Positions 1 through 64,000 of a stretch of DNA of 64,000 nt are shown here, one piece after another (positions within the stretch are counted from its first letter, which is position 1; each line of letters begins with the position of its first letter). The notes below the pieces were generated by a model, which was not told where the DNA came from, ran no database searches, and was given only the letters and a program-made list of their open reading frames with translations. The stretch lies in assembly GCF_013122565.1 (NCBI RefSeq), contig NZ_CP053258.1; one strand, written 5' to 3'. Source of the DNA: Escherichia coli. Lineage in GTDB: Bacteria; Pseudomonadota; Gammaproteobacteria; Enterobacterales; Enterobacteriaceae. Made by a program: the position numbers and the translations under genes.

Positions 1-699
1 AAAGAAGTGCTCTTTGCCGTCATCCAGCAGCTTTTTACGGCTGAGGATTTTATTGTCGGCGGTGTCGATAGTAATCAATTCGCCGTCAGCGTTAGTGGTG
101 TAAAGACGTTTGCCTTTGCTATCCAACGCCAGACCGGTACTCATTTTACCGGTGTTCTGGATGGCGGTTTTCAGTTTGATATTCTCGCCATCAACGACCC
201 AAATCACGCTATCTTTACCAATACCACTGATGTAAACGGTGTTCGTGGCATCGTCAGCTACCAGCTCACGCGGTTGCAGCGGGCGCACCTCTTCCGTGCG
301 CTTACGCTCATCCAGCACCAGACGACCTTTCACCTCGCCCGTTTTGGCATCTATCGCCGTGACCGCGCTGTTTACGGTATTACCAAACCACAACGTCTGA
401 GTCGTGTTATTGATGGTGGCACCAAACGGCTTGAGATCGTTATGGATCGCCTGCGTCACTTCCAGAGTGACCGGATCAAGTCGATAAACCACACCACCTT
501 TATCCAGTTTGCGGCTTTGCGAAGTGGCGAGCCACAGCGCGTTTTCTTGCTGGCTATAAGCCATTTCGTAGGCGCCTTTACCTACCGCTTTACGCAGCAT
601 TTCTTCTGCGGCCTGCGTACTGAATGATGAAGCAACAAGCAATGAACCTAACAGTAATGAACCACGCAGGCGCGATGAAAACAGATGACGTAAATGCAT
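1..699 (-). CDS. yncE: YncE, secreted beta-propeller protein; N-terminal 233 codons, C-terminus lies beyond the window start
   Basis: Hand translation of the minus strand from the ATG at 699 gives MHLRHLFSSRLRGSLLLGSLLVASSFSTQAAEE... with a signal peptide; divergent from yncD as in E. coli. The plus-strand ORF 7..627 in the track is the antisense artefact. Confidence 0.85.
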   Translation of the reverse strand, partial: MHLRHLFSSRLRGSLLLGSLLVASSFSTQAAEEMLRKAVGKGAYEMAYSQQENALWLATSQSRKLDKGGVVYRLDPVTLEVTQAIHNDLKPFGATINNTTQTLWFGNTVNSAVTAIDAKTGEVKGRLVLDERKRTEEVRPLQPRELVADDATNTVYISGIGKDSVIWVVDGENIKLKTAIQNTGKMSTGLALDSKGKRLYTTNADGELITIDTADNKILSRKKLLDDGKEHFF

Positions 700-785
700 G
701 ACGACTCCCTTTGATGAACCGATATTTTTGCTGCTTCACAATGCTTCGCTAAGCGTAATCATCGTTACGCTCTTGTTATAAATGG

Positions 786-804
786 GAATGGTAATCATTA
801 TTTT
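786..804. promoter_or_regulatory. Candidate Fur box in the yncE/yncD divergent promoter region
   Basis: gaatggtaatcattatttt matches the Fur consensus GATAATGATAATCATTATC at about 14 of 16 core positions; a weaker cgtaatcatcgttacg lies at 754..770. Both flanking genes are iron-related. Confidence 0.55.
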
Positions 805-940
805 CTCAAATGTGGAGCATTTCTTGCCGTTACGACTACAATTTTCTCAATTACTTAACGTATCGTGCCGTTTCGTTTTCCATAAATTTACAATTTTATT
901 ACCATGACGGCGTTTTCCCATTCTTAACCTGGCTTTTTTC

Positions 941-3043
941 ATGAAGATTTTTTCCGTCCGACAGACCGTTTTGCCCGCACTGCTTGTCCTTTCACCCGTT
1001 GTTTTTGCCGCTGATGAACAGACCATGATTGTCAGTGCCGCACCGCAGATGGTTTCCGAGCTGGATACCCCAGCAGCCGTGAGCGTGGTGGATGGCGAGG
1101 AGATGCGCCTGGCAACACCGCGCATTAACTTGTCTGAATCACTGACCAGCGTGCCTGGTTTGCAGGTACAAAACCGGCAGAACTATGCGCAAGATTTACA
1201 GCTGTCGATTCGCGGATTTGGCTCCCGCTCCACTTATGGAATTCGCGGTATTCGCCTGTATGTGGACGGTATTCCCGCTACCATGCCCGACGGACAAGGG
1301 CAGACATCCAATATCGATTTAAGCAGTGTGCAAAATGTGGAAGCGCTGCGTGGTCCCTTCTCTGCCCTGTATGGCAACGCGTCTGGCGGTGTAATGAATG
1401 TCACCACCCAGACCGGACAACAGCCACCAACCATTGAAGCCAGTAGTTACTACGGCAGTTTTGGCAGCTGGCGCTATGGGCTGAAAGCAACGGGCGCAAC
1501 GGGCGACGGCACACAGCCCGGCGATGTCGATTACACCGTCTCAACCACGCGTTTTACGACCCACGGCTATCGTGACCATAGTGGCGCACAGAAAAATTTA
1601 GCCAATGCCAAACTGGGCGTACGCATTGATGAAGCCAGCAAATTAAGCCTGATTTTCAATAGCGTGGATATCAAAGCAGATGACCCAGGTGGATTAACCG
1701 AAGCAGAATGGAAGGCGAATCCGCAACAAGCGCCACGCGCTGAACAGTACGACACGCGAAAAACCATCAAGCAAACTCAGGCTGGGTTGCACTATGAGCG
1801 TAGCCTGAGCGCACAAGATGATATGAGTGTGATGATGTATGCCGGAGAGCGAGAAACGACCCAGTACCAGTCAATCCCGATGGCCCCCCAACTTAATCCG
1901 TCGCATGCGGGCGGCGTGATTACTCTGCAACGCCATTACCAGGGGATAGACAGTCGCTGGACACACCGCGGCGAGCTGGGCGTTCCGGTCACGTTCACTA
2001 CCGGCCTGAACTACGAAAACATGAGTGAAAACCGCAAGGGCTACAATAACTTCCGCCTGAATAGCGGCATGCCGGAGTACGGGCAAAAAGGTGAGTTGCG
2101 TCGCGACGAACGCAATCTGATGTGGAATGTCGATCCCTATTTACAGACGCAGTGGCAGCTGAGCGAAAAACTGTCGCTGGATGCTGGCGTGCGCTACAGC
2201 TCTGTATGGTTTGATTCCAACGATCATTACGTTACTGCGGGTAACGGCGATGACAGCGGTGATGCCAGTTATCACAAATGGCTACCTGCCGGTTCGTTAA
2301 AATATGCAATGACCGATGCCTGGAATATCTATCTGGCAGCCGGGCGTGGTTTTGAAACGCCGACGATTAATGAGCTGTCTTATCGCGCTGACGGGCAAAG
2401 CGGTATGAACTTTGGTTTAAAACCATCCACCAACGATACAATTGAGATCGGCAGTAAAACGCGTATTGGTGATGGGCTGCTTAGTCTCGCATTGTTCCAG
2501 ACCGACACCGATGATGAAATTGTTGTCGATAGCAGTAGCGGTGGGCGTACGACTTACAAAAATGCCGGAAAGACCCGTCGTCAAGGTGCTGAACTGGCAT
2601 GGGATCAACGTTTCGCGGGAGATTTTCGCATAAACGCGACCTGGACCTGGCTTGATGCGACCTATCGCAGCAATGTGTGCAATGAACAGGATTGTAACGG
2701 TAATCGGATGCCAGGGATCGCCCGTAATATGGGCTTTGCGTCGATAGGTTATGTACCGGAAGATGGCTGGTATGCAGGCACGGAGGCGCGTTATATGGGC
2801 GATATTATGGCAGATGATGAAAATACGGCCAAAGCGCCGTCTTATACTCTCGTCGGCTTATTCACCGGGTATAAATACAATTACCACAATTTAACTGTGG
2901 ATTTATTTGGTCGTGTCGATAATTTATTCGATAAAGAATACGTTGGTTCTGTCATTGTCAATGAGTCAAACGGGCGATATTACGAACCTGCGCCCGGGCG
3001 AAATTATGGTGTCGGCATGAATATTGCGTGGCGATTTGAGTAA
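941..3043 (+). CDS. yncD: TonB-dependent outer membrane receptor YncD
   Basis: 700-aa ORF with signal peptide, plug region and C-terminal aromatic residue (ends WRFE) typical of TonB-dependent transporters; length matches YncD. Confidence 0.9.
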   Translation: MKIFSVRQTVLPALLVLSPVVFAADEQTMIVSAAPQMVSELDTPAAVSVVDGEEMRLATPRINLSESLTSVPGLQVQNRQNYAQDLQLSIRGFGSRSTYGIRGIRLYVDGIPATMPDGQGQTSNIDLSSVQNVEALRGPFSALYGNASGGVMNVTTQTGQQPPTIEASSYYGSFGSWRYGLKATGATGDGTQPGDVDYTVSTTRFTTHGYRDHSGAQKNLANAKLGVRIDEASKLSLIFNSVDIKADDPGGLTEAEWKANPQQAPRAEQYDTRKTIKQTQAGLHYERSLSAQDDMSVMMYAGERETTQYQSIPMAPQLNPSHAGGVITLQRHYQGIDSRWTHRGELGVPVTFTTGLNYENMSENRKGYNNFRLNSGMPEYGQKGELRRDERNLMWNVDPYLQTQWQLSEKLSLDAGVRYSSVWFDSNDHYVTAGNGDDSGDASYHKWLPAGSLKYAMTDAWNIYLAAGRGFETPTINELSYRADGQSGMNFGLKPSTNDTIEIGSKTRIGDGLLSLALFQTDTDDEIVVDSSSGGRTTYKNAGKTRRQGAELAWDQRFAGDFRINATWTWLDATYRSNVCNEQDCNGNRMPGIARNMGFASIGYVPEDGWYAGTEARYMGDIMADDENTAKAPSYTLVGLFTGYKYNYHNLTVDLFGRVDNLFDKEYVGSVIVNESNGRYYEPAPGRNYGVGMNIAWRFE

Positions 3044-3051
3044 TTACCTTG

Positions 3052-3073
3052 ATGCCCGGTATTTGCCGGGCAT
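3052..3073. terminator. Hairpin between convergent yncD and mcbR, probable bidirectional terminator
   Basis: Inverted repeat atgcccgg / ccgggcat with a 6-nt loop immediately after the yncD stop and before the mcbR stop. Confidence 0.5.
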
Positions 3074-3078
3074 TTACC

Positions 3079-3744
3079 TTAACGATTGTATTGCTGGTAT
3101 AGAATAGCAATATTTTGTTGCATAATTTCAGCAAGACAATGTCTGCATCCCTCTTTGTCTTTTGCTTTTAGCGCGGCGAGTAATAGATGATAGTTTTCTA
3201 TACGCTCCCGTAATTCCGCTGGATTAATCGCTTCATAGAGATAATGTAAACCAGGTCCCATCCTGACCCACAGTTGCTCAATCATCTCACACAGAATGGG
3301 CATATTTGAACGATGATAAATTGCTAAGCGAAATAGCCTGTTCGCATTAATGATTCGTTCCATGTCGCCCTTTTCTTGCGCCTGCTGTAATTTCTCAAGC
3401 AATTCCTGAAGTTCCTCCAGGTCTGGCGGGGTGAGGTTTTCAACAGCCAGAGTAACTGCCATTAATTCCAGTTCGTAGCGGATCCGATTGATTTCGTCTA
3501 ATTGACATTTCCCCACTTCCGGAACTGTAAATGCTTGCGCTGGTGCGACAGAAAGCGCATTCACCGAAACCAGACGTAATAATGCTTCACGCACAGGTGT
3601 AATACTCATACCTAATTGCTCCGCCAGATTTTTAGTAATCAGGCGTGCGCCAGGTTTTAGTGCGCCAATACTAAGCTGATGTTTCAGGTCGTTCTCAACC
3701 TGCAGAGTCAAACTGACATGTTTCATTTTTCCCGTTCCAGGCAT
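3079..3744 (-). CDS. mcbR: GntR/FadR-family transcriptional regulator McbR (YncC)
   Basis: ORF 3079..3801 trimmed to the internal MPGTGKMKH start to give the 221 aa I recall; N-terminal HTH, FadR-like C-terminus. Confidence 0.8.
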   Translation of the reverse strand: MPGTGKMKHVSLTLQVENDLKHQLSIGALKPGARLITKNLAEQLGMSITPVREALLRLVSVNALSVAPAQAFTVPEVGKCQLDEINRIRYELELMAVTLAVENLTPPDLEELQELLEKLQQAQEKGDMERIINANRLFRLAIYHRSNMPILCEMIEQLWVRMGPGLHYLYEAINPAELRERIENYHLLLAALKAKDKEGCRHCLAEIMQQNIAILYQQYNR

Positions 3745-3941
3745 TTTAATTCCTTCGCGTGTTTTCTGTCCAACCCTGCCTGCATGGCAGAAGGAGTTCA
3801 CCTGGTGTATTAAAGTGAATAATCATAAACCACTCACCTTTGTTGTTATTAGCAGCAGAACAATGACGTGGTTAGTTAATTAAAGCTGAAAATAAGCTTT
3901 TTGCCTGGATTTTTATGGCGGCTTACGCCGCCGTTGAAACT

Positions 3942-4979
3942 TTAATCATCACCCGCCACGCGGATCACCACTTTGCCGAAGTTTTTACCCTTCAGCAGGC
4001 CGATAAACGTCTGTGGCGCATTCTCTAAACCGTCAGTAATTTCTTCGCGGTAGTGGATTTTATCCTCTTTCACCCATTGCCCCATCTCCTTCTGAAACTC
4101 ATGGATGCGGTGACCATAATCCTGAGCAATAATAAACCCTTGCAAGCGAATACGTTTTTTCAGCACCGTAGCCATCAACAAAGGTAATCGATCCGGACCG
4201 GGTGGTAGCTCTGTAGCGTTATAGCTGCTCACTAAGCCGCAGACGGGAATGCGCGCAGATGTATTAAGTAACGGTAGCACCGCATCAAATACCTTACCGC
4301 CCACGTTTTCATAATAGATATCAATACCTTTTGGGCACGCTTTCGCCAGTTGATCGGCAAAATCATCCGCGTGGTGATCAAGACAAACATCGAAGCCCAG
4401 CACCTCGGTAGCATGGCGGCATTTTTCCGCGCCACCGGCAACCCCCACCACCCTGCAACCTTTAAGTTTGCCGATTTGCCCCACCGTTGCTCCCACAGGA
4501 CCTGTCGCCGCCGCAACCACCAGCGTTTCGCCCTCTTTAGGCTGACCGATATCCAGCAGGCCCATATAAGCGGTAAAGCCTGGCATCCCCAGCACACCTA
4601 GCGACCACGATGGATTTTGCGGATGATCGCCAAGTTTCACCAGTTCATCACCATTGGATATGTCATAGTCCTGCCATCCACTGTAGCCCAGCACCCAGTC
4701 GCCAGGCTGATAATCAGGATGATTCGACTCCACGACACGGCTCACCGTACCGCCGACCATCACGCCGCCAATATCAACCGGCGGTGAATAAGATGGCTCA
4801 TCGCTCATACGTCCACGCATATACGGGTCCAGTGACAAATAAACTGTGCGCAGTAACACCTGTCCTTCACCCGGTGTGGCGACATCATCTTCTTCAAGAC
4901 GGAAATTCTCCGGAACCGGCGCGCCATGCGGACGCGAGGCCAGAACCCAACGGCGGTTACGCTGCTTTTGTTGCCCCAT
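3942..4979 (-). CDS. curA: NADPH-dependent curcumin/dihydrocurcumin reductase (zinc-independent MDR family)
   Basis: ORF 3942..5072 trimmed to the MGQQKQRNRRWVLASRPHGAP start (345 aa); Rossmann motif AAATGPVGATVGQIGK. Confidence 0.85.
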   Translation of the reverse strand: MGQQKQRNRRWVLASRPHGAPVPENFRLEEDDVATPGEGQVLLRTVYLSLDPYMRGRMSDEPSYSPPVDIGGVMVGGTVSRVVESNHPDYQPGDWVLGYSGWQDYDISNGDELVKLGDHPQNPSWSLGVLGMPGFTAYMGLLDIGQPKEGETLVVAAATGPVGATVGQIGKLKGCRVVGVAGGAEKCRHATEVLGFDVCLDHHADDFADQLAKACPKGIDIYYENVGGKVFDAVLPLLNTSARIPVCGLVSSYNATELPPGPDRLPLLMATVLKKRIRLQGFIIAQDYGHRIHEFQKEMGQWVKEDKIHYREEITDGLENAPQTFIGLLKGKNFGKVVIRVAGDD

Positions 4980-5159
4980 AATGCTCTCCTGTGCTTTTGG
5001 CATGAATCCATCAATAGTAGCAGGCTCGCAGGATTGGTTTTGTTTGCAGCCGTCACATCCCCTCTGCAACACGCAATAATTTCATCGAGGAATCCGTTGC
5101 TTCGGGCTGTTTTCGATAGTATTGATAACATCATCATCATTATTTTATCGAGGCCAGAC

Positions 5160-5678
5160 ATGTCCATCCGTTTTGCCCGCAAAGCCGATTGCGCTGCTAT
5201 TGCGGAAATTTTTAACCACGCCGTGTTGTATACGGCGGCTATCTGGAATGACCAAACGGTGGATGCAGATAACCGCATTGCCTGGTTTGAAGCGCGGACC
5301 ATAGCAGGTTATCCGGTGCTGGTAAGTGAAGAAGATGGCGTAGTGACGGGATATGCCTCGTTTGGCGACTGGCGTAGTTTCGATGGTTTTCGCCATACCG
5401 TGGAACATTCGGTTTATGTCCATCCCGATCATCAGGGCAAAGGTCTGGGGCGTAAATTGTTAAGCCGATTGATTGATGAAGCGCGGGATTGCGGGAAGCA
5501 TGTCATGGTCGCCGGGATCGAATCGCAAAACCAGGCCTCGCTGCATCTGCACCAGTCGCTGGGATTTGTCATCACCGCACAAATGCCGCAGGTAGGCACT
5601 AAATTTGGTCGTTGGCTGGATCTGACATTTATGCAGTTGCAACTCGACGAACGCACTGAACCGGACGCGATTGGATGA
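5160..5678 (+). CDS. mnaT: GNAT family L-amino acid N-acyltransferase MnaT (YncA)
   Basis: Internal start MSIRFARKADCAAIAEIF within ORF 4926..5678 gives 172 aa; GNAT acetyl-CoA motif region QGKGLGRKLL; divergent from curA. Confidence 0.85.
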   Translation: MSIRFARKADCAAIAEIFNHAVLYTAAIWNDQTVDADNRIAWFEARTIAGYPVLVSEEDGVVTGYASFGDWRSFDGFRHTVEHSVYVHPDHQGKGLGRKLLSRLIDEARDCGKHVMVAGIESQNQASLHLHQSLGFVITAQMPQVGTKFGRWLDLTFMQLQLDERTEPDAIG

Positions 5679-6124
5679 ATCAGTCGCTCACCCTTGCCTT
5701 TTTGATTGCCGCCGGAATTGGTCTGGTAGTCCAGAACACGCTGATGGTGCGCATCACCCAGACCTCCTCTACCATTCTCATCGCCATGTTGCTGAACTCA
5801 CTGGTGGGGATTGTGCTCTTTGTTTCTATTTTATGGTTTAAACAAGGTATGGCGGGGTTTGGCGAACTGGTGTCCAGCGTGCGCTGGTGGACACTTATAC
5901 CTGGCTTGCTGGGATCGTTTTTTGTCTTCGCCAGTATCAGCGGATATCAGAATGTGGGAGCGGCGACAACTATTGCAGTACTGGTCGCCAGCCAGCTGAT
6001 TGGCGGTCTGGTGCTGGATATCTTCCGCAGTCATGGCGTACCACTACGGGCGTTGTTCGGCCCAATTTGTGGCGCAATTTTACTTGTGGTTGGCGCCTGG
6101 CTGGTGGCCAGACGCTCATTTTAA
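5675..6124 (+). CDS. ydcZ: Inner membrane protein YdcZ (DMT-like, DUF606)
   Basis: 149-aa strongly hydrophobic ORF; its start overlaps the mnaT stop by 4 nt (ATGA), suggesting translational coupling. Confidence 0.85.
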   Translation: MNQSLTLAFLIAAGIGLVVQNTLMVRITQTSSTILIAMLLNSLVGIVLFVSILWFKQGMAGFGELVSSVRWWTLIPGLLGSFFVFASISGYQNVGAATTIAVLVASQLIGGLVLDIFRSHGVPLRALFGPICGAILLVVGAWLVARRSF

Positions 6125-6358
6125 TCACAGGATGGTGCCGCCTTTGGTTAACTGTTCGTGGCGCGCTTCCATATCTTCTTTATGCTTGCGACCGTGATGG
6201 GCGATCGCTGTGCGCAGACGTTGCTGCTGGGTGTAGCGATCTTCCCGACTTAACTCCGCGTCATCGCTCAGGGCGATTAATAATTCGTTCATATGGGCAA
6301 TGACGCTCTCTTCAATCGCGGCATCCACGCGCGCGATGACTTCATCCAGATGCGACAT
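6125..6358 (-). CDS. ydcY: Small uncharacterised protein YdcY
   Basis: 77-aa ORF MSHLDEVIARVDAAIEESVIAHMNELLIALSDDAELSREDRYTQQQRLRTAIAHH...; size and position match ydcY. Confidence 0.8.
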   Translation of the reverse strand: MSHLDEVIARVDAAIEESVIAHMNELLIALSDDAELSREDRYTQQQRLRTAIAHHGRKHKEDMEARHEQLTKGGTIL

Positions 6359-6443
6359 ACTTTCTCCTTAGCCACTTGTGAAATTTATCGATTCATCCAA
6401 ATGATATAAGTCTGCGTGGTGCCGTCAAGCCAGTGAGTAAGAT

Positions 6444-6617
6444 TTAAAACAGTGAAAACAACAGCGCCACCGGGAAACTCATCGGCCATGTTGCCCCCAC
6501 CAGAAAGGCGCTTAAGAAACGGATGCGTTTCTTATCGTGAGAAAGAAACCAGGTGATAAGAAATGCGATTGCTGCCATAACCGCATAAAAAACAAGCATG
6601 TGTTGATAGAGAGACAT
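6444..6617 (-). CDS. ortT: Orphan membrane toxin OrtT (YdcX), 57 aa, TisB/GhoT-like
   Basis: ORF 6444..6692 trimmed to MSLYQHMLVFYAVMAAIAFLITWFLSHDKKRIRFLSAFLVGATWPMSFPVALLFSLF; two predicted transmembrane helices. Confidence 0.75.
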   Translation of the reverse strand: MSLYQHMLVFYAVMAAIAFLITWFLSHDKKRIRFLSAFLVGATWPMSFPVALLFSLF

Positions 6618-6811
6618 GTACGGGCGTCCAGCCAGATGAATAAAACGCGCGCAAATATGCGTCATTTTTTGACATGCATCAAGTTTTTTCACCAGTTTGA
6701 GAAAAAATCATCAAACAGCAACTTGCCCTTATCCATCTTCAGAATGAGTATTATTGCGGATTTTCTTAACCCGTACTATACACATAGGGGCAATGATAAA
6801 AGGTGGCAAAA

Positions 6812-6907
6812 ATGAATGTTTCCAGTAGAACTGTAGTACTGATAAATGTCTTTGCTGCTGTTGGTTTGTTTACTCTTATCTCTATGAGATTTGGCTGGTT
6901 TATTTGA
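6812..6907 (+). CDS. yncL: Small membrane protein YncL (31 aa)
   Basis: Not in the ORF track (below the size cut-off). aggtgg Shine-Dalgarno 7 nt upstream of ATG; hand translation MNVSSRTVVLINVFAAVGLFTLISMRFGWFI then stop, with one hydrophobic helix. Confidence 0.7.
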   Translation: MNVSSRTVVLINVFAAVGLFTLISMRFGWFI

Positions 6908-6929
6908 TGTAGTGATTTTGCACGCAGCA

Positions 6930-6964
6930 CGTACTGTCAGAGAAAACAACTCTCTGACAGTACG
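6930..6964. terminator. Perfect 13-bp-stem hairpin between convergent yncL and patD, probable bidirectional terminator
   Basis: cgtactgtcagag (6930..6942), 9-nt loop, ctctgacagtacg (6952..6964); sits between the yncL stop (6907) and the patD stop (7004). Confidence 0.6.
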
Positions 6965-7003
6965 TAAGATCATCTCATACTCTTACGATCTGCAATATTA
7001 TCC

Positions 7004-8428
7004 TTAATGTTTAACCATGACGTGGCGGACGACGGTGTAATCCTCCAGCCCATAAAGTGACATATCCTTGCCGTAACCAGAAAGTTTCTGCCCACCGTGC
7101 GGCATTTCACTTACCAGCATGAAATGGGTATTGACCCAGGTACAACCATATTGCAGCCGTGCGCTGACGCGATGCGCCCTGCCCACATCTTTCGTCCATA
7201 CCGAAGATGCAAGTCCGTACTGGCTGTCATTCGCCCAGTTTACCACCTGTTCTTCGTTGTCGAAGAGCGTAACACTCACTACTGGACCAAATACCTCTTT
7301 TTGCACGATGGCATCGTCCTGTAATGCGCCAGCCAGCAGCGTCGGCGCATAGTAATAGCCATTACCCTTGCGCTTTTCACCGCCAGTGATCACTTTGATG
7401 TGCCCTGTCGCTTTCGCCTCTTCTACCGCTTTGCTAACGCGTTCGAGATGCGCCAGCGAGCTTAAAGGTCCAAGCTCCGTAGACTCGTCATCCGGCGCAC
7501 CAGATTTTAACGTTGCCACTGCAGCACCGAGTTTTTCCACCAGCGTATCGTAAATGCCTTTTTGCGCGTAGATCCGACAAGCCGCAGTACAATCCTGTCC
7601 GGCATTGTAATAGCCAAATGTACGTACACCTTCGACCACTGCTTCAATATCCGCATCATCAAAAACAATCACTGGCGCTTTGCCACCAAGTTCCATATGA
7701 GTTCGCTTAATGGACGGCGCGGTATGGCTGATGATGTGCTCGCCGGTGGCGATAGAGCCCGTCAGCGACGCCATCCGCACTTTGGGATGACCGGTCAGCG
7801 GATCGCCCACCGTTTTGCCTCTGCCAAACAGTACGTTAATCACGCCTGCCGGGAAGATATCTTTCGCCAGCTCTGCCAACTTCAACGCGGTCAGCGGGGT
7901 AATTTCTGATGGTTTAAGCACTACGCAGTTCCCTGCCGCCAGCGCCGGAGCCAATTTCCACGCTGCCATCATCAGCGGATAATTCCACGGTGCGATCGAA
8001 GCCACGACCCCCAATGGATCGCGACGGATCATCGAAGTATGACCTTCAAGATATTCACCTGCCGCCAGACCATTCAGACAGCGCGCCGCACCAGCGAAAA
8101 AGCGAAAAACATCGACAATCGCCGGGATTTCATCATTGAATGCACTATGCAGCGGTTTGCCACAATTACGGGATTCCAGTTCGGCAAAAACCTGACCATT
8201 TTCTTCGATAACATCCGCCAGTTTCAGCAGGCATTCCGCACGCGCTTTCGGCGTGGTTTGCCCCCATTCGGCAAATGCTGCATCTGCCGCGCGCACAGCA
8301 GCATCCACCTGCTCTACGGATGCCTCGGCAATCTCCAGTAAAACGTCCCCCGTTGCCGGATTATAAACAGGCTGTTTTTCCCCTTCGCCGCTAACCAGTT
8401 CTCCGTTAATCAGTAACTTATGTTGCAT
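7004..8428 (-). CDS. patD: Gamma-aminobutyraldehyde dehydrogenase (NAD-dependent aldehyde dehydrogenase)
   Basis: 474-aa ORF with aldehyde dehydrogenase motifs (ELGGKAP, catalytic-Cys region [11 protein letters not shown]); last gene of the ydcSTUV-patD cluster. Confidence 0.9.
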
Positions 8429-8449
8429 AGCATATTCCTGTATCAGTGG

Positions 8450-9244
8450 TTATTGACCATTGTCGCCTTCGCGGGTTAGCCACCAGGCCCCCAGGATCGG
8501 CAAGGTTGTTACCAACATAACCAGCAGTGCCACCACGTTGGTTACCGGTACATCACGCGGTCGCCCAAGCTGATTGAGCAACCACAACGGTAACGTTCGT
8601 TCATGACCTGCCGTAAAGGTCGTAACGATGATTTCATCGAACGACAAGGCAAACGCCAGCATTCCTCCTGCCAGTAGCGCCGAACTGAGATTCGGCAACA
8701 CTACGTAGCGGAAGGTTTGCCAGCCATTGGCCCCAAGATCCATTGACGCCTCAACCAGATTCCACGAGGTGCGGCGAAAACGGGCGATGACATTGTTAAA
8801 CACCACCACTACGCAAAAAGTCGCATGACCGACCACGATGGTGAAAAATCCCGGCTCCAGATTGATGGTTTTAAAAGCGGTTAATAGCGCCAGACCAGTG
8901 ACAATGCCCGGCAGCGCAATGGGCAGCAGCAGTAACAGCGAAATGGCGTTTTTGCCGAAAAAGTCTCGTCGCCACAGCGCGGCAGCTGCCAGCGTCCCTA
9001 ACACCAGCGCGATTAATGTCGCCAGCGCTGCCACTTTAAGTGACAGTGTCACTGCATCAAGAATATCACTACGCTGTGCTGCCACGCTAAACCAGCGCAG
9101 CGTCAGGCCTTGCGGTGGAAAACTAAACGCCGCATCTTCAGTGTTAAACGCATAGGCGGCGATAATCAGGATGGGAAAATGTAGGAAAACCACGCCGCCC
9201 CAGGCCGCCAGTTTGAGGAAAAACGGTGCGCGTTCAGAGTGCAT
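8450..9244 (-). CDS. ydcV: ABC transporter permease YdcV (polyamine-type, PotC-like)
   Basis: 264-aa polytopic membrane ORF with the ABC permease EAA-like loop ([20 protein letters not shown]). Confidence 0.85.
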
Positions 9245-10175
9245 CGAACGCTCCCAGACGTTTCACGAACGCCAGGTACAGTGCGATGAGAATAATCGGC
9301 ACCAGGGTGAATGCCGCCGCCATCGGCATATTGCCAATCGCCCCCTGCTGGGAATAAACCATATTGCCGATAAAATATCCTGGAGGACCAACCAGCTGCG
9401 GGACGATAAAATCGCCCAGTGTGAGTGAGAAGGTAAAGATAGAGCCAGCGGCAATACCCGGGATTGCCAGCGGCAGCACCACATAGCGAAAGGTTTGTCG
9501 TGGACGTGCGCCGAGATCAGCTGACGCCTGCAACAATGACGGAGGCAAACGCTCAAGCGCCGCCTGCACGGGCAGGATCATGAACGGCAGCCAGATATAG
9601 AGAAACACCAGAAAGCGCCCCAGCCCGGAAGTTGACAGAGTATTGCCGCCCACCGCAGGTAATGTAAGGAACGCAGTCAGCAGTGGTTCCAGCCCAAGAT
9701 GTTGTAAAAACCACTGAGCCACGCCATCTTTTGCCAGCAATAACGTCCAGGCATAGGCTTTCACAATGTAGCTCGCCCACATCGGCAACATTACCGCAAT
9801 ATAAAAAAACGCTTTCATTTTCCCGCTGGTATAGCGCGCCATATACCACGCCATTGGAAAAGCCAGAATACCGCTGGCGATAGTGACTGCCACAGCCATA
9901 GTCAGCGTGCGGAGAATGATGTCGTAATTCGCCGGATTAAACAGCGCACGGATATTCTCCAGCGTCAGCTCCGGCGTTACCGACATGGTGAAATCGTCAA
10001 AAGTATAAAATCCCTGCCATAACAGTGTCAGCAGCGAGCCGAAATAGACAATGCCAAACCACATTAGCGGGCCAAGCAGCAGTAAAAACAGCCCCAGCCC
10101 CGGATTACGCCAGAAGAAACCGGACACCTTACCCAGACCTGGACGTGAAGGTGATTGCAATACGTTCATCGCCAT
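9234..10175 (-). CDS. ydcU: ABC transporter permease YdcU (PotB-like)
   Basis: 313-aa membrane ORF with EAA loop ([20 protein letters not shown]); overlaps the ydcV start by 11 nt. Confidence 0.85.
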
Positions 10176-11189
10176 TCACCTCTCCTCAACCAGCGGCACC
10201 ATCACATCACGCGACCAGGAAACCATCACCTGTTGTCCGGGCGTGAGCGTGGAAGGCAGTTCTTCGCCTGTCATATTGGCCTGACTCACCAGCAGTTTTT
10301 CACCGCCGTTCAGTCTCAGTTCAAAACGGGTCGCCGCGCCCTGATACTGCACCGCCTGGATCGTGCCATTAGCCTGCACTTCGCCGGGGATGTTGAAGCG
10401 GATATGTTCCGGTCGCAGGGCGAAGCTTCCCGTCATGCCACAAAGTTTGTCTGCCATCAGTGCATCAAAAACATTCGATGTCCCGACGAACCCGGCAACA
10501 AACGGCGTGCGCGGGCGCATATAGAGATCGCGCGGGGAATCGACCTGTTCAATGCGTCCATTATTGAAAACCGCCACACGATCGGACATCGATAACGCTT
10601 CGCCCTGATCGTGGGTAACGAAGATAAAAGTGATACCGAGAGACTGTTGCAGCTTTTTCAGTTCCAGCTGCATCTGCTCACGCAATTTGAGATCCAGTGC
10701 GCCGAGCGGTTCATCCAACAGCAATACGCGCGGTTCATTCACCAATGCTCTGGCGATAGCAACCCGCTGGCGCTGACCACCAGAAAGTTGTGACGGTTTG
10801 CGTTGCTGAACAAAACCCAGCGCCACTTTCTCCAGCGCCTCTTGCGCCATTGCGTGCCGCTGCTTTTTATTCACGCCTTTGACCATCAGCCCGTAGCCTA
10901 CGTTGTCAAGAATCGACATATGCGGAAAAAGCGCGTAGTCCTGAAAGACGGTATTCACGTCCCGCTCCCACGGTGGCAGATTGCTGGCGGGTTTACCAAA
11001 GATAGAGATAGCCCCGCTGGAAAGCTGTTCGAAGCCAGCAATCAGGCGTAGGCAGGTGGTTTTGCCGGAGCCGGACGGCCCCAGCATAGAGAAGAACTCA
11101 CCATCTTTTATCGCAATACTGACGCCATCTACTGCGCGCACGTCACCGTACAACCGCGAGACGTTGTCAAACTCCACTGCGTACGTCAT
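10176..11189 (-). CDS. ydcT: ABC transporter ATP-binding protein YdcT (PotA-like)
   Basis: 337-aa ORF with Walker A GPSGSGKTT, signature LSGGQRQR and Walker B LLLDEP. Confidence 0.9.
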   Translation of the reverse strand: MTYAVEFDNVSRLYGDVRAVDGVSIAIKDGEFFSMLGPSGSGKTTCLRLIAGFEQLSSGAISIFGKPASNLPPWERDVNTVFQDYALFPHMSILDNVGYGLMVKGVNKKQRHAMAQEALEKVALGFVQQRKPSQLSGGQRQRVAIARALVNEPRVLLLDEPLGALDLKLREQMQLELKKLQQSLGITFIFVTHDQGEALSMSDRVAVFNNGRIEQVDSPRDLYMRPRTPFVAGFVGTSNVFDALMADKLCGMTGSFALRPEHIRFNIPGEVQANGTIQAVQYQGAATRFELRLNGGEKLLVSQANMTGEELPSTLTPGQQVMVSWSRDVMVPLVEER

Positions 11190-11206
11190 AAAGCACCCCA
11201 GCGAAG

Positions 11207-12352
11207 TTAGCGACCGCCCATAATGGCAATGTAATCCTGCGTCCAGCGACTGTAGGGAACAAACTTGCCCCCTTCTGCTATAGGCGTTTTCCAGAAGGCG
11301 ATTTTATCGAAATAGTTAAAACCGTTTGTTTCACACCCTTTCTCGCCTAATAACGGACTGGCTTTACATCCTTCCGGCACTACCGGTAACGAGCCAAACC
11401 AGGCCGCCACATCGCCCTGCACTTTTGGCGTTAATGACCAGTTCATCCATTTGTAGGCGCAAACCGGATGTTTCGCTTCGCTATGCAGCATGGTGGTATC
11501 AGCCCAACCGGTAACGCCCTCCTTCGGGAAAACGGTAGCAACAGGCTGGCCTTCGGCTTTCAGGGCGTTGGCCTGATAGGGCCATGCACTGGAAGCAACC
11601 ACACCCTCGTTTTTGAAATCGCTCATTTGCACGGTAGTGTCATGCCAGTAGCGATGGATCAAACTATGTTGATCGCGCAGCACTTTCAGCACCGACTGGT
11701 ACTGTTCTTCGGTGAGTTGATACGGATCGCTGATGCCCAACTGCGGCTGAGTGGCTTTAACGAACAACGCAGCGTCCGCAATGTAGATAGGGCCATCATA
11801 AGCCTGGACGCGGCCTTTATTGCTCTTGCCGTCCGGCAGATTCTGCTCAACAAAAACCACTTGCCAGCTATCCGGCGGCGTCGGGAAGGTTTTAGTGTTG
11901 TACATCAGCAGGTTCGGCCCCCATTGGTAAGGTGTGCCGTAAACTTTGCCGCCAACGTTAAACCAGTCGCCTTTAACCACGCGCGGATCGAGCGTTTTCC
12001 AGTTGGGAATCAAGGCGGTATTAATCGGCTGCACGCGTTTGCCCATAATCAAACGCAGCGAGGCATCGCCAGATGCCGTAACCAGATCGTAACCCCCTTT
12101 GGCCATCAGACTGACCATTTCATCGGAAGTCGCCGCAGTTTTCACATTCACCGCGCAACCTGTTTCTTTTTCAAATTGCGTCACCCAGTCGTATTGTTTA
12201 TCGGTTTGTCCGCGTTCGATGTATCCCGGCCAGGCGATAATATCCAGTCGCCCTTCCGGTTTATCTAAATTGGTAGGCGGTTCGGCGGCGTGAGCGGTCA
12301 TTATTGTCATGCTGAGCGCACACAGGCTGCTGCGGGCAAATGTCTTGCTCAT
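11207..12352 (-). CDS. ydcS: Periplasmic substrate-binding protein YdcS (polyamine-binding family)
   Basis: 381-aa ORF with an N-terminal signal peptide (MSKTFARSSLCALSMTIMTAHAA); first gene of the transporter cluster. Confidence 0.85.
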   Translation of the reverse strand: MSKTFARSSLCALSMTIMTAHAAEPPTNLDKPEGRLDIIAWPGYIERGQTDKQYDWVTQFEKETGCAVNVKTAATSDEMVSLMAKGGYDLVTASGDASLRLIMGKRVQPINTALIPNWKTLDPRVVKGDWFNVGGKVYGTPYQWGPNLLMYNTKTFPTPPDSWQVVFVEQNLPDGKSNKGRVQAYDGPIYIADAALFVKATQPQLGISDPYQLTEEQYQSVLKVLRDQHSLIHRYWHDTTVQMSDFKNEGVVASSAWPYQANALKAEGQPVATVFPKEGVTGWADTTMLHSEAKHPVCAYKWMNWSLTPKVQGDVAAWFGSLPVVPEGCKASPLLGEKGCETNGFNYFDKIAFWKTPIAEGGKFVPYSRWTQDYIAIMGGR

Positions 12353-12596
12353 AAGGTCTTACTCCTGTCGTAATTAATTGTTCAGCCGCCGTGCCGTAAA
12401 AATATCTCCTTGTTTAACCATAGACGGCGGCTTGCAGGCACACCTTCGCCCCTGAGAAAATTTAATCAGGTTGTGAGCTACCGCGCATTATGCCGTCTGT
12501 AAGGTTATCTTCTGGAGTATAGTCAAGGAGTTAGGAAATATGACTGCTATTCGAAATTCATATTACCCAATCTAAGAGGAATTAAATTAAACGCTA

Positions 12597-14003
12597 TTAC
12601 AGCCGTTCTTGAATAAGTTTGCCTAATTGTTTTACCGCCTGTTCTTCACGTTCTCCCCACTGCCACGCGGTATTAAAACGAAAAAAACGTGACCAGTTTT
12701 CACCGGTAGAAAACATTTTACCCGGCGCAATACTGATATGATGCGTCAGTGCCGCCAGGCTTAATTCGCCGGCATCTAACGGCTCGGGGAGCTCCAGCCA
12801 GAGAAAATAACCGCTGTCATTATGATGAATTTTCACTTCCGCAGGCAGATAACGCAGCAGTGCCTGCCAGGCACGTTGTTTACGTTCCGCAAGCTGGCGA
12901 CGCAGGCGACGAAGATGGGCGTCGTATCGGCGCGTGGAAAGGTAATCCACCAGCGCAAGCTGCATCGGTGAGCTGGTGGAAAGCGTACTCATCAACTGCA
13001 ATCGTTGAATTTTACGTGCATGTTTTCCGGCGGCGACCCAACCAATACGAAAACCAGGCACCAGACATTTCGAAAACGAAGAGCAATGCAAAACGCCATC
13101 GTGGCGATCCCACGCTTTCGCAGGCAGCGGTTTTTCCCGTCCAAAATAAAGTTCGCTGTAAACGTCATCTTCAATCAGCGTTACGTTGTACTGATTGAGC
13201 AACGCCACCAGTTGTGCTTTTTTTTGTGGCGTTAAGGTAAATCCGAGTGGATTCTGGCTATTAGTCATCAGCCAGCACGCTTTCACCGGATACTCCTGCA
13301 ACGCCAGTTCCAGCGCCTGAAGATCGATCCCTTCTTTAACATCCGTCGCCACCGATAACGCCTTCAGCCGTAGCCGCTCCAGCGCCTGCAACGCGCCGTA
13401 GAAACAAGGATTCTCTACTATCACCCAATCGCCCGGTTCAGTTACCGCTTGCAAACTGAGGTTTAATGCCTCTAACGCCCCGGCAGTAATGACAATTTCA
13501 TCAGGAGAAATGGTGATGCCCTGTAAGGCATAGCGACGGGCAATAGCCTGACGCAGTTCTGCGTTTCCTGGCGGCAAGTTTTCAATCACGCTCATCGCCG
13601 TGGCGGTTTTGCTTACCTGCGCCAGCGAGCGGTTTAGTTGTTGGAGGGGGAAAAGTCGCGGGTCGGGAAAGGCCGAGGCAAACGGAACTACCGACGGATC
13701 GCGACTGGCCTGCAACATATCAAAAATATAGGTGTTGATATCGACTGCTTCATCTCGAGTGACTGGAATGACTGGCGCTTTCGGCATTTTTATTGCCTGT
13801 GGCGCAACGTAATAACCCGACTGCGGTCGCGCGATAATATGTCCCTGACTTTCGAGCAACTGATAGGCATGGCTGACAGTCATAAAGCTCATGCCAGAAA
13901 GCGCCACCTGGTCACGCAACGAAGGCAAACGATCGCCGGATTGCCAGATACCAGACGCAATCTGTTCGCGTAATTGTTCTGCAAGCTGCTGATATTTTTT
14001 CAT
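12597..14003 (-). CDS. ydcR: MocR/GabR-type regulator YdcR (GntR HTH fused to a PLP aminotransferase-like domain)
   Basis: 468-aa ORF; N-terminal wHTH region, long aminotransferase-fold C-terminus containing SFSKCLVPGFRIGW (PLP-lysine region). Confidence 0.85.
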   Translation of the reverse strand: MKKYQQLAEQLREQIASGIWQSGDRLPSLRDQVALSGMSFMTVSHAYQLLESQGHIIARPQSGYYVAPQAIKMPKAPVIPVTRDEAVDINTYIFDMLQASRDPSVVPFASAFPDPRLFPLQQLNRSLAQVSKTATAMSVIENLPPGNAELRQAIARRYALQGITISPDEIVITAGALEALNLSLQAVTEPGDWVIVENPCFYGALQALERLRLKALSVATDVKEGIDLQALELALQEYPVKACWLMTNSQNPLGFTLTPQKKAQLVALLNQYNVTLIEDDVYSELYFGREKPLPAKAWDRHDGVLHCSSFSKCLVPGFRIGWVAAGKHARKIQRLQLMSTLSTSSPMQLALVDYLSTRRYDAHLRRLRRQLAERKQRAWQALLRYLPAEVKIHHNDSGYFLWLELPEPLDAGELSLAALTHHISIAPGKMFSTGENWSRFFRFNTAWQWGEREEQAVKQLGKLIQERL

Positions 14004-14081
14004 TATCGAATCGTAATTATGTGCAGATGATTCGGCAGTCTATATCAGTTGTTAAAAATGACAACTTTTCATTAACTGTTA

Positions 14082-14498
<417 letters not shown>

Positions 14499-14543
14499 AA
14501 TTTCGACTGTCTCTCGCATGTCATTAACCTTTTTAATTGGCGA

Positions 14544-14720
14544 TTAACTCAAACCGAGTTGTTTCTGGATTGCTTTACGCAATGGTTCTTTAATCTCATC
14601 GCAGGGGTGACGCGGCATGACACTGCGCATCCCATGAAACCTGACTTTCAAATGGTTGCTGCCATTCGCTACATCGACGCCCTGAGATTCGAGCCAACGT
14701 CTGAACTCGCTTTGTTTCAC
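14544..14720 (-). CDS. hicA: HicA mRNA-interferase toxin (58 aa, GTG start)
   Basis: Not in the ORF track. Hand translation of the minus strand from GTG: (M)KQSEFRRWLESQGVDVANGSNHLKVRFHGMRSVMPRHPCDEIKEPLRKAIQKQLGLS then stop. Confidence 0.75.
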   Translation of the reverse strand: MKQSEFRRWLESQGVDVANGSNHLKVRFHGMRSVMPRHPCDEIKEPLRKAIQKQLGLS

Positions 14721-14941
14721 ATCGCCTCCCTGCCGCTGAGTATATCAACAAAGTAAACATTAGTGTTTACCTCCGTGTGTAATTTGCTCGAAAATAGCAC
14801 TAAATTGCCGCAACGGCAGAATGCAATGCAAAATCAGGAAGGAAGATTCCAGAATTTCTTTGCGCTAATTTGCAAAACTGAATAATAACCTCAAGAAACG
14901 ATCGGCATCATAGCGGCAAAAGGTAAGAAAAAGGTGGCAGG

Positions 14942-15172
14942 ATGTTTACGAAGGCGTTATCGGTTGTCTTATTAACGTGTGCGCTGTTCTCAGGACAACT
15001 CATGGCAGGGCACAAAGGACATGAATTTGTGTGGGTAAAGAATGTGGATCATCAGCTGCGTCATGAAGCGGACAGCGATGAATTGCGTGCTGTGGCGGAA
15101 GAGTCGGCGGAAGGTTTGCGCGAGCATTTTTACTGGCAAAAATCGCGCAAACCAGAAGCGGGACAACGTTGA
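14942..15172 (+). CDS. yncJ: Small secreted protein YncJ (76 aa)
   Basis: ORF with signal peptide MFTKALSVVLLTCALFSGQLMA; matches YncJ in size and position. Confidence 0.8.
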   Translation: MFTKALSVVLLTCALFSGQLMAGHKGHEFVWVKNVDHQLRHEADSDELRAVAEESAEGLREHFYWQKSRKPEAGQR

Positions 15173-15180
15173 GTCGTTTG

Positions 15181-15215
15181 ATGCCGGATGCGGCGTAACG
15201 CCTTACCCGGCAGGC
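15181..15215. repeat. REP (repetitive extragenic palindrome) element
   Basis: tgccggatgcggcgtaacgccttacccggcaggc matches the canonical REP core (GCCGGATGCGGCGTNAACGCCTTATCCGGC) between convergent yncJ and ydcP. Confidence 0.7.
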
Positions 15216-15263
15216 AATATCATGCAGATTCAATAAGTTGTGAGTAACCAGAAAACTGGCGTT

Positions 15264-17225
15264 TTACCCTTTTCGCTTCGGCAATGTTTTCAGCAGCTCA
15301 TCCGGACTTACGGATGCCACTACGCTTCCCGGTAACGGCATTTTCAGTATGTGATTTTTGATTTTGCCAATGACGTGCATCTCGCATGGGCGGCAATCAA
15401 ACTTTAGCGTTAATACTTCATCGCCGTTAACCAGTTGCATTGGCGTCGCCTTCCAGCTTTTGATATTGCCTTTCGCCTGTTTCGGGCACAGATTAAAGGC
15501 AAAGCGCAGACAATGCTTGGTGATCATCACCGGGACTTCGCCCTTCTCTTCATGTGCCTCATACGCCGCGTCAATCAGCTGCACACCATAGCGATGATAA
15601 AATTCACGCGCTTTCTGGTTGTAAACGTTCGCGAGGAAACTCAGATGCGTTTGCGGATAAACCGGCGCAGGATCAGCAACCGGTTTACGGCTGCCGCGCT
15701 GGTAACTGGCAAGACGTGCAGCATCCAGCATGTCGGCGGCTTCGCGGCGGAACTGGTTTAACAGACTGTTTGGTACAAACAGCGCACCCGGCAAATTAAT
15801 TTGCACATCGCGGGCGTAATAGAGGGTTTGACCCAGTTTTGCAAGGCCATCCTTTAGATTGTTCATTGCTTTTTCGGCGTTATTGGCTTCGTCGAACTGC
15901 CCGTCCAGCGTATGCGTGATGCTGACACCCTCTTCACTGGTGAGGGTCAGAATCAGTTGTTCCTGCCAGCCGCCCAGTTCAATGTCTACCGCCACCCGAC
16001 GTTCGCTGGAGGTTTTTGTCAGTGCCTGCTGCCAGTTATGATCAAGATTACGGTTTAGTGGGTGATGCGGGCGAATTTTGTGCAAATCTGCTGGCATTTC
16101 ATTGGGCCAGACGCGGTACTGATTTTCTCCGGTTTTCTCGACCGTATTGGCACGAAAACCGACGACTTCACGTTTAATCAACACGTTCAGGCCATCGCCA
16201 TTTGCCAGTGGCTCGGTAACGGCAACATCGAGATGATCTTTCGCCACTTTCACTACTTCACCTACCGGCAGGCCGATAAATTTCGGCGAATCGAACGCGC
16301 CAATATCGCCTTTACGGGCATTCACAAAATAATCTGTGCTACCACGGTGGAAAGTCTTTTCCGTCGATGGAACAAAGAAATGTTCAGTACGACCTGATGA
16401 AGCGCGCGCCAGATCGCCACGTTCTTCAATAATGGCATCAAGCATCTGGCGATAATGGGCGGTGATATTCTTCACGTAGCTCATATCTTTGTAACGCCCT
16501 TCAATCTTGAAGGAACGTACGCCAGCATCAATCAGCGCGCCGAGGTTGGCAGTCTGATCGTTATCTTTCATCGACAGCAGATGTTTTTCATAGGAAACCA
16601 CCCGCCCCTGATCGTCTTTCAATGTGTATGGCAAACGGCACGCTTGCGAGCAATCGCCACGGTTGGCGCTACGCCCTGTTTGCGCATGAGAAATGTAGCA
16701 CTGACCCGAATAGGCCACGCACAGTGCGCCATGAATAAAGAATTCAATGGTCGCGTCCGTGGCCTGGTGAATCGCGCGGATCTGATCAAGATTCAGCTCT
16801 CGCGCCAGCACAATCTGCGTGAAGCCAACATCAGAGAGGAACTTCGCTTTTTCTACTGTACGAATGTCGCACTGCGTACTGGCGTGCAGTTCAATCGGCG
16901 GAATATCAAGTTCCAGAATCCCCATATCCTGAACAATCAGCGCATCGACGCCGGTCTGGTAGAGGTCGGTAATCAACCGTTGCGCGGGTTCCAGCTCATC
17001 ATCATGCAAAATGGTGTTAAGCGTGACGAAAATTTTTGCACCATAACGATGGGCAAACGGCACCAACTCGGCAATATCTTTCAGGCTATTACTGGCATTA
17101 TGACGGGCACCAAAACCAGGGCCGCCGATATAAACAGCATCGGCACCGTGCAAAATAGCTTCGCGGGCAATGGCGGCATCGCGTGCCGGGCTTAACAGTT
17201 CAAGTCGATGAGAAGATACGGTCAC
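15264..17225 (-). CDS. rlhA: Peptidase U32-family protein YdcP / RlhA (23S rRNA 5-hydroxycytidine synthesis)
   Basis: ORF 15264..17267 trimmed to a GTG start (VTVSSHRLELLSPARD) to give 653 aa; U32-family features with several conserved cysteines. Confidence 0.8.
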   Translation of the reverse strand: MTVSSHRLELLSPARDAAIAREAILHGADAVYIGGPGFGARHNASNSLKDIAELVPFAHRYGAKIFVTLNTILHDDELEPAQRLITDLYQTGVDALIVQDMGILELDIPPIELHASTQCDIRTVEKAKFLSDVGFTQIVLARELNLDQIRAIHQATDATIEFFIHGALCVAYSGQCYISHAQTGRSANRGDCSQACRLPYTLKDDQGRVVSYEKHLLSMKDNDQTANLGALIDAGVRSFKIEGRYKDMSYVKNITAHYRQMLDAIIEERGDLARASSGRTEHFFVPSTEKTFHRGSTDYFVNARKGDIGAFDSPKFIGLPVGEVVKVAKDHLDVAVTEPLANGDGLNVLIKREVVGFRANTVEKTGENQYRVWPNEMPADLHKIRPHHPLNRNLDHNWQQALTKTSSERRVAVDIELGGWQEQLILTLTSEEGVSITHTLDGQFDEANNAEKAMNNLKDGLAKLGQTLYYARDVQINLPGALFVPNSLLNQFRREAADMLDAARLASYQRGSRKPVADPAPVYPQTHLSFLANVYNQKAREFYHRYGVQLIDAAYEAHEEKGEVPVMITKHCLRFAFNLCPKQAKGNIKSWKATPMQLVNGDEVLTLKFDCRPCEMHVIGKIKNHILKMPLPGSVVASVSPDELLKTLPKRKG

Positions 17226-17297
17226 ATTCTTATCCAGTAGCTGAAAAATGGCGGCTATTTTAGCCACAAGCGCGACGTTGCGAAATAGTTTTCCCGC

Positions 17298-17834
17298 TTA
17301 ACTGCGCGGGTAATGGATGAGGGAATGAAAATGTACGGTTTGCTCCCCACCATTACGATAGACATGCGTGACGTCTGCAGCAAATCGAACGCCTTCCCCA
17401 CAATTAAGGCTCTGCCATTCACCATCAACGCACAGATCAAGTTGTCCATCAATGACGACGACATGTTCGATTACCCCCTTCTCATGGGGCGTCGATTCGC
17501 TTATTGCACCGGGTGCCATCTGAATCGAGAAGTGTTCAAAGCAGAGTTGTGGATCATAAGGAAACAGCGAAATGATCACCATCGCCTGCTGTTGTGGATC
17601 ATAAACTGAAGGCGTAGCGGACTGTGGCGGAGAAATAAATGTCGAAAATGGCACGTTCAACCCAGTGGCAATTTTCCATAATGTCGCGACCGTCGGGCTG
17701 GACTCATTACGCTCAATCTGCCCTAACATCGCTTTAGAAACGCCCGTCGCTTCTGCCAGTCGCGAAAGACTCCAGCCGCGCTGCTGGCGTAGTTGTTTAA
17801 GTGTGGTGGATAAAAAGCGAGCGAGATTTTCCAT
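17298..17834 (-). CDS. sutR: XRE-family HTH plus cupin-domain regulator YdcN (SutR)
   Basis: 178-aa ORF with an N-terminal HTH (LSRLAEATGVSKAMLGQIERNES) and a C-terminal cupin-like fold. Confidence 0.8.
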   Translation of the reverse strand: MENLARFLSTTLKQLRQQRGWSLSRLAEATGVSKAMLGQIERNESSPTVATLWKIATGLNVPFSTFISPPQSATPSVYDPQQQAMVIISLFPYDPQLCFEHFSIQMAPGAISESTPHEKGVIEHVVVIDGQLDLCVDGEWQSLNCGEGVRFAADVTHVYRNGGEQTVHFHSLIHYPRS

Positions 17835-17925
17835 GCGACTCCTCCGGCAAAACGGAAGTTTATCACTTGTGCGTTATAACGGACAAATGCTACGGTGCCT
17901 GTACGCTATAACGCACGAGGTGACT

Positions 17926-19098
17926 ATGCGTCTGTTTTCTGTTCCTCCACCCACGCTACTGGCGGGGTTTCTGGCGGTATTAATTGGCTACGCCAGTTCA
18001 GCGGCAATAATCTGGCAAGCAGCGATTGTCGCCGGAGCCACCACTGCACAAATCTCTGGCTGGATGACGGCGCTGGGGCTGGCAATGGGCGTCAGTACGC
18101 TGACTCTGACATTATGGTATCGCGTACCTGTTCTCACCGCATGGTCAACGCCTGGCGCGGCTTTGTTGGTCACCGGATTGCAGGGACTAACACTTAACGA
18201 AGCCATCGGCGTTTTTATTGTCACCAACGCGTTAATAGTCCTCTGCGGCATAACGGGACTCTTTGCTCGTCTGATGCGCATTATTCCGCACTCGCTTGCG
18301 GCGGCAATGCTTGCCGGGATTTTATTACGCTTTGGTTTACAGGCGTTTGCCAGTCTGGACGGTCAATTTACGTTGTGTGGAAGTATGTTGCTGGTATGGC
18401 TGGCAACCAAGGCCGTTGCGCCGCGCTATGCGGTAATTGCCGCGATGATTATTGGGATCGTGATCGTTATCGCGCAAGGTGACGTTGTCACAACTGATGT
18501 TGTCTTTAAACCCGTTCTCCCCACTTATATTACCCCTGATTTTTCGTTTGCTCACAGCCTGAGCGTTGCACTCCCCCTTTTTCTGGTGACGATGGCATCG
18601 CAAAACGCACCGGGTATCGCAGCAATGAAAGCCGCCGGATATTCAACTCCTGTTTCGCCATTAATTGTATTTACTGGATTGCTGGCACTGTTTTTTTCCC
18701 CTTTCGGCGTTTATTCAGTCGGTATTGCGGCAATCACCGCGGCTATTTGCCAAAGCCCGGAAGCGCATCCGGATAAAGATCAACGTTGGCTGGCAGCTGC
18801 CGTTGCAGGCATTTTCTATTTGCTCGCAGGTCTGTTTGGTAGTGCCATTACCGGGATGATGGCTGCCCTGCCCGTAAGTTGGATCCAGATGCTGGCAGGT
18901 CTGGCGCTGTTGAGTACCATTGGCGGCAGTTTATATCAGGCGCTGCATAATGAGCGTGAGCGCGACGCGGCGGTGGTGGCATTTCTGGTAACGGCAAGTG
19001 GATTGACGCTGGTCGGGATTGGTTCTGCGTTTTGGGGATTAATTGCCGGAGGTGTTTGTTACGTGGTGTTGAATTTAATCGCTGACAGAAACCGATAA
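17926..19098 (+). CDS. ydcO: BenE-family membrane transporter YdcO
   Basis: ORF 17665..19098 trimmed to the internal MRLFSVPPPTLLAGFLAVLIGY start (about 390 aa); polytopic membrane protein. The track ORF start would overlap the divergent ydcN. Confidence 0.8.
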   Translation: MRLFSVPPPTLLAGFLAVLIGYASSAAIIWQAAIVAGATTAQISGWMTALGLAMGVSTLTLTLWYRVPVLTAWSTPGAALLVTGLQGLTLNEAIGVFIVTNALIVLCGITGLFARLMRIIPHSLAAAMLAGILLRFGLQAFASLDGQFTLCGSMLLVWLATKAVAPRYAVIAAMIIGIVIVIAQGDVVTTDVVFKPVLPTYITPDFSFAHSLSVALPLFLVTMASQNAPGIAAMKAAGYSTPVSPLIVFTGLLALFFSPFGVYSVGIAAITAAICQSPEAHPDKDQRWLAAAVAGIFYLLAGLFGSAITGMMAALPVSWIQMLAGLALLSTIGGSLYQALHNERERDAAVVAFLVTASGLTLVGIGSAFWGLIAGGVCYVVLNLIADRNR

Positions 19099-19104
19099 TA
19101 AAAA

Positions 19105-19124
19105 GCGCCATCTAACGATGGCGC
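19105..19124. terminator. Hairpin between convergent ydcO and ydcL
   Basis: gcgccatc / gatggcgc stem with a taac loop, preceded by aaaa on the plus strand (a T-run for the minus-strand ydcL transcript). Confidence 0.6.
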
Positions 19125-19132
19125 GTCTGGAA

Positions 19133-19801
19133 CTACTTTTTGTTAACGTCAAACATGGTGGCATCGGTCGCCATGTCATCAATAACTTGTTTAATATTTT
19201 CGAAAGCCATTGGCGTACTTTCGTTATTCAGGTCTTTACCTTCGCCCTGACGAACGACTTTGATAACCGGTTTATTAGTCGCTGCATCAATCAGCTCACC
19301 TTCAAAATACAAGCGAGTATCCATGGTACGGTGGCCTGTAGCCATTTGCGTCCCCGCAACCACTAATGCAACAGGAACCACTTCATAGAATTGCAGCCCT
19401 TCTTTGCTGGTATCTACACCGGTAATGGCCCCACGGAAAATCAGACTACGCGGCCCCGCGGTGGTAACCAGTGGTTTACGCTGCGCTATCGCTTCTTTCA
19501 TTTCGGTGTTGGTATAGTTCAAAATTTTATCCAGAACTTTCTGCCCTACCTGGGTCGAAGGTTTCGGTACCGGATAATAAGTGATTGGGTTCCAGACGAT
19601 GCTGTCATATTTGCTTTGATCAAAACTCGGGTCTACCCAACGTAAAACCGGTTTACCTGTAGCCGAGGTTGTTTCTTTTAAATCAGAGTAATTGTTTAAA
19701 AAACCAGAATATTTATCTGGCTGGGTGATTTTAGAGGCACAACCAGACAGAGCCAACAAGCCGCATAAAGCTGCAACTTTCGCAAATGATGTGGTACGCA
19801 T
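19133..19801 (-). CDS. ydcL: Lipoprotein YdcL
   Basis: 222-aa ORF with a lipobox (LLALSGC ASK) after the signal peptide. Confidence 0.85.
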   Translation of the reverse strand: MRTTSFAKVAALCGLLALSGCASKITQPDKYSGFLNNYSDLKETTSATGKPVLRWVDPSFDQSKYDSIVWNPITYYPVPKPSTQVGQKVLDKILNYTNTEMKEAIAQRKPLVTTAGPRSLIFRGAITGVDTSKEGLQFYEVVPVALVVAGTQMATGHRTMDTRLYFEGELIDAATNKPVIKVVRQGEGKDLNNESTPMAFENIKQVIDDMATDATMFDVNKK

Positions 19802-20104
19802 GAATAGTTTCCTGAGATGATTATATTACTTTTTAAGTTATAGCAAAAAGCGCCGCTTCGTGTTGTGGCAAAAAAAGTGTTGGTGAAAATAAAATTTTTT
19901 AGCCCCTTTTCAGACGACATAGTCAATGCCGCAAAAGGGGCTAAGTCAATCATCAGTAGTTAAATTTCAGTAAGTTAAGCTGCTAAAAAACTTCGACTAC
20001 TGTGATTAATTTCACATCCCTTCGATAAAAAATATGCTTACCGAAAAGAAGGACAGTAAACCATCTCAGCGTGGGGAATTTTCACGCGCTTTGTTCTTAC
20101 CGGG

Positions 20105-20698
20105 TCATTTTTTACGTGCCAGCATCGTGGCGAAACGCAGTTTAATACGATTACCGTTGGCGTCGGTGCGGTGCAACTCGCCGACGTCTTCATTGTATTT
20201 CACCATCTCCAAGCCTTCGTAATATCGACGTAATTCTCCCTCTTTGAAGGCAAACGGGAAGCCGACGGTACATGGATAATCAGCGGTATCCATCGCCGCC
20301 ACAATCAGGTTGTAACCGCCAGGTTTAGTGCAACGTTGCATATTGGCAATCAGCCCTGGGATGGTTTTAGCCTCAAGGAACATCAGCACCACAGTCGAAA
20401 GAATAAAATCGTACTGTCCAGCAAATGTGAGGTTATTCAGATCAACGACCCGGGTGTGTAAATTATCCAGATTTTCAATAGATTTAATGCGCTCGACGTT
20501 GGCGATACTCATGGCATTTTTATCCCATGCGTCAACATCATAACCATTGGCTGCCAGGTAAAGACTGTTACGACCATTGCCACAGCCCAGATCCAGCGTT
20601 TTACCCGGTTTAACCACTTTCACCGCTTCCAGTACTTCAGAGTGTGTGCGGGTTAATTCATATTTATCAGTAAAATAGTTTTCGTCACGAATGATCAT
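20105..20698 (-). CDS. tehB: Tellurite resistance SAM-dependent methyltransferase TehB
   Basis: 197-aa ORF with the methyltransferase motif I ([15 protein letters not shown]). Confidence 0.9.
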
Positions 20699-21687
20699 TC
20701 TTTGTCCTCTGCTTTCATTAAAACGGCGCGCTCGGTTCTGACTAACAATTTTCCCTGCATCAGAAGCGCAAAAGTACGGATGAGCAGTATTGCAATAATA
20801 AAATTGGTAAAGATAAACAGCGGCACCGCCAGCGTATGGAAAAATCCATTATCGCTGCCACTCCCCAGATGCAAACCGGTGGTTGCCAGTGCAGATACGC
20901 CGAACGAGAAACTCCAGAATGAAGCATTAAATGGCTGGGAGAGATACCATGGCATCAGACGTAGCATAAACAGCAGTTGCAGCAGTCCATAACCGAAAAG
21001 CATTTTCGCCAGCGTGTCACCCTCGCCGCCGTTGACGCTCAGCCAGGCACTACAGGCCACCAGCGCAGGAGCGAGCTGAATGCCGAGTGATGTCCGCAGT
21101 GCCGTGGGTAATTCTCCCGAACTGCGCAGACGCTGCAAGATCACAGGTTCAAGGCTTAGCCATGAGAAAACGCCTGCGCCTAAAAACACCAGACCGGCGT
21201 CGGTGTAGCCCAACGCACCACAGGCCATTGCGCTGATAAAGTTGTTGGCAACTGTCGGCAGATACAGTCCAGGCGTGGTAGCTTCTTCAGGGTGAGATCC
21301 GCGCCATAATCCCGCAGTTTGCCAGGCGGCATAAGCCAACTGAACCACGACACCAAAACTGAACAGGCACACCGCCAGTGGGCGAAACCACGGAACAAAA
21401 CCAATCGCCACCAGCATCGTCGTTGCCGGAAACAAACTCACAAAACTGCTCAGCACTGGATGGCGAACTTCCGCCAGCACGCTATGCGGAAAGCGTATGA
21501 GTCGGGTAATAAATGCGCTAGTCAATAATCCCCAGATGATCATCGCCAGAATCACCAGCCCATCCCCTAACCAGTGGCTGACCTGCCAAACCTGACTGGC
21601 ATAGCGCCAGGCAAATCCCATCCCTATCGTCCCCAACACAATACCAAAGTAGCCTGCCGGCAAATTGAGCACTTTATCGCTCTGCAT
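20695..21687 (-). CDS. tehA: Tellurite resistance / dicarboxylate-type membrane transporter TehA
   Basis: ORF 20695..21795 trimmed to the [19 protein letters not shown] start (330 aa); polytopic membrane protein; its stop overlaps the tehB start by 4 nt. Confidence 0.85.
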
Positions 21688-21810
21688 CTTCTTACTCATT
21701 TTGTTTAATTTATAAAGTATATTTGAAATGCATTTTATGGAATTTTCTCGAGCATAGCCAGAGCCGCAGAATTTGCTACGGTTATAGTAAGTCACCTGTG
21801 GGAAAACGCT

Positions 21811-22791
21811 ATGCGCAAATATCGTCTAAGTGAAGAACAGCGAGCCTTTAGTTATCAGGATGATGGCACTAAAAAAAGTGTGTTATTACGGCAGATTATC
21901 GCCATGAGCGATTTTAACGATGTGATAGCAGGAACCGCTGGCGGCTGGATCGATCGCGAAACGGTGTTAGCACAGGAAGGAAATTGCTGGATTTACGACC
22001 AGAATGCTATTGCGTTCGGCGGAGCGGTGATTTCCGGTAATACGCGCATCACCGGCACCAGCGTGCTGTGGGGAGAGGTTTACGCAACGGATAATGTCTG
22101 GATCGATAATAGTGAAATCAGCCAGGGTGCATATATAAGTGACAGTGTCACCATTCATGACTCACTGGTTTGCGGGCAATGTAGAATATTTGGTCACGCC
22201 TTAATTAATCAACATTCTATGATCGTCGCAGCACAAGGCTTAACGCCTGACCATCAACTCCTGCTACAAATTTATGATCGCGCAAGGGTTAGCGCCTCGC
22301 GTATTGTCCACCAGGCACAAATTTATGGCGATGCCGTCATCCGGTATGCTTTTATTGAACATCGCGCCGAAGTTTTTGATTTTGCCAGTATTGAAGGTAA
22401 TGAAGAGAACAACGTCTGGCTATGCGATTGCGCTAAAGTCTACGGTCACGCGCAGGTGAAAGCTGGCATAGAAGAAGATGCTATTCCGACGATTCATTAC
22501 AGTTCACAGGTGGCGGAATATGCCATTGTGGAAGGTAATTGTGTGTTAAAACATCATGTCTTGATTGGCGGAAATGCCGTGGTACGTGGCGGACCGATTC
22601 TGCTCGACGAACACGTTGTAATACAAGGTAAGAGCCGTATTACAGGTGCGGTGATAATTGAAAACCATGTGGAGTTAACCGACCACGCCGTCGTTGAAGC
22701 CTTTGATGGCGACACGGTTCATGTCCGTGGTCCAAAAGTCATTAACGGCGAGGAGCGCATTACGCGAACGCCGCTGGCAGGGTTATTATGA
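21811..22791 (+). CDS. ydcK: Uncharacterised left-handed beta-helix (hexapeptide-repeat) protein YdcK
   Basis: 326-aa ORF rich in hexapeptide-like repeats (e.g. [43 protein letters not shown]). Confidence 0.8.
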
Positions 22792-23322
22792 ATCGATAAT
22801 ACGCGCGTATAAGTTCACATCATCATAGGCATCATTCAGGAACTCAGCCTGTTTCAGGCAACCTTCAAGGATAAAACCATTGCGCAAAGCGACCTGGTTG
22901 CTTTGCGGATTGTCCACCCGACATTTGATCACGAAGCGTCTAAGTTCACCAGACTGGGCGTAATGATGAATCAATGCCTGCAGCGCCTGAGAAATGATCC
23001 CCTGCCCCTGATGAGATTCGTCCAGCCAGTAGCCTATTTCAGCGGTTTTATTCAGTGGTTCAATACGATTAAACGAGATAACGCCGATAAGTTCATCTTC
23101 TTTGAAAATCATGAACATTTTGGCATAGCCGCGTTGATGCAACATCACATTACCCTGCACCGTTTTTCGCGTGTCCTCTTCACTCTGAACGAACTGCGGC
23201 CAGTTTAGCGACTGCTGTAACCAGGTTTTATTTTTACAGATTAACTGATAAAGAGGAGTGACGTGATTTTCTGCAACAGCATGTAATTCAAGTGATTTGC
23301 TTACTTTTATCGTTTCAGTCAT
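22786..23322 (-). CDS. rimL: Ribosomal protein L7/L12 serine N-acetyltransferase RimL (GNAT)
   Basis: ORF 22786..23337 with a probable internal MTETIKVS start; GNAT motif [10 protein letters not shown]. Its 3' end overlaps the convergent ydcK stop by 6 nt. The exact start is uncertain by a few codons. Confidence 0.8.
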
Positions 23323-23351
23323 CTTATCTCCAGTCAATCCATGCTGTTGTT

Positions 23352-23376
23352 AAAAAAGCCGCCTGGCTGGCGGCTT
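23352..23376 (-). terminator. Rho-independent terminator downstream of ydcH
   Basis: agccgcc / ggcggct stem preceded on the plus strand by aaaaaa (a U-run on the minus-strand transcript). Confidence 0.6.
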
Positions 23377-23384
23377 AGGAAAGT

Positions 23385-23609
23385 TTACACCTCTTTGACG
23401 CTCTCCTGCTGCAGGATTTTGAGCATCTCATCTTTTAACTGTAGCTTTTGTTTTTTCATGCGGACCACTTCCGCATTGTACCCTCGACCGTCGGAACCTT
23501 CCTTTCTGGCAATTTCATGATCAAGTTTATTGTGTTTATCGAACAAGGACATAAAGCGAGGATTTTCGTTTTTCAGACGGGATATTAAATCTCGGTATTC
23601 TGGAAACAT
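23385..23609 (-). CDS. ydcH: Small uncharacterised protein YdcH (DUF465)
   Basis: ORF 23385..23615 trimmed to MFPEYRDLISRLKNENPRF (74 aa). Confidence 0.75.
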   Translation of the reverse strand: MFPEYRDLISRLKNENPRFMSLFDKHNKLDHEIARKEGSDGRGYNAEVVRMKKQKLQLKDEMLKILQQESVKEV

Positions 23610-23748
23610 ACGCACTCCCTGTTAGTGGCTGACAAGGTGTATCTGAAATACACACCATCAGATTACTCATTTAACTTAGGGAAAAATGCGAGCGGGATCG
23701 TGTTTAACCAGACGGCACCTCCCGAAGAAGGTGCCGAAGAAAAAACGA

Positions 23749-25404
23749 TTAACTCATCACGCGGTCGTCAACATACTGACGTTTATCCGGCGCTGGCGGG
23801 AAATACTGATACAGCCATGTTTCACTGATAGCGTCCCCCTGACAACGTAGATACATCCGCATATCGACCGGATCAGTGGAGTCCGAAGTCGGATACCAGT
23901 CAAACTGAATACGATAACCATCGATGGGTTCAATATAGAGAATTTCGATTTGCTTCGCTTCCCCACTGGAAAGCGTAATCACCGGCTCAATGCCTTTTGG
24001 CGCGGCAGCTTTCAGATCACCACCAACGAAATCGACGGCAAAACGACGCGCCCATTTTTCGGGATAGTGTTCACCTGGCGCCCAACCTTCCGGGAAACCG
24101 CCCATGCCGGTACGCGTCGCCATAACGCGCGCTAATGGGCAATGAACAGGCGGTTGCGCACTCCAGTACAGACGATACTGGAATGCAAACTCATCACCTG
24201 CTTTTACAGCTTTTTCTGGCTGCCAGAAGCAGACAATGTTATCCAGCGTTTCGCCCGTTGTTGGGATTTCCATCAGGCCGATGGTGCCCTTACCCCACTT
24301 GTTACGCGGTTCCACCCACAGACTTGGGCGTTTGTTATACCAGCCCATAATGTCCTGATAATGGGAGAAATCACGATCCAGTTGCAATAAACCAAACCCT
24401 TTCGGGTTGTTGTCGGTGTAAGCATTGAACTGCAATTTTTGCGGATTATTCAGCGGACGGCAAATCCACTCGCCGTTGCCCCGCCACATGGACAGACGAT
24501 CAGAGTCATGAATTTGCGGATGAATGGTATCGCACATCCGACGTTCATTAGTACCGCAGCTGAACATACTGGTCATCGGCGCAATGCCCAGCTGTTTAAT
24601 GTCTTTGCGCGCATACAGGTGATTTTCCACATCCATAATCACCTGACTTTTCTCACAATGGATAGTGAACTTATAGGCACCAGTAATGCTGGCGCTATCG
24701 AGCAACGCATAAACGGTAAAGGTAGTTGCCCCCGGTTTTACCGTATCAAACCAGAAGGCGGTAAAGTCGGGGAACTCTTCTTTACTGTCGGTGTAAGTGT
24801 CAATCGCCAGGCCGCGGGCCGACAAACCGTATTGATATGTGTCATCAACGGCGCGGAAATAACTCGCTCCGAGGAATGATACTACATCACGGCGCGCCAG
24901 TTCGGGGGCTTTAAACACGCGAAAACCGGCAAAGCCGAGATCGCTTTGCCCTTCTAATTGTTTGGTATCAACACCTGCATCGTTGTATTTGAACAACTCC
25001 GGGCGAAAGTGAATTTCACGCGCCAGATGTGTTGCTGGATCTACAGAAAACATACGAACGCGGCGACGGAATCCCATTCCCATATGGAAGAACTGAGCGT
25101 CCAGTTGACGGTTCTCAACGTTATGCCAGAGCGATTTTTCGGCGTCGTATTGAATACTGTTATAAGCCTGCGGCGTCATTGTCGCCAGCGTGTCAGGTAA
25201 CGGACGAGGCGCACCACGCCACGCTGTTTGCGCTAAGTCGTGCGCCATTGACTGTAGAATGGAGAAGTCAAAACGCTGGGTTTGCCCGTCGGCAATATCA
25301 GAATCTGCCGCGAATGCCGCCTGAGAAAAAAGAGAAGCAATGCCGCTGGTACCGCACACGGCGGCCATAGCCATTGAACCTTTAATAAATCGTCTACGAT
25401 CCAT
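23749..25404 (-). CDS. opgD: Glucans biosynthesis protein D (OpgD/MdoD), Tat-exported
   Basis: 551-aa ORF with a twin-arginine signal peptide ([32 protein letters not shown]). Confidence 0.9.
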
Positions 25405-25628
25405 ACCTGAAAGTGAGTCCTTCTGGTGTTGTGAATGGTCCCGCGCTGGTCGTTTTCAGCGGCAAGAAAGTGCTTATTTATGACCGCTCACTCTAGACAA
25501 TATTTATTAATAATCCAATTGTTGAACTCAGAGAATATGCATAAATCGGCAATTTTTTTATGTCGATGGGATGAGCCTGATTCGTTTGTAAAATCAGGCA
25601 AATTTTTGCAAAGGCGGATGGTCAGAAT

Positions 25629-26972
25629 TTAAAGCAAACCACAGCGACGTTTACTGCGTTCTTCCGCTTCCTGATAAAGCTGGAACTCATCCAAAACCGG
25701 ACAACCCAACGCCTGCTCAAATGCCTCGCGACTGGCATTACCGTGATTGCGTGCCTGCGTTTCATTACCCAGATTTGACTGGAAGATCCCCGCCGCGCTA
25801 ACGGGCAAGAAATCTTCATAGGTAATGGGTTGCGCCGCGACCCATCCACGTTCAATTAAGGGCTGTGGATCGTCTCCGGGATGAATCGCCTGACGATGCG
25901 CCTCACCTGAAGGCGTCAGACGGTACCGGAACCATGCCAGCCCTTGCTGACGCATTAAAAACTCACTGTCAGGAAAAGTGCGGAAGGTTTCCTGTAAATG
26001 CATTTGGTGAGTGAGATTATCCTGCCCGGTTCCAGCGTTACGCAGAAGATCATCATACAGTTGTCGCCCTTTCGGCGTTAATGCCACGCCACGCTGCTCA
26101 ATTTCACCAAAGCGCGCGGTATGCGTGCCCTGTTTCTGCCCCGCAAACAACACCATCTCTTCCAGTGCCTTAAAGCTGGTCTGCCGTAGTAAAATCGGCA
26201 CCTCGCGGCGCGGCGGCCCTTCGATCAGAATTTTGGGTTCAATCCCGCATTCAGGCATCATCGACTGCACCCGGTCAATATCCAGCGTACGTGGCGTCAG
26301 GTGGTTGATATGGCATCCAGGGAAACAGACCACATCAGCAATCAACCGATGTTCGTTGTGCAAGGCGCGATAGGTTTCTTCATCTACCGTTGCTGACTGG
26401 TGCCAACGGAACGTTTCCAGGGCTTCCTGCACAAACTCCTGTGCCTGTGTTTCGTTAAAACCGCCCTGCTGCTCATATTCCTCTAACAGTTGTCGACAAC
26501 GTGGGGTGAAGATATCGCGCTGACGCAGAATCTCCGCCGCTTTCTGGCGCAAAATTTCGTTCTCGATAAGCTCAAGGCGGAGTAAGGAGGTAAAAACGCG
26601 GAAGGGATTACGCGCCAGAGAAGCATCATCAATGGGCCGAAATGCTGTCGAATGTACCGGCACCCCTGCCTGCGAGAGATCGTAATAGCTCACCGGGTAC
26701 ATCCCCATAATGGCAAACATCCGCCGAAGAGTAGCAAGCTCTTGTGCAGTCCCAACGCGAATCGCCCCATGACGTTCAACATTCAGTCGCGCCAGCTCGT
26801 CTGCATTTACCATTTTTTCGTGCAGTTGAGGATTGTTTTCCAGCACAGCCAGATTCACATCAGCTACCAGTTCCAGCAGCGTGCCATATTGCGGAACTTC
26901 TTGCTGGTACATGGCTGACATTGCCTGCGAAAACTGTTCCCGAATCTCATCCGCCGTGATGCTGTTCGCCAT
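25629..26972 (-). CDS. ydcJ: DUF1338 protein YdcJ (HglS-like non-heme iron enzyme family)
   Basis: 447-aa ORF matching YdcJ in length and position, divergent from ydcI. Confidence 0.8.
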   Translation of the reverse strand: MANSITADEIREQFSQAMSAMYQQEVPQYGTLLELVADVNLAVLENNPQLHEKMVNADELARLNVERHGAIRVGTAQELATLRRMFAIMGMYPVSYYDLSQAGVPVHSTAFRPIDDASLARNPFRVFTSLLRLELIENEILRQKAAEILRQRDIFTPRCRQLLEEYEQQGGFNETQAQEFVQEALETFRWHQSATVDEETYRALHNEHRLIADVVCFPGCHINHLTPRTLDIDRVQSMMPECGIEPKILIEGPPRREVPILLRQTSFKALEEMVLFAGQKQGTHTARFGEIEQRGVALTPKGRQLYDDLLRNAGTGQDNLTHQMHLQETFRTFPDSEFLMRQQGLAWFRYRLTPSGEAHRQAIHPGDDPQPLIERGWVAAQPITYEDFLPVSAAGIFQSNLGNETQARNHGNASREAFEQALGCPVLDEFQLYQEAEERSKRRCGLL

Positions 26973-27188
26973 AGTGTCTGCCTCCAGTGGTCAGTAATGT
27001 GGAGTGTAGGTAACCGCATTCACTCTGGCGGGAAGAATTTACAAACTGTGATCTCGCCGCGAAAACATCAATATTATCCATTTTGCTGTAACATAATTGC
27101 TTTAATTGTTAATAATATTTTGCAATCAAGTTATCATAATCAAACAACTCCACTTGTCAGCGACACCGCTTCGTTTTTAACATCGCTT

Positions 27189-28112
27189 ATGGAAAAAAAT
27201 AGTCTGTTTAGTCAGCGCATCCGTTTGCGCCACCTTCATACATTCGTAGCTGTCGCACAACAAGGAACTTTGGGGCGCGCGGCTGAAACCCTTAATTTGA
27301 GTCAACCTGCGCTCTCTAAGACATTGAATGAACTGGAGCAACTGACGGGCGCTCGCTTGTTTGAGCGTGGTCGTCAGGGGGCGCAACTTACCTTACCCGG
27401 CGAACAATTTTTAACGCATGCAGTCAGAGTTCTTGACGCCATCAACACTGCTGGACAGTCGCTTCATCGTAAAGAAGGTCTTAATAATGATGTCGTCAGG
27501 GTTGGTGCACTACCTACTGCGGCACTGGGGATATTACCTTCGGTTATAGGTCAGTTTCATCAGCAACAAAAAGAGACGACCTTGCAAGTTGCGACAATGA
27601 GTAACCCTATGATTCTGGCGGGTTTGAAAACCGGGGAAATCGATATCGGCATTGGTCGGATGTCAGATCCTGAACTGATGACCGGGCTTAATTACGAACT
27701 GCTGTTTCTTGAATCGCTGAAGCTGGTTGTCCGCCCTAATCACCCGCTACTTCAGGAGAACGTAACGCTAAGCCGAGTGCTGGAATGGCCGGTCGTTGTA
27801 TCACCAGAAGGCACTGCACCACGCCAGCATTCAGATGCATTAGTACAGAGCCAGGGATGTAAAATTCCTTCGGGTTGTATCGAAACGCTGTCTGCTTCGC
27901 TATCTCGTCAACTTACGGTTGAATACGACTACGTGTGGTTTGTCCCTTCAGGCGCGGTAAAAGACGACCTGCGTCATGCCACGCTGGTGGCCCTGCCTGT
28001 TCCGGGACATGGTGCAGGCGAACCGATTGGAATACTGACCCGCGTAGATGCGACGTTCTCTTCTGGTTGCCAGTTGATGATTAACGCTATTCGAAAATCA
28101 ATGCCGTTCTGA
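27189..28112 (+). CDS. ydcI: LysR-type transcriptional regulator YdcI
   Basis: ORF 26997..28112 trimmed to the MEKNSLFSQRIRLRHLHTFVAVAQ start (307 aa); LysR HTH (LHTFVAVAQQGTLGRAAETLNLSQPALSKTLNELE). Confidence 0.85.
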   Translation: MEKNSLFSQRIRLRHLHTFVAVAQQGTLGRAAETLNLSQPALSKTLNELEQLTGARLFERGRQGAQLTLPGEQFLTHAVRVLDAINTAGQSLHRKEGLNNDVVRVGALPTAALGILPSVIGQFHQQQKETTLQVATMSNPMILAGLKTGEIDIGIGRMSDPELMTGLNYELLFLESLKLVVRPNHPLLQENVTLSRVLEWPVVVSPEGTAPRQHSDALVQSQGCKIPSGCIETLSASLSRQLTVEYDYVWFVPSGAVKDDLRHATLVALPVPGHGAGEPIGILTRVDATFSSGCQLMINAIRKSMPF

Positions 28113-28149
28113 AAGGTGAAGGGATCTGTCGATCCCTCCTTTAACATTT

Positions 28150-29790
28150 TCACACCGTAGCGAAACTAACTGGTTCACCCGCTCCGCGAGGTTCTGCCAA
28201 CACAGATTGTTTGTTCAGACGGAATACGTCCACCGCCTCAGTTAATCGTGCCGCCTGTTCTTCAAGGGACACCGCCGCCGCTGAGGCCTCTTCTACCAGA
28301 GAAGCATTCTGTTGCGTCACCTTATCCATTTCAGAAATCGCCTGGCTAACCTGCGTTATGCCCCTACTTTGCTCATCCGAGGCGGCGGCAATTTCCTGCA
28401 TGATATGTGTGACACTCGCGACGGCATCAACAATAGTGCTCATGGTTTTCCCGGCCGTTGCCACCTCATCCGATCCCAGGTCAATTAACCTGACTGATTC
28501 ACTGATCAAGCCTTCAATTTCTTTTGCCGCCTGGGCGCTGCGGCTTGCGAGTGTCCGTACTTCGCTGGCGACAACGGCAAATCCACGCCCTTGCTCACCC
28601 GCTCGCGCAGCTTCAACGGCAGCATTCAGTGCCAGAATATTCGTCTGGAAAGCAATACTGTTGATGACGGCGGTGATCTCAGAAATTTTCTTCGAACTCG
28701 TGGAGATAGCGCCCATCGTTTTTACTACACCGGAAACCGTCTGCCCGCCATCGCTGGCTTTAATAGAAGCCTCTTGCGCCAGTTTGCTGGCATAATGCGC
28801 GTTATCCGCATTCTGTTTCACCGTCGCAGTGAGTTGCTCCATGCTGGCGGCAGTTTGTTCGATAGCCGCCGCTTGTTCTTCGGTGCGAGATGACAGGTCC
28901 GCATTGCCAGCTGAAATTTCGCTGGTGCCACGATAAATCTCTTCCGCACCCTGTCGAACAGTCCCTACGGTCATCCCCAGTGAATGCTGCATTTGCTGTA
29001 AATGACGACTTAAGCGACCGATTTCATTACGACCCGCCGGTTCATCCTTCATCGTCAGATCGCCACTAGCGATTTTTTCAATCCGTTGTGCGGCATGTTG
29101 CAGTGGACGAATGACGATCCGACGTAGCACCATAAATGTTATCAGCGTCATGACCAGGGCAAGCACAAACGCACCAATCATGAACATCCCGCCCAGGCGG
29201 GTGCGCTGATGGGCCAGTTCCGCCAGTTGGTTGGCTCTGGTGCTACGTATCTTAACGGCTTTGTTCAAAATATCGGTATAAGCATTATCCAGCGTTCGGA
29301 TCTGCTCACTTTCATGATTGATAATCGCTTCAAACATGCCATTTTTGGCATATTTCAACATAGGTTGCATACCCGTGATATAAGCCTGAAAGCGTTGATT
29401 TAATTCAGTGTCGAGGGCTTCATCAGCAGGTGTTTTCACCGGCCGATTCTGATAAGCACGATAACCTTGCTGCGACTGTTTAATCTCCGATTCGGCTTGC
29501 GCAATATTTCGCTTCATTGCTTCCATTTCCGCAATACGACTCGCAGCGCCGGCCTGAATCATATTGATCCGGGCTGAACGCAAAAAATCTGAACTGTTCG
29601 CTAACCCGGTCTGAATCTCAATCTCCGCAGTAACATCACGCTGATCGCGATCGGCCTGCCAGAGGAAATAGCCAGCCAGGGCTGAACTTAATGCGAATAG
29701 AACTAAGATACCGCCTAGAATGCAGGCAAATAACGGAACCAGCCTGATGTGATGCAAAAAACCTAATCGCTGTGAGGGAGTTGTATTCAT
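28150..29790 (-). CDS. trg: Methyl-accepting chemotaxis protein III (ribose/galactose transducer)
   Basis: 546-aa ORF with two transmembrane segments, a HAMP domain and the highly conserved MCP signalling region ([34 protein letters not shown]). Confidence 0.9.
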
Positions 29791-29828
29791 TACCGTTGTC
29801 TCTCGTCCAGGTTTACTCCTGATATAAA

Positions 29829-29856
29829 GTCATCGGCATTTGGCGGTAATTACTTA
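29829..29856 (-). promoter_or_regulatory. Candidate sigma-28 (FliA) promoter of trg
   Basis: Minus strand reads TAAGTAAT-N11-GCCGATGA, close to the FliA consensus TAAAGTTT-N11-GCCGATAA, about 40 nt upstream of the trg ATG. Confidence 0.55.
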
Positions 29857-30121
29857 CGACCAAAAACCTCTTTGCGTCACATTTTTACAACAATTATTGC
29901 AGAGAAGATTAATGCTATTGGAATGAAGAGAGTAACGAATGGCTAAACCGAATGACGAAAAATTCTGGAAAACAGCACGCAATTTCGTGAAGTGATTATT
30001 TTCGTCCCTAAGGAAACCTCATAGGATGCCTGCGGGTGCCTGAGACTTTCTGTTTTCAGGCTAACCGGGAATCAGAAAGACGAAGGCCCCGACCGATATT
30101 TCTATCAACCGAGGCCAACGA

Positions 30122-30329
<208 letters not shown>

Positions 30330-30400
30330 GGGCAAGCGCGGGGATTTTCCCCGCGCATCTGACTAGCAGATTCATTTTCTCATGGCACCCCTTTTACACT

Positions 30401-30574
30401 TCAGTTAGTGCATGTTTTTTTCGATGCACTAATAGAACCATCATTACAGACAAATTTGCCGCCTGCCGTACAGTGTGAGATCCCCCCTTTCGAACCAGAA
30501 CAGGGTTTGCGCCCGGCATCGGCATAAAAGGAAACAAGCGTTCCCATAAACAAAATAAGTGCCAGTTTTTTCAT
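30401..30574 (-). CDS. ydcA: Small secreted cysteine-containing protein YdcA (57 aa)
   Basis: Hand translation of the minus strand: MKKLALILFMGTLVSFYADAGRKPCSGSKGGISHCTAGGKFVCNDGSISASKKTCTN; GGAGG Shine-Dalgarno upstream. Confidence 0.75.
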   Translation of the reverse strand: MKKLALILFMGTLVSFYADAGRKPCSGSKGGISHCTAGGKFVCNDGSISASKKTCTN

Positions 30575-30745
30575 ATAACCTCCATGGTTTATCGAATCTT
30601 ATGTTCGATTTGAACGTTATACGCTGGTTTATTTTGATACCGTTGATGAGATCAAAGATCGGGTGAATTGATTAAAAATAAGGCAGATGGACGTATGGGC
30701 AAGGATTATGGTTTTATTTGTCATACAAATAAATATAATAGGCGC

Positions 30746-30809
30746 TTCCGATGTAGACCCGTATTCTTCGCCTGTACCACGGGTCGGTTTTAGTACAGGC
30801 GTTTTCTTT
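30746..30809 (+). ncRNA. rydC: RydC small RNA (Hfq-dependent pseudoknot sRNA)
   Basis: cttccgatgtagacccgtattcttcgcctgtaccacgggtcggttttagtacaggcgttttctt matches RydC as I recall it; TATAAT box about 8 nt upstream; ends in a hairpin (gcctgtac / gtacaggc) plus U-run. Confidence 0.65.
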
Positions 30810-30818
30810 AAATATCCT

Positions 30819-31349
30819 TCAGGAACGTTTACGCGGCATCATGCGTAGAAGTGTGTTGTCCTTCCAGAAATAGTGGTGTGCCAGTGCAGCCGCAGCGTGC
30901 AACCCGATGAGAAAATATCCCAGATTCGCCAGCGTCTCATGCCACGACTTTAAGCTATCAACCCGTTCGAAATTGGCCTCTGAAGCGTAAGGCATCGTCA
31001 AACCAAACGCAAACCACGGGTTGCCCCGGTTATACATCATCACCAAACCAATCACTGGCAGCGCAATAAACAGGAGATAAATCACCAAATGTCCCAAATG
31101 CGCCAGTCCCGTCATCATCGGTTTCGGCTTAGGTATAATCGGCGGGGTTGGGTATTTCAGTCTTAACAAAAGACGAACCACCATCAGCACGAGAATTGAG
31201 ATGCCACAGGAAACATGAATCATGTTGATGAGCGGCCGATCGCTACGTGGGAAGAAACCCCGAAACTCCATTGCGCAATACGCTGCGATAACCAGCAAAA
31301 AGACCAGCCAGTGAATGCTGATTTGTAACCTTGAGTATTTATTTTCCAT
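30819..31349 (-). CDS. cybB: Cytochrome b561
   Basis: ORF 30819..31385 trimmed to the MENKYSRLQISIHWLVFLL start (176 aa); four transmembrane helices with conserved histidines. Confidence 0.85.
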   Translation of the reverse strand: MENKYSRLQISIHWLVFLLVIAAYCAMEFRGFFPRSDRPLINMIHVSCGISILVLMVVRLLLRLKYPTPPIIPKPKPMMTGLAHLGHLVIYLLFIALPVIGLVMMYNRGNPWFAFGLTMPYASEANFERVDSLKSWHETLANLGYFLIGLHAAAALAHHYFWKDNTLLRMMPRKRS

Positions 31350-31537
31350 AACATTTCCTGCTTTAACATAATTTTCCGTTAACATAACGGGCTTTTCTCA
31401 AAATTTCATTAAATATTGTTCACCCGTTTTCAGTACGTTACGTTTCACTGTAAGAATGGAGATTGCCCATCCCACAATCCTGGGCTAAGCCTGGAAAGGA
31501 TCAATTTTCATCCGAACGTTCCTGACAGGAGAAAACC

Positions 31538-32539
31538 ATGAGTAAAGTTGGTATTAACGGTTTTGGTCGTATCGGTCGACTGGTGTTGCGTCGATTACTT
31601 GAAGTCAAAAGCAACATAGACGTTGTCGCTATTAATGATCTTACTTCCCCAAAAATTCTCGCCTATCTGCTGAAACATGATTCAAACTATGGTCCGTTCC
31701 CCTGGAGCGTTGATTTTACGGAAGATTCACTTATCGTTGATGGGAAAAGTATCGCGGTTTACGCCGAAAAAGAGGCTAAAAATATTCCGTGGAAAGCGAA
31801 AGGTGCAGAAATCATTGTCGAATGTACTGGCTTTTATACCTCCGCCGATAAATCGCAGGCGCATCTTGATGCTGGTGCGAAGAAGGTGTTGATTTCCGCT
31901 CCTGCCGGTGAAATGAAAACCATCGTTTATAACGTTAATGACGACACTCTGGATGGCAACGATACCATTGTTTCCGTGGCGTCATGCACCACTAACTGCC
32001 TTGCGCCGATGGCCAAAGCCTTGCATGACAGTTTCGGGATAGAAGTCGGCACGATGACGACCATTCATGCCTATACTGGCACCCAGTCACTGGTGGATGG
32101 CCCGCGTGGTAAAGATTTACGTGCTTCACGCGCCGCGGCAGAAAATATCATTCCCCACACTACGGGGGCGGCAAAAGCCATTGGTCTGGTGATCCCGGAA
32201 CTGAGCGGCAAACTGAAAGGTCATGCGCAACGCGTGCCGGTGAAAACAGGTTCGGTCACTGAACTGGTATCGATTCTCGGAAAAAAAGTGACTGCCGAAG
32301 AGGTGAATAACGCACTTAAACAAGCAACCACCAATAACGAGTCATTTGGTTATACCGATGAAGAAATAGTCTCTTCCGATATCATTGGCAGCCATTTCGG
32401 TTCGGTGTTTGATGCCACGCAAACGGAAATTACCGCCGTGGGCGATTTACAACTGGTGAAAACGGTCGCCTGGTACGATAACGAATATGGCTTCGTCACG
32501 CAGCTTATTCGCACCCTCGAAAAATTCGCTAAACTCTGA
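31538..32539 (+). CDS. gapC: Glyceraldehyde-3-phosphate dehydrogenase GapC, intact 333-aa reading frame
   Basis: Uninterrupted ORF with the NAD-binding N-terminus ([10 protein letters not shown]) and catalytic motif SCTTNCLAP. Confidence 0.85.
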
Positions 32540-32580
32540 CGCGCACAGGCGGAGGAAAAAACCTCCGCCTCTTTCACTCA

Positions 32581-34020
32581 TCAAGACTGTAAATAAACCA
32601 CCTGGGTCTGCAGATATTCATGCAGGCCATGTTTACCATCTGCGCCGCCAATACCGGATTTACGCCATCCGGCGTGGAAGCCTTGCATAGCTTCGAAGTT
32701 TTCACGGTTGATGTAAGTTTCACCAAACTTCAGCCCTTTAATGGCTTTCATCGCGACGTTCAGATTTTGGGTATAGATTGATGAGGTCAGGCCGTAATCA
32801 CTGTCATTAGCCATTGAGATAGCATCTTCCAGCGTGTCAAATGCGACAACTGGCAGCACCGGGCCAAAGGTTTCCTCATGCATAATCGACATTTCCTGGC
32901 GAACATCCAGCAGCAATGTCGGCGGATAATAATATCCTTTCCCCTCTACCGCTTTGCCACCCAACGCCACTCTCGCCCCTTCTTCTACTGCGCGCGCCAC
33001 TTTTTGCTCGACCCTTTCCAGCGCCGCGGCGTTAATCAACGGCCCCATCGCAATGTCGTTGCGTTCAGCGGGGTTACCAAATTGAACCGCCTGCATCGCT
33101 TCACCCAGCCGATTGACGAACTGATCATAAATGCCTTTCTGTACATAAACACGTTCTGCACAGTTACACACTTGCCCACTATTAATGACGCGTGAATCAA
33201 CGATGGCTTTGACTGCCAGTTCAAGATCGGCATCGTCCATTACGATAGCTGGTGCTTTACCACCCAATTCCAGACACACTTTAGTGATGTTTTTCGCCGC
33301 AGTCGCCATGATCTTCTCACCTGCAGAGACGCTGCCTGTCATACTGACCATTGCGACCTTTGGGTTACCCGCCAGTTCTTGCCCAACGGTTTCACCACGC
33401 CCCAGAACAAGGTTAAACACGCCGCGCGGAAGGCCTATTTCATCGACGATTTTGGCGAATGCAATCGCATTGTTTGGCGTAAATTCACTGGGTTTAATGA
33501 CGATGGTATTACCGGTCAAAAGAGCGGGAGCCATTTTGCGGGCAATGAGGAAGAACGGGAAGTTCCACGGCAGAATGCCGGTAGTCACGCCAAGTGCACG
33601 TTTAAACAGAAGAATATTTTCTCCTGGACGATCGCTTTGAATAATCTCGCCCTCGTAACGCCGTGCCCACTCCGCCATGTAATCGATATAGTCCGCAGTA
33701 AAAGCCACTTCGACTTCAGCCAGCTGCTGGATCTTGCCCCCTTCTTCAACAATCAGCGCACTGATTTCACTGGCGCGTTCGCGGATCCCGGCGGAGATTT
33801 TGCGCAACCAACTGGCGCGTTCAATGGCAGGCAACGCTTCCCATTCTGGTTGTGCACGTTCTGCTGCATCGATTGCCTTACGGGCATCCTCGGCCTGACC
33901 ATCGGGAATGCGGGAAATGACAGCCTCTGTAGCAGGGTTTACCACATCAATCCATGCGTCTCCACGCCAGGTAACAAACTGTCCATCAATATACATAGGA
34001 TGTTGAACGGGTACTGACAT
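32581..34020 (-). CDS. aldA: Lactaldehyde dehydrogenase (NAD-dependent aldehyde dehydrogenase A)
   Basis: 479-aa ORF with aldehyde dehydrogenase motifs (LELGGKAP, catalytic-Cys region GQVCNCAERVYV). Confidence 0.9.
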   Translation of the reverse strand: MSVPVQHPMYIDGQFVTWRGDAWIDVVNPATEAVISRIPDGQAEDARKAIDAAERAQPEWEALPAIERASWLRKISAGIRERASEISALIVEEGGKIQQLAEVEVAFTADYIDYMAEWARRYEGEIIQSDRPGENILLFKRALGVTTGILPWNFPFFLIARKMAPALLTGNTIVIKPSEFTPNNAIAFAKIVDEIGLPRGVFNLVLGRGETVGQELAGNPKVAMVSMTGSVSAGEKIMATAAKNITKVCLELGGKAPAIVMDDADLELAVKAIVDSRVINSGQVCNCAERVYVQKGIYDQFVNRLGEAMQAVQFGNPAERNDIAMGPLINAAALERVEQKVARAVEEGARVALGGKAVEGKGYYYPPTLLLDVRQEMSIMHEETFGPVLPVVAFDTLEDAISMANDSDYGLTSSIYTQNLNVAMKAIKGLKFGETYINRENFEAMQGFHAGWRKSGIGGADGKHGLHEYLQTQVVYLQS

Positions 34021-34216
34021 GGGCGACTCCTGTGATTTATATGTTTGTTTTTGGTAAATGCATTGTTAATTAACATCAATCATCAGAGAGACGGCATCGT
34101 GAAAGGACAATTCTGTGAAGGGCTTCATAAAAACAAGTGTAAAAGGAATAAAAGGCAGAAATAAAAGTCAGGAATCATGCCCGTTTGCAAACAAGTGGTT
34201 CACAAACGGGCAATTT

Positions 34217-35017
34217 TTAACGTAACGAGCGACTTTCCATCGCCTCGATGAGCACCGCATCGTGTTTAAGCGTTTGCCATGCCTGAATGACTTCTGCCGG
34301 AAAATCAACGTGAACGATAAAATCTCGCCCGCGGGGACCGTAGCCATCGCTATCATCGCGTAAACGCGGCAGCTCGCCAGTGAGTAGTGAGAGATAACGC
34401 TCAACCGGCCATAATCCTTGTAACTGATTAATAAAGATTACACTGTCTGCGTTATTTCCTAACTGAGGAACGAATCCGGGATAACTTAACCAGCGTGGTG
34501 CATCGGGATTGTCCCCGGTCATACGGCGGAACGTCGCCATCGTGCGCCGCTGCATGGTGGGGTCCTGTACAACGATAGCTGTGTGAACTCGTTCTACGGC
34601 CTGATTCAATAGCGCGATGCTAAAGCGTGCGTTTTCACCGCAGTTTGTTGACTGGTCTTCAATCCAGATTTTTTCATGCGGAATATGCCAGAACTGATGA
34701 GCGATATCCGCCAGGATGGTCGCTTCTGCTCTGCCAGTGGTGCGGATAGTGTTGTAGTGCGGATGCTGTGCGATGGCGCTATACAAAAAAGTTGTCGAGT
34801 GACCGATACCACCACTAATCAGTAAAGGAATTTGCTGATCGCGGGCAATCTTACATGCCGCATCGATAGTCGGCATAACCGCATTGCCTGCAAGGATCAC
34901 GCAATCGGCCTGATACGGCACCTCACCGGAGAAATCATCCTGCGCCAGCCACTGTCCGATAACATTTATGGCATCTATGGTTGCCGTCGAAAGCGTCGGA
35001 AACGGGGTATTGTTCAT
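34217..35017 (-). CDS. ydcF: DUF218-domain protein YdcF
   Basis: 266-aa ORF matching YdcF in size and position between aldA and hrpA. Confidence 0.8.
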
Positions 35018-35234
35018 GGTTCCTCCTTATCGTTCCCTTAAGAATACTGCGTGAGATAATAGTGAGAAGCGGAGCACTCTGAAAGGAGGAAGTCGTATTT
35101 CCTTAACCGCCACTCCGCAAGCCTGACATATCTTTTAAGGAAATGCTGTAGATAAACATTATTCATCTTGCAGCAGAGAATTGTATTTTTCTGAATTCCT
35201 GAATTTTTGCCCTTACCGTTTTAGAATTAATAAA

Positions 35235-35263
35235 AAACCCGGCGCTAAATGCTTACCGGGTTT
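35235..35263 (-). terminator. Rho-independent terminator downstream of hrpA
   Basis: aaacccgg / ccgggttt stem flanked by an A-run on one side and a T-run on the other, so a U-run follows on either strand. Confidence 0.55.
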
Positions 35264-35288
35264 TAGATTTATCAGGCAAATAGCCGCG

Positions 35289-38200
35289 TTAACCGCTAAT
35301 CTGCTCCATCGCCTGCAAAATACGCTTATCTGAAATCGGATAAGGTGTACCGAGTTGTTGGGCAAAATAGCTGACGCGCAGCTCTTCTATCATCCAGCGG
35401 ATCTCTTTCACGCCTTCATCCTCACGACGTGCGGGCGGGAGTTTGTTGATCCATTGCTGCCACGCCTGCTGGACGTTTTCGACTTTCAGCATCTGTGCAC
35501 GGTCGCGATGTGGATCAATCGCCAGTTTTTCCAGTCGTTTTTCAATCGCCTGCAAATATCGCAGCGTGTCGCCCAGCCGTTTGAAGCCGTTACCAGTCAC
35601 AAAACCGCGATACACCAACCCGCCCATCTGCGCTTTAATGTCAGAAAGCCCCAGCGCCATGGTCATATCCACCCGCCCTTTCAGACGTTTGTTGATATTG
35701 AACACCGCCGTAAGGATTTGCTCGACCTGCTTCGCAATATCCACCACCGTGTCATTCAGTTCGGCGCGCACTTTTTCATGCAGCGCAGCAAAGCCTTCTT
35801 CCGTCCAGACCGGGCCACCATTGGCGTCGATCAGTTGATCCACACCGCAGGAGATACAGTCGTCTATCAACTCCAGCACTTTGCCATACGGGTTAAAGTA
35901 CAGCCCCAGCTTGGCTTTGTTTGGTAACTTCTCATGCAAATACTTGATCGGCGATGGAATATTTAGCAGCAGTAGCCGGCGAAGACCGTTCCACATTGCC
36001 TGCTTTTGCTCCAGCGGGTTATCAAACAGTTTGATCGCCACACTGTCGCGCTCATCCACCAGCGCCGGCCACGCCTTCACTTTGTAGTTGCCGCGCTTCT
36101 GCTCGTAGCTTTCCGGCAGTTGCCCAAAACTCCAGATATGTAAGCCGCTCTGCTCGATACCGTCATCCGCCACCGCAGACAGCGTTTCCTGCACTTTGCC
36201 TTTCAGCGCATCTTTCAGATCTTGTAGCGAGCGCCCTTCTTTTAGCTTCTTGTTTTTGTCATCCACCACGCGGAAGGTGATTTTCAGGTGATCGGGCACC
36301 TGATCCCAGTGCCAGTCTTCGCGGTCAACGGTAACGCCGGTCATCCGCCGTAACTCGCGCTCAAGGCTGTCGAGCAACGGTAACTCCAGCGGTTTGACGC
36401 GGCCTAAAAACGCTTCGGCATAGTTTGGCGCAGGTACAAAATTACGGCGTACCGGTTTCGGCAACGATTTAATCAGAGCAATCACCAGTTCGCGGCGCAG
36501 ACCAGGGATCTGCCATTCAAACCCGCTTTCCTCAACCTGGTTAAGTAACGGCAGCGGAATATGTACGGTCACACCGTCCGCGTCCGCGCCTGGCTCAAAC
36601 TGATAGCTCAAACGCAGCTTGAGATTGCCCTGATGCCAGAAGTTCGGGTAATCCAGCTTGCTGATCTTTTCCGCCCCTTCTTTGATCAACATGCTCTTTT
36701 CAAAGTTGAGCAAATCAGGCGTTTCGCGGCTGACTTTTTTCCACCAGCTGTCGAAGTGACGAGCGGAGATTACATCGTGGCTGATGCGCTGGTCGTAGAA
36801 CTCAAACAGCGTTTCGTCATCAACCAGAATATCGCGGCGACGTGATTTGTGTTCAAGCTCTTCCACTTCGGCCCGCAGTTTCAGGTTTTCACGGAAGAAT
36901 GCGTGACGCGTCTGCCAGTCACCTTCCACCAGCGCGTGGCGAATAAAGAGTTCACGACATAACGCCGGATCGATCTGGCTGTAGTTGACCTTGCGCGCGG
37001 CAACAATCGGCAAACCATAAACGGTGACTTTTTCCGTTGCCATCACCGCGCCCTGCGCCCGTTCCCAGTGCGGTTCGCTGTAGGTACGTTTAATCAAATG
37101 CTGAGCGACGGGTTCCACCCATTCTGGATCGATGCGTGCCGCAATACGTCCCCACAGGCGGCTGGTTTCTACCAGTTCCGCCACCATTACCCATTTCGGC
37201 GGTTTTTTGAATAAACCTGAACCGGGGAAGATGGAGAAACGCGCGTTACGTGCGCCGGTATATTCTTGTTTATCGGCATCTTTCATGCCGATATGGGAAA
37301 GCAAACCCGTCAGCAACGCAATGTGAATTTCGCGATACTCCGCCGGTTCGCTGTTAACCGGAATGCCAAGCTCTTTCACCACCTGGCGCAACTGGGTGTA
37401 GATATCCTGCCATTCGCGCACGCGCAGATAGTTGAGATAATCGGTACGACACAGGCGACGGAAGGCGTTAGAAGAAAGCGCCTTTTGCTGCTCGCCAAGA
37501 TAATTCCACAGATTTACAAACGCGAGGAAGTCGGATTCTTTGTCGTGGAAGCGACGATGTTTTTCGTCCGATGCCTGCTGTTTGTCCATCGGACGTTCGC
37601 GCGGATCCTGAATGGAGAGCGCGGACGTGATAATCATCGCCTCACGCACGCAGCCATGTTTTTGCGCTTCCAGCACCATACGCGCCAGACGAGGGTCGAC
37701 AGGCAACTGCGAGAGCTGGCGACCGAGCGGCGTCAGTTTATAGGCGCTGGCCTGTTCATCAGTGGTGATCGCGCCCAGCTCTTCGAGCAGACGCACGCCA
37801 TCCTGGATATTGCGTTTATCCGGTGCTTCGACAAACGGGAACGCAGCGATATCGCCCAGCCCCAGCGCGGTCATCTGCAAAATAACCGAGGCCAGGTTGG
37901 TACGCAGAATCTCCGGATCGGTAAACTCCGGGCGCGAGAGGAAATCGTCTTCGGAATAGAGACGAATACAGATCCCTTCGGACACACGACCACAGCGGCC
38001 TTTACGCTGATTGGCAGACGCCTGGGAAATCGGCTCAATCGGCAAACGCTGCACTTTGGTGCGATAGCTGTAGCGGCTGATACGTGCTGTACCGGGGTCG
38101 ATAACGTATTTAATCCCCGGTACGGTCAGCGAGGTTTCCGCGACGTTGGTCGCCAGCACAATGCGTCGCCCGCTGTGCGACTGGAACACCCTATTTTGTT

Positions 38201-39191
38201 CGCTGTTCGAAAGCCGCGCATAAAGCGGCAAGATTTCGGTATGGCGTAAGTTCAGCTTGTTCAGCGCATCGGCGGTATCGCGGATTTCCCGCTCGCCGCT
38301 CATAAAGATCAGAATGTCGCCAGGGCTTTCCTGACTCAGTTCGTCTACGGCGTCAAAAATCGCCTGCAACTGATCGCGCTCGGTGTCATCGGCTTCTTCA
38401 ACTATCGGGCGATAGCGCACTTCCACCGGATAGGTCCGACCGGAGACTTCGATAATCGGCGCATTATTAAAGTGGCGCGAAAAGCGTTCCGGGTCGATAG
38501 TCGCGGAAGTGATAATGATTTTTAGGTCAGGACGCCGCGGCAGCAACTCTTTCAAATAGCCGAGCAGGAAATCGATATTCAGGCTACGTTCGTGCGCTTC
38601 GTCAATAATGATGGTGTCGTACTGCATCAGCAGGCGGTCTTGCTGGATCTCCGCCAGCAGGATACCGTCGGTCATCAGCTTGACCATCGTGTTATCACTT
38701 ACGTGATCGCTGAAACGCACTTTGTAACCGATGCAACCGCCCGGCTCCGTTTTCAGCTCTTCCGCAATACGGTTCGCCACTGTTCGTGCCGCCAGACGAC
38801 GCGGCTGGGTATGGCCGATCAGCCCTTTAATCCCACGCCCCAGTTCCATACAGATTTTCGGTAGCTGAGTCGTTTTACCGGAACCCGTTTCCCCCGCGAC
38901 GATCACTACCTGGTGGTCACGAATCGCTTCGAGTATGTCCTGCTTTTTCTGACTAACCGGCAAATTGTCCGGATAGGTAATTTCTGGTCGTGCCGCTTCA
39001 CGCAGCAGGACTTTTCCTGCCGCCTGGTCAATCTCTTTCGCCATCTCCTGGAAAATGGCCTGTTGTGCATCAGGATTTTTAACCTTCTTAACACCGTGCA
39101 GACGGCGAGAAAAACGCAGTCTGTCACGCAGCATCAGCGAATCCAGCCGCTGCTGCAAGGCAGTAAAGGTCAATTTTTGTTGTTCTGTCAT
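35289..39191 (-). CDS. hrpA: ATP-dependent RNA helicase HrpA (DEAH-box)
   Basis: 1300-aa ORF with Walker A GETGSGKTTQLP, DEAH box IIIDEAHERS and helicase C-terminal motifs. Confidence 0.92.
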   Translation of the reverse strand: MTEQQKLTFTALQQRLDSLMLRDRLRFSRRLHGVKKVKNPDAQQAIFQEMAKEIDQAAGKVLLREAARPEITYPDNLPVSQKKQDILEAIRDHQVVIVAGETGSGKTTQLPKICMELGRGIKGLIGHTQPRRLAARTVANRIAEELKTEPGGCIGYKVRFSDHVSDNTMVKLMTDGILLAEIQQDRLLMQYDTIIIDEAHERSLNIDFLLGYLKELLPRRPDLKIIITSATIDPERFSRHFNNAPIIEVSGRTYPVEVRYRPIVEEADDTERDQLQAIFDAVDELSQESPGDILIFMSGEREIRDTADALNKLNLRHTEILPLYARLSNSEQNRVFQSHSGRRIVLATNVAETSLTVPGIKYVIDPGTARISRYSYRTKVQRLPIEPISQASANQRKGRCGRVSEGICIRLYSEDDFLSRPEFTDPEILRTNLASVILQMTALGLGDIAAFPFVEAPDKRNIQDGVRLLEELGAITTDEQASAYKLTPLGRQLSQLPVDPRLARMVLEAQKHGCVREAMIITSALSIQDPRERPMDKQQASDEKHRRFHDKESDFLAFVNLWNYLGEQQKALSSNAFRRLCRTDYLNYLRVREWQDIYTQLRQVVKELGIPVNSEPAEYREIHIALLTGLLSHIGMKDADKQEYTGARNARFSIFPGSGLFKKPPKWVMVAELVETSRLWGRIAARIDPEWVEPVAQHLIKRTYSEPHWERAQGAVMATEKVTVYGLPIVAARKVNYSQIDPALCRELFIRHALVEGDWQTRHAFFRENLKLRAEVEELEHKSRRRDILVDDETLFEFYDQRISHDVISARHFDSWWKKVSRETPDLLNFEKSMLIKEGAEKISKLDYPNFWHQGNLKLRLSYQFEPGADADGVTVHIPLPLLNQVEESGFEWQIPGLRRELVIALIKSLPKPVRRNFVPAPNYAEAFLGRVKPLELPLLDSLERELRRMTGVTVDREDWHWDQVPDHLKITFRVVDDKNKKLKEGRSLQDLKDALKGKVQETLSAVADDGIEQSGLHIWSFGQLPESYEQKRGNYKVKAWPALVDERDSVAIKLFDNPLEQKQAMWNGLRRLLLLNIPSPIKYLHEKLPNKAKLGLYFNPYGKVLELIDDCISCGVDQLIDANGGPVWTEEGFAALHEKVRAELNDTVVDIAKQVEQILTAVFNINKRLKGRVDMTMALGLSDIKAQMGGLVYRGFVTGNGFKRLGDTLRYLQAIEKRLEKLAIDPHRDRAQMLKVENVQQAWQQWINKLPPARREDEGVKEIRWMIEELRVSYFAQQLGTPYPISDKRILQAMEQISG

Positions 39192-39382
39192 AACGTTAGT
39201 GGGCAGTAGGCTGCCTGATTAATTTTCTTTTAAATGATAGATATAGAGTACCACATCGCAGCTTTCTATGCGTTGTTCAATAAATTCGAACATAGGCTTC
39301 GATTTATTGCGCTATCTCTGTGGCAGGATTGTGAATAAAGTGTCAACAAGCAACGGGGCATCGCCCATTCAAACATCTATAA

Positions 39383-39997
<615 letters not shown>

Positions 39998-40011
39998 CCG
40001 GACACGATCTT

Positions 40012-40038
40012 GATGTGGACTGTAGTTCAGTCCACATC
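40012..40038. terminator. Perfect 11-bp hairpin between convergent azoR and ynbD
   Basis: gatgtggactg, tagtt loop, cagtccacatc. Confidence 0.6.
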
Positions 40039-40047
40039 TCAATCCAC

Positions 40048-43111
<3,064 letters not shown>

Positions 43112-43126
43112 TTTCTCTATTTTCCT

Positions 43127-44023
43127 TCAGTAACAGCAGTAGCGAATAAAATAAAAAAATACCGGAGCGGTGAAAATTAATGAGTCAATCCTGTCAAGGA
43201 GTCCGCCATGTCCTGGTAATAGTTTTCCACTATCTTTAACACCAATATCTCGTTTGATGGCTGACATCACTACATCGCCGCAAAAACCACTAATACCAAT
43301 TAACAAACCCGCTAATATTGCCTGTAATGTATTTAGCGGTGTCAGTAACGGTCCAATGATCATCGACGCTATCATGGTGGTGATTACGCCGCCGACCAGA
43401 CCTTCCAGCGTTTTTCCAGGGCTGACTTTGGGGACCACTTTTCTTCTGCCGCAGGATTTCCCCCATAAATACTGTGCAATATCGTTTGACTCGGTTAATG
43501 CCAAAAGAAATAACACCAGTAAGGCCCCGCCCTGGATATTTATGGATGGCAACATTAATAACCAGGCGGCATGACTCAAGGCGAAAACGGTCATTATCCA
43601 GCCCCAAAAAATGGCGCTCACGGTACGCAGAAAACCGGAGGGGTCACCCACAAAAACTCGCCAGGTGGCTAATATCAGAAACCCAGCCAAAGGTATAAAT
43701 AACAGAAACAGCTCAAAGCAATTAAAACCGATAAGCAAATAGTTAAGAGGAATAACCCAATATAACCACCGCGGAAAATGTACAGATATAAGCGTACAAT
43801 ATTCTTTCAATGCCAGAAAACTTATCAGCGCAAAAAACGTCAACGTCATCCAGCGTGGACCTGAAATCACCAGTGAAAAACAAATGACGATACCCCACCA
43901 GGTACGAATACGTAATGTAACTTCATCCCCTTTTCTCTCCGGTAACCGCCATACCAGAAAACGGTTTATCAGCGTTGCTAAAATTAACAACGCGAAAAGT
44001 GTTGCCAGAGACTTTTCCAGCAT
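43127..44023 (-). CDS. ynbB: YnbB, CDP-diglyceride synthase (CdsA) family membrane protein
   Basis: ORF 43127..44059 trimmed to the MLEKSLATLFALLIL start (298 aa); the C-terminal region resembles the cytidylyltransferase signature. Confidence 0.75.
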   Translation of the reverse strand: MLEKSLATLFALLILATLINRFLVWRLPERKGDEVTLRIRTWWGIVICFSLVISGPRWMTLTFFALISFLALKEYCTLISVHFPRWLYWVIPLNYLLIGFNCFELFLLFIPLAGFLILATWRVFVGDPSGFLRTVSAIFWGWIMTVFALSHAAWLLMLPSINIQGGALLVLFLLALTESNDIAQYLWGKSCGRRKVVPKVSPGKTLEGLVGGVITTMIASMIIGPLLTPLNTLQAILAGLLIGISGFCGDVVMSAIKRDIGVKDSGKLLPGHGGLLDRIDSLIFTAPVFFYFIRYCCY

Positions 44024-44628
44024 TATCTTACAGCGCTCATAAGAAGCACACTCCGACAACGATTAATCGCAGTCCAGATAAGCAGAATTGAAGCAATGCT
44101 CCATAAAAGATTATTCCATTGCATCCACTGTGGATAAATGGCAACGGTCAGACCCCACAGACCAAATAATAACGCGCGATCGCTTTTGCCAAATGGACCG
44201 GCATAACTGCGAACACCGTTAATCGTCTGCGCGAGTAAACCACAATACTCGGTCAATATGGTGCAAAATAACATGAGTATCACGAGTGATGCGTTACTTT
44301 CCGGTAAAAATAAAAATGGTAAATAGAGCGCAATATCGGAAATAACATCGCCAGTCTCATTCAAAATCGCCCCCAGACGTGTTTGCTGGTTGCACTCACG
44401 CGCCAACATGCCATCCAGCGCATTGAGCGCCATACGGATAAAAAGCACGATGGGCAATAGCAAAAAGAGGATGGGTTGTGCCGCCAACATCAACAGCAAT
44501 CCGGTAAGAAGAGAAAGCGCCAGTGCATCAAGAGTGATGTGATTCGCTGTAACGTGGTGCTTATAAAGCCAAAACATCGTCGGCCTTAACAGCGACTGAA
44601 AGAGCGGTTTTATCTGGTAGAGCGTCAT
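44023..44628 (-). CDS. ynbA: YnbA, CDP-alcohol phosphatidyltransferase family membrane protein
   Basis: About 201 aa; contains the CDP-alcohol phosphatidyltransferase motif region (DGMLARECNQQTRLGAILNETGDVISD); its stop overlaps the ynbB start by 1 nt. Confidence 0.75.
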   Translation of the reverse strand: MTLYQIKPLFQSLLRPTMFWLYKHHVTANHITLDALALSLLTGLLLMLAAQPILFLLLPIVLFIRMALNALDGMLARECNQQTRLGAILNETGDVISDIALYLPFLFLPESNASLVILMLFCTILTEYCGLLAQTINGVRSYAGPFGKSDRALLFGLWGLTVAIYPQWMQWNNLLWSIASILLIWTAINRCRSVLLMSAVR

Positions 44629-44798
44629 TATCAATCCTTGATAATTCGGTTTGCGCTATGGTGCATCAATTCCCCTGACGGAGATATCGCAACACGCCGC
44701 TTCATTAAAAATTCAGAATATATCAAGGTATTGGGGACTCACCGTCAGGAATGATTATCCCCAATAAATCAAGTGGTTAAAAATTATTACGCTGTTAT

Positions 44799-47105
44799 TC
44801 AATACAACTCATCAAGTTTTCTCATCGCTTGTTCCCGTATTGCGCGCGTCTTACCGTTAAGCGCCAGCTGCCGAACTAAATCCAGTTCAGGGTTAACAAG
44901 CTCTAACGCCAGCAAAGGATCACGTTTCAGCCTCGCCTTTAATACATCAACTGGAAAACGGGGATTATTCATCGCCACAATCCACCACTCGGGATCAATT
45001 TCTGCCGCCAGTACTGCAGGCGGTGTGTGGCGGTTGTTAAGTGCGCCGAACTTGAAAAATGTGAGATTGCTTTTCGCCAGTGTACTCCACCATATACGAT
45101 CCGGTTGTTTTGCCAGTACATCCAGTTGTGCTAACGCATCGGGGTCTAGTGCATAATAAACACGTAACGCTTCGTTAACCTGCGCACGGGAACTGTTTTC
45201 CTGCCTCAGAAAAAACTTCGCCCAAATATCATTGCGTGGCGTGTTTTGCTGTAATTCCTTGAGAACAACAGCGGGTAAATTATCCCAACTAATTAATGCA
45301 CTCTCTAAAAAGTCCCAGTCGTCCGAACGTATCAGAGAGGTGGCATTTAATAGCATCTGGTCATCAACTTCACCGTAGCTGATAAGCTCAGACAAAATCA
45401 TATCAGCGCTGGTTTCATATGCAGCTGAATCTGCTTTGGGATTATTTTTCCGATGCGATAAAGCACGTTGCCAAATTTTTTGTTTCATTGACGTGCTCAG
45501 ATACTGATTTTTCGCCAGATTACTCCACCCCTCAGGATCGTTGAAACGTGTCAATAACCGTTGTAAAGCAGCGTCAGAGTGAATTACCTGCATATCCCGA
45601 CAGCAAAAGTAGGCAGGGGATTTTTTCTCCATCCTTTTAACAAAATTAAACTGTAAGTTATCTGGCAATGCTAAAAATAACACACGTATTAGATCATCGT
45701 CATTCTCGAATTTTTGGTATAAATATACTGCTATTTTGTCACTCTCTTGTGGCGTCATCCGCAACAATTGACCATGGTGTTTCATCTCTGCCAGCTTTGA
45801 CGCTAAGCTTGTGACAACATCGTTTGATGAATCGTTCGCCAACTGCATTGCCTGATTGTAGGTGAGTTGTCCTCCAGCACCGACCTGACGAATAGAGGAA
45901 TCATCACTGCGGATATAGCCATCAATAATGGATTCGGGCAATAACCACGCATCTTTATAAAGCTCCTGAATGATCATATCCCAATCTCTTTTCGCCAGAG
46001 TCATGACGATATCCAGAGGGAGATTTTCACGTAGCGCAAGATTCAACGGACCGACACCATCAGGTAGATGACTCATTCGCGTCATTATTTCGACAGAGAG
46101 CGGTTCACGGTCGAGCAACCCCAGAACAACAGGCTGGTAACCCAATTGCTGATCGGTCAACTCCAGAATCTCATTGTCAGGCATATATCTCGCCATACTT
46201 TCAATCGTTTGTCCATCATTGCTATTAATAAGTTGTTTGCGTAGGTTAGCTGAAATTCCTTTAAGCCTTGGGAGAGTTCGCATTATGGCAAGATCAAATG
46301 TCGCAATATCTCGTCCTTCAAATGCAGCAACGTTGCCTTCATCCAGCATTTGCAATTCCTGCACTAACTCAGGAGCAGGCTTAGGGCGAAACAGCGCTTC
46401 TTTTTTCATCAGATTACAGACATTCCCTGCCATGCGAATATTGCTTCGCTTAAAAATTTCTTTCAGAGCATCTTCATCATTTATTAGACCCCAATAATAT
46501 GCATCAGGATTTATTATCATCAGCGCTTTTTTGACATTTTCAGTGTCATTTTTGTCACTCGCACGGACCATGAATTCACTATTTGTCGAAGACGCAACAA
46601 CAGGTGCAATTATGTCATTGATAAATATCCCACGCGCATTAATACTCCCCTTAATTGTAGACGGATTATCGTAATATGAGTCGATAAATACCAGTCCACT
46701 TGCATTTATCGAACCGGTAATTAACAGTGGTGAATCCGTAACTATATTCGTTGCCGTCACGTTACCGAGAATAACCCATGGATTAGAAAGAGAGAAAGTG
46801 GAAATATTACCTTTGACTGTCAAATTGCCAAGAACAATCAATTTTTGATTACTCTCTATATTACCGTCTACCACTAAATCGCCACGATGCACTTTCCAGT
46901 CCGATGCAGATAAACCGAAGGGGACAAGATTCACGCTACTGTTGATAGCTTGTTCAACTTGTTGTTTATCTTCAGCGGTAGCCGCAGAAAAAAATGGTTC
47001 AATATCAACTGCATTTGCAACACATCGAAGGTCCGCCTGTACTGGAAGACTCAGCATAAACAGGGGAAGTAAACCTATCCAGCCGCAAATCCTGGCCTTA
47101 AACAT
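44799..47105 (-). CDS. ydbD: Large uncharacterised secreted protein YdbD (DUF2773)
   Basis: About 768 aa with a signal peptide (ICGWIGLLPLFMLSLPVQA). The start is chosen among MHMFKAR; the first ATG (47111) is also possible. Confidence 0.75.
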   Translation of the reverse strand: MFKARICGWIGLLPLFMLSLPVQADLRCVANAVDIEPFFSAATAEDKQQVEQAINSSVNLVPFGLSASDWKVHRGDLVVDGNIESNQKLIVLGNLTVKGNISTFSLSNPWVILGNVTATNIVTDSPLLITGSINASGLVFIDSYYDNPSTIKGSINARGIFINDIIAPVVASSTNSEFMVRASDKNDTENVKKALMIINPDAYYWGLINDEDALKEIFKRSNIRMAGNVCNLMKKEALFRPKPAPELVQELQMLDEGNVAAFEGRDIATFDLAIMRTLPRLKGISANLRKQLINSNDGQTIESMARYMPDNEILELTDQQLGYQPVVLGLLDREPLSVEIMTRMSHLPDGVGPLNLALRENLPLDIVMTLAKRDWDMIIQELYKDAWLLPESIIDGYIRSDDSSIRQVGAGGQLTYNQAMQLANDSSNDVVTSLASKLAEMKHHGQLLRMTPQESDKIAVYLYQKFENDDDLIRVLFLALPDNLQFNFVKRMEKKSPAYFCCRDMQVIHSDAALQRLLTRFNDPEGWSNLAKNQYLSTSMKQKIWQRALSHRKNNPKADSAAYETSADMILSELISYGEVDDQMLLNATSLIRSDDWDFLESALISWDNLPAVVLKELQQNTPRNDIWAKFFLRQENSSRAQVNEALRVYYALDPDALAQLDVLAKQPDRIWWSTLAKSNLTFFKFGALNNRHTPPAVLAAEIDPEWWIVAMNNPRFPVDVLKARLKRDPLLALELVNPELDLVRQLALNGKTRAIREQAMRKLDELY

Positions 47106-47168
47106 ATGCACTCCATGCCATTAAAAAAGAAACAAAAGGGAAATGCATCTTTCCCTTTTGTATATTCG

Positions 47169-48029
47169 TTATTCTCGCGAAATACCATCCAACGTAGACA
47201 ACACTTCCTCAGAAAGATGCAATTTTTCAGCAGCCATATTCTCCCGTAAATGCGCAACAGAAGACGTCCCTGGGATCAGCAAAATATTCGGTGAACGTTG
47301 TAACAGCCACGCCAGCGCCACCTGCATTGGTGTTGCACCCAGGCTCGCAGCAACATCGGAAAGCGTGGAGGATTGCAGCGGCGTAAAGCCCCCGAGCGGG
47401 AAGAACGGCACGTAGGCAATGCCATCGCGGGCCAAAGCATCAATCATTGCATCATCCGCACGATGAGCAATGTTGTATTCGTTTTGCACACAGACGATTT
47501 CGGTAATCTTACGCGCCTCTGCAACCTGCGTCGGTGTAACGTTGCTCAGACCAATATGTTTCACCAGGCCTTGTTGTTGCATCTCTGCCAGCACTGTCAG
47601 GCTGGCTTCAATCGAGCCTTCCGCTGGGCCATGACCATCCCCCATCATAATGCGCAAGTTAACCACATCCAGTACGTCCAGCCCGAGATTACGTAGATTA
47701 TCGTGCACCGCTTTTTGCAGCTCTGCCGGAGAAAAGGCAGGCAACCAGGATGCGTCCTCTCCACGCCGCGCACCAATTTTAGTGACAATTGTCAGGTCGT
47801 CAGAGTAAGGATAAAGCGCTTCGCGGATAATCTGATTGGTGACGTGCGGACCATAAAAGTCGCTGGTATCAATGTGATTGACGCCCAATGCCAGCGCCTC
47901 ACGCAGCACGGTAATAGCGACGTGGCGATCTCTTGGGGGGCCAAAAACCCCAGGACCTGCCAGTTGCATCGCGCCATAACCGAGACGGTTAACGGATTTT
48001 GTACCGAGAGTAAATGTATTGCTGCTCAT
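47169..48029 (-). CDS. pdxI: Aldo/keto reductase YdbC (pyridoxine 4-dehydrogenase PdxI)
   Basis: 286-aa ORF with the aldo-keto reductase fold (LGYGAMQLAG near the N-terminus, IPGTSSVAHLREN near the C-terminus). Confidence 0.85.
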   Translation of the reverse strand: MSSNTFTLGTKSVNRLGYGAMQLAGPGVFGPPRDRHVAITVLREALALGVNHIDTSDFYGPHVTNQIIREALYPYSDDLTIVTKIGARRGEDASWLPAFSPAELQKAVHDNLRNLGLDVLDVVNLRIMMGDGHGPAEGSIEASLTVLAEMQQQGLVKHIGLSNVTPTQVAEARKITEIVCVQNEYNIAHRADDAMIDALARDGIAYVPFFPLGGFTPLQSSTLSDVAASLGATPMQVALAWLLQRSPNILLIPGTSSVAHLRENMAAEKLHLSEEVLSTLDGISRE

Positions 48030-48188
48030 CGCACCCTGCCCTGTAATAAAACGGATTAAGAAAAATCAGTATAGAAACGAAAAGAGATAAATAATGCGAA
48101 GGTGTAAACAAGATTGCTTGATGAGTTGCTCTGTTATCCTGAAAGACACCAAAACAAAACGCGTAAAGCGCCGCATCCGGCAATAAAA

Positions 48189-48218
48189 AAACCGCAACCT
48201 GTATCAGCGTTGCGGTTT
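48189..48218 (-). terminator. Rho-independent terminator downstream of ydbA, next to a REP-like sequence
   Basis: aaaccgcaac / gttgcggttt stem preceded on the plus strand by aaaaaa (a U-run for the minus-strand transcript); REP-like gcgccgcatccggca at about 48165..48180. Confidence 0.6.
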
Positions 48219-48237
48219 AGGGATCACATGCTAAAAA

Positions 48238-51200
48238 TTAGAACGTTTTCTTGAAGTTCAGCATCACGCCTTTGTCGCTGATGCCGTCCTCTTTCCAGTT
48301 GTACGCATCCAGGTTCAGTGAGCTTTCTTTGCTGCTGTACTTCACGCCGACGCTTGCCAGGCTGTTGATGCCGCCACCCTTCTGACCGTCATCGACGTTA
48401 AAGTGCTGACTGCCTGCGCCTGCCAGGCTTGCCGTGCGCTGGCTCTTCGCGTAGCTCAGATTCGGCCCGCCTTCCAGCGTGGCGCTAGCGCTCCAGCCGT
48501 CTTTACCTGCGTAATCCAGTTTCAACCCGACGATGCTGTCCACCGCCGTTTCGCTGCCACTGTTCATATTCAGGTTAAAGTCTCCGGCATTGCGCTCCTG
48601 ATAGCCACCTTCCAGTGTGTGACGCAGTTTAACACCCGCATATGGCGTAACCTTCAGTCCTTCGCTCGGTTCGAAAGTCTTCGCCCCTTCGCTGCGGAAC
48701 TCCAGGTACTGCTGCTTCACGTCGGTATCAGCCGTTTTGTTTGTGTTGCTAAATGCAATCGAACGGCTGCTGTCAAGGTTGTGAACGTCATAACGCAATG
48801 CGTTATTCCAGTTCATGCCGTTGTCGAAGGACATCTGATGTTTCAGGCCAAAGAACTGGCTGTAGCCGCCGGTTACGCCGTTGTCGCCCGCTTTCTGCGC
48901 ACCATCGCCATCCAGACGCGCAATACCGTATTCCAGGCTCATGCTCTGGCTTTCGCTCAGGTCGATGGTTTTACGCAATGCCAGCATGTCGTACTCGGTA
49001 TTATTACCTAACTCGGCACGCGGATCGCCTTTCGCCACCACGTTGAACGCCAGACCATTGCCCACTTTCGGCGCGGCATCCGCCAGCATACTAAAGCGGT
49101 TGCTTAACACGCGCGCTTCACGGAACACCGTGGTCGCCAGGCTACCGCTGACCTGTTTCAGGGCGCTGTTCAGTTCGGCGGTGGTGCCAACGTTCAGGCT
49201 GGTATACAGCTCGTTGTTGGTGTAACCCGCATCCAGTGCCTTCGCGACGTCATTTACCGAAGCATCGGTTGCGACATCGGTGTAGGCATTTTTGCTCATG
49301 GTAACGTCAACGTTACCGTTGGCATCGGTGCTGCCTTTGGCGTTCCATACGACCGTAGAGGAAACGATGTTGTCCACACCGCTGATGTTTTCGCCTTTGA
49401 ATACATCGTTAACGACAACGGTGGTATCCGCTGTTCCTGCACTAAACCCGGCATTAACACTCACGTTGTCGCCAATCACCAGGTTATTCGCGCTGAGCGT
49501 ACCGGAACTCCCGTCGCTATTGGTACCGATGGTATAGTTGCTCAGCAGTTGCGGCGCATTTGAATCAGCAGGCGGGGTTGGAACATCACCTTGTGACGGC
49601 GTAGTTGATGCGTCTGGTACGGTGATATCCACAGTACCGTTGTGGTCGTTTTGTGTACCCGTTGTTCCAGGAGCATAAATATCGCATCCGGTATCACACA
49701 GCAGGTTAATTTCACCGTTGTTAATGATGGCTTTCGTTTGCCCACCAAACGCCCAGGAATTATCGGCATAGACATTAATCACACCCGTTTGCGTGTTATT
49801 AATTGTTGTTTCCCGACCATTGCCTTTAATACCAATTAAACCTTCGCCATTGGTTCCATCCTGTTGCCCCTGCTCAGTACCCACATTAATGGTGCCACTG
49901 TTCACCAACTGAACAACATAACTGGTTGTGCCGCCACTGATGCCCACCGCATTATCGCCCTGAACATTAATAACGCCAGCGTTAGCAAAGTTATAACCTC
50001 GTCCTAAATCAACCAACGGAGCCGCAGGGTTAATACCATTGATTACCCCTGTTTCTGTGTTCCAGATCCATTTACCTTTACTGTTCGAGCCAGTACTTTC
50101 GGTTTTGATCGCGCTGTAGCCATTTGTAGCCGTAATGGTTCCACGGTTAACCTGAGATACAGAATCCCCGGTTCTGGTTACATGAATAATCGCGTTTTCA
50201 CCGCCCGTTACCGCATTACCACTATTCGTCAGGGTCGCACCCGCTTCGTTGAAGAACAGGAAACTCCCGTTGATGAGTGATTGCCCATCTTCGGTCACCG
50301 TCATTTCACCGGTATTCACTACGTTCTGTTGATAGCTGTTGCCGGTAATTGAACCGCTGAACTCACCTTCGTTAAAGAAGGAAACCGCACCATTCAACGT
50401 AAGGAGATCTGTTGTCATGCTCCCGGTTTCACGGTTATAGATCGTGGTTTTGCTGTTAATACTGTCAACATCCAGGGTCCCACTATTCTCCAACCCTTGA
50501 GTGACACTCAGTTCGCCATTGATGGTCAGACTGGCATCAGGTTGGTTATATAACCAGCCGTTTGCATCAACATTGCCATTAAGCGTTTCATCTCCGTAGT
50601 TTGCCAGGTTATTAACAACGACAAAACCGTCGGTAGTTGTGGTTTTGCTGATGCTCTCCCCGCTACCAGACAACTCGCTAAGAACATCTTTGTCATCCGG
50701 CGTCACCCCCATATGGGAATCACTTTCATCCATTGGATTACCGAAAAGAGTAATTTTTCCGTAGTTGAGAATGGTACCGGTGCTATCTTTATAAAACGCC
50801 TGACCAATATCAGTATTAATATTAATCACACCATCCTGGTCATTAATGGCCAGACCACCTTGAATTGCCCCCATCGCGAACAACTGGTTATCTTGCTGCT
50901 TCGTCACACCCTCATCGGCGGTGAGATTGATCGTTCCCTGGTTGACAACGGTCCCGCCGCTCATCGCCAGCATACCAAAACCTTCGTTATTAACATTGAT
51001 GGTTCCGGTATTTAACCCACTGGCATCGCCATTTCCGATATCGGTTGACCCTACAACAACGCCACCGGACATAAGATAAGGATGGGGTGGTTGCCAGTAG
51101 GATTTACTAATGATATTGCCATCTTCATCAAGTTCGGGAACAAAACCATCGACATTGATTTCCCCGGCATTTGTCGCCGTGCCTTTAGATGCTGCAGCAG

Positions 51201-54200
51201 CATAGTTTCCCGCGCCTTGCAAATTAATGGTGGCGTCAGATTCATTCACTGTGATGCCGTAATCACTGGCCCACAGCCCGTAGTTGACACCGAAATACCA
51301 TTTCAGGGGGGATTCAGACATCCCGCCTGCGTATGCAGGTGTCGTTACAGAGATCAGATTAATAACCCCACCCGACGCATTCGTAACCTGAGAATTCTGG
51401 CCACGAGCACGCATTGTCCCCCCCCTGGAGAATTCCTCACCGCTAGGTTTGACATTAATAATTCCACTATTAGTGATATGTGCACCATTGTTAGCCGTCA
51501 TTAAATCCTGGCTATCCATTGTGTTAATCACACCTTTGTTTTCAACGCTGGACTGACTGCCAATAGCAGAAATAAGCGCACGTTCAAAGAAGAAAAAGTC
51601 GGTTTCCCTGGCTTTACTGGATATATCCGTTACAGCGTTTTCATCAAATATAACTTTTCCACCGTCCGCCACCGAGACCAACGTAAAGGCACCCAATTCC
51701 TGACGGGTATCCATTGTCGAATGACCACTAATGTTAACGGTATTGTCACCAATAACCGATACGCCATCTATAACATGTGCGGCGCTATCACCACTAATAT
51801 TAATACCGCCATCAATATTAACGGTATTCTTCTCGCCAGAAACAATTATGCCACTCACTAAATTTTCCTGGTGTAGCAGCTCCCCTTGTACGGTGATATC
51901 AACATGGCCACTAATATCTACAGTGTTATTTTTACCACTAATCGTTCCACCTGTTAATGCTGTGATTTGTGCATCAGGGTTATCGCCGAGGATGGAATTA
52001 ACATTGATGCTTCCGTCAACGCTAATATGGCTGTCATTACCCGTCAGACTGAAACCTGTAGCACCCGGCGCATTGCCCTCGCTGTCTGGTTGCTGGAATA
52101 CGTTAATATCGCCGCTTAATTGAACCTGTTCACGGTCACCCGCAATGGATACCCCAGTTCCGTACCGTGAAACATCAATTTCGCCCACGTTACCGAAAAC
52201 TTCATCATCACCATCAATCAGAATCCCCACAGAACCGGAATCCGTGACAACAATTTTGCCTTTATTACTTAACTGCGAGTTATTACCGGCAATATCAATA
52301 CCCGTTGCCCCTCCGCTGACGTAGAGGTCACCTTCCTGGCTAATTGTTGCATTGTGACCGGCAACTTTTGTCCCTACTGCATTCGCACCGTCAACCGTCA
52401 TATCCCCGGCGATATTCATCTCATTGCCATCGCCAGTGATGGTTATACCTGTGGCATTTTCACCCAAAATATTAAGATCATAGGTTGCCAGGGTTATACT
52501 ATTGTTGTCGCCGATAATCTCCATGCCAGTCGTATCGTCTTTAACCAGCATTGAGCCAGCAAGAGAAATACTGCTGCTGTCCCCGGTGATTTTTACACCA
52601 GTACCGCTATTTGTTGTGGTGATGTCTCCCACATTGACAAAGGTAGTATTATCACCATTGATTAACACGCCGTAGGGGTTTCCGTCACTGTCCGCCTGAC
52701 CTACATTGATATCACCAATGTTCATAAAGGTTGTTTGATCGCCATCCAGCAATACACCGATGGAAGTATCATCCACCACAGTAACATTACCCTTATTACT
52801 GACGAGAGTACCTTTACCCTCGGCGTCAATACCGTGTGCGCCACCGCTGACGTATAAATCACCCTGTTGCCTTACAATGGCATCTTCGCCGATAATTTTT
52901 GATCCCGTTGAATTTGCACCATCGACGGTCATGTCGCCTTTGATTTCAATGCGGGCATCATCCCCTGTAATCACACTCCCCGTGCCACCATTCGTGATTT
53001 CGACATCACCAACGGTGTTCAACGTAGTACGATCGCCATTGACAATAACGGCCGTACCACCATCGACATCTGTCTCACCATTATTAGTAATGGTGATATC
53101 GTCACCGGTAAGAATACCTACCACCGAACCTTCACCAATCGCGGTAGTTTGACCGTCGTTGTTCAGGGTGATGTCGTTACCGTCAACGTTTATCACAACG
53201 CCGCCATTCAGCGCGATGTTGCCGCCATGGTCGGTAATAGTGGCATCGTTAATATGGAAATGTTCGCCAGTTGTACCGTCTGCGGTGGTGAGTGACTCTA
53301 TGATTATTTCGATTTTTCCCGCTTCGTCATAGCGCCAGGTGGAGGTTCCGCTCGGATTGACGCCATTGAACGAAGCAGTGTTAGCCGCCTCGTCGACTAA
53401 CCAATCCTTTACGATTGTGGTAGTGCCGCCAGGTCCGGTAAGCGTATAGCTGCCATCGTCATTTTTGGTGTAGGTAAAGGTGGTATCACGTAATTTTAGG
53501 GTCTTCGCGTCCTGATCCCAGGTGACATCGTTTTTATAGACCACTGGATCGTGTTTAACTGGCGTGTCATCGCCACCGTCATCCGGGGTGTCATCGCCGC
53601 CATCATCTGGCGGGACGGGGGTGTCGCCGCCATCATCCGGCGGGACTGGTGTGTCGCCGCCATCATCCGGCGGGACTGGTGTATCACCGCCATCATCCGG
53701 CGGGACTGGTGTGTCGCCGCCATCATCCGGCGGGACTGGTGTGTCACCGCCATCATCCGGCGGGACAGGTGTATCACTGCCATCGTCTGGCGGGACTGGC
53801 GTGTCGCCGCCATCATCCGGCGGGATGGGTGTATCACCGCCATCATCCGGCGGGACGGGTGTATCACCGCCATCATCCGGCGGGACTGGCGTGTCGCCGC
53901 CATCATCCGGCGGGACGGGTGTATCACCACCATCATCCGGCGGGACTGGCGTGTCGCCGCCATCATCCGGCACCGGAGACGAATCGTCATGATGATTATT
54001 ATTATCGTGGAGTGCATATACTGCGACACCTGTGACTGCCGCTGCCAGCCCCACTGCAGCCCAGGGTAATAACTCATTATCTTCAACTGATTTACACTCT
54101 GCCGGCAGCTTTTCTAGCTGTTCTTTACTTAGTGATTTAATATTGGCCGGGCAGCTAATCTTGCTGGATTTACGAGATTCATCCGATGTTTCCGCTATCG

Positions 54201-54273
54201 ACGTATCTGCCGCCCATGTCTGGCTGCTTAACGCCATTGCAACACAGACACTGAGCAATTTTTTCCTTTGCAT
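48238..54273 (-). CDS. ydbA: YdbA, giant type Va autotransporter (AIDA-like), intact 2011-aa reading frame
   Basis: Single 6036-nt ORF: signal peptide, Pro/Asp/Gly decapeptide repeat stalk, very long Gly/Thr/Asn-rich beta-helical passenger with pervasive internal repeats, and a C-terminal beta-barrel translocator ending MLNFKKTF. Confidence 0.9.
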   Translation of the reverse strand: MQRKKLLSVCVAMALSSQTWAADTSIAETSDESRKSSKISCPANIKSLSKEQLEKLPAECKSVEDNELLPWAAVGLAAAVTGVAVYALHDNNNHHDDSSPVPDDGGDTPVPPDDGGDTPVPPDDGGDTPVPPDDGGDTPVPPDDGGDTPIPPDDGGDTPVPPDDGSDTPVPPDDGGDTPVPPDDGGDTPVPPDDGGDTPVPPDDGGDTPVPPDDGGDTPVPPDDGGDDTPDDGGDDTPVKHDPVVYKNDVTWDQDAKTLKLRDTTFTYTKNDDGSYTLTGPGGTTTIVKDWLVDEAANTASFNGVNPSGTSTWRYDEAGKIEIIIESLTTADGTTGEHFHINDATITDHGGNIALNGGVVINVDGNDITLNNDGQTTAIGEGSVVGILTGDDITITNNGETDVDGGTAVIVNGDRTTLNTVGDVEITNGGTGSVITGDDARIEIKGDMTVDGANSTGSKIIGEDAIVRQQGDLYVSGGAHGIDAEGKGTLVSNKGNVTVVDDTSIGVLLDGDQTTFMNIGDINVGQADSDGNPYGVLINGDNTTFVNVGDITTTNSGTGVKITGDSSSISLAGSMLVKDDTTGMEIIGDNNSITLATYDLNILGENATGITITGDGNEMNIAGDMTVDGANAVGTKVAGHNATISQEGDLYVSGGATGIDIAGNNSQLSNKGKIVVTDSGSVGILIDGDDEVFGNVGEIDVSRYGTGVSIAGDREQVQLSGDINVFQQPDSEGNAPGATGFSLTGNDSHISVDGSINVNSILGDNPDAQITALTGGTISGKNNTVDISGHVDITVQGELLHQENLVSGIIVSGEKNTVNIDGGINISGDSAAHVIDGVSVIGDNTVNISGHSTMDTRQELGAFTLVSVADGGKVIFDENAVTDISSKARETDFFFFERALISAIGSQSSVENKGVINTMDSQDLMTANNGAHITNSGIINVKPSGEEFSRGGTMRARGQNSQVTNASGGVINLISVTTPAYAGGMSESPLKWYFGVNYGLWASDYGITVNESDATINLQGAGNYAAAASKGTATNAGEINVDGFVPELDEDGNIISKSYWQPPHPYLMSGGVVVGSTDIGNGDASGLNTGTINVNNEGFGMLAMSGGTVVNQGTINLTADEGVTKQQDNQLFAMGAIQGGLAINDQDGVININTDIGQAFYKDSTGTILNYGKITLFGNPMDESDSHMGVTPDDKDVLSELSGSGESISKTTTTDGFVVVNNLANYGDETLNGNVDANGWLYNQPDASLTINGELSVTQGLENSGTLDVDSINSKTTIYNRETGSMTTDLLTLNGAVSFFNEGEFSGSITGNSYQQNVVNTGEMTVTEDGQSLINGSFLFFNEAGATLTNSGNAVTGGENAIIHVTRTGDSVSQVNRGTITATNGYSAIKTESTGSNSKGKWIWNTETGVINGINPAAPLVDLGRGYNFANAGVINVQGDNAVGISGGTTSYVVQLVNSGTINVGTEQGQQDGTNGEGLIGIKGNGRETTINNTQTGVINVYADNSWAFGGQTKAIINNGEINLLCDTGCDIYAPGTTGTQNDHNGTVDITVPDASTTPSQGDVPTPPADSNAPQLLSNYTIGTNSDGSSGTLSANNLVIGDNVSVNAGFSAGTADTTVVVNDVFKGENISGVDNIVSSTVVWNAKGSTDANGNVDVTMSKNAYTDVATDASVNDVAKALDAGYTNNELYTSLNVGTTAELNSALKQVSGSLATTVFREARVLSNRFSMLADAAPKVGNGLAFNVVAKGDPRAELGNNTEYDMLALRKTIDLSESQSMSLEYGIARLDGDGAQKAGDNGVTGGYSQFFGLKHQMSFDNGMNWNNALRYDVHNLDSSRSIAFSNTNKTADTDVKQQYLEFRSEGAKTFEPSEGLKVTPYAGVKLRHTLEGGYQERNAGDFNLNMNSGSETAVDSIVGLKLDYAGKDGWSASATLEGGPNLSYAKSQRTASLAGAGSQHFNVDDGQKGGGINSLASVGVKYSSKESSLNLDAYNWKEDGISDKGVMLNFKKTF
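53565..53975 (-). repeat. About 13 to 14 near-identical 30-bp tandem repeats inside ydbA, encoding PVPPDDGGDT units
   Basis: Directly visible periodicity: (ggtgtcgccgccatcatccggcgggactgg)n with only a few substitutions; in-frame units (PVPPDDGGDT, PIPPDDGGDT, PVPPDDGSDT) at about residues 100 to 240. Confidence 0.9.
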
Positions 54274-54674
54274 ATGAAATTCCTCATAAATAGATGCTTA
54301 CGCAGCCCAGATAAACTGCACAGGGTTAAATAGTTAAAAATATTCGAAATCTGGATATTGTTTTTAACAGAATAAATATATTGATTTAGTGAATGTATTT
54401 ATTCATTAAGTCAATATATCTTTTCTTTAATTTATATTTTTAACGCATTTATTTCAACTTAAAATATGGCGTAATTGAGATTAAATCCGATAACACCGAT
54501 GAATTAAATAATGCAATTAATTCATGAAATAAATAAATTATCATGTGAATGAAGCATTCATCATCGGCATCTATATGAAATTAAATGAAAAATAATTCTC
54601 TATAGCATTGCAGTTAATATTGAATATTTCAGGAGGTACAACCAGGCAGATTTTTCTCGACGAATACCGACTTA

Positions 54675-55001
54675 TTATTTTTGCAACCACATTCCGTTTA
54701 TCCCGCGAATGTATTCTCCCGGCTTAGCTTTTGCTACCAGTTTCTGCCCCGCCAATTTTTCCACTTCCGCAACCGGCAGATTATTTTTCATGGCGAGTTG
54801 TTGATAGCTCTTATTACGCGATTCATTAATCCTTTTGACTAACATCTGTGTTTCGGTATCCGCCTTTAATGCAACCAGATAACCATTATACGTTTCGCCA
54901 ACACGCCCCTGAGTTCGAGCGTCATCCAGCGTCAGAGCCATCGCACTGGTGCTAAATAAGGCATTAATGACAAAACACAGTATTAAACTTCTCTTCATCA
55001 T
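54675..55001 (-). CDS. ydbL: Periplasmic protein YdbL (DUF1318)
   Basis: ORF 54675..55079 trimmed to the MMKRSLILCFVINALFSTSAMA start (108 aa) with a signal peptide; third gene of ydbH-ynbE-ydbL. Confidence 0.8.
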   Translation of the reverse strand: MMKRSLILCFVINALFSTSAMALTLDDARTQGRVGETYNGYLVALKADTETQMLVKRINESRNKSYQQLAMKNNLPVAEVEKLAGQKLVAKAKPGEYIRGINGMWLQK

Positions 55002-55005
55002 CGCC

Positions 55006-55191
55006 TCAGAAAAGATCGCTACGAGTTTCAAGCAGCTCTTCGACATCTTTGTCTGCCTTGATGATGATCTCATGCTCAATTTTAACGTTCATATTGATAG
55101 TGATCGGTTCCTTAGGTGCAGCGACTTCAATGCGAGGCGTACAGCCAACCAGCATAAAAGATGACGTCAACGCAGCCAGTAAAATTTTCAT
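55006..55191 (-). CDS. ynbE: Small lipoprotein YnbE (61 aa)
   Basis: MKILLAALTSSFMLVGCTPRIEV... with a lipobox (LVGC); its start overlaps the ydbH stop by 4 nt. Confidence 0.8.
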   Translation of the reverse strand: MKILLAALTSSFMLVGCTPRIEVAAPKEPITINMNVKIEHEIIIKADKDVEELLETRSDLF

Positions 55192-57827
55192 TGTTTTTCC
55201 TCACACTCTTTTCCTTGCGGACAGTCATTTCCCGGCAGACGTGCGTTCTGCTCCAACCATGCCTGGAGATTATCGCCAAAGCGTAAACTGCGCCACAGCG
55301 TAAAAATATTCTCTTCATGATGGTAATTAAGGTTTACCGTACCGCTTTTACCATCAACGCGACTGGTACCTGTAATGTTGGCCTGCATGGTTAATAAACC
55401 GAGATTATCTAAATTAATATTTGTCGATGAACGGCTAATTTCCATATAGCGCAACCAGTTAATTGCTGAACCCGCAGTCATATTGTCTTTCACCACCGCA
55501 TCTGCGGTGTCTTTATCCAGCCGCAAGGTCATTGGCCCGCTATTTGCCAGCCAACCATCTTTCACAATCCATTTTTCGTTGTTTAGCCATAACGGCAATG
55601 CACCACTAAATGCCCCGGACATGGCGAATTGTTTCGGATTGATGGCGCTAACCAGTTCGCTGGATGAGAGATTATTCAGCCGCAACAGCGCCGGGTCATG
55701 TTGCGGCATACGTAATTGTTTCATCAGCACGTTACCGCCTAACACATCGACGCTAACATCAGTCAACAGCAATGGTTCTTCTTCTGTCCACGGATAGCGC
55801 CCTTGCAAATCAGCCGTAATATTTTTCGCTGTCACCAGATTAATCACTTCGGCAATTCGCAACGTAACGGGGCCGCGAGTCCCCAGATGCCAGGCTCCAT
55901 CGGCAAAACGGAAAGGCAGGACAAAATCGACACCGTTAACCTGATTATCTGGCATCCAGGCACTACCGCCTTTCAACACGCCGTGCCCTCCCGCGCGGAA
56001 TCCTTGTTCAGGCGCAGCAGAAAATGCAACCTGAGCATACAGTTCACCATCGCGTAAGTTCATCTTCCAGTCGGGTGGCACCAGCGGCTGGAATACAGTC
56101 AGTGATTGTTTAGGCCACCAGGCGTTACCGCGCAGACGAATACCGTCCCAGCGACCATTTACCCGAACCGGGCCAATCTCACCAGCATGTAAATCGCCTT
56201 TAAAGAGGAAATAGGTAGGATCGCGCCCATCGACACTAAATTTTAAGGTTGATGGCGGTAACAGACTGCCGCCAGTGAACAGCGTTTGCCCGGCGTCCAG
56301 TGACAGCGCGCCGCTGAAGGAGGGATGCTGTGCGTCACGTACCCAGACGACGGGCTTGTCGAGAATTAGTCGCGGCTTTTCTACCGTCATCGTACCGTAT
56401 TGTAACTGGTCGAAACCGGTGGAGAGATCGGTCAGCGTAATCGTGCTGTCATGCCACTCACCTTTTCCTGCGACATCCCAGGTGGCATTCATCGGTGTAA
56501 AACTGCCTTTTCCCCAGTAGCGCCACTGCCAGCGGCCAGCGTCAGGGAGAAAATCATTCGCCAGCCCATCCATATGCAGCACGAAATCGCCCAGTTCATT
56601 TTCATGCGCCTGCAAGATGGCCTGCAAACGTCCGTCAACACCACGTTGGGTGACTTTTACACCCGCTAAAGGCCAGCGGATTTCATCGATGTCCAGCGAA
56701 TCGATGACTCTTCCCTTCGAACGTAATAACGCGCCTGGCTCAAAGGCTAACGTTGGGTCAGTCAGACTTCCACTTAGCTGCGCGGGTAAGCGGGCATATA
56801 AAATGAGGTCCGCCTGTTTCGCTTCACCGGTCAGCTGCAGAGGCAGCTGACTGTTATCCATGCTTAATTTTCCTGGGCCAAAATTAAGCACCGCGTTGCC
56901 CTTACCCGCTTGCCCCTGGGTCAGCACACTCAGTCGTCCGCTGACCACTGCGTTCTCGATACCTGCCTGCCAGTTGTCGACTTTGACACCCAGTCGTCCA
57001 CTCAAAGGAAAACCTACATACGGCCAGCTCCAGCGACCATCGCTTACCGTCAATTGTTGACGAGTAATTTGCCACGGCAAATCGAGCAACGGATCGCCGT
57101 TATCCCGTGCCAGCACAATCAATTGCCCGCTATTTTCCTGCCAGTCCAGCTCGGCATCCACCAGTGACGGTTCCTGCGGCAAGTTTAACGTCGCAGTAGC
57201 ATGCCCACTTACAGGAAGTCCATCCGGCACTAGCGGCATAGTAAATTCCCCCACCAGTTTTACCGGCGGCTGATTTTCAAACGCGGCGACATCCAGTTCG
57301 CTGACTGTAAGTTGTTGCCCTTTCAACTGGCCTTGAAATTTAACTTTTTCGCCCTGATAACGCAGTTGCTGGATATCAGAGGTTAATGCGAGAGAGAGTT
57401 TTCCCTGCCATTCCTGCCAAGGAGAAAAAATCAGTTTATCGATATTGATCCAGGTGTTAGGCAGCATGGACTGCCACTGCGCGAGGGTTTTTGGAGCGGC
57501 TGGCGATTGCTCCGTCTGCGGCAATTTCGCCAGACAAGCAGAATCAAGTTCTACCGTGCCGACGTTCAATAACCAGCGGCTGGGATGTGAAAGGCTGGCG
57601 TTGGTGATATGCGCAAGCTGACAATCTCCCACCAGATAACGGAGATCGGGAATGATTAAACCTTTACGCGTAATGCGTGGGCTTTCATCTAATGCAATAC
57701 GTGTCCCGAGCGGTAGCCAGATGCCCGCCAGCGTGGGAACCCACAGCCCGAGCGTCATCAGCAGCGTCAACGGCACAAGAATAATCAGTAATAACAGCGC
57801 GAGAACGGCTTTATATTTACCCAGCAT
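55188..57827 (-). CDS. ydbH: AsmA-like large envelope protein YdbH
   Basis: 879-aa ORF with an N-terminal membrane anchor (MLGKYKAVLALLLLIILVPLTLLMTLGLWV) followed by a long predicted periplasmic domain. Confidence 0.85.
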   Translation of the reverse strand: MLGKYKAVLALLLLIILVPLTLLMTLGLWVPTLAGIWLPLGTRIALDESPRITRKGLIIPDLRYLVGDCQLAHITNASLSHPSRWLLNVGTVELDSACLAKLPQTEQSPAAPKTLAQWQSMLPNTWINIDKLIFSPWQEWQGKLSLALTSDIQQLRYQGEKVKFQGQLKGQQLTVSELDVAAFENQPPVKLVGEFTMPLVPDGLPVSGHATATLNLPQEPSLVDAELDWQENSGQLIVLARDNGDPLLDLPWQITRQQLTVSDGRWSWPYVGFPLSGRLGVKVDNWQAGIENAVVSGRLSVLTQGQAGKGNAVLNFGPGKLSMDNSQLPLQLTGEAKQADLILYARLPAQLSGSLTDPTLAFEPGALLRSKGRVIDSLDIDEIRWPLAGVKVTQRGVDGRLQAILQAHENELGDFVLHMDGLANDFLPDAGRWQWRYWGKGSFTPMNATWDVAGKGEWHDSTITLTDLSTGFDQLQYGTMTVEKPRLILDKPVVWVRDAQHPSFSGALSLDAGQTLFTGGSLLPPSTLKFSVDGRDPTYFLFKGDLHAGEIGPVRVNGRWDGIRLRGNAWWPKQSLTVFQPLVPPDWKMNLRDGELYAQVAFSAAPEQGFRAGGHGVLKGGSAWMPDNQVNGVDFVLPFRFADGAWHLGTRGPVTLRIAEVINLVTAKNITADLQGRYPWTEEEPLLLTDVSVDVLGGNVLMKQLRMPQHDPALLRLNNLSSSELVSAINPKQFAMSGAFSGALPLWLNNEKWIVKDGWLANSGPMTLRLDKDTADAVVKDNMTAGSAINWLRYMEISRSSTNINLDNLGLLTMQANITGTSRVDGKSGTVNLNYHHEENIFTLWRSLRFGDNLQAWLEQNARLPGNDCPQGKECEEKQ

Positions 57828-58034
57828 GGGTAGTTAATATCCTGATTTAGCGAAAAATTAAGCATTCAATACGGGTATTGTGGCATGTTTAACCGTTCAG
57901 TTGAAGGTTGCGCCTACACTAAGCATAGTTGTTGATGAATTTTTCAATATCACCATGACTTTCAATTATATTTGAAATTTTGTAAAATATTTTTAGTAGC
58001 TTAAATGTGATTCAACATCACTGGAGAAAGTCTT

Positions 58035-59024
58035 ATGAAACTCGCCGTTTATAGCACAAAACAGTACGACAAGAAGTACCTGCAACAGGTGAACGAGTCC
58101 TTTGGCTTTGAGCTGGAATTTTTTGACTTTCTGCTGACGGAAAAAACCGCTAAAACTGCCAATGGCTGCGAAGCGGTATGTATTTTCGTAAACGATGACG
58201 GCAGCCGCCCGGTGCTGGAAGAGCTGAAAAAGCACGGCGTTAAATATATCGCCCTGCGCTGTGCCGGTTTCAATAACGTCGACCTTGACGCGGCAAAAGA
58301 ACTGGGGCTGAAAGTAGTCCGTGTTCCAGCCTATGATCCAGAAGCCGTTGCTGAACACGCCATCGGTATGATGATGACGCTGAACCGCCGTATTCACCGC
58401 GCGTATCAGCGTACCCGTGACGCTAACTTCTCTCTGGAAGGTCTGACCGGCTTTACTATGTATGGCAAAACGGCAGGCGTTATCGGTACCGGTAAAATCG
58501 GTGTGGCGATGCTGCGCATTCTGAAAGGTTTTGGTATGCGTCTGCTGGCGTTCGATCCGTATCCAAGTGCGGCGGCGCTGGAACTCGGTGTGGAGTATGT
58601 CGATCTGCCAACCCTGTTCTCTGAATCAGACGTTATCTCTCTGCACTGCCCACTGACACCGGAAAACTACCATCTGTTGAACGAAGCCGCCTTCGATCAG
58701 ATGAAAAATGGTGTGATGATCGTCAATACCAGTCGCGGTGCATTGATTGATTCTCAGGCGGCAATTGAAGCGCTGAAAAATCAGAAAATTGGTTCGTTGG
58801 GTATGGACGTGTATGAGAACGAACGCGATCTGTTCTTTGAAGATAAATCCAACGACGTAATTCAGGATGACGTATTCCGTCGCCTGTCTGCCTGCCACAA
58901 CGTGCTGTTTACCGGGCACCAGGCATTCCTGACAGCAGAAGCTCTGACCAGTATTTCTCAGACTACGCTGCAAAACTTAAGCAATCTGGAAAAAGGCGAA
59001 ACCTGCCCGAACGAACTGGTTTAA
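58035..59024 (+). CDS. ldhA: Fermentative D-lactate dehydrogenase (D-2-hydroxyacid dehydrogenase family)
   Basis: 329-aa ORF with the NAD-binding GXGXXG motif (GVIGTGKIGVA); divergent from ydbH. Confidence 0.9.
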   Translation: MKLAVYSTKQYDKKYLQQVNESFGFELEFFDFLLTEKTAKTANGCEAVCIFVNDDGSRPVLEELKKHGVKYIALRCAGFNNVDLDAAKELGLKVVRVPAYDPEAVAEHAIGMMMTLNRRIHRAYQRTRDANFSLEGLTGFTMYGKTAGVIGTGKIGVAMLRILKGFGMRLLAFDPYPSAAALELGVEYVDLPTLFSESDVISLHCPLTPENYHLLNEAAFDQMKNGVMIVNTSRGALIDSQAAIEALKNQKIGSLGMDVYENERDLFFEDKSNDVIQDDVFRRLSACHNVLFTGHQAFLTAEALTSISQTTLQNLSNLEKGETCPNELV

Positions 59025-59134
59025 TCTTGCCGCTCCCCTGCATTCCAGGGGAGCTTATTCAGATAATCCCCAAAGACCTTTCATCCTCTATTCTTAAAAT
59101 AGCCCTGAGTCAGAAACTGTAATTGAGAACCACA

Positions 59135-59557
59135 ATGAAGAAAGTAGCCGCGCTTGTTGCGCTCAGCCTGCTGATGGCGGGATGTGTAAGTAATGACAAA
59201 ATTGCTGTAACGCCAGAACAGTTACAGCATCATCGTTTTGTGCTGGAAAGCGTAAACGGTAAGCCCGTGACCAGCGATAAAAATCCGCCAGAAATCAGCT
59301 TTGGTGAAAAAATGATGATTTCCGGCAGCATGTGTAACCGCTTTAGCGGTGAAGGCAAACTGTCTAATGGTGAACTGACCGCCAAAGGGCTGGCCATGAC
59401 CCGTATGATGTGCGCTAACCCGCAGCTTAATGAACTCGATAACACCATTAGCGAAATGCTGAAAGAAGGTGCACAAGTGGATCTGACCGCGAACCAGTTA
59501 ACGCTGGCAACCGCGAAACAGACATTAACTTATAAGCTAGCGGATTTAATGAATTAA
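59135..59557 (+). CDS. hslJ: Heat-shock lipoprotein HslJ
   Basis: Internal start MKKVAALVALSLLMAGCVSN within ORF 59123..59557 (140 aa) with a lipobox (LMAGC). Confidence 0.85.
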   Translation: MKKVAALVALSLLMAGCVSNDKIAVTPEQLQHHRFVLESVNGKPVTSDKNPPEISFGEKMMISGSMCNRFSGEGKLSNGELTAKGLAMTRMMCANPQLNELDNTISEMLKEGAQVDLTANQLTLATAKQTLTYKLADLMN

Positions 59558-59820
59558 TAGCTGCCACAGCTTCCGGCGGCAAGTGACTGTTCGCTACAGC
59601 GTTTGCCGTTGGGTAATGCACACATCCCAATCGCCGTACCATCCAGTTGACGGGCAACAGAAAGCGAACCGCCGATCATTGCACAATTTGCTTCTCCACT
59701 ACTGGACATCGACGCTTTTAAACCTGGCGCTACGTGCGCCGCAGTCGCCTGCTGAACAGGTTCACTACTACACGCCGACAACAATAAAGCGGCACCCCCT
59801 ACCCAAAACGCTGCTCGCAT
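59554..59820 (-). CDS. ydbJ: Small lipoprotein YdbJ (DUF333)
   Basis: 88-aa ORF with a lipobox (LLLSACSSE); its stop overlaps the convergent hslJ stop. Confidence 0.75.
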   Translation of the reverse strand: MRAAFWVGGAALLLSACSSEPVQQATAAHVAPGLKASMSSSGEANCAMIGGSLSVARQLDGTAIGMCALPNGKRCSEQSLAAGSCGSY

Positions 59821-60093
59821 CTTTTCTTCCTCTGATCTTCAAGCCAAACGACACCGCCATAAATAATAGGCAGCACAGAGGGCGACGTCGAGAGCTGTCC
59901 TGCGCGTTGCCCCGCATTTTTACTTTTTTATGGCTATTTTTTTGCCCTCTGTTTGATCAAAACATTCATTACGCTGATGTGGGGGACACAAAAGCGAAAA
60001 TGCAGAAGAAAGCCATTTGCTAAAATTGAAAGATTACTACTGGGCGCGCAGCAATTTCGTGCGCCCCTCATTTGCGCAATGTAAGGGTGTCAT

Positions 60094-63000
60094 ATGATTA
60101 CTATTGACGGTAATGGCGCGGTTGCTTCGGTGGCGTTTCGCACCAGTGAAGTTATCGCCATCTACCCTATTACCCCCAGTTCCACGATGGCAGAACAGGC
60201 AGATGCCTGGGCCGGAAACGGCTTAAAGAACGTTTGGGGAGACACACCACGCGTGGTTGAAATGCAGTCGGAAGCGGGTGCTATCGCTACCGTGCATGGC
60301 GCTTTGCAGACGGGTGCCCTTTCAACATCGTTTACGTCATCGCAGGGTTTGCTGCTGATGATACCGACGCTGTACAAACTGGCAGGCGAACTCACACCGT
60401 TTGTCCTGCATGTAGCGGCACGTACCGTTGCCACACATGCACTCTCTATTTTTGGCGATCATTCCGACGTTATGGCGGTGCGCCAGACGGGTTGCGCGAT
60501 GTTGTGTGCAGCAAACGTCCAGGAAGCGCAAGACTTTGCTCTCATTTCGCAAATCGCGACGCTGAAAAGCCGCGTGCCATTTATTCATTTCTTTGATGGT
60601 TTCCGCACGTCCCACGAAATCAATAAAATTGTCCCGCTGGCCGATGACACGATTCTTGATCTCATGCCGCAGGCCGAAATTGATGCTCATCGCGCCCGGG
60701 CGCTCAACCCGGAACATCCGGTGATCCGCGGTACGTCCGCCAATCCTGACACTTATTTCCAGTCACGCGAAGCCACCAACCCATGGTACAACGCAGTCTA
60801 TGACCATGTTGAACAGGCGATGAATGATTTCGCTGCCGCGACAGGTCGTCAGTATCAGCCGTTTGAGTATTACGGGCATCCGCAAGCGGAACGGGTGATA
60901 ATCCTGATGGGCTCTGCCATTGGCACCTGTGAAGAAGTGGTTGATGAATTGCTAACCCGTGGCGAAAAAGTCGGCGTGCTGAAAGTTCGCCTGTACCGCC
61001 CCTTCTCCGCCAAACACTTGCTACAAGCTCTGCCGGGATCCGTACGCAGCGTGGCGGTACTGGACAGAACCAAAGAACCCGGTGCCCAGGCAGAACCGCT
61101 CTATCTGGATGTAATGACCGCACTGGCAGAAGCCTTTAATAATGGCGAGCGCGAAACTCTGCCCCGTGTCATTGGTGGGCGCTATGGTCTTTCATCCAAA
61201 GAATTTGGCCCGGACTGTGTACTGGCGGTATTTGCCGAGCTCAACGAGGCTAAACCGAAAGCACGCTTTACGGTTGGTATTTACGATGATGTAACCAATC
61301 TGTCACTACCGTTGCCGGAAAACACCCTGCCAAACTCGGCGAAACTTGAAGCCTTGTTTTATGGCCTTGGTAGTGATGGCAGCGTTTCCGCGACCAAAAA
61401 CAATATCAAGATTATCGGTAATTCCACGCCGTGGTACGCACAGGGCTATTTTGTTTACGACTCCAAAAAGGCGGGCGGCCTGACAGTTTCTCACCTTCGC
61501 GTGAGCGAACAGCCGATTCGTTCCGCTTATCTCATTTCCCAGGCTGATTTTGTTGGCTGCCACCAGTTGCAGTTTATCGATAAATATCAGATGGCTGAGC
61601 GTTTAAAACCTGGCGGCATTTTCCTGCTCAACACGCCATACAGCGCAGATGAAGTGTGGTCGCGCTTGCCGCAAGAAGTTCAGGCCGTGCTAAACCAGAA
61701 AAAAGCGCGCTTCTATGTGATTAACGCAGCGAAAATCGCCCGCGAATGTGGGCTGGCGGCCCGTATTAATACCGTCATGCAGATGGCTTTTTTCCATCTG
61801 ACGCAAATTCTGCCTGGCGATAGCGCCCTCGCAGAATTGCAGGGTGCGATTGCCAAAAGTTACAGTAGCAAAGGCCAGGATCTGGTGGAGCGCAACTGGC
61901 AGGCTCTGGCGCTGGCGCGTGAATCCGTAGAAGAAGTTCCGTTGCAGCCGGTTAATCCGCACAGCGCCAGTCGACCGCCTGTGGTTTCCGATGCCGCTCC
62001 TGATTTCGTGAAAACCGTAACCGCTGCGATGCTCGCCGGGCTTGGTGATGCCCTCCCCGTTTCGGCGCTGCCGCCAGACGGCACCTGGCCGATGGGCACC
62101 ACGCGCTGGGAAAAACGCAATATCGCCGAAGAGATCCCCATCTGGAAAGAGGAACTCTGTACCCAATGTAACCACTGCGTCGCTGCTTGCCCACACTCCG
62201 CTATTCGCGCAAAAGTGGTACCACCTGAAGCGATGGAAAACGCCCCTGCCAGCCTGCATTCGCTGGATGTGAAATCGCGTGATATGCGCGGGCAGAAATA
62301 TGTCTTGCAGGTGGCACCGGAAGATTGCACCGGTTGTAACCTGTGCGTCGAAGTTTGCCCGGCGAAAGACCGTCAGAATCCAGAGATTAAAGCCATCAAT
62401 ATGATGTCTCGCCTGGAACATGTCGAAGAAGAGAAAATCAATTACGATTTCTTCCTCAACCTGCCAGAAATCGACCGTAGCAAACTGGAACGTATTGATA
62501 TTCGTACATCGCAGCTGATTACACCGCTGTTTGAATATTCCGGTGCTTGTTCCGGTTGTGGCGAGACGCCGTATATTAAATTGCTGACTCAGCTCTATGG
62601 CGACCGGATGTTGATCGCTAACGCCACCGGCTGTTCTTCAATTTATGGCGGTAACCTGCCCTCCACACCGTATACTACCGATGCCAATGGTCGTGGACCG
62701 GCATGGGCGAACTCGCTGTTTGAAGATAACGCCGAATTTGGCCTGGGTTTCCGCCTGACGGTCGATCAACACCGTGTCCGGGTGCTGCGTCTGCTGGATC
62801 AATTTGCCGATAAAATCCCTGCGGAATTACTGACGGCGTTGAAATCAGACGCTACGCCAGAGGTTCGTCGAGAACAGGTCGCAGCTTTACGCCAGCAACT
62901 CAACGATGTTGCCGAAGCACATGAACTGCTGCGTGACGCAGATGCTCTGGTGGAAAAATCAATCTGGCTGATTGGTGGCGACGGCTGGGCTTACGATATC

Positions 63001-63618
63001 GGCTTTGGCGGTCTGGATCATGTATTGAGTTTGACGGAAAACGTCAACATTCTGGTGCTGGATACGCAATGCTATTCCAACACCGGTGGTCAGGCGTCGA
63101 AAGCGACACCGCTGGGTGCAGTAACTAAGTTCGGCGAGCACGGCAAACGTAAAGCGCGTAAAGATCTTGGCGTCAGTATGATGATGTACGGTCATGTTTA
63201 TGTGGCGCAGATTTCTCTCGGCGCGCAGCTGAACCAGACGGTGAAAGCGATTCAGGAAGCGGAAGCGTATCCGGGACCATCGCTTGTCATTGCTTATAGC
63301 CCGTGTGAAGAGCATGGTTACGATCTGGCTCTCAGCCACGACCAGATGCGCCAACTCACTGCTACCGGCTTCTGGCCGCTATATCGCTTCGATCCTCGTC
63401 GTGCCGATGAAGGCAAACTGCCGCTGGCGCTGGATTCACGCCCGCCGTCAGAAGCACTGGAAGAAACGTTACTTCATGAGCAGCGTTTCCGTCGTCTGAA
63501 TTCGCAGCAGCCAGAAGTGGCAGAACAGTTATGGAAAGATGCTGCAGCTGATTTGCAAAAACGCTATGACTTCCTGGCACAAATGGCCGGAAAAGCGGAA
63601 AAAAGCAACACCGATTAA
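60094..63618 (+). CDS. pfo: Pyruvate:flavodoxin/ferredoxin oxidoreductase (YdbK/Pfo, NifJ-like)
   Basis: 1174-aa ORF with two 4Fe-4S ferredoxin motifs (CTQCNHCVAACP and CTGCNLCVEVCP) and a thiamine-diphosphate-binding C-terminal domain (GGDGWAYDIGFGGLDH). Confidence 0.92.
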   Translation: MITIDGNGAVASVAFRTSEVIAIYPITPSSTMAEQADAWAGNGLKNVWGDTPRVVEMQSEAGAIATVHGALQTGALSTSFTSSQGLLLMIPTLYKLAGELTPFVLHVAARTVATHALSIFGDHSDVMAVRQTGCAMLCAANVQEAQDFALISQIATLKSRVPFIHFFDGFRTSHEINKIVPLADDTILDLMPQAEIDAHRARALNPEHPVIRGTSANPDTYFQSREATNPWYNAVYDHVEQAMNDFAAATGRQYQPFEYYGHPQAERVIILMGSAIGTCEEVVDELLTRGEKVGVLKVRLYRPFSAKHLLQALPGSVRSVAVLDRTKEPGAQAEPLYLDVMTALAEAFNNGERETLPRVIGGRYGLSSKEFGPDCVLAVFAELNEAKPKARFTVGIYDDVTNLSLPLPENTLPNSAKLEALFYGLGSDGSVSATKNNIKIIGNSTPWYAQGYFVYDSKKAGGLTVSHLRVSEQPIRSAYLISQADFVGCHQLQFIDKYQMAERLKPGGIFLLNTPYSADEVWSRLPQEVQAVLNQKKARFYVINAAKIARECGLAARINTVMQMAFFHLTQILPGDSALAELQGAIAKSYSSKGQDLVERNWQALALARESVEEVPLQPVNPHSASRPPVVSDAAPDFVKTVTAAMLAGLGDALPVSALPPDGTWPMGTTRWEKRNIAEEIPIWKEELCTQCNHCVAACPHSAIRAKVVPPEAMENAPASLHSLDVKSRDMRGQKYVLQVAPEDCTGCNLCVEVCPAKDRQNPEIKAINMMSRLEHVEEEKINYDFFLNLPEIDRSKLERIDIRTSQLITPLFEYSGACSGCGETPYIKLLTQLYGDRMLIANATGCSSIYGGNLPSTPYTTDANGRGPAWANSLFEDNAEFGLGFRLTVDQHRVRVLRLLDQFADKIPAELLTALKSDATPEVRREQVAALRQQLNDVAEAHELLRDADALVEKSIWLIGGDGWAYDIGFGGLDHVLSLTENVNILVLDTQCYSNTGGQASKATPLGAVTKFGEHGKRKARKDLGVSMMMYGHVYVAQISLGAQLNQTVKAIQEAEAYPGPSLVIAYSPCEEHGYDLALSHDQMRQLTATGFWPLYRFDPRRADEGKLPLALDSRPPSEALEETLLHEQRFRRLNSQQPEVAEQLWKDAAADLQKRYDFLAQMAGKAEKSNTD

Positions 63619-63646
63619 ATGCACTGGATAAGGATTATCCAATTCT

Positions 63647-63684
63647 AAAAAAAAGCCCGGACGACTGTTCGGGCTTGTCTTTTT
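63647..63684. terminator. Bidirectional Rho-independent terminator shared by pfo and micC
   Basis: GC-rich hairpin (gcccg ... cgggc, 63654..63676) flanked by A8 upstream and gtcttttt downstream, so a U-run follows on either strand. Confidence 0.7.
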
Positions 63685-63756
63685 ATATGTTAGAAAATCA
63701 GTGGCAATGCAATGGCCCAACAGAAAATAAAATCTGTGACAATAAAGGCATATAAC
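63648..63756 (-). ncRNA. micC: MicC small RNA (Hfq-dependent repressor of ompC/ompD)
   Basis: Reverse complement reads gttatatgcctttattgtcacagattttattttctgttgggccattgcattgccactgatttt...aagcccgaacagtcgtccgggctttttttt, matching MicC as I recall it; divergent from ompN. Confidence 0.7.
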
Positions 63757-63983
63757 CCGCGCAGAATAACGTATAGCAAATTAAAAGTATAATTTTTATT
63801 TTGTATGTATTATCTTCGATACATTCACCAGACTTATTATCATTTCAGAAGAATTATTTGATTAAGGTTTTACTTAAGGCGTAACAAATGATATTTATCG
63901 GCTAACTGAACTTCTCCTTTAGGATGTTTTCACTCCCCGAAATGGGGATAAAAGGCAAATAAAATAACTAAAGGATTTATTCA

Positions 63984-64000
63984 ATGAAAAGCAAAGTACT
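63984..64000 (+). CDS. ompN: Outer membrane porin OmpN, first 5 to 6 codons only (window ends)
   Basis: ATGAAAAGCAAAGTACT encodes MKSKV, the typical porin signal-peptide start, preceded by an aaggat Shine-Dalgarno; the call rests mostly on synteny. Confidence 0.45.

What the first reader, a model, noticed from the sequence alone, without database searches (positions are those of the whole stretch)
53565..53975. Thirteen to fourteen near-perfect 30-bp tandem repeats encoding a PVPPDDGGDT stalk near the YdbA N-terminus
Repeats this similar at the nucleotide level are prone to slipped-strand or recombinational copy-number change, so the length of this acidic proline-rich spacer is probably variable between strains and could be phase- or length-variable. 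It follows a hydrophobic segment (LLPWAAVGLAAAVTGVAVYAL) downstream of the signal peptide, which is unusual for a classical autotransporter N-terminus. It is also a likely assembly hazard in short-read genomes.
Basis: seen in the sequence. Interest (0 to 1): 0.5.

Follow-up and report, generated by a model that had tools for sequence, protein, structure and literature searches.

The report
Length-variable acidic proline linker in YdbA
A real 30-base tandem repeat in an intact E. coli surface-adhesin gene (ydbA/BigA family) encodes a disordered, very acidic proline-rich linker; its copy number runs from 2 to 16 between strains, always in frame, which is an ordinary kind of length polymorphism, not an on/off switch.

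Summary
Window 53560-53976 (minus strand) carries 13 tandem units (one of 27 nt, twelve of 30 nt) plus a degenerate tail. They encode (PVPPDDGGDT)n at residues 100-238 of an intact 2011-aa YdbA/BigA-family type Va autotransporter. The units are near-perfect as peptide but only 88% identical as DNA; most differences are synonymous (pN/pS 0.03).

The main prediction is confirmed. Fourteen complete E. coli genomes read directly hold 2 to 16 units, and the O157:H7/O55:H7 clone alone shows 2, 4, 5, 7 and 9. E. albertii proteins differ in length by multiples of their own 9-aa unit. Every variant is in frame, so the array is length-variable, not phase-variable. Draft contigs do end inside it.

The hydrophobic segment after the signal peptide is real and belongs to a conserved N-terminal module: signal peptide, C-x18-C loop, hydrophobic segment, His/Asn/Asp patch, acidic linker lacking Lys/Arg in the window, BigA_N domain. 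Only 65 protein clusters among 1.84 billion share it, all named ones from Enterobacterales.

Because the linker sits at the passenger's N-terminus, I read it as a leash for that module and not a stalk from the outer membrane. The module's function is unknown.

The parts
48238..54273 (-). Intact ydbA / BigA-family type Va autotransporter gene, 2011 aa
   Evidence: The ORF has no internal stop. NCBIfam NF033178 auto_BigA scores 2053 bits, below the curated cutoff of 3400. Pfam finds BigA_N, BigA_beta and the Autotransporter beta-domain. A GAGGAA ribosome-binding site lies 7 nt upstream of the ATG. The gene sits between ydbC/pdxI and ydbL-ynbE-ydbH, as in other E. coli.
54211..54273 (-). Sec-type signal peptide, aa 1-21 (MQRKK-LLSVCVAMALSS-QTWA|AD)
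   Evidence: Read from the sequence: a positive n-region, a 12-residue h-region, and small residues at -3 and -1. It is conserved in homologues. No signal-peptide predictor was available.
54094..54153 (-). Conserved Cys loop, C41-x18-C60 (CPANIKSLSKEQLEKLPAEC)
   Evidence: C41, P42 and C60 are invariant in both alignments. It is the only part of the first 120 residues with moderate AF2 confidence (pLDDT about 72, short helices). A disulfide is inferred, not shown.
54010..54072 (-). Conserved hydrophobic segment, aa 68-88 (LLPWAAVGLAAAVTGVAVYAL)
   Evidence: Kyte-Doolittle 19-mer mean is 1.77. The additive Hessa sum is +3.0 kcal/mol, which is marginal for membrane insertion. The 30 residues on its C-terminal side have 0-1 K/R and 3-9 D/E in all 20 homologues examined. 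W71, G75 and A78 are invariant or nearly so, at i, i+4, i+7 spacing. AF2 pLDDT is below 50 and no helix is predicted.
53977..54009 (-). His/Asn/Asp-rich patch, aa 89-99 (HDNNNHHDDSS)
   Evidence: H95 is invariant in the 10-sequence alignment. Homologues carry similar H/N/D/G/S-rich stretches at this position.
53560..53976 (-). The finding: 13 tandem units (1 x 27 nt, 12 x 30 nt) plus a degenerate tail, encoding (PVPPDDGGDT)n, aa 100-238
   Evidence: Composition is 44 Asp, 40 Pro, 27 Gly, 14 Thr and 12 Val in 139 residues; net charge is -44, and there is no K/R between residues 88 and 240. AF2 pLDDT is below 50 for the equivalent linker of a natural 2-unit allele. Copy number is 2-16 in other E. 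coli.
53305..53544 (-). BigA_N beta-barrel domain (Pfam PF25784), aa 244-323
   Evidence: Pfam i-Evalue 9.8e-27. In the AF2 model of the 2-unit allele L006, pLDDT is above 90 from its residue ~131 (equivalent to window aa ~241) onwards, and the domain runs directly into beta-helix coils.
49285..49539 (-). BigA beta-sandwich domain (Pfam PF25783), aa 1579-1663
   Evidence: Pfam i-Evalue 1.3e-24.
48328..48929 (-). Autotransporter beta-domain (Pfam PF03797), aa 1783-1982: the outer-membrane barrel
   Evidence: Pfam i-Evalue 1.6e-18.

Best explanation
The array is an in-frame variable-number tandem repeat inside an intact YdbA/BigA-family autotransporter adhesin gene.

It encodes an intrinsically disordered, extended linker of about 29% Pro, 32% Asp and 19% Gly, with net charge -44 and no Lys or Arg. 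The linker joins a small conserved N-terminal module (a Cys-x18-Cys loop, a 21-residue hydrophobic segment and a His/Asn/Asp patch) to the BigA_N domain that heads the beta-helical passenger.

Copy number changes by replication slippage or unequal recombination between units, which share exact matches of up to 56 nt. Units are 27 or 30 nt, so every change keeps the reading frame. The result is a different leash length, at most about 3 nm of contour per unit, and never an on/off switch.

Selection keeps the decapeptide nearly unchanged while synonymous sites drift.

Shown here: the array, its coding frame, its polymorphism within and between lineages, peptide-level constraint, predicted disorder, and conservation of the module. 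Inferred: the mutational mechanism, the extended conformation, that the acidic flank lacking Lys/Arg lets the hydrophobic segment pass the Sec channel instead of acting as a stop-transfer, and that the linker acts as a leash for the N-terminal module at the distal end of the passenger.
For: Array and frame.

Polymorphism:
- Alleles with the same N-terminus hold 13 (window), 12, 11, 8, 7 and 2 units, with residues 1-97 identical.
- The O157:H7/O55:H7 clone holds 9, 7, 5, 4, 4 and 2 units.
- Three further intact genes hold 16, 15 and 11 units, and their CDS lengths differ by exactly 30 and 120 nt.
- E. albertii proteins in one 90% cluster are 1913, 1904, 1895, 1877, 1832, 1823 and 1796 aa, differing by multiples of their 9-aa unit.

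Single-event relationships: L005 and L003 differ by the loss of one unit plus substitutions in two others, and L006 retains only the first and last unit types of that array.

Peptide constraint: 22 of 26 distinct 30-nt unit types encode PVPPDDGGDT; pS is 0.452 and pN 0.014.

Disorder: pLDDT is below 50 across the linker, while BigA_N and the beta-helix are above 90.

Family pattern: every long homologue has a Pro/Asp/Gly-rich linker at this position, built from lineage-specific repeats. Examples are VTPPDDGGN x16, TPDDGGN x15, PIPDPTPD, PVDPVD, DNGGDNGD, and the non-repetitive K-12 type.

Autotransporter architecture.
Against: - No experiment bears on conformation, surface exposure or function.
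- AF2 low confidence is only indirect evidence of disorder.
- The strict conservation of the decapeptide (pN/pS 0.03) is more than a pure spacer would need. It hints at a specific interaction or metal binding that this account does not explain.
- The leash idea requires the hydrophobic segment to be exported, which is untested. By Kyte-Doolittle it looks like a transmembrane helix.
- Some alleles carry Arg in a few units (PVPPDDGGDR), so the absence of K/R is not absolute.
- Much of the within-clone variation was seen in O157:H7, where the gene is truncated to about 1000 aa and may be under relaxed selection.
Confidence: 0.7

Rival explanations
1. The units are structural calcium- or metal-binding repeats. 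Each DDGGD turn would coordinate a cation, and the array would form a stiff rod whose length is set by the unit count, so it would not be a disordered leash.
For: The PDDGG core is invariant or nearly so across E. coli, E. albertii, Yokenella and Salmonella sequences. pN/pS is 0.03 among units. The conserved His/Asp-rich patch next to the array would suit metal binding.
Against: AF2 gives no confident structure. Pfam matches no known calcium-binding repeat in the first 423 aa. Other family members fill this position with linkers that lack the motif, such as PIPDPTPD, PVDPVD and the non-repetitive K-12 type, so the position does not need DDGGD. Metal binding cannot be tested with these tools.
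Confidence: 0.12
2. A TonB-like arrangement: the hydrophobic segment is a true inner-membrane anchor, and the proline-rich array spans the periplasm to hold the N-terminus of the passenger at the inner membrane.
For: The hydrophobic segment reaches Kyte-Doolittle 1.5-2.2 in all homologues. It has a conserved W-x3-G-x2-A face typical of packed membrane helices. Proline-rich periplasm-spanning linkers are known from TonB (background knowledge).
Against: A cleavable signal peptide precedes the segment, so it would enter the membrane N-out/C-in and leave about 1900 residues, including the outer-membrane barrel, in the cytoplasm. The charge distribution opposes that orientation: K/R lie on the N-side, and 0-1 K/R with 3-9 D/E lie on the C-side. 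Intact genes tolerate 2 to 16 units, which is not how a ruler for a fixed distance would behave. The additive Hessa sum is +0.4 to +3.7 kcal/mol, which is marginal.
Confidence: 0.05
3. The repeat is a neutral, runaway expansion in a decaying gene and has no function.
For: ydbA is a pseudogene in K-12 (PMC4951805), is truncated in O157:H7, carries an internal stop in strain wlxctx60, and is deleted in PT62. The array still varies in the truncated O157 alleles.
Against: The window's gene and at least seven others are intact at about 1940-2050 aa. Strong purifying selection acts on the encoded peptide. An acidic proline-rich linker at this position is conserved across several genera.
Confidence: 0.08
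4. The repeat is a phase-variable contingency locus that switches YdbA on and off by slipped-strand mispairing.
For: Only the general association of tandem repeats with phase variation in surface proteins.
Against: Units are 27 or 30 nt. All 15 arrays read are in frame. Length classes in the BLAST tables differ by multiples of 3. The array lies inside the coding region, not the promoter.
Confidence: 0.02

Closest known systems
Salmonella BigA and E. coli K-12 YdbA (Pfam BigA_N PF25784, BigA_beta PF25783; NCBIfam NF033178)
   Same: The overall architecture matches: signal peptide, Cys loop, hydrophobic segment, Pro/Asp-rich linker, BigA_N, beta-helix, BigA_beta and a C-terminal autotransporter barrel. 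The chromosomal position next to ydbC/pdxI is the same as in other E. coli.
   Different: The NF033178 score (2053 bits) is below the curated BigA cutoff of 3400. K-12-type alleles have a short non-repetitive linker (P0029, P0036), and K-12 ydbA is a pseudogene. The central passenger of the window's allele is only 24-60% identical to alleles that share its N- and C-termini.
Polymorphic proline-rich repeat regions of Bordetella pertactin (region 1 GGxxP, region 2 PQP); background knowledge, not tested here
   Same: Both are in-frame short peptide repeats inside a classical autotransporter passenger, with copy number differing between strains.
   Different: Pertactin's repeats are loops on the folded beta-helix. 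Here the array precedes the folded passenger, is far more acidic, and tethers a separate N-terminal module. No immune-selection data exist for YdbA.
TonB-type proline-rich periplasmic spacer; background knowledge
   Same: Both have a hydrophobic segment followed by an extended proline-rich charged region.
   Different: TonB has an uncleaved N-in signal anchor and alternating acidic and basic Pro repeats. YdbA has a cleavable signal peptide upstream, a purely acidic linker, and a length varying 2-16 units. The topology is incompatible with a TonB-like role.
Lipidated autotransporters such as NalP; background knowledge, plus the barrel grouping in PMC3419190
   Same: Celik et al. place the BigA barrel in the same group as NalP-type proteins. 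NalP carries a hydrophobic N-terminal anchor (a lipid) on its passenger, a possible functional analogue of the hydrophobic segment here.
   Different: YdbA has no usable lipobox. Its Cys10 lies only 9 residues from the start, and several homologues lack it. Here the anchor would be a peptide segment on a long leash. This is an analogy only and was not tested.
Extended signal peptide region (ESPR) of large autotransporters
   Same: Both have two hydrophobic stretches near the N-terminus of a very large autotransporter.
   Different: Pfam finds no ESPR match. The two stretches are 46 residues apart, with a conserved Cys pair between them. Homologue P0086 carries a classical ESPR signal peptide upstream of the whole module, so the second hydrophobic stretch belongs to the mature protein.

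Membership tests
Type Va (classical) autotransporter | C-terminal 12-stranded outer-membrane beta-domain (Pfam PF03797) | tested here: met
   PF03797 matches aa 1783-1982 with i-Evalue 1.6e-18.
Type Va (classical) autotransporter | N-terminal Sec signal peptide | tested here: inconclusive
   The sequence shows MQRKK / LLSVCVAMALSS / QTWA|AD, with the pattern conserved in homologues. No dedicated predictor such as SignalP could be run.
Type Va (classical) autotransporter | Beta-helical passenger domain | tested here: met
   In the AF2 model of the 2-unit allele L006, regular beta-helix coils run from its residue ~200 (equivalent to window aa ~310) onwards, with pLDDT above 90. RefSeq names homologues 'pectate lyase-fold' or 'beta strand repeat-containing'. 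Only the first 300 residues were modelled.
BigA/YdbA autotransporter family | BigA_N (PF25784) and BigA_beta (PF25783) domains | tested here: met
   i-Evalues are 9.8e-27 and 1.3e-24.
BigA/YdbA autotransporter family | NCBIfam NF033178 'autotransporter adhesin BigA' above its curated cutoff | tested here: not met
   The score is 2053 bits against a cutoff of 3400. The protein is a homologue, not BigA in the strict sense of that model.
In-frame VNTR (length polymorphism) in a surface protein | Head-to-tail units whose length is a multiple of 3, inside a CDS | tested here: met
   Units are 27 and 30 nt within the CDS at 48238-54273.
In-frame VNTR (length polymorphism) in a surface protein | Copy number differs among strains, including closely related ones | tested here: met
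   Fourteen E. coli genomes hold 2-16 units, and O157:H7/O55:H7 genomes hold 2, 4, 5, 7 and 9. E. albertii protein lengths differ by multiples of 9 aa.
Phase-variable contingency locus | A repeat whose copy-number change shifts the reading frame or alters promoter spacing | tested here: not met
   Unit length is divisible by 3. All arrays read are in frame and lie within the coding region.
ESPR-type extended signal peptide | Conserved N-terminal extension motif recognised by the Pfam ESPR model, contiguous with the signal peptide | tested here: not met
   The Pfam scan of aa 1-423 lists no ESPR hit. The second hydrophobic stretch is 46 residues downstream of the predicted cleavage site.
TonB-like periplasm-spanning anchor plus proline spacer | Uncleaved N-in/C-out signal anchor as the first hydrophobic element | tested here: not met
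   A separate cleavable-type signal peptide precedes the hydrophobic segment, and the charge distribution opposes the N-out/C-in orientation that would result. Actual topology is not testable with these tools.

The most novel reading that the evidence does not exclude
The repeat may be the adjustable leash of an undescribed device at the distal tip of BigA/YdbA-family autotransporters. The device would be a disulfide-bonded loop plus a Gly/Ala-rich hydrophobic helix with a conserved W-x3-G-x2-A face. The acidic flank lacking Lys/Arg would allow this helix to be exported instead of stopping in the inner membrane. Once outside, the helix would insert into a membrane (the bacterium's own outer membrane, as a peptide counterpart of the NalP lipid anchor, or a host membrane) or pair with the same helix on a neighbouring molecule. 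Repeat copy number (2-16 units, up to roughly 6-50 nm of contour) would then set how far the tip module can reach.
Probability: 0.15. Interest if true: 0.7.

Novelty: new member of a known kind. Interest (0 to 1): 0.35.

Why it matters
In-frame repeat polymorphism in surface adhesins is common, so the array alone is not surprising. Three things are still useful.

- It documents a clean, easily typed length polymorphism that varies even inside O157:H7. It lies in a gene that breaks short-read assemblies and is therefore under-annotated: many database entries are 'partial', 'hypothetical' or 'proline-rich domain-containing'.
- The decapeptide is under strong purifying selection while the DNA is synonymously scrambled, so the peptide itself matters, not only its length.
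- It draws attention to a conserved, uncharacterised N-terminal module with a hydrophobic segment that standard autotransporter export models do not explain. The module is confined to a small family in Enterobacterales. If the segment is exported and functional, it would be a new feature of type Va biogenesis or adhesion.

Tried and rejected
- Phase variation: rejected because of unit length and in-frame variants.
- Misassembly artefact: rejected because the array recurs in many complete genomes.
- Lipoprotein signal: the LSVC/LSAC motif at residues 7-10 was considered. The Cys is only 9 residues from the start and is missing in several homologues, so this was rejected.
- Second hydrophobic stretch as the true signal-peptide core (ESPR-like): rejected. 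There is no Pfam ESPR hit, its N-flank is acidic, a conserved Cys pair lies upstream, and P0086 has a real ESPR signal before the module.
- Fold search of the AF2 model against the PDB: no match with E <= 0.001.
- Sequence searches against PDB chains with the N-terminal profile and with the full protein: no hits.
- Literature searches (YdbA + autotransporter, BigA, proline-rich repeat number, N-terminal transmembrane helix, ydbA + tandem repeat, the peptide string PPDDGGD): nothing on this repeat or module.
- O157:H7 MLVA markers: Noller loci TR1-TR6 were checked, and their listed repeat sequences are different. Other schemes, such as Keys and Lindstedt, were not checked.
- Closest strain by ldhA (PT62, 100% identical): it has lost ydbA through an IS1-associated deletion, so it could not serve as a comparison.
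- The first protein-database search returned only short or partial proteins, not full-length homologues. The representative-library search supplied those instead.
Full report
**What is there**

The window's minus strand carries an uninterrupted 2011-codon ORF at 48238-54273. It has a GAGGAA ribosome-binding site 7 nt before the ATG.

Pfam finds BigA_N (aa 244-323, 9.8e-27), BigA_beta (aa 1579-1663, 1.3e-24) and the Autotransporter beta-domain (aa 1783-1982, 1.6e-18). NCBIfam's 'autotransporter adhesin BigA' model matches at 2053 bits, below its curated cutoff of 3400.

The neighbours are ynbA-D, ydbD and ydbC/pdxI on one side, and ydbL-ynbE-ydbH, ldhA, hslJ, ydbJ and pfo/nifJ on the other. The ldhA gene is 99-100% identical to most E. 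coli genomes. This is therefore an intact E. coli ydbA, the gene that is an IS-interrupted pseudogene in K-12 (PMC4951805).

**The observation**

The repeat finder reports a 30-nt period at 53594-53971: 12.6 copies, 88% matches, no indels, score 574. Self-identity is 0.82 at lag 30 and about 0.25 at lags 28-32, apart from the in-frame lags 27 and 33 at about 0.42.

In frame there are 13 units, one of 27 nt and twelve of 30 nt (aa 100-228, window 53590-53976). A degenerate tail, TPDDGGDDTP, runs to 53560.

'Near-perfect' applies to the peptide. The DNA units average 88% identity, and 189 of 233 pairwise differences are at third codon positions.

The long ORFs on the plus strand across the array arise because a stop-free repeat stays open in other frames.

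**Is copy number variable?**

Yes. A megablast of the array with 500-nt flanks found 114 of 5426 complete E. coli genomes carrying this allele type. Their spans fall into five length classes.

Reading the sequences directly gave these counts:

| Group | Units | Notes |
|---|---|---|
| Window and alleles with the same N-terminus | 13, 12, 11, 8, 7, 2 | residues 1-97 identical in all six |
| O157:H7 / O55:H7 clone | 9, 7, 5, 4, 4, 2 | often changing in 57-nt (9+10 aa) double units |
| Three further intact genes | 16, 15, 11 | CDS lengths differ by exactly 30 and 120 nt |

A more sensitive blastn search found 648 genomes with related alleles and many more span classes.

In E. albertii the unit is a 9-aa VTPPDDGGN. 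Proteins in one 90%-identity cluster are 1913, 1904, 1895, 1877, 1832, 1823 and 1796 aa long, differing by multiples of 9.

Coding each unit by its exact DNA sequence shows simple relationships between arrays. L005 and L003 differ by one unit plus substitutions in two others. L006 keeps only the first and last unit types of that array. This is what slippage or unequal recombination would produce; the mechanism itself is inferred.

All arrays are in frame, so the locus is length-variable and not phase-variable.

Variation is not uniformly fast. In one search, 47 of 53 full-length matches share one span and one bit score despite coming from varied hosts.

**Assembly hazard**

The protein database holds many entries named 'BigA, partial' that end or begin inside the array. 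Examples are P0012, P0014, P0016 and P0023, with 46, 64, 120 and 40 member sequences. For P0016 the contig was retrieved and does end inside the array.

**Constraint on the peptide**

Among 26 distinct 30-nt unit types from 12 genomes, 22 encode exactly PVPPDDGGDT. pS is 0.452 and pN is 0.014, a ratio of 0.03.

The PDDGG core is invariant or nearly so across E. coli alleles and the E. albertii, Yokenella and Salmonella sequences. So the peptide is selected, not only the length.

More distant family members fill the same position with different Pro/Asp/Gly-rich repeats: TPDDGGN x15, PIPDPTPD, PVDPVD, DNGGDNGD, or the non-repetitive K-12 type. What is shared family-wide is composition and position.

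**The linker as a polypeptide**

Residues 100-238 contain 44 Asp, 40 Pro, 27 Gly, 14 Thr and 12 Val. Net charge is -44, and there is no Lys or Arg from residue 88 to 240.

I modelled a natural 2-unit allele (L006) with AlphaFold2, using a 21-sequence alignment. In L006 numbering, pLDDT is below 50 for residues 1-37 and 64-116, about 72 for the Cys loop, and above 90 for BigA_N and the beta-helix that follows. This is consistent with a disordered, extended linker, but it is not direct proof.

**The N-terminal module**

An exhaustive search of 1.84 billion representative proteins found only 65 clusters sharing this N-terminus. All named ones come from Enterobacterales: E. coli, E. albertii, Citrobacter, Rahnella, Enterobacter, Yokenella and Salmonella.

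Most of the long members read share the same order of parts; two depart from it downstream of the linker (P0072 and P0082 run straight into passenger repeats without a recognisable BigA_N-like stretch):
1. signal peptide
2. C-P-x(16-19)-C loop
3. acidic stretch
4. a 19-21-residue Gly/Ala/Val-rich hydrophobic segment
5. His/Asn/Asp/Gly patch
6. acidic proline-rich linker
7. BigA_N

C41, P42, C60 and G75 are invariant; W71 and A78 are nearly so.

One member (P0086) has a classical ESPR signal peptide upstream of the whole module. The second hydrophobic stretch therefore belongs to the mature protein and is not an extended signal peptide, and Pfam finds no ESPR here.

By Kyte-Doolittle the segment looks transmembrane (1.5-2.2). 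By an additive Hessa sum it is marginal (+0.4 to +3.7 kcal/mol). In all 20 homologues examined, the 30 residues on its C-terminal side carry 0-1 K/R and 3-9 D/E.

A stop-transfer in the N-out/C-in orientation would strand the barrel in the cytoplasm and would go against the positive-inside rule. I therefore infer that the segment is exported and that the acidic linker helps this. That is inference only.

**Position argues against 'stalk'**

The membrane barrel is C-terminal, so residues 100-238 lie at the far end of the passenger. The array cannot raise the passenger from the cell surface. It links the about 65-residue N-terminal module to the head of the beta-helix.

**Comparison with known systems**

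- The gene belongs to the BigA/YdbA family by its domains. It falls below the strict BigA model cutoff.
- The polymorphism is of the same kind as in-frame repeat variation in other autotransporters, such as the pertactin regions (background knowledge).
- It differs from TonB-type spacers in topology, charge and tolerance of length.
- It is not a contingency locus.
- I found no paper on this repeat or this module in the searchable library.
- It is not one of Noller's O157 typing loci TR1-TR6.
- No solved structure is related by sequence, and the fold search gave nothing significant.

**Verdict**

The feature is real and correctly located. The suggestion of phase variation and the word 'stalk' are not.

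As a phenomenon it is an ordinary in-frame VNTR in a surface adhesin, so interest is modest. The more intriguing part is the conserved hydrophobic N-terminal module that the repeat tethers; its function is unknown and was not resolved here.

Noticed in passing
window 53977-54009 (aa 89-99): A His/Asn/Asp-rich patch (HDNNNHHDDSS) lies directly after the hydrophobic segment. His95 is invariant in the 10-sequence alignment, and homologues carry similar H/N/D/G/S stretches there. It could be a metal-binding site.
   Followed up: partly
window 54010-54072 (aa 68-88): The conserved residues in the hydrophobic segment (W71, G75, A78) fall at i, i+4, i+7, which is one face of a helix and resembles small-xxx-small helix-packing motifs. 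AF2 nonetheless predicts no helix there, with pLDDT below 50.
   Followed up: partly
window ~49470-53070 (aa ~400-1600 of the ydbA product): The gene is mosaic. Compared with alleles whose residues 1-97, 201-400 and 1800-2011 are 98-100% identical (differing before 400 only in repeat count and one substitution), the central passenger is only 24-60% identical and carries several 5-17-aa indels. This suggests recombination or diversifying selection on the exposed passenger.
   Followed up: partly
window 54274-54675 (upstream of ydbA): The upstream intergenic region is very AT-rich and holds an imperfect 21-nt tandem repeat (54370-54430, 2.9 copies, 75% matches). Only one weak sigma-70-like site was found, fewer than in shuffled sequence. 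This is typical of silenced adhesin genes, but it was not examined further.
   Followed up: no
window 54675-57827 and 47169-48029: In this strain ydbA sits directly beside ydbL-ynbE-ydbH, an AsmA/TamB-like envelope operon. The same is true of the other strains fetched that carry PVPPDDGGDT-type alleles. From background knowledge of the K-12 map, the fea/tynA/paa island separates these genes in K-12 and is absent here (PMC4951805).
   Followed up: partly
L001 (E. coli PT62, NZ_CP090448.1) 4709-8852: PT62 is the strain with a 100% identical ldhA. It has an IS1 element next to remnants of ynbA-C and ydbD, and it lacks ydbA, ydbC and ydbL entirely, so the locus is prone to IS-mediated loss.
   Followed up: no
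L007-L012 (O157:H7 / O55:H7 genomes): In this clone the ydbA reading frame is annotated as only about 960-1030 aa, under names such as 'hypothetical', 'proline-rich domain-containing' or 'beta strand repeat-containing'. That is a truncated gene without its barrel, yet the repeat still varies from 2 to 9 units.
   Followed up: partly
L005 (E. coli wlxctx60, NZ_AP045833.1) 6203-12388: This 12-unit allele is annotated as a pseudogene with an internal stop. It is another example of frequent inactivation of this gene.
   Followed up: no
window 53496-54086, both strands: Several ORFs of 128-196 aa in other frames and on the plus strand overlap the array. They exist only because the stop-free repeat keeps other frames open, and they should not be called as genes.
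   Followed up: yes
L014, L015 (E. coli SCU-316, L26): Some units in these long arrays encode PVPPDDGGDR, with Arg in place of Thr. The absence of basic residues from the linker is therefore a strong tendency and not absolute.
   Followed up: no

Follow-up and report, generated by a model that had tools for sequence, protein, structure and literature searches.

The locus analyzed here lies within a window, by which we refer to the whole 64-kb stretch of Escherichia coli DNA under study. On its minus strand, ydbA (48238-54273), an intact allele of a putative BigA-family autotransporter adhesin gene with an ORF of 2011 aa, starts with an ATG at 54271-54273, upstream of which a GAGGAA ribosome-binding site is found. 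An intergenic spacer (54274-54674) separates ydbA from ydbL (54675-54998, minus strand), a deeply divergent allele of 107 aa with its stop at 54675 and its annotated start at 54998. These are followed by ynbE (55006-55191, minus strand), which is the first gene beyond the divergent block described below, then by ydbH (55188-57827, minus strand) and ldhA (58035-59024, plus strand). A first-pass annotation of this DNA had put about 400 bp between the start of ydbA (54273) and the stop of ydbL (54675), and these coordinates proved to be exact.

The same annotation described the spacer as AT-rich and devoid of coding capacity, and this description also stands. The spacer is a 401-bp, non-coding and haplotype-specific sequence with a GC content of 26.7%, as compared to 49.6% window-wide. 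No 401-bp segment of the 64 kb has a lower GC content, and only 0.11% of such segments are equally AT-rich. The second-lowest GC stretch (63598-63998, 32.4% GC) is found downstream of nifJ. Only one ORF is wholly internal to the spacer, and it encodes 31 aa. It was considered as a gene and rejected, as only one of four related sequences keeps it unbroken (an internal stop appears in two relatives, while the start and frame are lost in a third), such that no conserved ORF remains. The spacer matched no Rfam family and no plasmid, and a search for tRNA genes in positions 40000-64000 of the window found none.

The first-pass annotation had also placed the ydbA promoter in the spacer and considered the spacer to be an AT-rich tract of the kind that H-NS typically binds; for this putative H-NS binding, the analysis covered base composition (26.7% GC). 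For the regulation of ydbA, the spacer offers a candidate sigma-70 promoter on the minus strand (54429-54457), with TTGAAA and TAAATT hexamers separated by 17 nt. This is the one promoter-like site in 54100-54850, where shuffled sequence averages 3.9. As the scan thus gave fewer promoter-like sites than expected by chance, the promoter is to be regarded as a candidate. Both hexamers are invariant in five copies of the haplotype, including one with a spacer that is only 82% identical. Just downstream of the candidate -10 hexamer, an AT-rich imperfect palindrome (54369-54426) is found, with 26-nt arms that are 85% complementary and a 6-nt gap. Folded as DNA, the palindrome reaches -9.5 kcal/mol (z = -3.5), a value matched by 0 of 200 shuffles, and it is conserved in the diverged copy found in a Logan contig, in which the spacer is 82% identical. 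A 21-bp tandem repeat called at 54370-54430 (score 52) is better read as the two arms of this palindrome. In a five-sequence alignment, identity to the diverged Logan copy reaches 91% in the half of the spacer that adjoins ydbA, as compared to 74% in the distal half. We infer that regulation of the intact autotransporter gene would reside in the ydbA-proximal ~190 bp. It is plausible that this conserved half contains a ydbA promoter and an operator-like element, while the notion that the palindrome may serve as the operator is speculation. Both assignments draw on conservation and on a single, weak match to the consensus. For ydbL, a terminator scan of the minus strand found no terminator.

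The K-12 arrangement and the absence of the catabolic island

In K-12 MG1655, the gene order is ydbL, feaR, feaB, tynA, paaZ, paaA-K, paaX, paaY and ydbA, the distance from the ydbL stop to the ydbA start being 19,185 bp. The order given in the first-pass annotation, with ~20 kb of fea, tynA and paa genes between ydbL and ydbA, was therefore correct. In its passages on the K-12 feaRB-tynA-paaZABCDEFGHIJKXY locus, PMC4951805 cites Ferrandez 1998 and Diaz 2001. The reported lack of this cluster between ydbA and ydbL was likewise confirmed. When all 17 K-12 island proteins were compared to the 64-kb window by tblastn, no fea, tynA or paa orthologue was found, with the only matches being distant aldehyde-dehydrogenase paralogues at 7007-8425 (38%) and 32740-33867 (26%). 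The outer flanks of the window are syntenic with K-12 and closely alike in sequence, with pdxI, ydbD and ynbA-D on one side presenting 95-99% aa identity and ynbE, ydbH and ldhA on the other presenting 98.6-100% aa identity. Between these flanks, however, K-12 differs from the window in containing 19.2 kb of catabolic genes and another ydbL allele. The ydbA gene is intact (2011 aa) in the window, whereas in K-12 it is a pseudogene that is interrupted by IS2 and IS30. The first-pass annotation predicted that the strain would be unable to use phenylacetate or 2-phenylethylamine for growth, and this prediction is reasonable.

The absence of the island is an ordinary strain difference that has already been published. 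At least 80% of the island is carried by 3,097 of the 5,426 complete E. coli genomes and any piece of it by 4,194, with 1,232 genomes having none; partial island sequence only is found in ~1,100 genomes. For the paa locus, heterogeneity was described in the interval from ydbH-ynbE-ydbL to ynbC-ynbD-azoR, with ydbA also being variable throughout (PMC4951805, Goldstone et al. 2016), and in one strain panel the locus was absent from the genomes of phylogroups B2 and E (PMC5422975). In E. coli B, the cluster was lost via an IS-mediated event (PMC3032704). The presence or absence of phenylacetate and phenylethylamine genes thus belongs to the known metabolic diversity of E. coli, which has been discussed for bovine mastitis isolates and for phylogroups B2 and E, and in this respect the window adds only one more island-negative strain. 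It should be noted, however, that PMC4951805 treats ydbL as a core gene and that the deep ydbL allele classes and unalignable spacers considered below are not described there.

Boundaries and content of the divergent block

The left flank of the locus is 96.9% identical to K-12 up to 49353, inside the part of ydbA that encodes the C-terminus, and beyond this position no BLAST match to K-12 is found. Similarity to K-12 restarts at 54677, with 66-73% identity across ydbL, and from 55004 onwards identity is at or near 100%. Mismatches to K-12 number 115 in 54660-54991, with one at 55003 and only one in 55004-55418, and the right boundary of the block lies at 54991-55003. The divergent haplotype block so delimited (49354-55003, ~5.6 kb) includes the ydbA passenger domain, with ~4.9 kb of ydbA, the spacer and ydbL, and occupies the place of ~27 kb in K-12.

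The first-pass annotation had taken the spacer to mark the insertion or deletion junction of the island, and this claim did not survive the comparison. The spacer contains no breakpoint, the flanking ydbL and the ydbA passenger are likewise divergent, and the change in similarity occurs abruptly at the ydbL start and not within the spacer. Moreover, when compared to the two intergenic regions of K-12, ydbA-paaY and feaR-ydbL, the spacer gave no significant match, and it shows no similarity to the spacers of strains 536 and SS17 or to the intergenic regions of the outgroups. Searches of the window with blastn and tblastn found no paaY, paaX or feaR fragments. These alignments show that the spacer is not a deletion scar from a K-12-like chromosome but intergenic DNA that is native to a ~5.6-kb haplotype. 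This haplotype differs from its K-12 counterpart as much as one would expect of a separate enterobacterial genus. For the locus, we also considered a classical integrative island and rejected it, as no tRNA gene (in 40000-64000), integrase or flanking repeats were found. The K-12 island itself has no annotated integrase, and the repeats flanking its ends are only short chance matches.

Of the two genes in the block, ydbA is replaced only in part. Its last ~372 codons (~1.1 kb) are K-12-like, with 90-98% nt identity to K-12 ydbA. At the protein level, the N-terminal part is 33% identical to K-12 YdbA and the C-terminal part 54%. The N-terminus carries a Sec-type signal peptide (MQRKKLLSVCVAMALSSQTWA), and residues 534-2011 match the NCBIfam family NF033178 (auto_BigA) with 2053 bits, a score below the curated cut-off of 3400. 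The window ydbA is the positional allele, with a divergent passenger domain. The allele is, in addition, a mosaic, with 49353-50759 resembling the allele of 536 (B2) and 50759-54273 resembling that of VE-T9. Near the YdbA N-terminus, a 30-bp tandem repeat of 12.6 copies (53594-53971, minus strand) encodes PPDDGGDTPV decapeptides. This stretch presents 65-68% GC and, as the matches of other genomes are offset there, the repeat copy number varies among carriers.

The second gene, ydbL, is divergent over its entire length, with 68% nt and 63% aa identity to K-12 ydbL. For this pair, dS is 1.67 and dN is 0.25 (dN/dS ~0.15), while comparison to Citrobacter yields a roughly equal distance, with a dS of 2.5 and a dN of 0.29. 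Between the K-12 and O157 alleles of ydbL, dS is 0.83, again over only 107 codons. As the gene is so short and is generally fast-evolving, dating from these values is noisy. Next to it, the ynbE product is 100% identical in amino acids to K-12 YnbE and ydbH is 98.1% identical in nucleotides.

Several observations bear on whether the divergent ydbL is still used. The window YdbL is 99% identical to a protein that bears PF07027 (P0001), which assigns it to the YdbL family (PF07027/DUF1318); a search of NCBIfam with the window YdbL gave no match. Thirteen of the 16 key residues that were mutagenized in K-12 YdbL are identical (L24, R28, E35, Y40, N58, R61, Y65, L68, N72, K86, L87, W104 and K107), and mutagenesis had shown these to be required in K-12 YdbL. 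The three changes, E60S, I79V and R90K, are conservative or tolerated, with K-12 YdbL having tolerated E60A/D and R90K upon mutagenesis. The retention of key residues, together with a dN/dS of ~0.15, points to the divergent allele being a functional gene.

To look for relatives of this allele, we searched 5.8 billion proteins with the window YdbL and considered identities among the matches listed. All named matches at 96% or higher are labelled E. coli; below 96%, one metagenome protein at 90% and one at 72% are found, while the remaining homologues, including those of other Escherichia, Citrobacter and Salmonella, present 59-70% identity over 107 aa. No donor species was found among the matches listed. 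A scan of GTDB species representatives, which relies on exact peptide words, yielded three loci, two from Citrobacter (64%) and one from Arsukibacterium (37%), and no donor. In a neighbour-joining tree, the window YdbL branches outside the Escherichia, Citrobacter and Salmonella alleles, while YdbL of the O157 type clusters with the alleles of E. ruysiae, E. marmotae and E. albertii, and a separate clade contains the K-12/B2 type. In E. coli, no fewer than three discrete classes of ydbL allele (K-12/B2, O157 and window type) exist, which share 63-71% aa identity and lie beside an invariant ynbE.

Other alleles at the site, their frequency and the outgroups

Two strains, 536 and SS17, resemble the window in gene arrangement and differ from it in sequence. 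In 536 (B2), ydbA adjoins ydbL across a spacer of ~375 bp with 31% GC, the flanks are ynbE-ydbH-ldhA and pdxI as in the window, and no fea, tynA or paa genes are present. The 536 spacer, however, is a composite of K-12 sequence, with positions 1-312 corresponding to the K-12 ydbA-paaY intergenic region and positions 312-375 to the 64 bp at the end of the feaR-ydbL intergenic region, i.e., a single clean join by which ~18.8 kb were removed. Its YdbL is of the K-12 type at 96% aa identity, as compared to 63% for the window allele. In SS17 (O157:H7), ydbA also adjoins a divergent ydbL, with a 413-bp spacer of 27% GC and no island. Unlike the window, SS17 has a spacer that cannot be aligned to ours, a YdbL that is 64.5% identical to that of the window, and a ydbA that is split into two CDS. 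The SS17 locus is a third, separate haplotype. With three mutually unalignable haplotypes at the site, the absence of the island need not imply a junction.

Scars of the island are found in other strains. In Ecol_881, the scar (9001-9932 in the numbering of that locus) contains paaY together with paaX and feaR fragments, and ydbA is absent. In M70, the scar (9001-9579 in the numbering of that locus) contains paaY and feaR fragments. As in 536, ydbL is of the K-12 type in both strains, with 96-99% aa identity across the three. Ecol_881 and M70 are clinical strains, and the difference between their scars shows repeated, independent loss of the island. Among the loci examined, the island or its remains were seen only in the K-12/B2 haplotype. 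This fits with the island belonging to that haplotype and having been lost from it several times by deletion, while the window-type haplotype, as far as its sequence goes, bears no sign of ever having held the island.

Of the 5,426 E. coli genomes, exactly 114 (2.1%) carry the window-type spacer, in all cases at full length and with 91.5-98% identity, and even a search in distant mode revealed none beyond these 114. For ydbL, 116 genomes carry the allele at 90% identity or higher and 5,295 carry one at 60-80%, with none at 80-90%, and a combined ydbA-spacer-ydbL query was covered in 114 genomes. The block thus behaves as one discrete allele, and the haplotype is in complete linkage. A more diverged copy was found in a Logan contig, in which the spacer is 82% and YdbL ~90% identical to the window, while the background is E. 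coli-like, with ydbH being 96.5% identical to E. coli. The haplotype thus has diversity of its own. As for the strain itself, none of the complete E. coli genomes in the collection reaches 99% identity to the window, with the best matches being at 98.8% over 24 kb in isolates from a baboon and from bovine faeces, so that its lineage is poorly represented among complete genomes. Given the poor match of ydbL to K-12, we also considered whether the window could derive from another Escherichia species. This was rejected, as identity to E. coli is 97-99.7% for the left flank and for ydbH, ldhA and nifJ, while the identity of ydbH to the window is 88% for E. marmotae and 83% for E. albertii.

The outgroups Citrobacter, E. 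albertii and E. marmotae have pdxI immediately after ydbL, with neither ydbA nor the island being present. When these genomes are compared, the stretch between ydbL and azoR grows stepwise, containing only pdxI in E. marmotae and Citrobacter and ydbD as well in E. albertii. In E. coli, ydbA, ynbA-D and sometimes the fea-paa island are further found there. As the outgroups lack both ydbA and the island, both are additions made in the E. coli lineage at the ydbL/pdxI site, which has repeatedly accepted DNA.

Origin of the haplotype

We consider the locus to be, probably, an island-free haplotype of xenologous or ancient origin that was installed by homologous recombination. Given the ordinary E. 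coli outer flanks and the sharp right boundary, recombination of the whole haplotype is the most economical mechanism. Such recombination would have brought the haplotype into E. coli or passed it from one E. coli lineage to another, with one crossover presumably at the ynbE/ydbL boundary and the other in the conserved part of ydbA that encodes the C-terminus. A recipient that carried the island would lose it by such allelic replacement, leaving no scar. As no donor species was found, it is the divergence and the sharp boundary that argue for import, and this should be considered when referring to the origin of the block, since the same picture would be expected of an ancient allele maintained within E. 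coli.

The simplest reading of the missing genes would be that a K-12-like ancestor lost its 19-kb island, with the spacer being the junction. Such deletions do occur here, as seen from the Ecol_881 and M70 scars and the clean join in 536, as well as from the IS-mediated loss in E. coli B cited above. For the window, nonetheless, this reading is very improbable, as no part of the spacer corresponds to the K-12 intergenic regions, as the identity shift falls abruptly at the ydbL start, outside the spacer, and as both flanking genes were replaced, with ydbL at 68% nt identity presenting saturated dS and the ydbA passenger having no nucleotide match. Still harder to credit is that the island moved elsewhere in the genome by inversion, transposition or via a plasmid, for which we see barely any chance. 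Our view of this genome is limited to 64 kb, and copies of island sequence on plasmids do exist, although they are few (4 places in one search and 7 in another, which used paaA/tynA probes). Across complete genomes, however, the 4,194 genomes with island sequence have it at 4,214 places in total (median, one place each), and none of the island genes lies in the window. In addition, we queried the best 60 of the 114 haplotype carriers with the window spacer and ydbL joined to 300-bp paaA and tynA probes. Each of these 60 genomes gave one match, at the place of the spacer and ydbL, and neither probe was matched elsewhere on their chromosomes.

It is also conceivable, albeit unlikely, that the window preserves an ancestral empty site by vertical descent and that the K-12-type block, together with the island, arrived later. 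No outgroup (Citrobacter, E. albertii and E. marmotae) carries the island, and in the loci examined the island or its scars accompany only the K-12/B2-type haplotype, both of which would be expected were the island a later arrival. The same outgroups, however, have no ydbA and hence lend no support to an ancestral adjacency of ydbA and ydbL. Furthermore, it is the O157-type YdbL that is closest to those of E. ruysiae, E. marmotae and E. albertii, while the window type falls outside all of these. The haplotype is also rare (2.1%), and its carriers, with genomes of 4.57 Mb to 5.29 Mb and varied hosts, suggest a scattered distribution.

A more specific proposal can be made, although only tentatively, as we consider it possible rather than probable. 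In this proposal, the ydbA passenger, the spacer and ydbL form a discrete cassette, which would be either a xenologue derived from an enterobacterial lineage not yet sampled or a balanced allele of great age. It would be one of at least three E. coli cassettes (K-12/B2 type, O157 type and window type) with no intermediates between them, which diversifying selection on the adhesin would keep apart, carrying ydbL along. Were this true, ydbL, a periplasmic modulator of the YdbH-YnbE lipid bridge, would be 37% divergent at the protein level between strains with identical YnbE. What the present analysis adds in detail is that three unalignable ydbA-ydbL haplotypes exist at the site and that no donor was found for the window type, which is a modest population-genetic refinement of a known kind of polymorphism.

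Treating ydbL as a uniform core gene hides 30-37% protein divergence. This could matter for the published work on YdbH-YnbE-YdbL lipid transport, which considered the K-12 allele only. The neighbourhood of ydbL and ynbE is altered in another manner in ETEC1730, where an IS91-family element lies between the two genes (18261-19813 in the numbering of that locus) and the annotated ynbE is shortened to 171 bp.

Follow-up and report, generated by a model that had tools for sequence, protein, structure and literature searches.

The window, that is, the whole 64,000-nucleotide stretch of Escherichia coli DNA analyzed here, carries on its minus strand the E. coli ydbH-ynbE-ydbL operon. We put the probability at about 90% that this is the correct reading of the locus, with YdbH and YnbE forming a bridge between the two membranes and YdbL restraining YnbE. 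The operon and its interpretation are already published and tested, and there is nothing new in finding it in one more E. coli genome. How phospholipids reach the outer membrane long remained a gap in the understanding of the Gram-negative envelope. Three redundant routes are now proposed, YdbH-YnbE among them, so the system is an important one, already recognized and followed up experimentally. The added value of the present analysis is comparative: the ydbH-ynbE pair is conserved, the presence of ydbL tracks the tail of YnbE, and diverged ydbL alleles of E. coli keep their interface residues. These points could steer mutational or chimera work on the YdbL-YnbE interaction. The gene structure, protein families, fold type, conserved coupling signals, YnbE strand and YdbL interface residues come from our analysis; the protein interactions, synthetic lethality and translational coupling are taken from the literature.

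[quoted passage not shown] This synthetic lethality was established for the YdbH of K-12, which is 98.6% identical to that of the window. YdbH and the outer membrane lipoprotein YnbE were described in PNAS in 2024 as a bridge from the inner to the outer membrane formed through beta-strand augmentation, and their interaction was demonstrated by in vivo cross-linking (PMC11126948). The same study found YdbL to be a chaperone-like, dispensable modulator that is toxic in excess, and noted that the modeled YdbH-YnbE complex, at about 180 Å, is shorter than the periplasm of about 250 Å. The crystal structure of YdbL and its binding to the C-terminal helix of YnbE were presented in a 2026 bioRxiv preprint (10.64898/2026.03.16.712125). 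In P. aeruginosa, YdbH also depends on YnbE (PMC12447247). What the original prediction for this DNA says of gene identities, topology and an AsmA-like bridge role agrees with the published accounts (PMC8593681, PMC11126948, 10.64898/2026.03.16.712125). The complex models, made with AlphaFold-Multimer, and the synthetic lethality with yhdP and tamB that it had proposed as checks are in published work already.

The mechanism can be outlined as follows. YdbH would be held in the inner membrane by its single N-terminal helix, with a nearly all-beta domain bearing a hydrophobic groove extending into the periplasm. YnbE would be synthesized by ribosomes that terminate and reinitiate at the ATGA; it would receive its lipid at Cys17 and then be sorted to the outer membrane. 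Residues I30–I38 of YnbE would pair with the last strand of YdbH, lengthening the groove and fastening the bridge at its outer membrane end. Along the YdbH-YnbE groove, phospholipids may then slide between the membranes, in a role redundant with those of YhdP and TamB. Secreted YdbL would bind YnbE at its C-terminal helix and tail and curb its runaway, amyloid-like multimerization, thereby keeping YnbE available for YdbH. That lipid moves through YdbH-YnbE, and in which direction, is what the field infers.

Gene ydbH (nt 55188–57827, minus strand) encodes a protein of 879 residues and ynbE (nt 55006–55191, minus strand) one of 61 residues. The ORF listing and the sequence bear out the predicted overlap of 4 nt between them. 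The overlap is an ATGA (nt 55188–55191, minus strand), the translational coupling site, whose 4 bases are common to both genes; the ATG of ynbE lies at nt 55191–55189 and the TGA of ydbH at nt 55190–55188. A GAGGA Shine-Dalgarno motif for ynbE is located within the 3′ end of ydbH (nt 55198–55202, minus strand), 6 nt before the ATG. Gene ydbL (nt 54675–54998, minus strand), recognized by its match to Pfam PF07027, encodes 107 residues. It follows ynbE after a spacer of 7 nt (nt 54999–55005, minus strand). The third gene of the original prediction is thus real, yet it falls outside the span assigned to the operon there, whose end is the stop codon of ynbE. In the ORF listing ydbL appears as a 134-residue frame with a TTG start. 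The start is likely the second ATG, at nt 54998. It is located 5 nt past a GAGG (nt 55004–55007) that shares bases with the stop codon of ynbE and serves as the ribosome-binding site of ydbL. The start in RefSeq and in K-12 is also at 54998, with an alternative ATG at 55001. RefSeq annotates the three genes alike in near-identical E. coli loci, and with the family matches given below the gene calls are no product of chance.

Experiments published in 2019 established that ydbH and ynbE are translationally coupled and that the GAGGA motif is essential for ynbE reinitiation (PMC6728339). Folding of the RNA around the ydbH/ynbE junction (−99 to +30) gave a minimum free energy of −27.4 kcal/mol, compared with an average of −31.8 kcal/mol for shuffles (z = +1.23), so RNA structure at the junction is no greater than expected by chance. 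The argument of a stable structure at the translation start (PMC6728339) is therefore not reproduced by this comparison of the junction with shuffled sequences.

The closest known system is the K-12 operon itself (b1381–b1383; Kumar, Davis and Ruiz, PNAS 2024; De'Ath et al., bioRxiv 2026). The window shares with it the gene order and the ldhA neighbor, as well as the spacing of the genes, with the ATGA overlap followed by 7 nt between ynbE and ydbL. YnbE shows no difference (100% identity at the DNA and protein levels), and YdbH differs by 12 conservative substitutions (98.6% protein identity). In contrast, the ydbL of the window is a different allele, and downstream of it the window has an intact ydbA where K-12 has the feaR-feaB-tynA-paa island.

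YdbH matches the NCBIfam YdbH equivalog NF007971 with 1397.9 bits (cut-off 824) over residues 1–878 of 879, and Pfam PF11739 at 6.9e-290 over residues 14–862. The sites of gain-of-function changes, T303, G305, G308 and G456, carry no substitutions relative to K-12. The structure prediction suggested as a check gave an AlphaFold2 model with a mean pLDDT of 86.4, in which an N-terminal helix is followed by about 55 beta-strands. The helices in the model span residues 2–24 and 26–37, and the top 19-residue Kyte-Doolittle window covers residues 8–26 (mean 2.95). Codons 2–37 (nt 57717–57824, minus strand) would therefore encode the inner membrane anchor, as indicated by the model and the hydropathy. 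Beyond the helix, 61% of the protein is strand. The alternation of hydrophobic and polar residues within the strands exceeds that in shuffled sequences (z = 4.9; 0 of 1000 reach the observed value), as measured along the sequence. By model and hydropathy, YdbH is accordingly predicted to consist of a single N-terminal anchor and an elongated beta-rich domain with amphipathic strands, in line with the anchor and long periplasmic domain that had been proposed for it.

The model resembles YdbH-family models in the AlphaFold database with TM-scores of 0.8–0.9. Against solved structures it found nothing beyond generic beta-sheet matches. The weak, non-specific ones include LptD and the lipid-binding sheet of ApoB100; these are compatible with a lipid-binding beta-sheet, although they are not specific. 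Profile comparison with hhalign aligned YdbH weakly to K-12 TamB (probability 9.8%, N-terminal helix region only) and to K-12 AsmA (49.9%, N-terminal region only).

YnbE matches Pfam PF13617 at 3.7e-16. For YnbE and YdbL, NCBIfam yielded no model match at E ≤ 0.01 despite the Pfam matches. The lipobox of YnbE, read from the translation, is L14-V15-G16-C17 (nt 55141–55152, minus strand), with Cys17 as the predicted lipidated residue. The next residue is Thr and not Asp, so that no inner membrane retention signal can be read there. Sorting of YnbE to the outer membrane is consistent with the established Lol rule. The outer membrane location is also stated in PMC11126948. The strand proposed to extend the YdbH groove is I30–I38, ITINMNVKI in the numbering of PMC11126948 (nt 55078–55104, minus strand); hydrophobic and polar residues alternate in it, and the alternation was computed for this segment as well. 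Residues K45–F61 (nt 55009–55059, minus strand) comprise the C-terminal helix and the RSDLF tail, the target of YdbL according to the 2026 preprint, where the binding region was mapped by NMR and native mass spectrometry (10.64898/2026.03.16.712125). The PF13617 match, the LVGC lipobox, the ATGA coupling to ydbH and the I30–I38 strand place YnbE in its lipoprotein family. Its assignment as a lipoprotein in the original prediction is upheld by the family match, by the lipobox cysteine and by the identity to K-12 YnbE. A fusion of the C-terminal 290 residues of YdbH, a (GGGGS)x6 linker and mature YnbE was modeled with a 20-sequence paired alignment. The resulting single-chain model has a low mean pLDDT of 42.6, and in it YnbE is unstructured except for its helix.

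The YdbL of the window matches PF07027 (DUF1318) at 2e-29 and the crystal structure 28oj at 1.6e-34 over the mature residues. Its signal peptide ends in A-M-A, which gives a mature protein starting from L22, the same as the protein that was crystallized. With a cleavable signal peptide, similarity to 28oj and conserved functional residues, it is predicted to be a genuine member of the YdbL family. The gene is nevertheless strongly diverged from that of K-12: identity is 68.5% for DNA, 63.6% for the protein and 68.6% for its mature part, and the C-terminal Phe108 of K-12 is missing. The divergence starts exactly at the ynbE stop codon, with a sharp drop of identity at the 7-nt spacer. The allele is rare. 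Only 116 of 5411 E. coli genomes have it at 90% identity or more, and the K-12-type allele is carried by 88% of the genomes.

Such divergence raises the question of whether this ydbL is a decaying or functionally irrelevant remnant beside a locus that works as a two-gene system. The low identity would fit a remnant, as would the absence of ydbL beside ynbE in 5 Enterobacteriaceae species and in 6/6 evaluable distant relatives. However, the frame is intact and equipped with a signal peptide, a ribosome-binding site and the PF07027 match, and more than 100 genomes maintain the allele at 95–100% identity. The YnbE tail bound by YdbL is also unchanged in the window. Thirteen of the 16 mutagenized residues are identical (L24, R28, E35, Y40, N58, R61, Y65, L68, N72, K86, L87, W104 and K107), the remaining three being changed by E60S, I79V and R90K. 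Positions 60 and 90 are tolerant sites, since E60A/D and R90K were tolerated in experiments; I79A, the only substitution tried at I79, was non-functional (10.64898/2026.03.16.712125). All experimentally essential residues are thus retained save I79, and its replacement by valine is conservative. The copy in the window is apparently functional despite its strong divergence, as far as the residues tell, and a remnant is very unlikely. Since about 31% of the mature residues differ from those of the K-12 protein that was studied, functional equivalence of the window YdbL is something that we infer. Separately, three apparent YnbE-YdbL fusion proteins (P0095, P0104 and P0115) were rejected as domain fusions; they result from frameshift or read-through of E. 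coli ynbE into ydbL, with the ydbL signal peptide still inside.

Of 5426 complete E. coli genomes, 5417 carry the ydbH-ynbE-ydbL locus. The search for related loci with a 21-sequence alignment gave matches that were all from Enterobacteriaceae. The adjacency of ydbH and ynbE holds in 80/80 Enterobacteriaceae species and in 7/7 evaluable distant relatives. Adjacency, overlap and Shine-Dalgarno motif are retained in the 80 Enterobacteriaceae species and in relatives of 26–49% identity; a 4-nt overlap occurs among the distant relatives as well. Among the 78 Enterobacteriaceae species scored for the overlap, it is ATGA in about 61, TAATG in 16 and of the +2 type in one, and GAGGA or AAGGA is retained before ynbE. 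The lipobox was found by automatic search in 78 of 80 YnbE orthologs, with mostly Thr after the cysteine, and the strand motif ITINMNV[KR]I occurs in 80/80 species. The spacer between ynbE and ydbL is 7 nt in 57 of 74 loci when the ydbL start is inferred by homology; scanning for the first start codon instead, which is affected by tandem ATG codons, gives values of 1, 4 or 7 nt.

Gene ydbL behaves differently from the other two. No ydbL lies beside ynbE in 5 of the 79 Enterobacteriaceae species or in any of the 6 evaluable distant loci. The conserved unit is the ydbH-ynbE pair and not the triplet. The predicted fixed three-gene arrangement holds within E. coli and in the majority of Enterobacteriaceae; outside the family it does not. 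Likewise, the suggestion that the accessory proteins are integral to the machine is right for YnbE and fails for YdbL, which is dispensable and absent from the loci just mentioned. The loss of ydbL is accompanied by a change in YnbE. The motif RSD[LI]F, located at the C-terminus or a few residues away from it, occurs in 75/75 species outside the group scored as lacking ydbL (74 that have the gene, and L027, where the space is too short to tell), and it is lost or altered in 5/5 Enterobacteriaceae species without ydbL.

These data suggest, with somewhat less than an even chance of being right, that ydbH-ynbE is an ancient portable module and ydbL a later, lineage-restricted accessory that co-evolved with the RSDLF tail beside a recombination-prone zone. 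The zone would comprise the fea-paa island together with ydbA, the variable autotransporter. In E. coli, ydbL occurs as at least three deeply diverged haplotypes beside a near-invariant ynbE, that of the window being the rarest, and the position of ydbL at the edge of the zone would account for them. Among the YdbL proteins sampled from Escherichia, Citrobacter and Salmonella, none is closer to that of the window than the others. The window haplotype may have been imported from a donor outside the sample, or it may be an old one kept by balancing. If this reading is true, the haplotype is a natural experiment on the freely variable surface positions of YdbL.

Upstream, the divergent intergenic region between ldhA and ydbH (nt 57828–58034) presumably contains the ydbH promoter, although a scan for the sigma-70 consensus found no site in this spacer. 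An Rfam scan of nt 53500–60200 gave no family match. Downstream, an intact ydbA of 2011 residues lies on the same strand, 401 nt past ydbL. The terminator scan found nothing terminator-like from ydbL up to ydbA, and the spacer is AT-rich with a promoter-like site of its own; counts in the promoter and terminator consensus scans were not above shuffle expectation (3 versus 6.1 and 5 versus 4.0).

This layout, shared with O157:H7, where ydbL and ydbA are also adjacent, could mean that YdbH-YnbE mainly serves outer membrane protein assembly or secretion, here of the autotransporter YdbA, and not lipids. TamB, a paralog of YdbH, has been tied to autotransporter assembly, and a role in outer membrane protein assembly or secretion was what was first proposed for TamAB. 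Yet in K-12 the fea-tynA-paa island separates ydbL from ydbA, and the K-12-type allele prevails at 88% by a count of the allele alone. Moreover, ydbA is a pseudogene in K-12, and YdbH-YnbE nonetheless sustains the growth of a yhdP tamB mutant (PMC11126948, PMC8593681). No autotransporter Pfam domain is annotated beside the distant ydbH-ynbE loci examined, and the AT-rich spacer with its own promoter-like site also speaks against such a role. A main role in autotransporter assembly is hence highly improbable. Several YdbH homologs still bear the source name "Dicarboxylate transport", from the old database label "DctA-YdbH / Dicarboxylate transport", but a dicarboxylate transporter is refuted by the architecture of one N-terminal helix and an elongated all-beta periplasmic domain, which is no multi-pass transporter, and runs counter to the current Pfam name of PF11739, "Intermembrane phospholipid transport protein YdbH", and to genetics indicating outer membrane lipid homeostasis (PMC8593681).

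The YdbH-YnbE bridge can be compared with several known systems. In TamA-TamB, as in YdbH-YnbE, an inner membrane AsmA-like groove protein needs an outer membrane partner from the same operon, the two genes overlap by 4 nt, and the function is redundant with that of YdbH. The partner TamA, however, is an Omp85 beta-barrel encoded upstream, whereas that of YdbH is a 61-residue lipoprotein encoded downstream, and TamB has 1259 residues against 879. YhdP is likewise AsmA-like and redundant in outer membrane lipid homeostasis (PMC8593681). Unlike YdbH, it is thought to span the periplasm alone, reaching the outer membrane by its own C-terminal hydrophobic helices. [quoted passage not shown] The eukaryotic repeating beta-groove proteins VPS13 and ATG2 and the Lpt bridge share the concept of a continuous hydrophobic groove across two membranes, but differ in membranes, partners and energetics; our searches gave no significant sequence or global structure match between YdbH and repeating beta-groove or Lpt proteins. 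For the restraint of YnbE multimerization by YdbL, an analogy to CsgC-CsgA was drawn by the authors of PMC11126948. The two systems share no homology, and YdbL binds the C-terminal helix of YnbE, not the amyloid core.

Gene ydbH encodes a protein of 879 residues (ORF listing, 55188..57827, minus strand) and ynbE one of 61 residues (ORF listing, 55006..55191, minus strand). The two genes share the four bases ATGA at 55188–55191 of the minus strand, confirming the predicted 4-nt overlap, and the ynbE ATG is preceded, at a distance of 6 nt, by a GAGGA motif. As also predicted, ydbL follows ynbE; it starts 7 nt past the ynbE stop codon and encodes 107 residues from 54998 to 54675 on the minus strand. 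A GAGG 5 nt ahead of its ATG overlaps the ynbE stop, and the start at 54998 is the one used in RefSeq and in K-12. The original prediction had placed the three genes in 55006–57827; ydbH and ynbE do lie within this span, but ydbL falls outside it, and the span must reach 54675. The upstream neighbours of ydbH are ldhA and hslJ, which are divergently transcribed.

YdbH matches the NCBIfam YdbH equivalog end to end with 1398 bits (cut-off 824). It is also a member of Pfam PF11739 (6.9e-290), the family named 'Intermembrane phospholipid transport protein YdbH'. YdbL matches PF07027/DUF1318 and the deposited crystal structure 28oj (1.6e-34). The locus DNA finds a match in 5417 of the 5426 complete E. 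coli genomes, whose annotations name the genes ydbH, ynbE and ydbL. Five of the 5417 matches are in records labelled plasmid and not chromosome.

It was reported that the 4-nt overlap, tested directly, couples ydbH and ynbE strongly by termination-reinitiation, and that the Shine-Dalgarno motif is essential to this translational coupling (PMC6728339). The RNA fold at the junction is no more stable than its shuffles. The promoter and terminator scan of the locus gave nothing significant, nor did the Rfam scan yield a significant match.

The AlphaFold2 model of YdbH, built from 37 diverse homologues, has a mean pLDDT of 86.4 and resembles YdbH-family models of the AlphaFold database with TM-scores of 0.8–0.9. 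Its N-terminal helix (residues 2–37) followed by about 55 beta-strands supports, at the level of a model, the proposed N-terminal anchor and long periplasmic domain. Compared with shuffled versions, the strands show a much stronger alternation of hydrophobic and polar residues (z = 4.9; none of 1000 shuffles gives as high a value), as a one-sided hydrophobic groove requires. The predicted structure is thus beta-rich, with amphipathic strands consistent with a groove. The single-chain prediction of a fused YdbH-YnbE had a confidence too low for use, and comparisons with solved structures and with TamB/AsmA sequences did not independently establish that YdbH belongs to the AsmA-like clan. YnbE is a lipoprotein as proposed, with the lipobox LVGC, in which Cys17 is followed by Thr, and a match to PF13617, 'YnbE-like lipoprotein'. 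Its residues I30–I38 (ITINMNVKI) alternate between hydrophobic and polar exactly as published for the groove-extending strand. The signal peptide of YdbL ends in AMA, which agrees with a predicted periplasmic location, and its mature form begins at the same residue as the crystallised protein.

YdbH and YnbE form a bridge from the inner to the outer membrane via beta-strand augmentation; the support comes from AlphaFold-Multimer together with genetics and in vivo cross-linking (PMC11126948). YdbL restrains amyloid-like multimerisation of YnbE and is not essential, and its excess is lethal in a yhdP tamB mutant (PMC11126948). A 2026 preprint gives the structure of YdbL, its binding to the C-terminal helix of YnbE and a mutational map of the interface. 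The requirement for YnbE also holds in P. aeruginosa (PMC12447247). The AsmA-like bridge interpretation is therefore backed by published experiments. The finding of a ydbH-ynbE-ydbL system is correct. The system was known before and has been characterised experimentally, and every check suggested with the original prediction has already been published. What is new is comparative: the ydbH-ynbE core pair, the presence of ydbL tracking the YnbE tail, and a rare diverged ydbL haplotype in the window.

A search with a YdbH profile retrieved 80 Enterobacteriaceae species; in every one of them ynbE directly follows ydbH, and YnbE has the strand motif ITINMNV[KR]I without exception. A lipobox was detected automatically in 78 loci. 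Of their junctions, about 61 are ATGA overlaps, 16 are TAATG overlaps and one is +2; GAGGA or AAGGA is present at the scored junctions. Gene ydbL was scored in the 79 loci with sufficient flanking sequence, and follows ynbE in 74 of them. The other five (L037, L047, L049, L067 and L070; 5/79) have no HMM match within 3 kb downstream. They belong to Enterobacter sp. ENT03, UBA3516, Phytobacter massiliensis, UBA7338 and Pseudescherichia vulneris, which keep ydbH-ynbE (about 5550–6200 in each locus). The C-terminal RSD[LI]F motif region of YnbE is the binding target of YdbL according to the 2026 preprint. The motif occurs in each of the 75 species that were not classed as lacking ydbL, namely the 74 with ydbL and that of L027, a locus with no room to tell. 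Of the five species that lack ydbL, four have lost the motif, with C-termini replaced by ERQNH, EQQEIKARE, NERK and KEQK, and one has it altered from F to L. These five absences may go back to just one or two independent events, and the genomes could carry ydbL at another site.

Nine loci from eight distant relatives of YdbH (26–49% identity) were also searched. Gene ynbE follows ydbH in 7 of 7 evaluable relatives, usually with the 4-nt overlap; neither an annotated DUF1318 gene nor a YdbL HMM match occurs in any locus. The proposed fixed three-gene arrangement thus holds for ydbH-ynbE (80/80), but not for ydbL, missing in 5/79 and in the distant loci. Given the absences of ydbL and the pattern of the YnbE tail, it is the ydbH-ynbE pair that makes up the conserved machine. 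Gene ydbL is a lineage-restricted accessory, in agreement with its genetic dispensability.

In four distant-relative loci (one NCBI genome and three metagenome contigs), a PF27206 (HI_1241) gene of about 273 residues ends on the first base of ydbH (L086 1677–2501; L087 1677–2501; L088 1578–2402; L092 131–949). These loci carry ynbE after ydbH, without ydbL, and the PF27206 product may be a different accessory protein.

YnbE of the window is identical to that of K-12, and YdbH shows 12 conservative differences that leave the published gain-of-function sites untouched. In 60-nt bins the window is 90–100% identical to K-12 (mostly 97–100%) across ydbH and ynbE. Identity drops to 62–77% at the ynbE/ydbL boundary, exactly from the ynbE stop codon, and similarity vanishes past ydbL. 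The two ydbL genes are 68.5% identical in DNA, 63.6% in protein and 68.6% in mature protein. A ydbL match is present in 5411 of the 5426 complete E. coli genomes. Of these, 4776 have the K-12 type (at least 90% identity), 375 the O157 type (at least 99%) and just 116 the window type (90% DNA identity or more). The mature window-type YdbL is 69–74% identical to the K-12, O157, E. albertii, E. marmotae, Citrobacter and Salmonella types, which are 71–95% identical to one another. In a collection of 5.8 billion proteins, the named sources of YdbL at least 90% identical are E. coli or multispecies Enterobacteriaceae; some entries lack a source name. One retrieved protein, P0014, is a chimera with a window-type N-terminus and a K-12-type remainder, indicating recombination within ydbL. 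Three apparent YnbE-YdbL fusions with both domains (P0095, P0104 and P0115; 155–173 residues) were rejected as frameshift or read-through products.

Of the 16 mutagenised residues of YdbL, 13 are identical in the window. E60S and R90K sit where E60A/D and R90K were tolerated, and I79V is a conservative change. Judged from its sequence, the window allele is probably functional and compatible with the unchanged YnbE. Its most likely origin is recombination, or hitch-hiking beside a variable surface-protein locus.

That locus is ydbA, a gene for a BigA-type autotransporter of 2011 residues (48238–54273, minus strand, as ydbL). It is intact and directly downstream of ydbL in the window and a pseudogene in K-12. 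It contains about 13 tandem PPDDGGDTPV repeats, with a GC content of 0.64 around 53500–54000. The spacer between ydbL and ydbA (54274–54674) is AT-rich (GC about 0.30) and holds a promoter-like site at 54457–54429 on the minus strand. Since the scan detected no terminator-like site downstream of ydbL, transcription from ydbHEL may read through into ydbA. In K-12 the feaR-feaB-tynA-paa island lies between ydbL and ydbA; it is absent from the window and from O157. Heterogeneity in this zone had been described earlier (PMC4951805).

Relative to O157:H7 the divergence sets in sooner, already within the 3′ end of ydbH, and extends across ynbE, ydbL and ydbA. Identity falls from about 99% to about 83% in the ydbH 3′ end and ynbE (55000–55650), and is 61–73% in ydbL and mostly 55–80% in ydbA; the spacer has no real homology (36–48% with many gaps). 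From the ydbH 3′ end to ydbA, old haplotypes form a mosaic whose breakpoints differ by lineage. For window 40000–64000, the best match among the 5426 complete E. coli genomes is 96.7% identical over 87%, a low value which indicates that the window lineage is poorly represented among them.

Follow-up and report, generated by a model that had tools for sequence, protein, structure and literature searches.

Results and Discussion

Near the end of the window, by which we mean the whole 64-kb stretch of DNA that was analyzed, a gene for the small RNA MicC lies on the minus strand between pfo and ompN. We put at about 95% the probability of the complete reading, namely that this region is the E. coli micC orthologue, that its terminator hairpin is common to pfo, and that the divergent promoters of micC and ompN lie in the spacer separating them. 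The locus is the well-known micC in its usual place between pfo (ydbK) and ompN, and is already published. The model score, the seed, the terminator and the location are all those of the MicC family. The features that define the locus are as follows.

63647..63756, minus strand: MicC sRNA, with its 5' G at 63756 and its 3' end within the U8 at 63654-63647
63734..63756, minus strand: MicC seed (5' target-pairing region), GUUAUAUGCCUUUAUUGUCACAG, an exact match, unpaired in the RNAalifold consensus
60094..63618, plus strand: pfo (ydbK/nifJ) coding sequence, 1174 aa, pyruvate:ferredoxin (flavodoxin) oxidoreductase, with the stop codon TAA at 63616-63618
63757..63983, both strands: micC-ompN intergenic spacer, 227 bp, with one base (63850) different from K-12
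63984..64000, plus strand: start of ompN, its first 17 bases (MKSKVL...), with the ATG at 63984-63986; the end of the window cuts the gene

Identity and Extent of MicC

An earlier note on this DNA had placed a MicC of about 109 nt on the minus strand and had named the Rfam model as the way to check it. As the scan shows, the model (RF00121) matches 63639..63759 (-) with 121 bits, against a gathering score of 90, and the match extends over the full model, positions 1–123 of 123, with both ends present. The E-value is 9.1e-20, or 1e-18 when referred to the entire 64-kb window. The scan of 60000..64000 covered all 4,227 families, and MicC is the sole strong match there. The Leu_leader and Thr_leader matches at 63622-63704 were rejected, as their scores, 24 and 22 bits, fall short of the gathering scores (50 and 55) and reflect a terminator hairpin that resembles attenuator terminators. 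At gathering thresholds the whole 64-kb window gives three Rfam matches only; the two besides MicC are the sok antitoxin RNA at 30034..30185 (+), with 110 bits, and the RydC sRNA at 30745..30808 (+), with 92.5 bits.

The transcript opens at 63756 with GUUAUAUG, and the span from there to the A8 run (63647-63654) is 103–110 nt, in agreement with the proposed length. The 5' end is placed by a fusion primer of Dam et al. 2017 (PMC5745476), which stops at 63757, position -1. Alignment with the annotated K-12 micC (b4427) is 1:1, with one substitution (C-to-U) and one fewer terminal U. In K-12 this ncRNA occupies 1437121..1437231 between ompN and ydbK, the arrangement seen in the window, and the micC locus is present in 5,412 of 5,426 complete E. 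coli genomes. The pfo product matches NCBIfam TIGR02176 with 1630 bits (cut-off 911); the locus is named nifJ in near-identical RefSeq E. coli loci and corresponds to K-12 ydbK (b1378), at the same position. The 17 ompN coding bases in the window are identical to K-12 ompN (b1377).

The RefSeq PGAP records carry no micC feature under the matching locus ("none"). The name that they give to the porin beside micC varies, either "ompC: porin OmpC" or "ompN: porin OmpN", records H1, H2 and H5 differing in this from H3 and H4.

The mechanical list of open reading frames does contain a 63-aa frame with a TTG start at 63529..63720 (-), which raises the alternative that this is a real gene and the RNA its mRNA. 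However, the frame begins inside MicC, crosses the intrinsic terminator and the U8 tract, and then runs antisense to the 3' end of pfo. The RefSeq annotation of the matching records shows no CDS at its position, and the covariance-model match fully accounts for the region. We give a protein-coding gene here next to no chance, and retain MicC as the product of the strand. The RNA so identified is described in the literature as 109 nt long, and it represses OmpC through pairing with the ompC 5' UTR (PMC5745476); an Hfq-binding MicC of ~109 nt that lowers OmpC is known from both K-12 and UTI89. The micC case confirms that a known sRNA, its seed and its neighborhood can be recognized from raw sequence.

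Pairing of the Seed with the ompC Leader

The seed, GTTATATGCCTTTATTGTCACAG, is located at 63756..63734 (-). Complementarity of this 5' end to the ompC leader had been proposed in the earlier note, and it is borne out: the 5' end GUUAUAUGCCUUUAUUGUCACA is complementary to the K-12 ompC leader, and at most 1 in 1000 shuffles does as well. RNAduplex finds MicC nt 1–16 perfectly complementary to positions -30..-15 of the K-12 leader (AAUAAAGGCAUAUAAC), and, beyond an 11-nt loop, nt 17–21 paired with -46..-42. With the leader (-47..-14) the seed gives a duplex energy of -26.5 kcal/mol. Dinucleotide-shuffled seeds give -14.8 ± 2.5 kcal/mol against the same leader, with one in 1000 reaching -26.5, and none of 1000 shuffled ompC leaders reaches that value. 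The K-12 leader was used for these calculations, since ompC itself lies outside the window. Of 5,370 E. coli genomes, 5,359 carry the 100-nt leader at 99% identity or more; nearly invariant across the species, it is a safe proxy.

On the basis of this pairing, the 5' 16–22 nt of MicC would bind the ompC leader just upstream of the ribosome-binding site (-30..-15, plus -46..-42). Hfq-assisted pairing of MicC blocks OmpC translation, as the work of Chen et al. 2004 is summarized in PMC5745476. As a separate candidate, ompN was considered as a target and rejected: the seed and the ompN leader form a duplex of -14.6 kcal/mol, a value attained by 219 of 1000 shuffles.

Structure of MicC and the C65U Allele

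An RNAalifold consensus was built from ten loci in five genera: the window, K-12, three other Escherichia lineages, two Salmonella subspecies, a Citrobacter MAG, UBA5654 and Pseudocitrobacter. All ten were gathered by exact search for the 22-nt seed. In the consensus the 5' 34 nt are unpaired, and they are followed by a central stem-loop that is also present in the Rfam consensus structure.

63688..63722, minus strand: MicC central stem-loop, nt 35–41 paired with nt 63–69

The central stem shows compensatory U-A to C-G changes in Salmonella, and the terminator stem is invariant in the 10 loci from 5 genera. The ~109-nt RNA would accordingly fold in three parts, a single-stranded 5' end, the central stem-loop, and a Rho-independent terminator hairpin with its U8.

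A three-way alignment of the window with K-12 over 401 aligned bases reveals four differing events.

Difference 1: C65U in MicC, 63692 (A on the plus strand)
Difference 2: terminal T-run of 8, vs 9 in K-12
Difference 3: substitution in the spacer, 63850
Difference 4: substitution between the terminator and the pfo stop

The C65U substitution changes the G39-C65 pair to G39-U65, so the central stem is kept. A search of 5,426 complete E. coli genomes for the exact 61-mer with U65 found no copy, the best matches having one mismatch, and the variant therefore appears private to the lineage of the window. This absence, together with the nine Us of K-12 against the eight seen here, could be taken to mean that MicC of the window is functionally altered. 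However, the new pair is a G-U wobble, of a kind that this stem accommodates along with compensatory changes; seed and terminator stem match those of K-12; and eight is the most frequent number of Us among the aligned loci. A functional change is thus very improbable, and we predict from the fold that the C65U allele is neutral and preserves the structure. It counts as a minor new item, given its absence from those 5,426 genomes.

At 52000-64000, the window is about 98% identical at most (97.9% over the best full-length match) to complete RefSeq E. coli genomes, of which only 114 cover at least 80% of these 12 kb. These values suggest an Escherichia lineage that is poorly represented or divergent. 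A variable autotransporter (ydbA/BigA-like) region lies upstream.

Conservation and Synteny beyond E. coli

Wherever a locus reaches far enough to show it, pfo is convergent with micC. ompN is divergent from micC in Escherichia, UBA5654, Pseudocitrobacter and the Citrobacter MAG. No ompN homologue occurs within about 4 kb upstream of micC in Salmonella enterica subsp. arizonae and diarizonae (L006, L011), and the divergent arrangement of sRNA and porin is therefore not universal.

Two of the loci, in UBA5654 (Enterobacteriaceae; L008 3515-3618, -) and in Pseudocitrobacter vendiensis (L010 456-556, +), contain the exact 22-nt seed, the terminator and the pfo/ompN synteny. Their RNA has a shorter, divergent middle part, and their scores do not reach the Rfam gathering threshold. 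These loci are likely MicC variants that Rfam annotation has missed. In the Citrobacter MAG (L007; 6-129 -, 131-250 -), a match to the Hfq-binding RNA STnc490 (Rfam, 145 bits) lies immediately next to the MicC 3' end, in the place that pfo has in Escherichia; the contig stops there, and the context is incomplete.

A Hairpin Common to micC and pfo

pfo on the plus strand converges on micC on the minus strand, and the elements between the two are listed below.

63653..63676, both strands: shared GC-rich terminator hairpin, from the terminator scan and folds
63647..63654, minus strand: U8 tract ending MicC; on the plus strand A8, the upstream A-tract of the pfo-sense terminator
63677..63686, plus strand: pfo-sense T-rich tail GTCTTTTTAT, an interrupted U-tract, from the terminator scan
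63625..63641: small AT-rich 7-bp hairpin (GGAUAAG-GAU-UAUCC region), between the pfo stop and the shared terminator

The earlier note had held that MicC ends in the same hairpin that terminates pfo. The first part of this claim stands, as a single hairpin at 63653..63676 is common to micC and pfo, flanked by A8/U8 on one side and GUCUUUUUAU on the other, and it is the sole terminator-like element between the pfo stop and the body of MicC. For the second part, termination of pfo is predicted from sequence and is likely to be partial. The small hairpin at 63625..63641 appears in both the MFE and the centroid fold of the plus strand, is conserved in the Escherichia loci, and falls within the part matched by the 3' end of the Rfam MicC model.

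Read in the pfo sense, the shared hairpin is AAGCCCGGAC-GACU-GUUCGGGCUU, with ten continuous pairs, one of them G-U, and a core of -13.3 kcal/mol. In the MicC sense it is GCCCGAAC-AGUC-GUCCGGGC followed by U8; the G-U of the plus strand becomes an A.C mismatch, and the core is -9.3 kcal/mol. The geometry is thus asymmetric, the stem favoring pfo and the U-tract favoring MicC. The plus-strand hairpin is the only site that the terminator scan calls in 63400..64000. The minus-strand terminator is not called by this simple scan because the A.C mismatch breaks its stem rule. On the MicC side the T-run is conserved, T7–T9, in all aligned loci. The tract on the pfo side is T-rich in Escherichia and degenerate in Salmonella, Citrobacter, UBA5654 and Pseudocitrobacter.

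That the hairpin terminates MicC is near certain. A bidirectional intrinsic terminator at 63653..63676 is plausible, because A8/U8 and a T-rich tract flank a single hairpin on opposite sides. As a near-palindrome, it would also stop pfo transcripts, probably incompletely; it most likely does so because it is the only terminator-like element after the convergent pfo. The text of the supplement of an E. coli Term-seq paper (PMC7815308), so far as it is available, has no entries for the 3' ends of micC or ydbK, and a literature search for a bidirectional micC terminator and for ydbK Term-seq returned no 3'-end data for the hairpin.

A different balance between the two directions is possible, in which the hairpin serves in practice as the terminator of MicC only and most pfo transcripts read through it, antisense over micC, as a pfo-ompN operon. 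A passage of PMC6176095 that cites Fabrega et al. 2012 describes ydbK and ompN as "coexpressed in an operon", activated via SoxS. If this is correct, some pfo transcription passes the hairpin, runs antisense over micC and enters ompN, and the co-expression reported in that passage suggests that the hairpin is leaky in the pfo direction. The interrupted pfo-sense U-tract (UUGUCUUUUUAU), which is unconserved outside Escherichia, points the same way. Against predominant read-through, the pfo-sense hairpin is the stronger of the two, with its 10 continuous pairs and a core of -13.3 vs -9.3 kcal/mol, and is the one site in 63400..64000 that the scan calls. RT-PCR co-amplification, if that was the method of Fabrega et al. 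in 2012, would detect even rare read-through. Although such extensive read-through deserves consideration, we favor a shared hairpin that ends MicC and, likely, part of the pfo transcripts.

A further proposal is that the hairpin couples micC and pfo in cis, with read-through RNA that is antisense to MicC and with effects on pfo of any micC deletion that removes the hairpin. We consider this unlikely. Were it true, pfo read-through into ompN induced by SoxS or RpoS would carry the full anti-MicC sequence and could collide with micC transcription or sponge MicC, linking oxidative stress to relief of OmpC repression and to expression of OmpN. Deletions of micC that remove the hairpin also take away the only terminator-like element of pfo, a loss that could contribute to OmpC-independent, methyl-viologen-sensitive phenotypes of delta-micC ExPEC. 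A 2026 preprint describes delta-micC ExPEC as methyl viologen sensitive, with OmpC-independent effects; it reports that pMicC complements in trans for growth on single carbon sources and includes pMicC in the methyl-viologen assay as well. The preprint mentions ydbK, pfo and the terminator nowhere. Since the hairpin belongs to both micC and pfo, knockouts of micC that are meant to be clean should leave the terminator in place, or else their effects on the pfo and ompN transcripts should be checked. This possible coupling of micC deletions to pfo is perhaps a minor new item, all important points about the locus being already published.

Divergent Promoters in the micC-ompN Spacer

The earlier note had expected both divergent promoters within a micC-ompN spacer of roughly 230 bp. 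The spacer measures 227 bp, and the published fusion fragments map exactly there. The primers of Dam et al. 2017 (PMC5745476) lie at 63757..63774 (SD2/SD4), 63921..63940 (SD1) and 63963..63983 (SD3). In that work a 184-nt fragment equal to 63757..63940 drove micC-lacZ, and a 227-nt fragment equal to 63757..63983 drove ompN-lacZ. The activity in both orientations was published for MC4100, which differs from the window by 1 base (PMC5745476). Both fusions were induced by beta-lactams and by sigma-E depletion, and the increase in an hns mutant was about 11-fold for micC-lacZ and about 6-fold for ompN-lacZ (PMC5745476).

The candidate promoter elements within the spacer are the following.

63763..63768, minus strand: candidate micC -10, TATTCT (-12..-7), followed by the GC-rich discriminator GCGCGG
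63786..63791, minus strand: candidate micC -35, TATACT (-35..-30), overlapping the block AAAATTATAC (63787-63796)
63816..63843, plus strand: weak candidate ompN promoter, TCGATA-16-TATCAT, from the promoter scan, with a poorly conserved -10
63788-63793, plus strand: alternative ompN -10 candidate, TATAAT, perfectly conserved, overlapping the micC -35 block

The micC hexamers are weak, and a simple sigma-70 scan does not call them; it finds one promoter-like site vs 1.6 expected by chance. Since the scan is no better than chance and misses the micC promoter, the hexamers are assigned by position and conservation. The candidate micC -10 reads TAT(T/G)(C/A)T in the 10 loci. The block AAAATTATAC is invariant at 9 of its 10 bases, with column 1 nearly so, across Escherichia, Salmonella, Citrobacter, UBA5654 and Pseudocitrobacter. 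Transcription of micC would start at 63756 (-) from a weak sigma-70-type promoter, which we infer to be TATACT-17-TATTCT. For the start of ompN transcription, Dam et al. 2017 (PMC5745476) note that predictions are the sole source.

Strong conservation across Escherichia, UBA5654 and Citrobacter marks two stretches of the spacer. One, GTATAATTTTTATTTTGTATG at 63787-63807, has the candidate micC -35 on the strand of micC and, on that of ompN, a perfect TATAAT. The other, at 63851-63899, is GAATTATTTGATTAAGGTTTTACTTAAGGCGTAACAAATGATATTTATC, which we take to resemble OmpR-type boxes (TTTAC...TAAC). Closer to ompN, 36–50 nt upstream of its ATG, a weakly supported hairpin, UCCCC-GAAAU-GGGGA, is found at 63934-63948. 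Pairing is present in 94% of cells across 7 loci, and two pairs are changed on both sides, with 34 of 500 shuffles matching the score.

Proposed Porin Co-Regulation

That micC is encoded opposite ompN has led to a proposal of dual regulation by analogy with micF-ompC (PMC5745476), and the earlier note had likewise regarded the arrangement as consistent with reciprocal porin control. As a hypothesis of the literature, this is upheld in part. The micC-lacZ and ompN-lacZ fusions are co-induced, but the OmpN protein was seen to be induced only without sigma-E or H-NS, and its induction by antibiotics in the wild type was not shown (PMC5745476). In the mechanism that we envisage, the spacer would hold the promoters of micC and of a normally silent porin gene, ompN, that are induced together. 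Beta-lactams or loss of H-NS or sigma-E would co-induce micC and ompN, so that OmpC would be turned down when OmpN is turned on. Such a switch would parallel that of micF, ompC and ompF.

Comparison with Known Systems

The closest known system is micC of K-12 (b4427; RF00121), which shares with the window its position, 5' end, seed, central stem-loop and terminator, and for which the predicted pairing with the ompC leader is the same. Salmonella MicC has the identical 22-nt seed, the same terminator stem and a convergent pfo, but it differs in that the middle of the RNA has diverged and the stem shows compensatory changes. It is reported to have a second target as well, ompD, bound within the coding sequence, a finding of Pfeiffer et al. 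in 2009.

The shared hairpin resembles the bidirectional intrinsic terminators of E. coli in being one GC-rich, near-palindromic hairpin between convergent units, with an A-tract and a T-tract as its flanks. It departs from the symmetric case in that the MicC sense combines a perfect U8 with the weaker stem, whereas the pfo sense combines the stronger stem with an interrupted U-tract.

At the level of gene arrangement, micC-ompN invites comparison with micF-ompC. A paralogous origin of the two pairs was considered and set aside, as no alignment signal rises above shuffles, a level of resemblance at which sequence cannot decide. Local alignment of micC with micF gives z = 0.09, with 161 of 300 shuffles scoring as high, and alignment of the two spacers gives z = 0.94, with 61 of 300 shuffles as high. 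With no detectable homology, the two systems are therefore analogous and not demonstrably paralogous. In both, an sRNA gene is divergent from a porin gene and represses a different porin by pairing near the ribosome-binding site, and in both the sRNA and the adjoining porin are co-regulated and silenced by H-NS (PMC5745476). The two RNAs differ in where they bind, as MicC pairs upstream of the ribosome-binding site, whereas MicF covers the ribosome-binding site and the start codon (PMC5745476).
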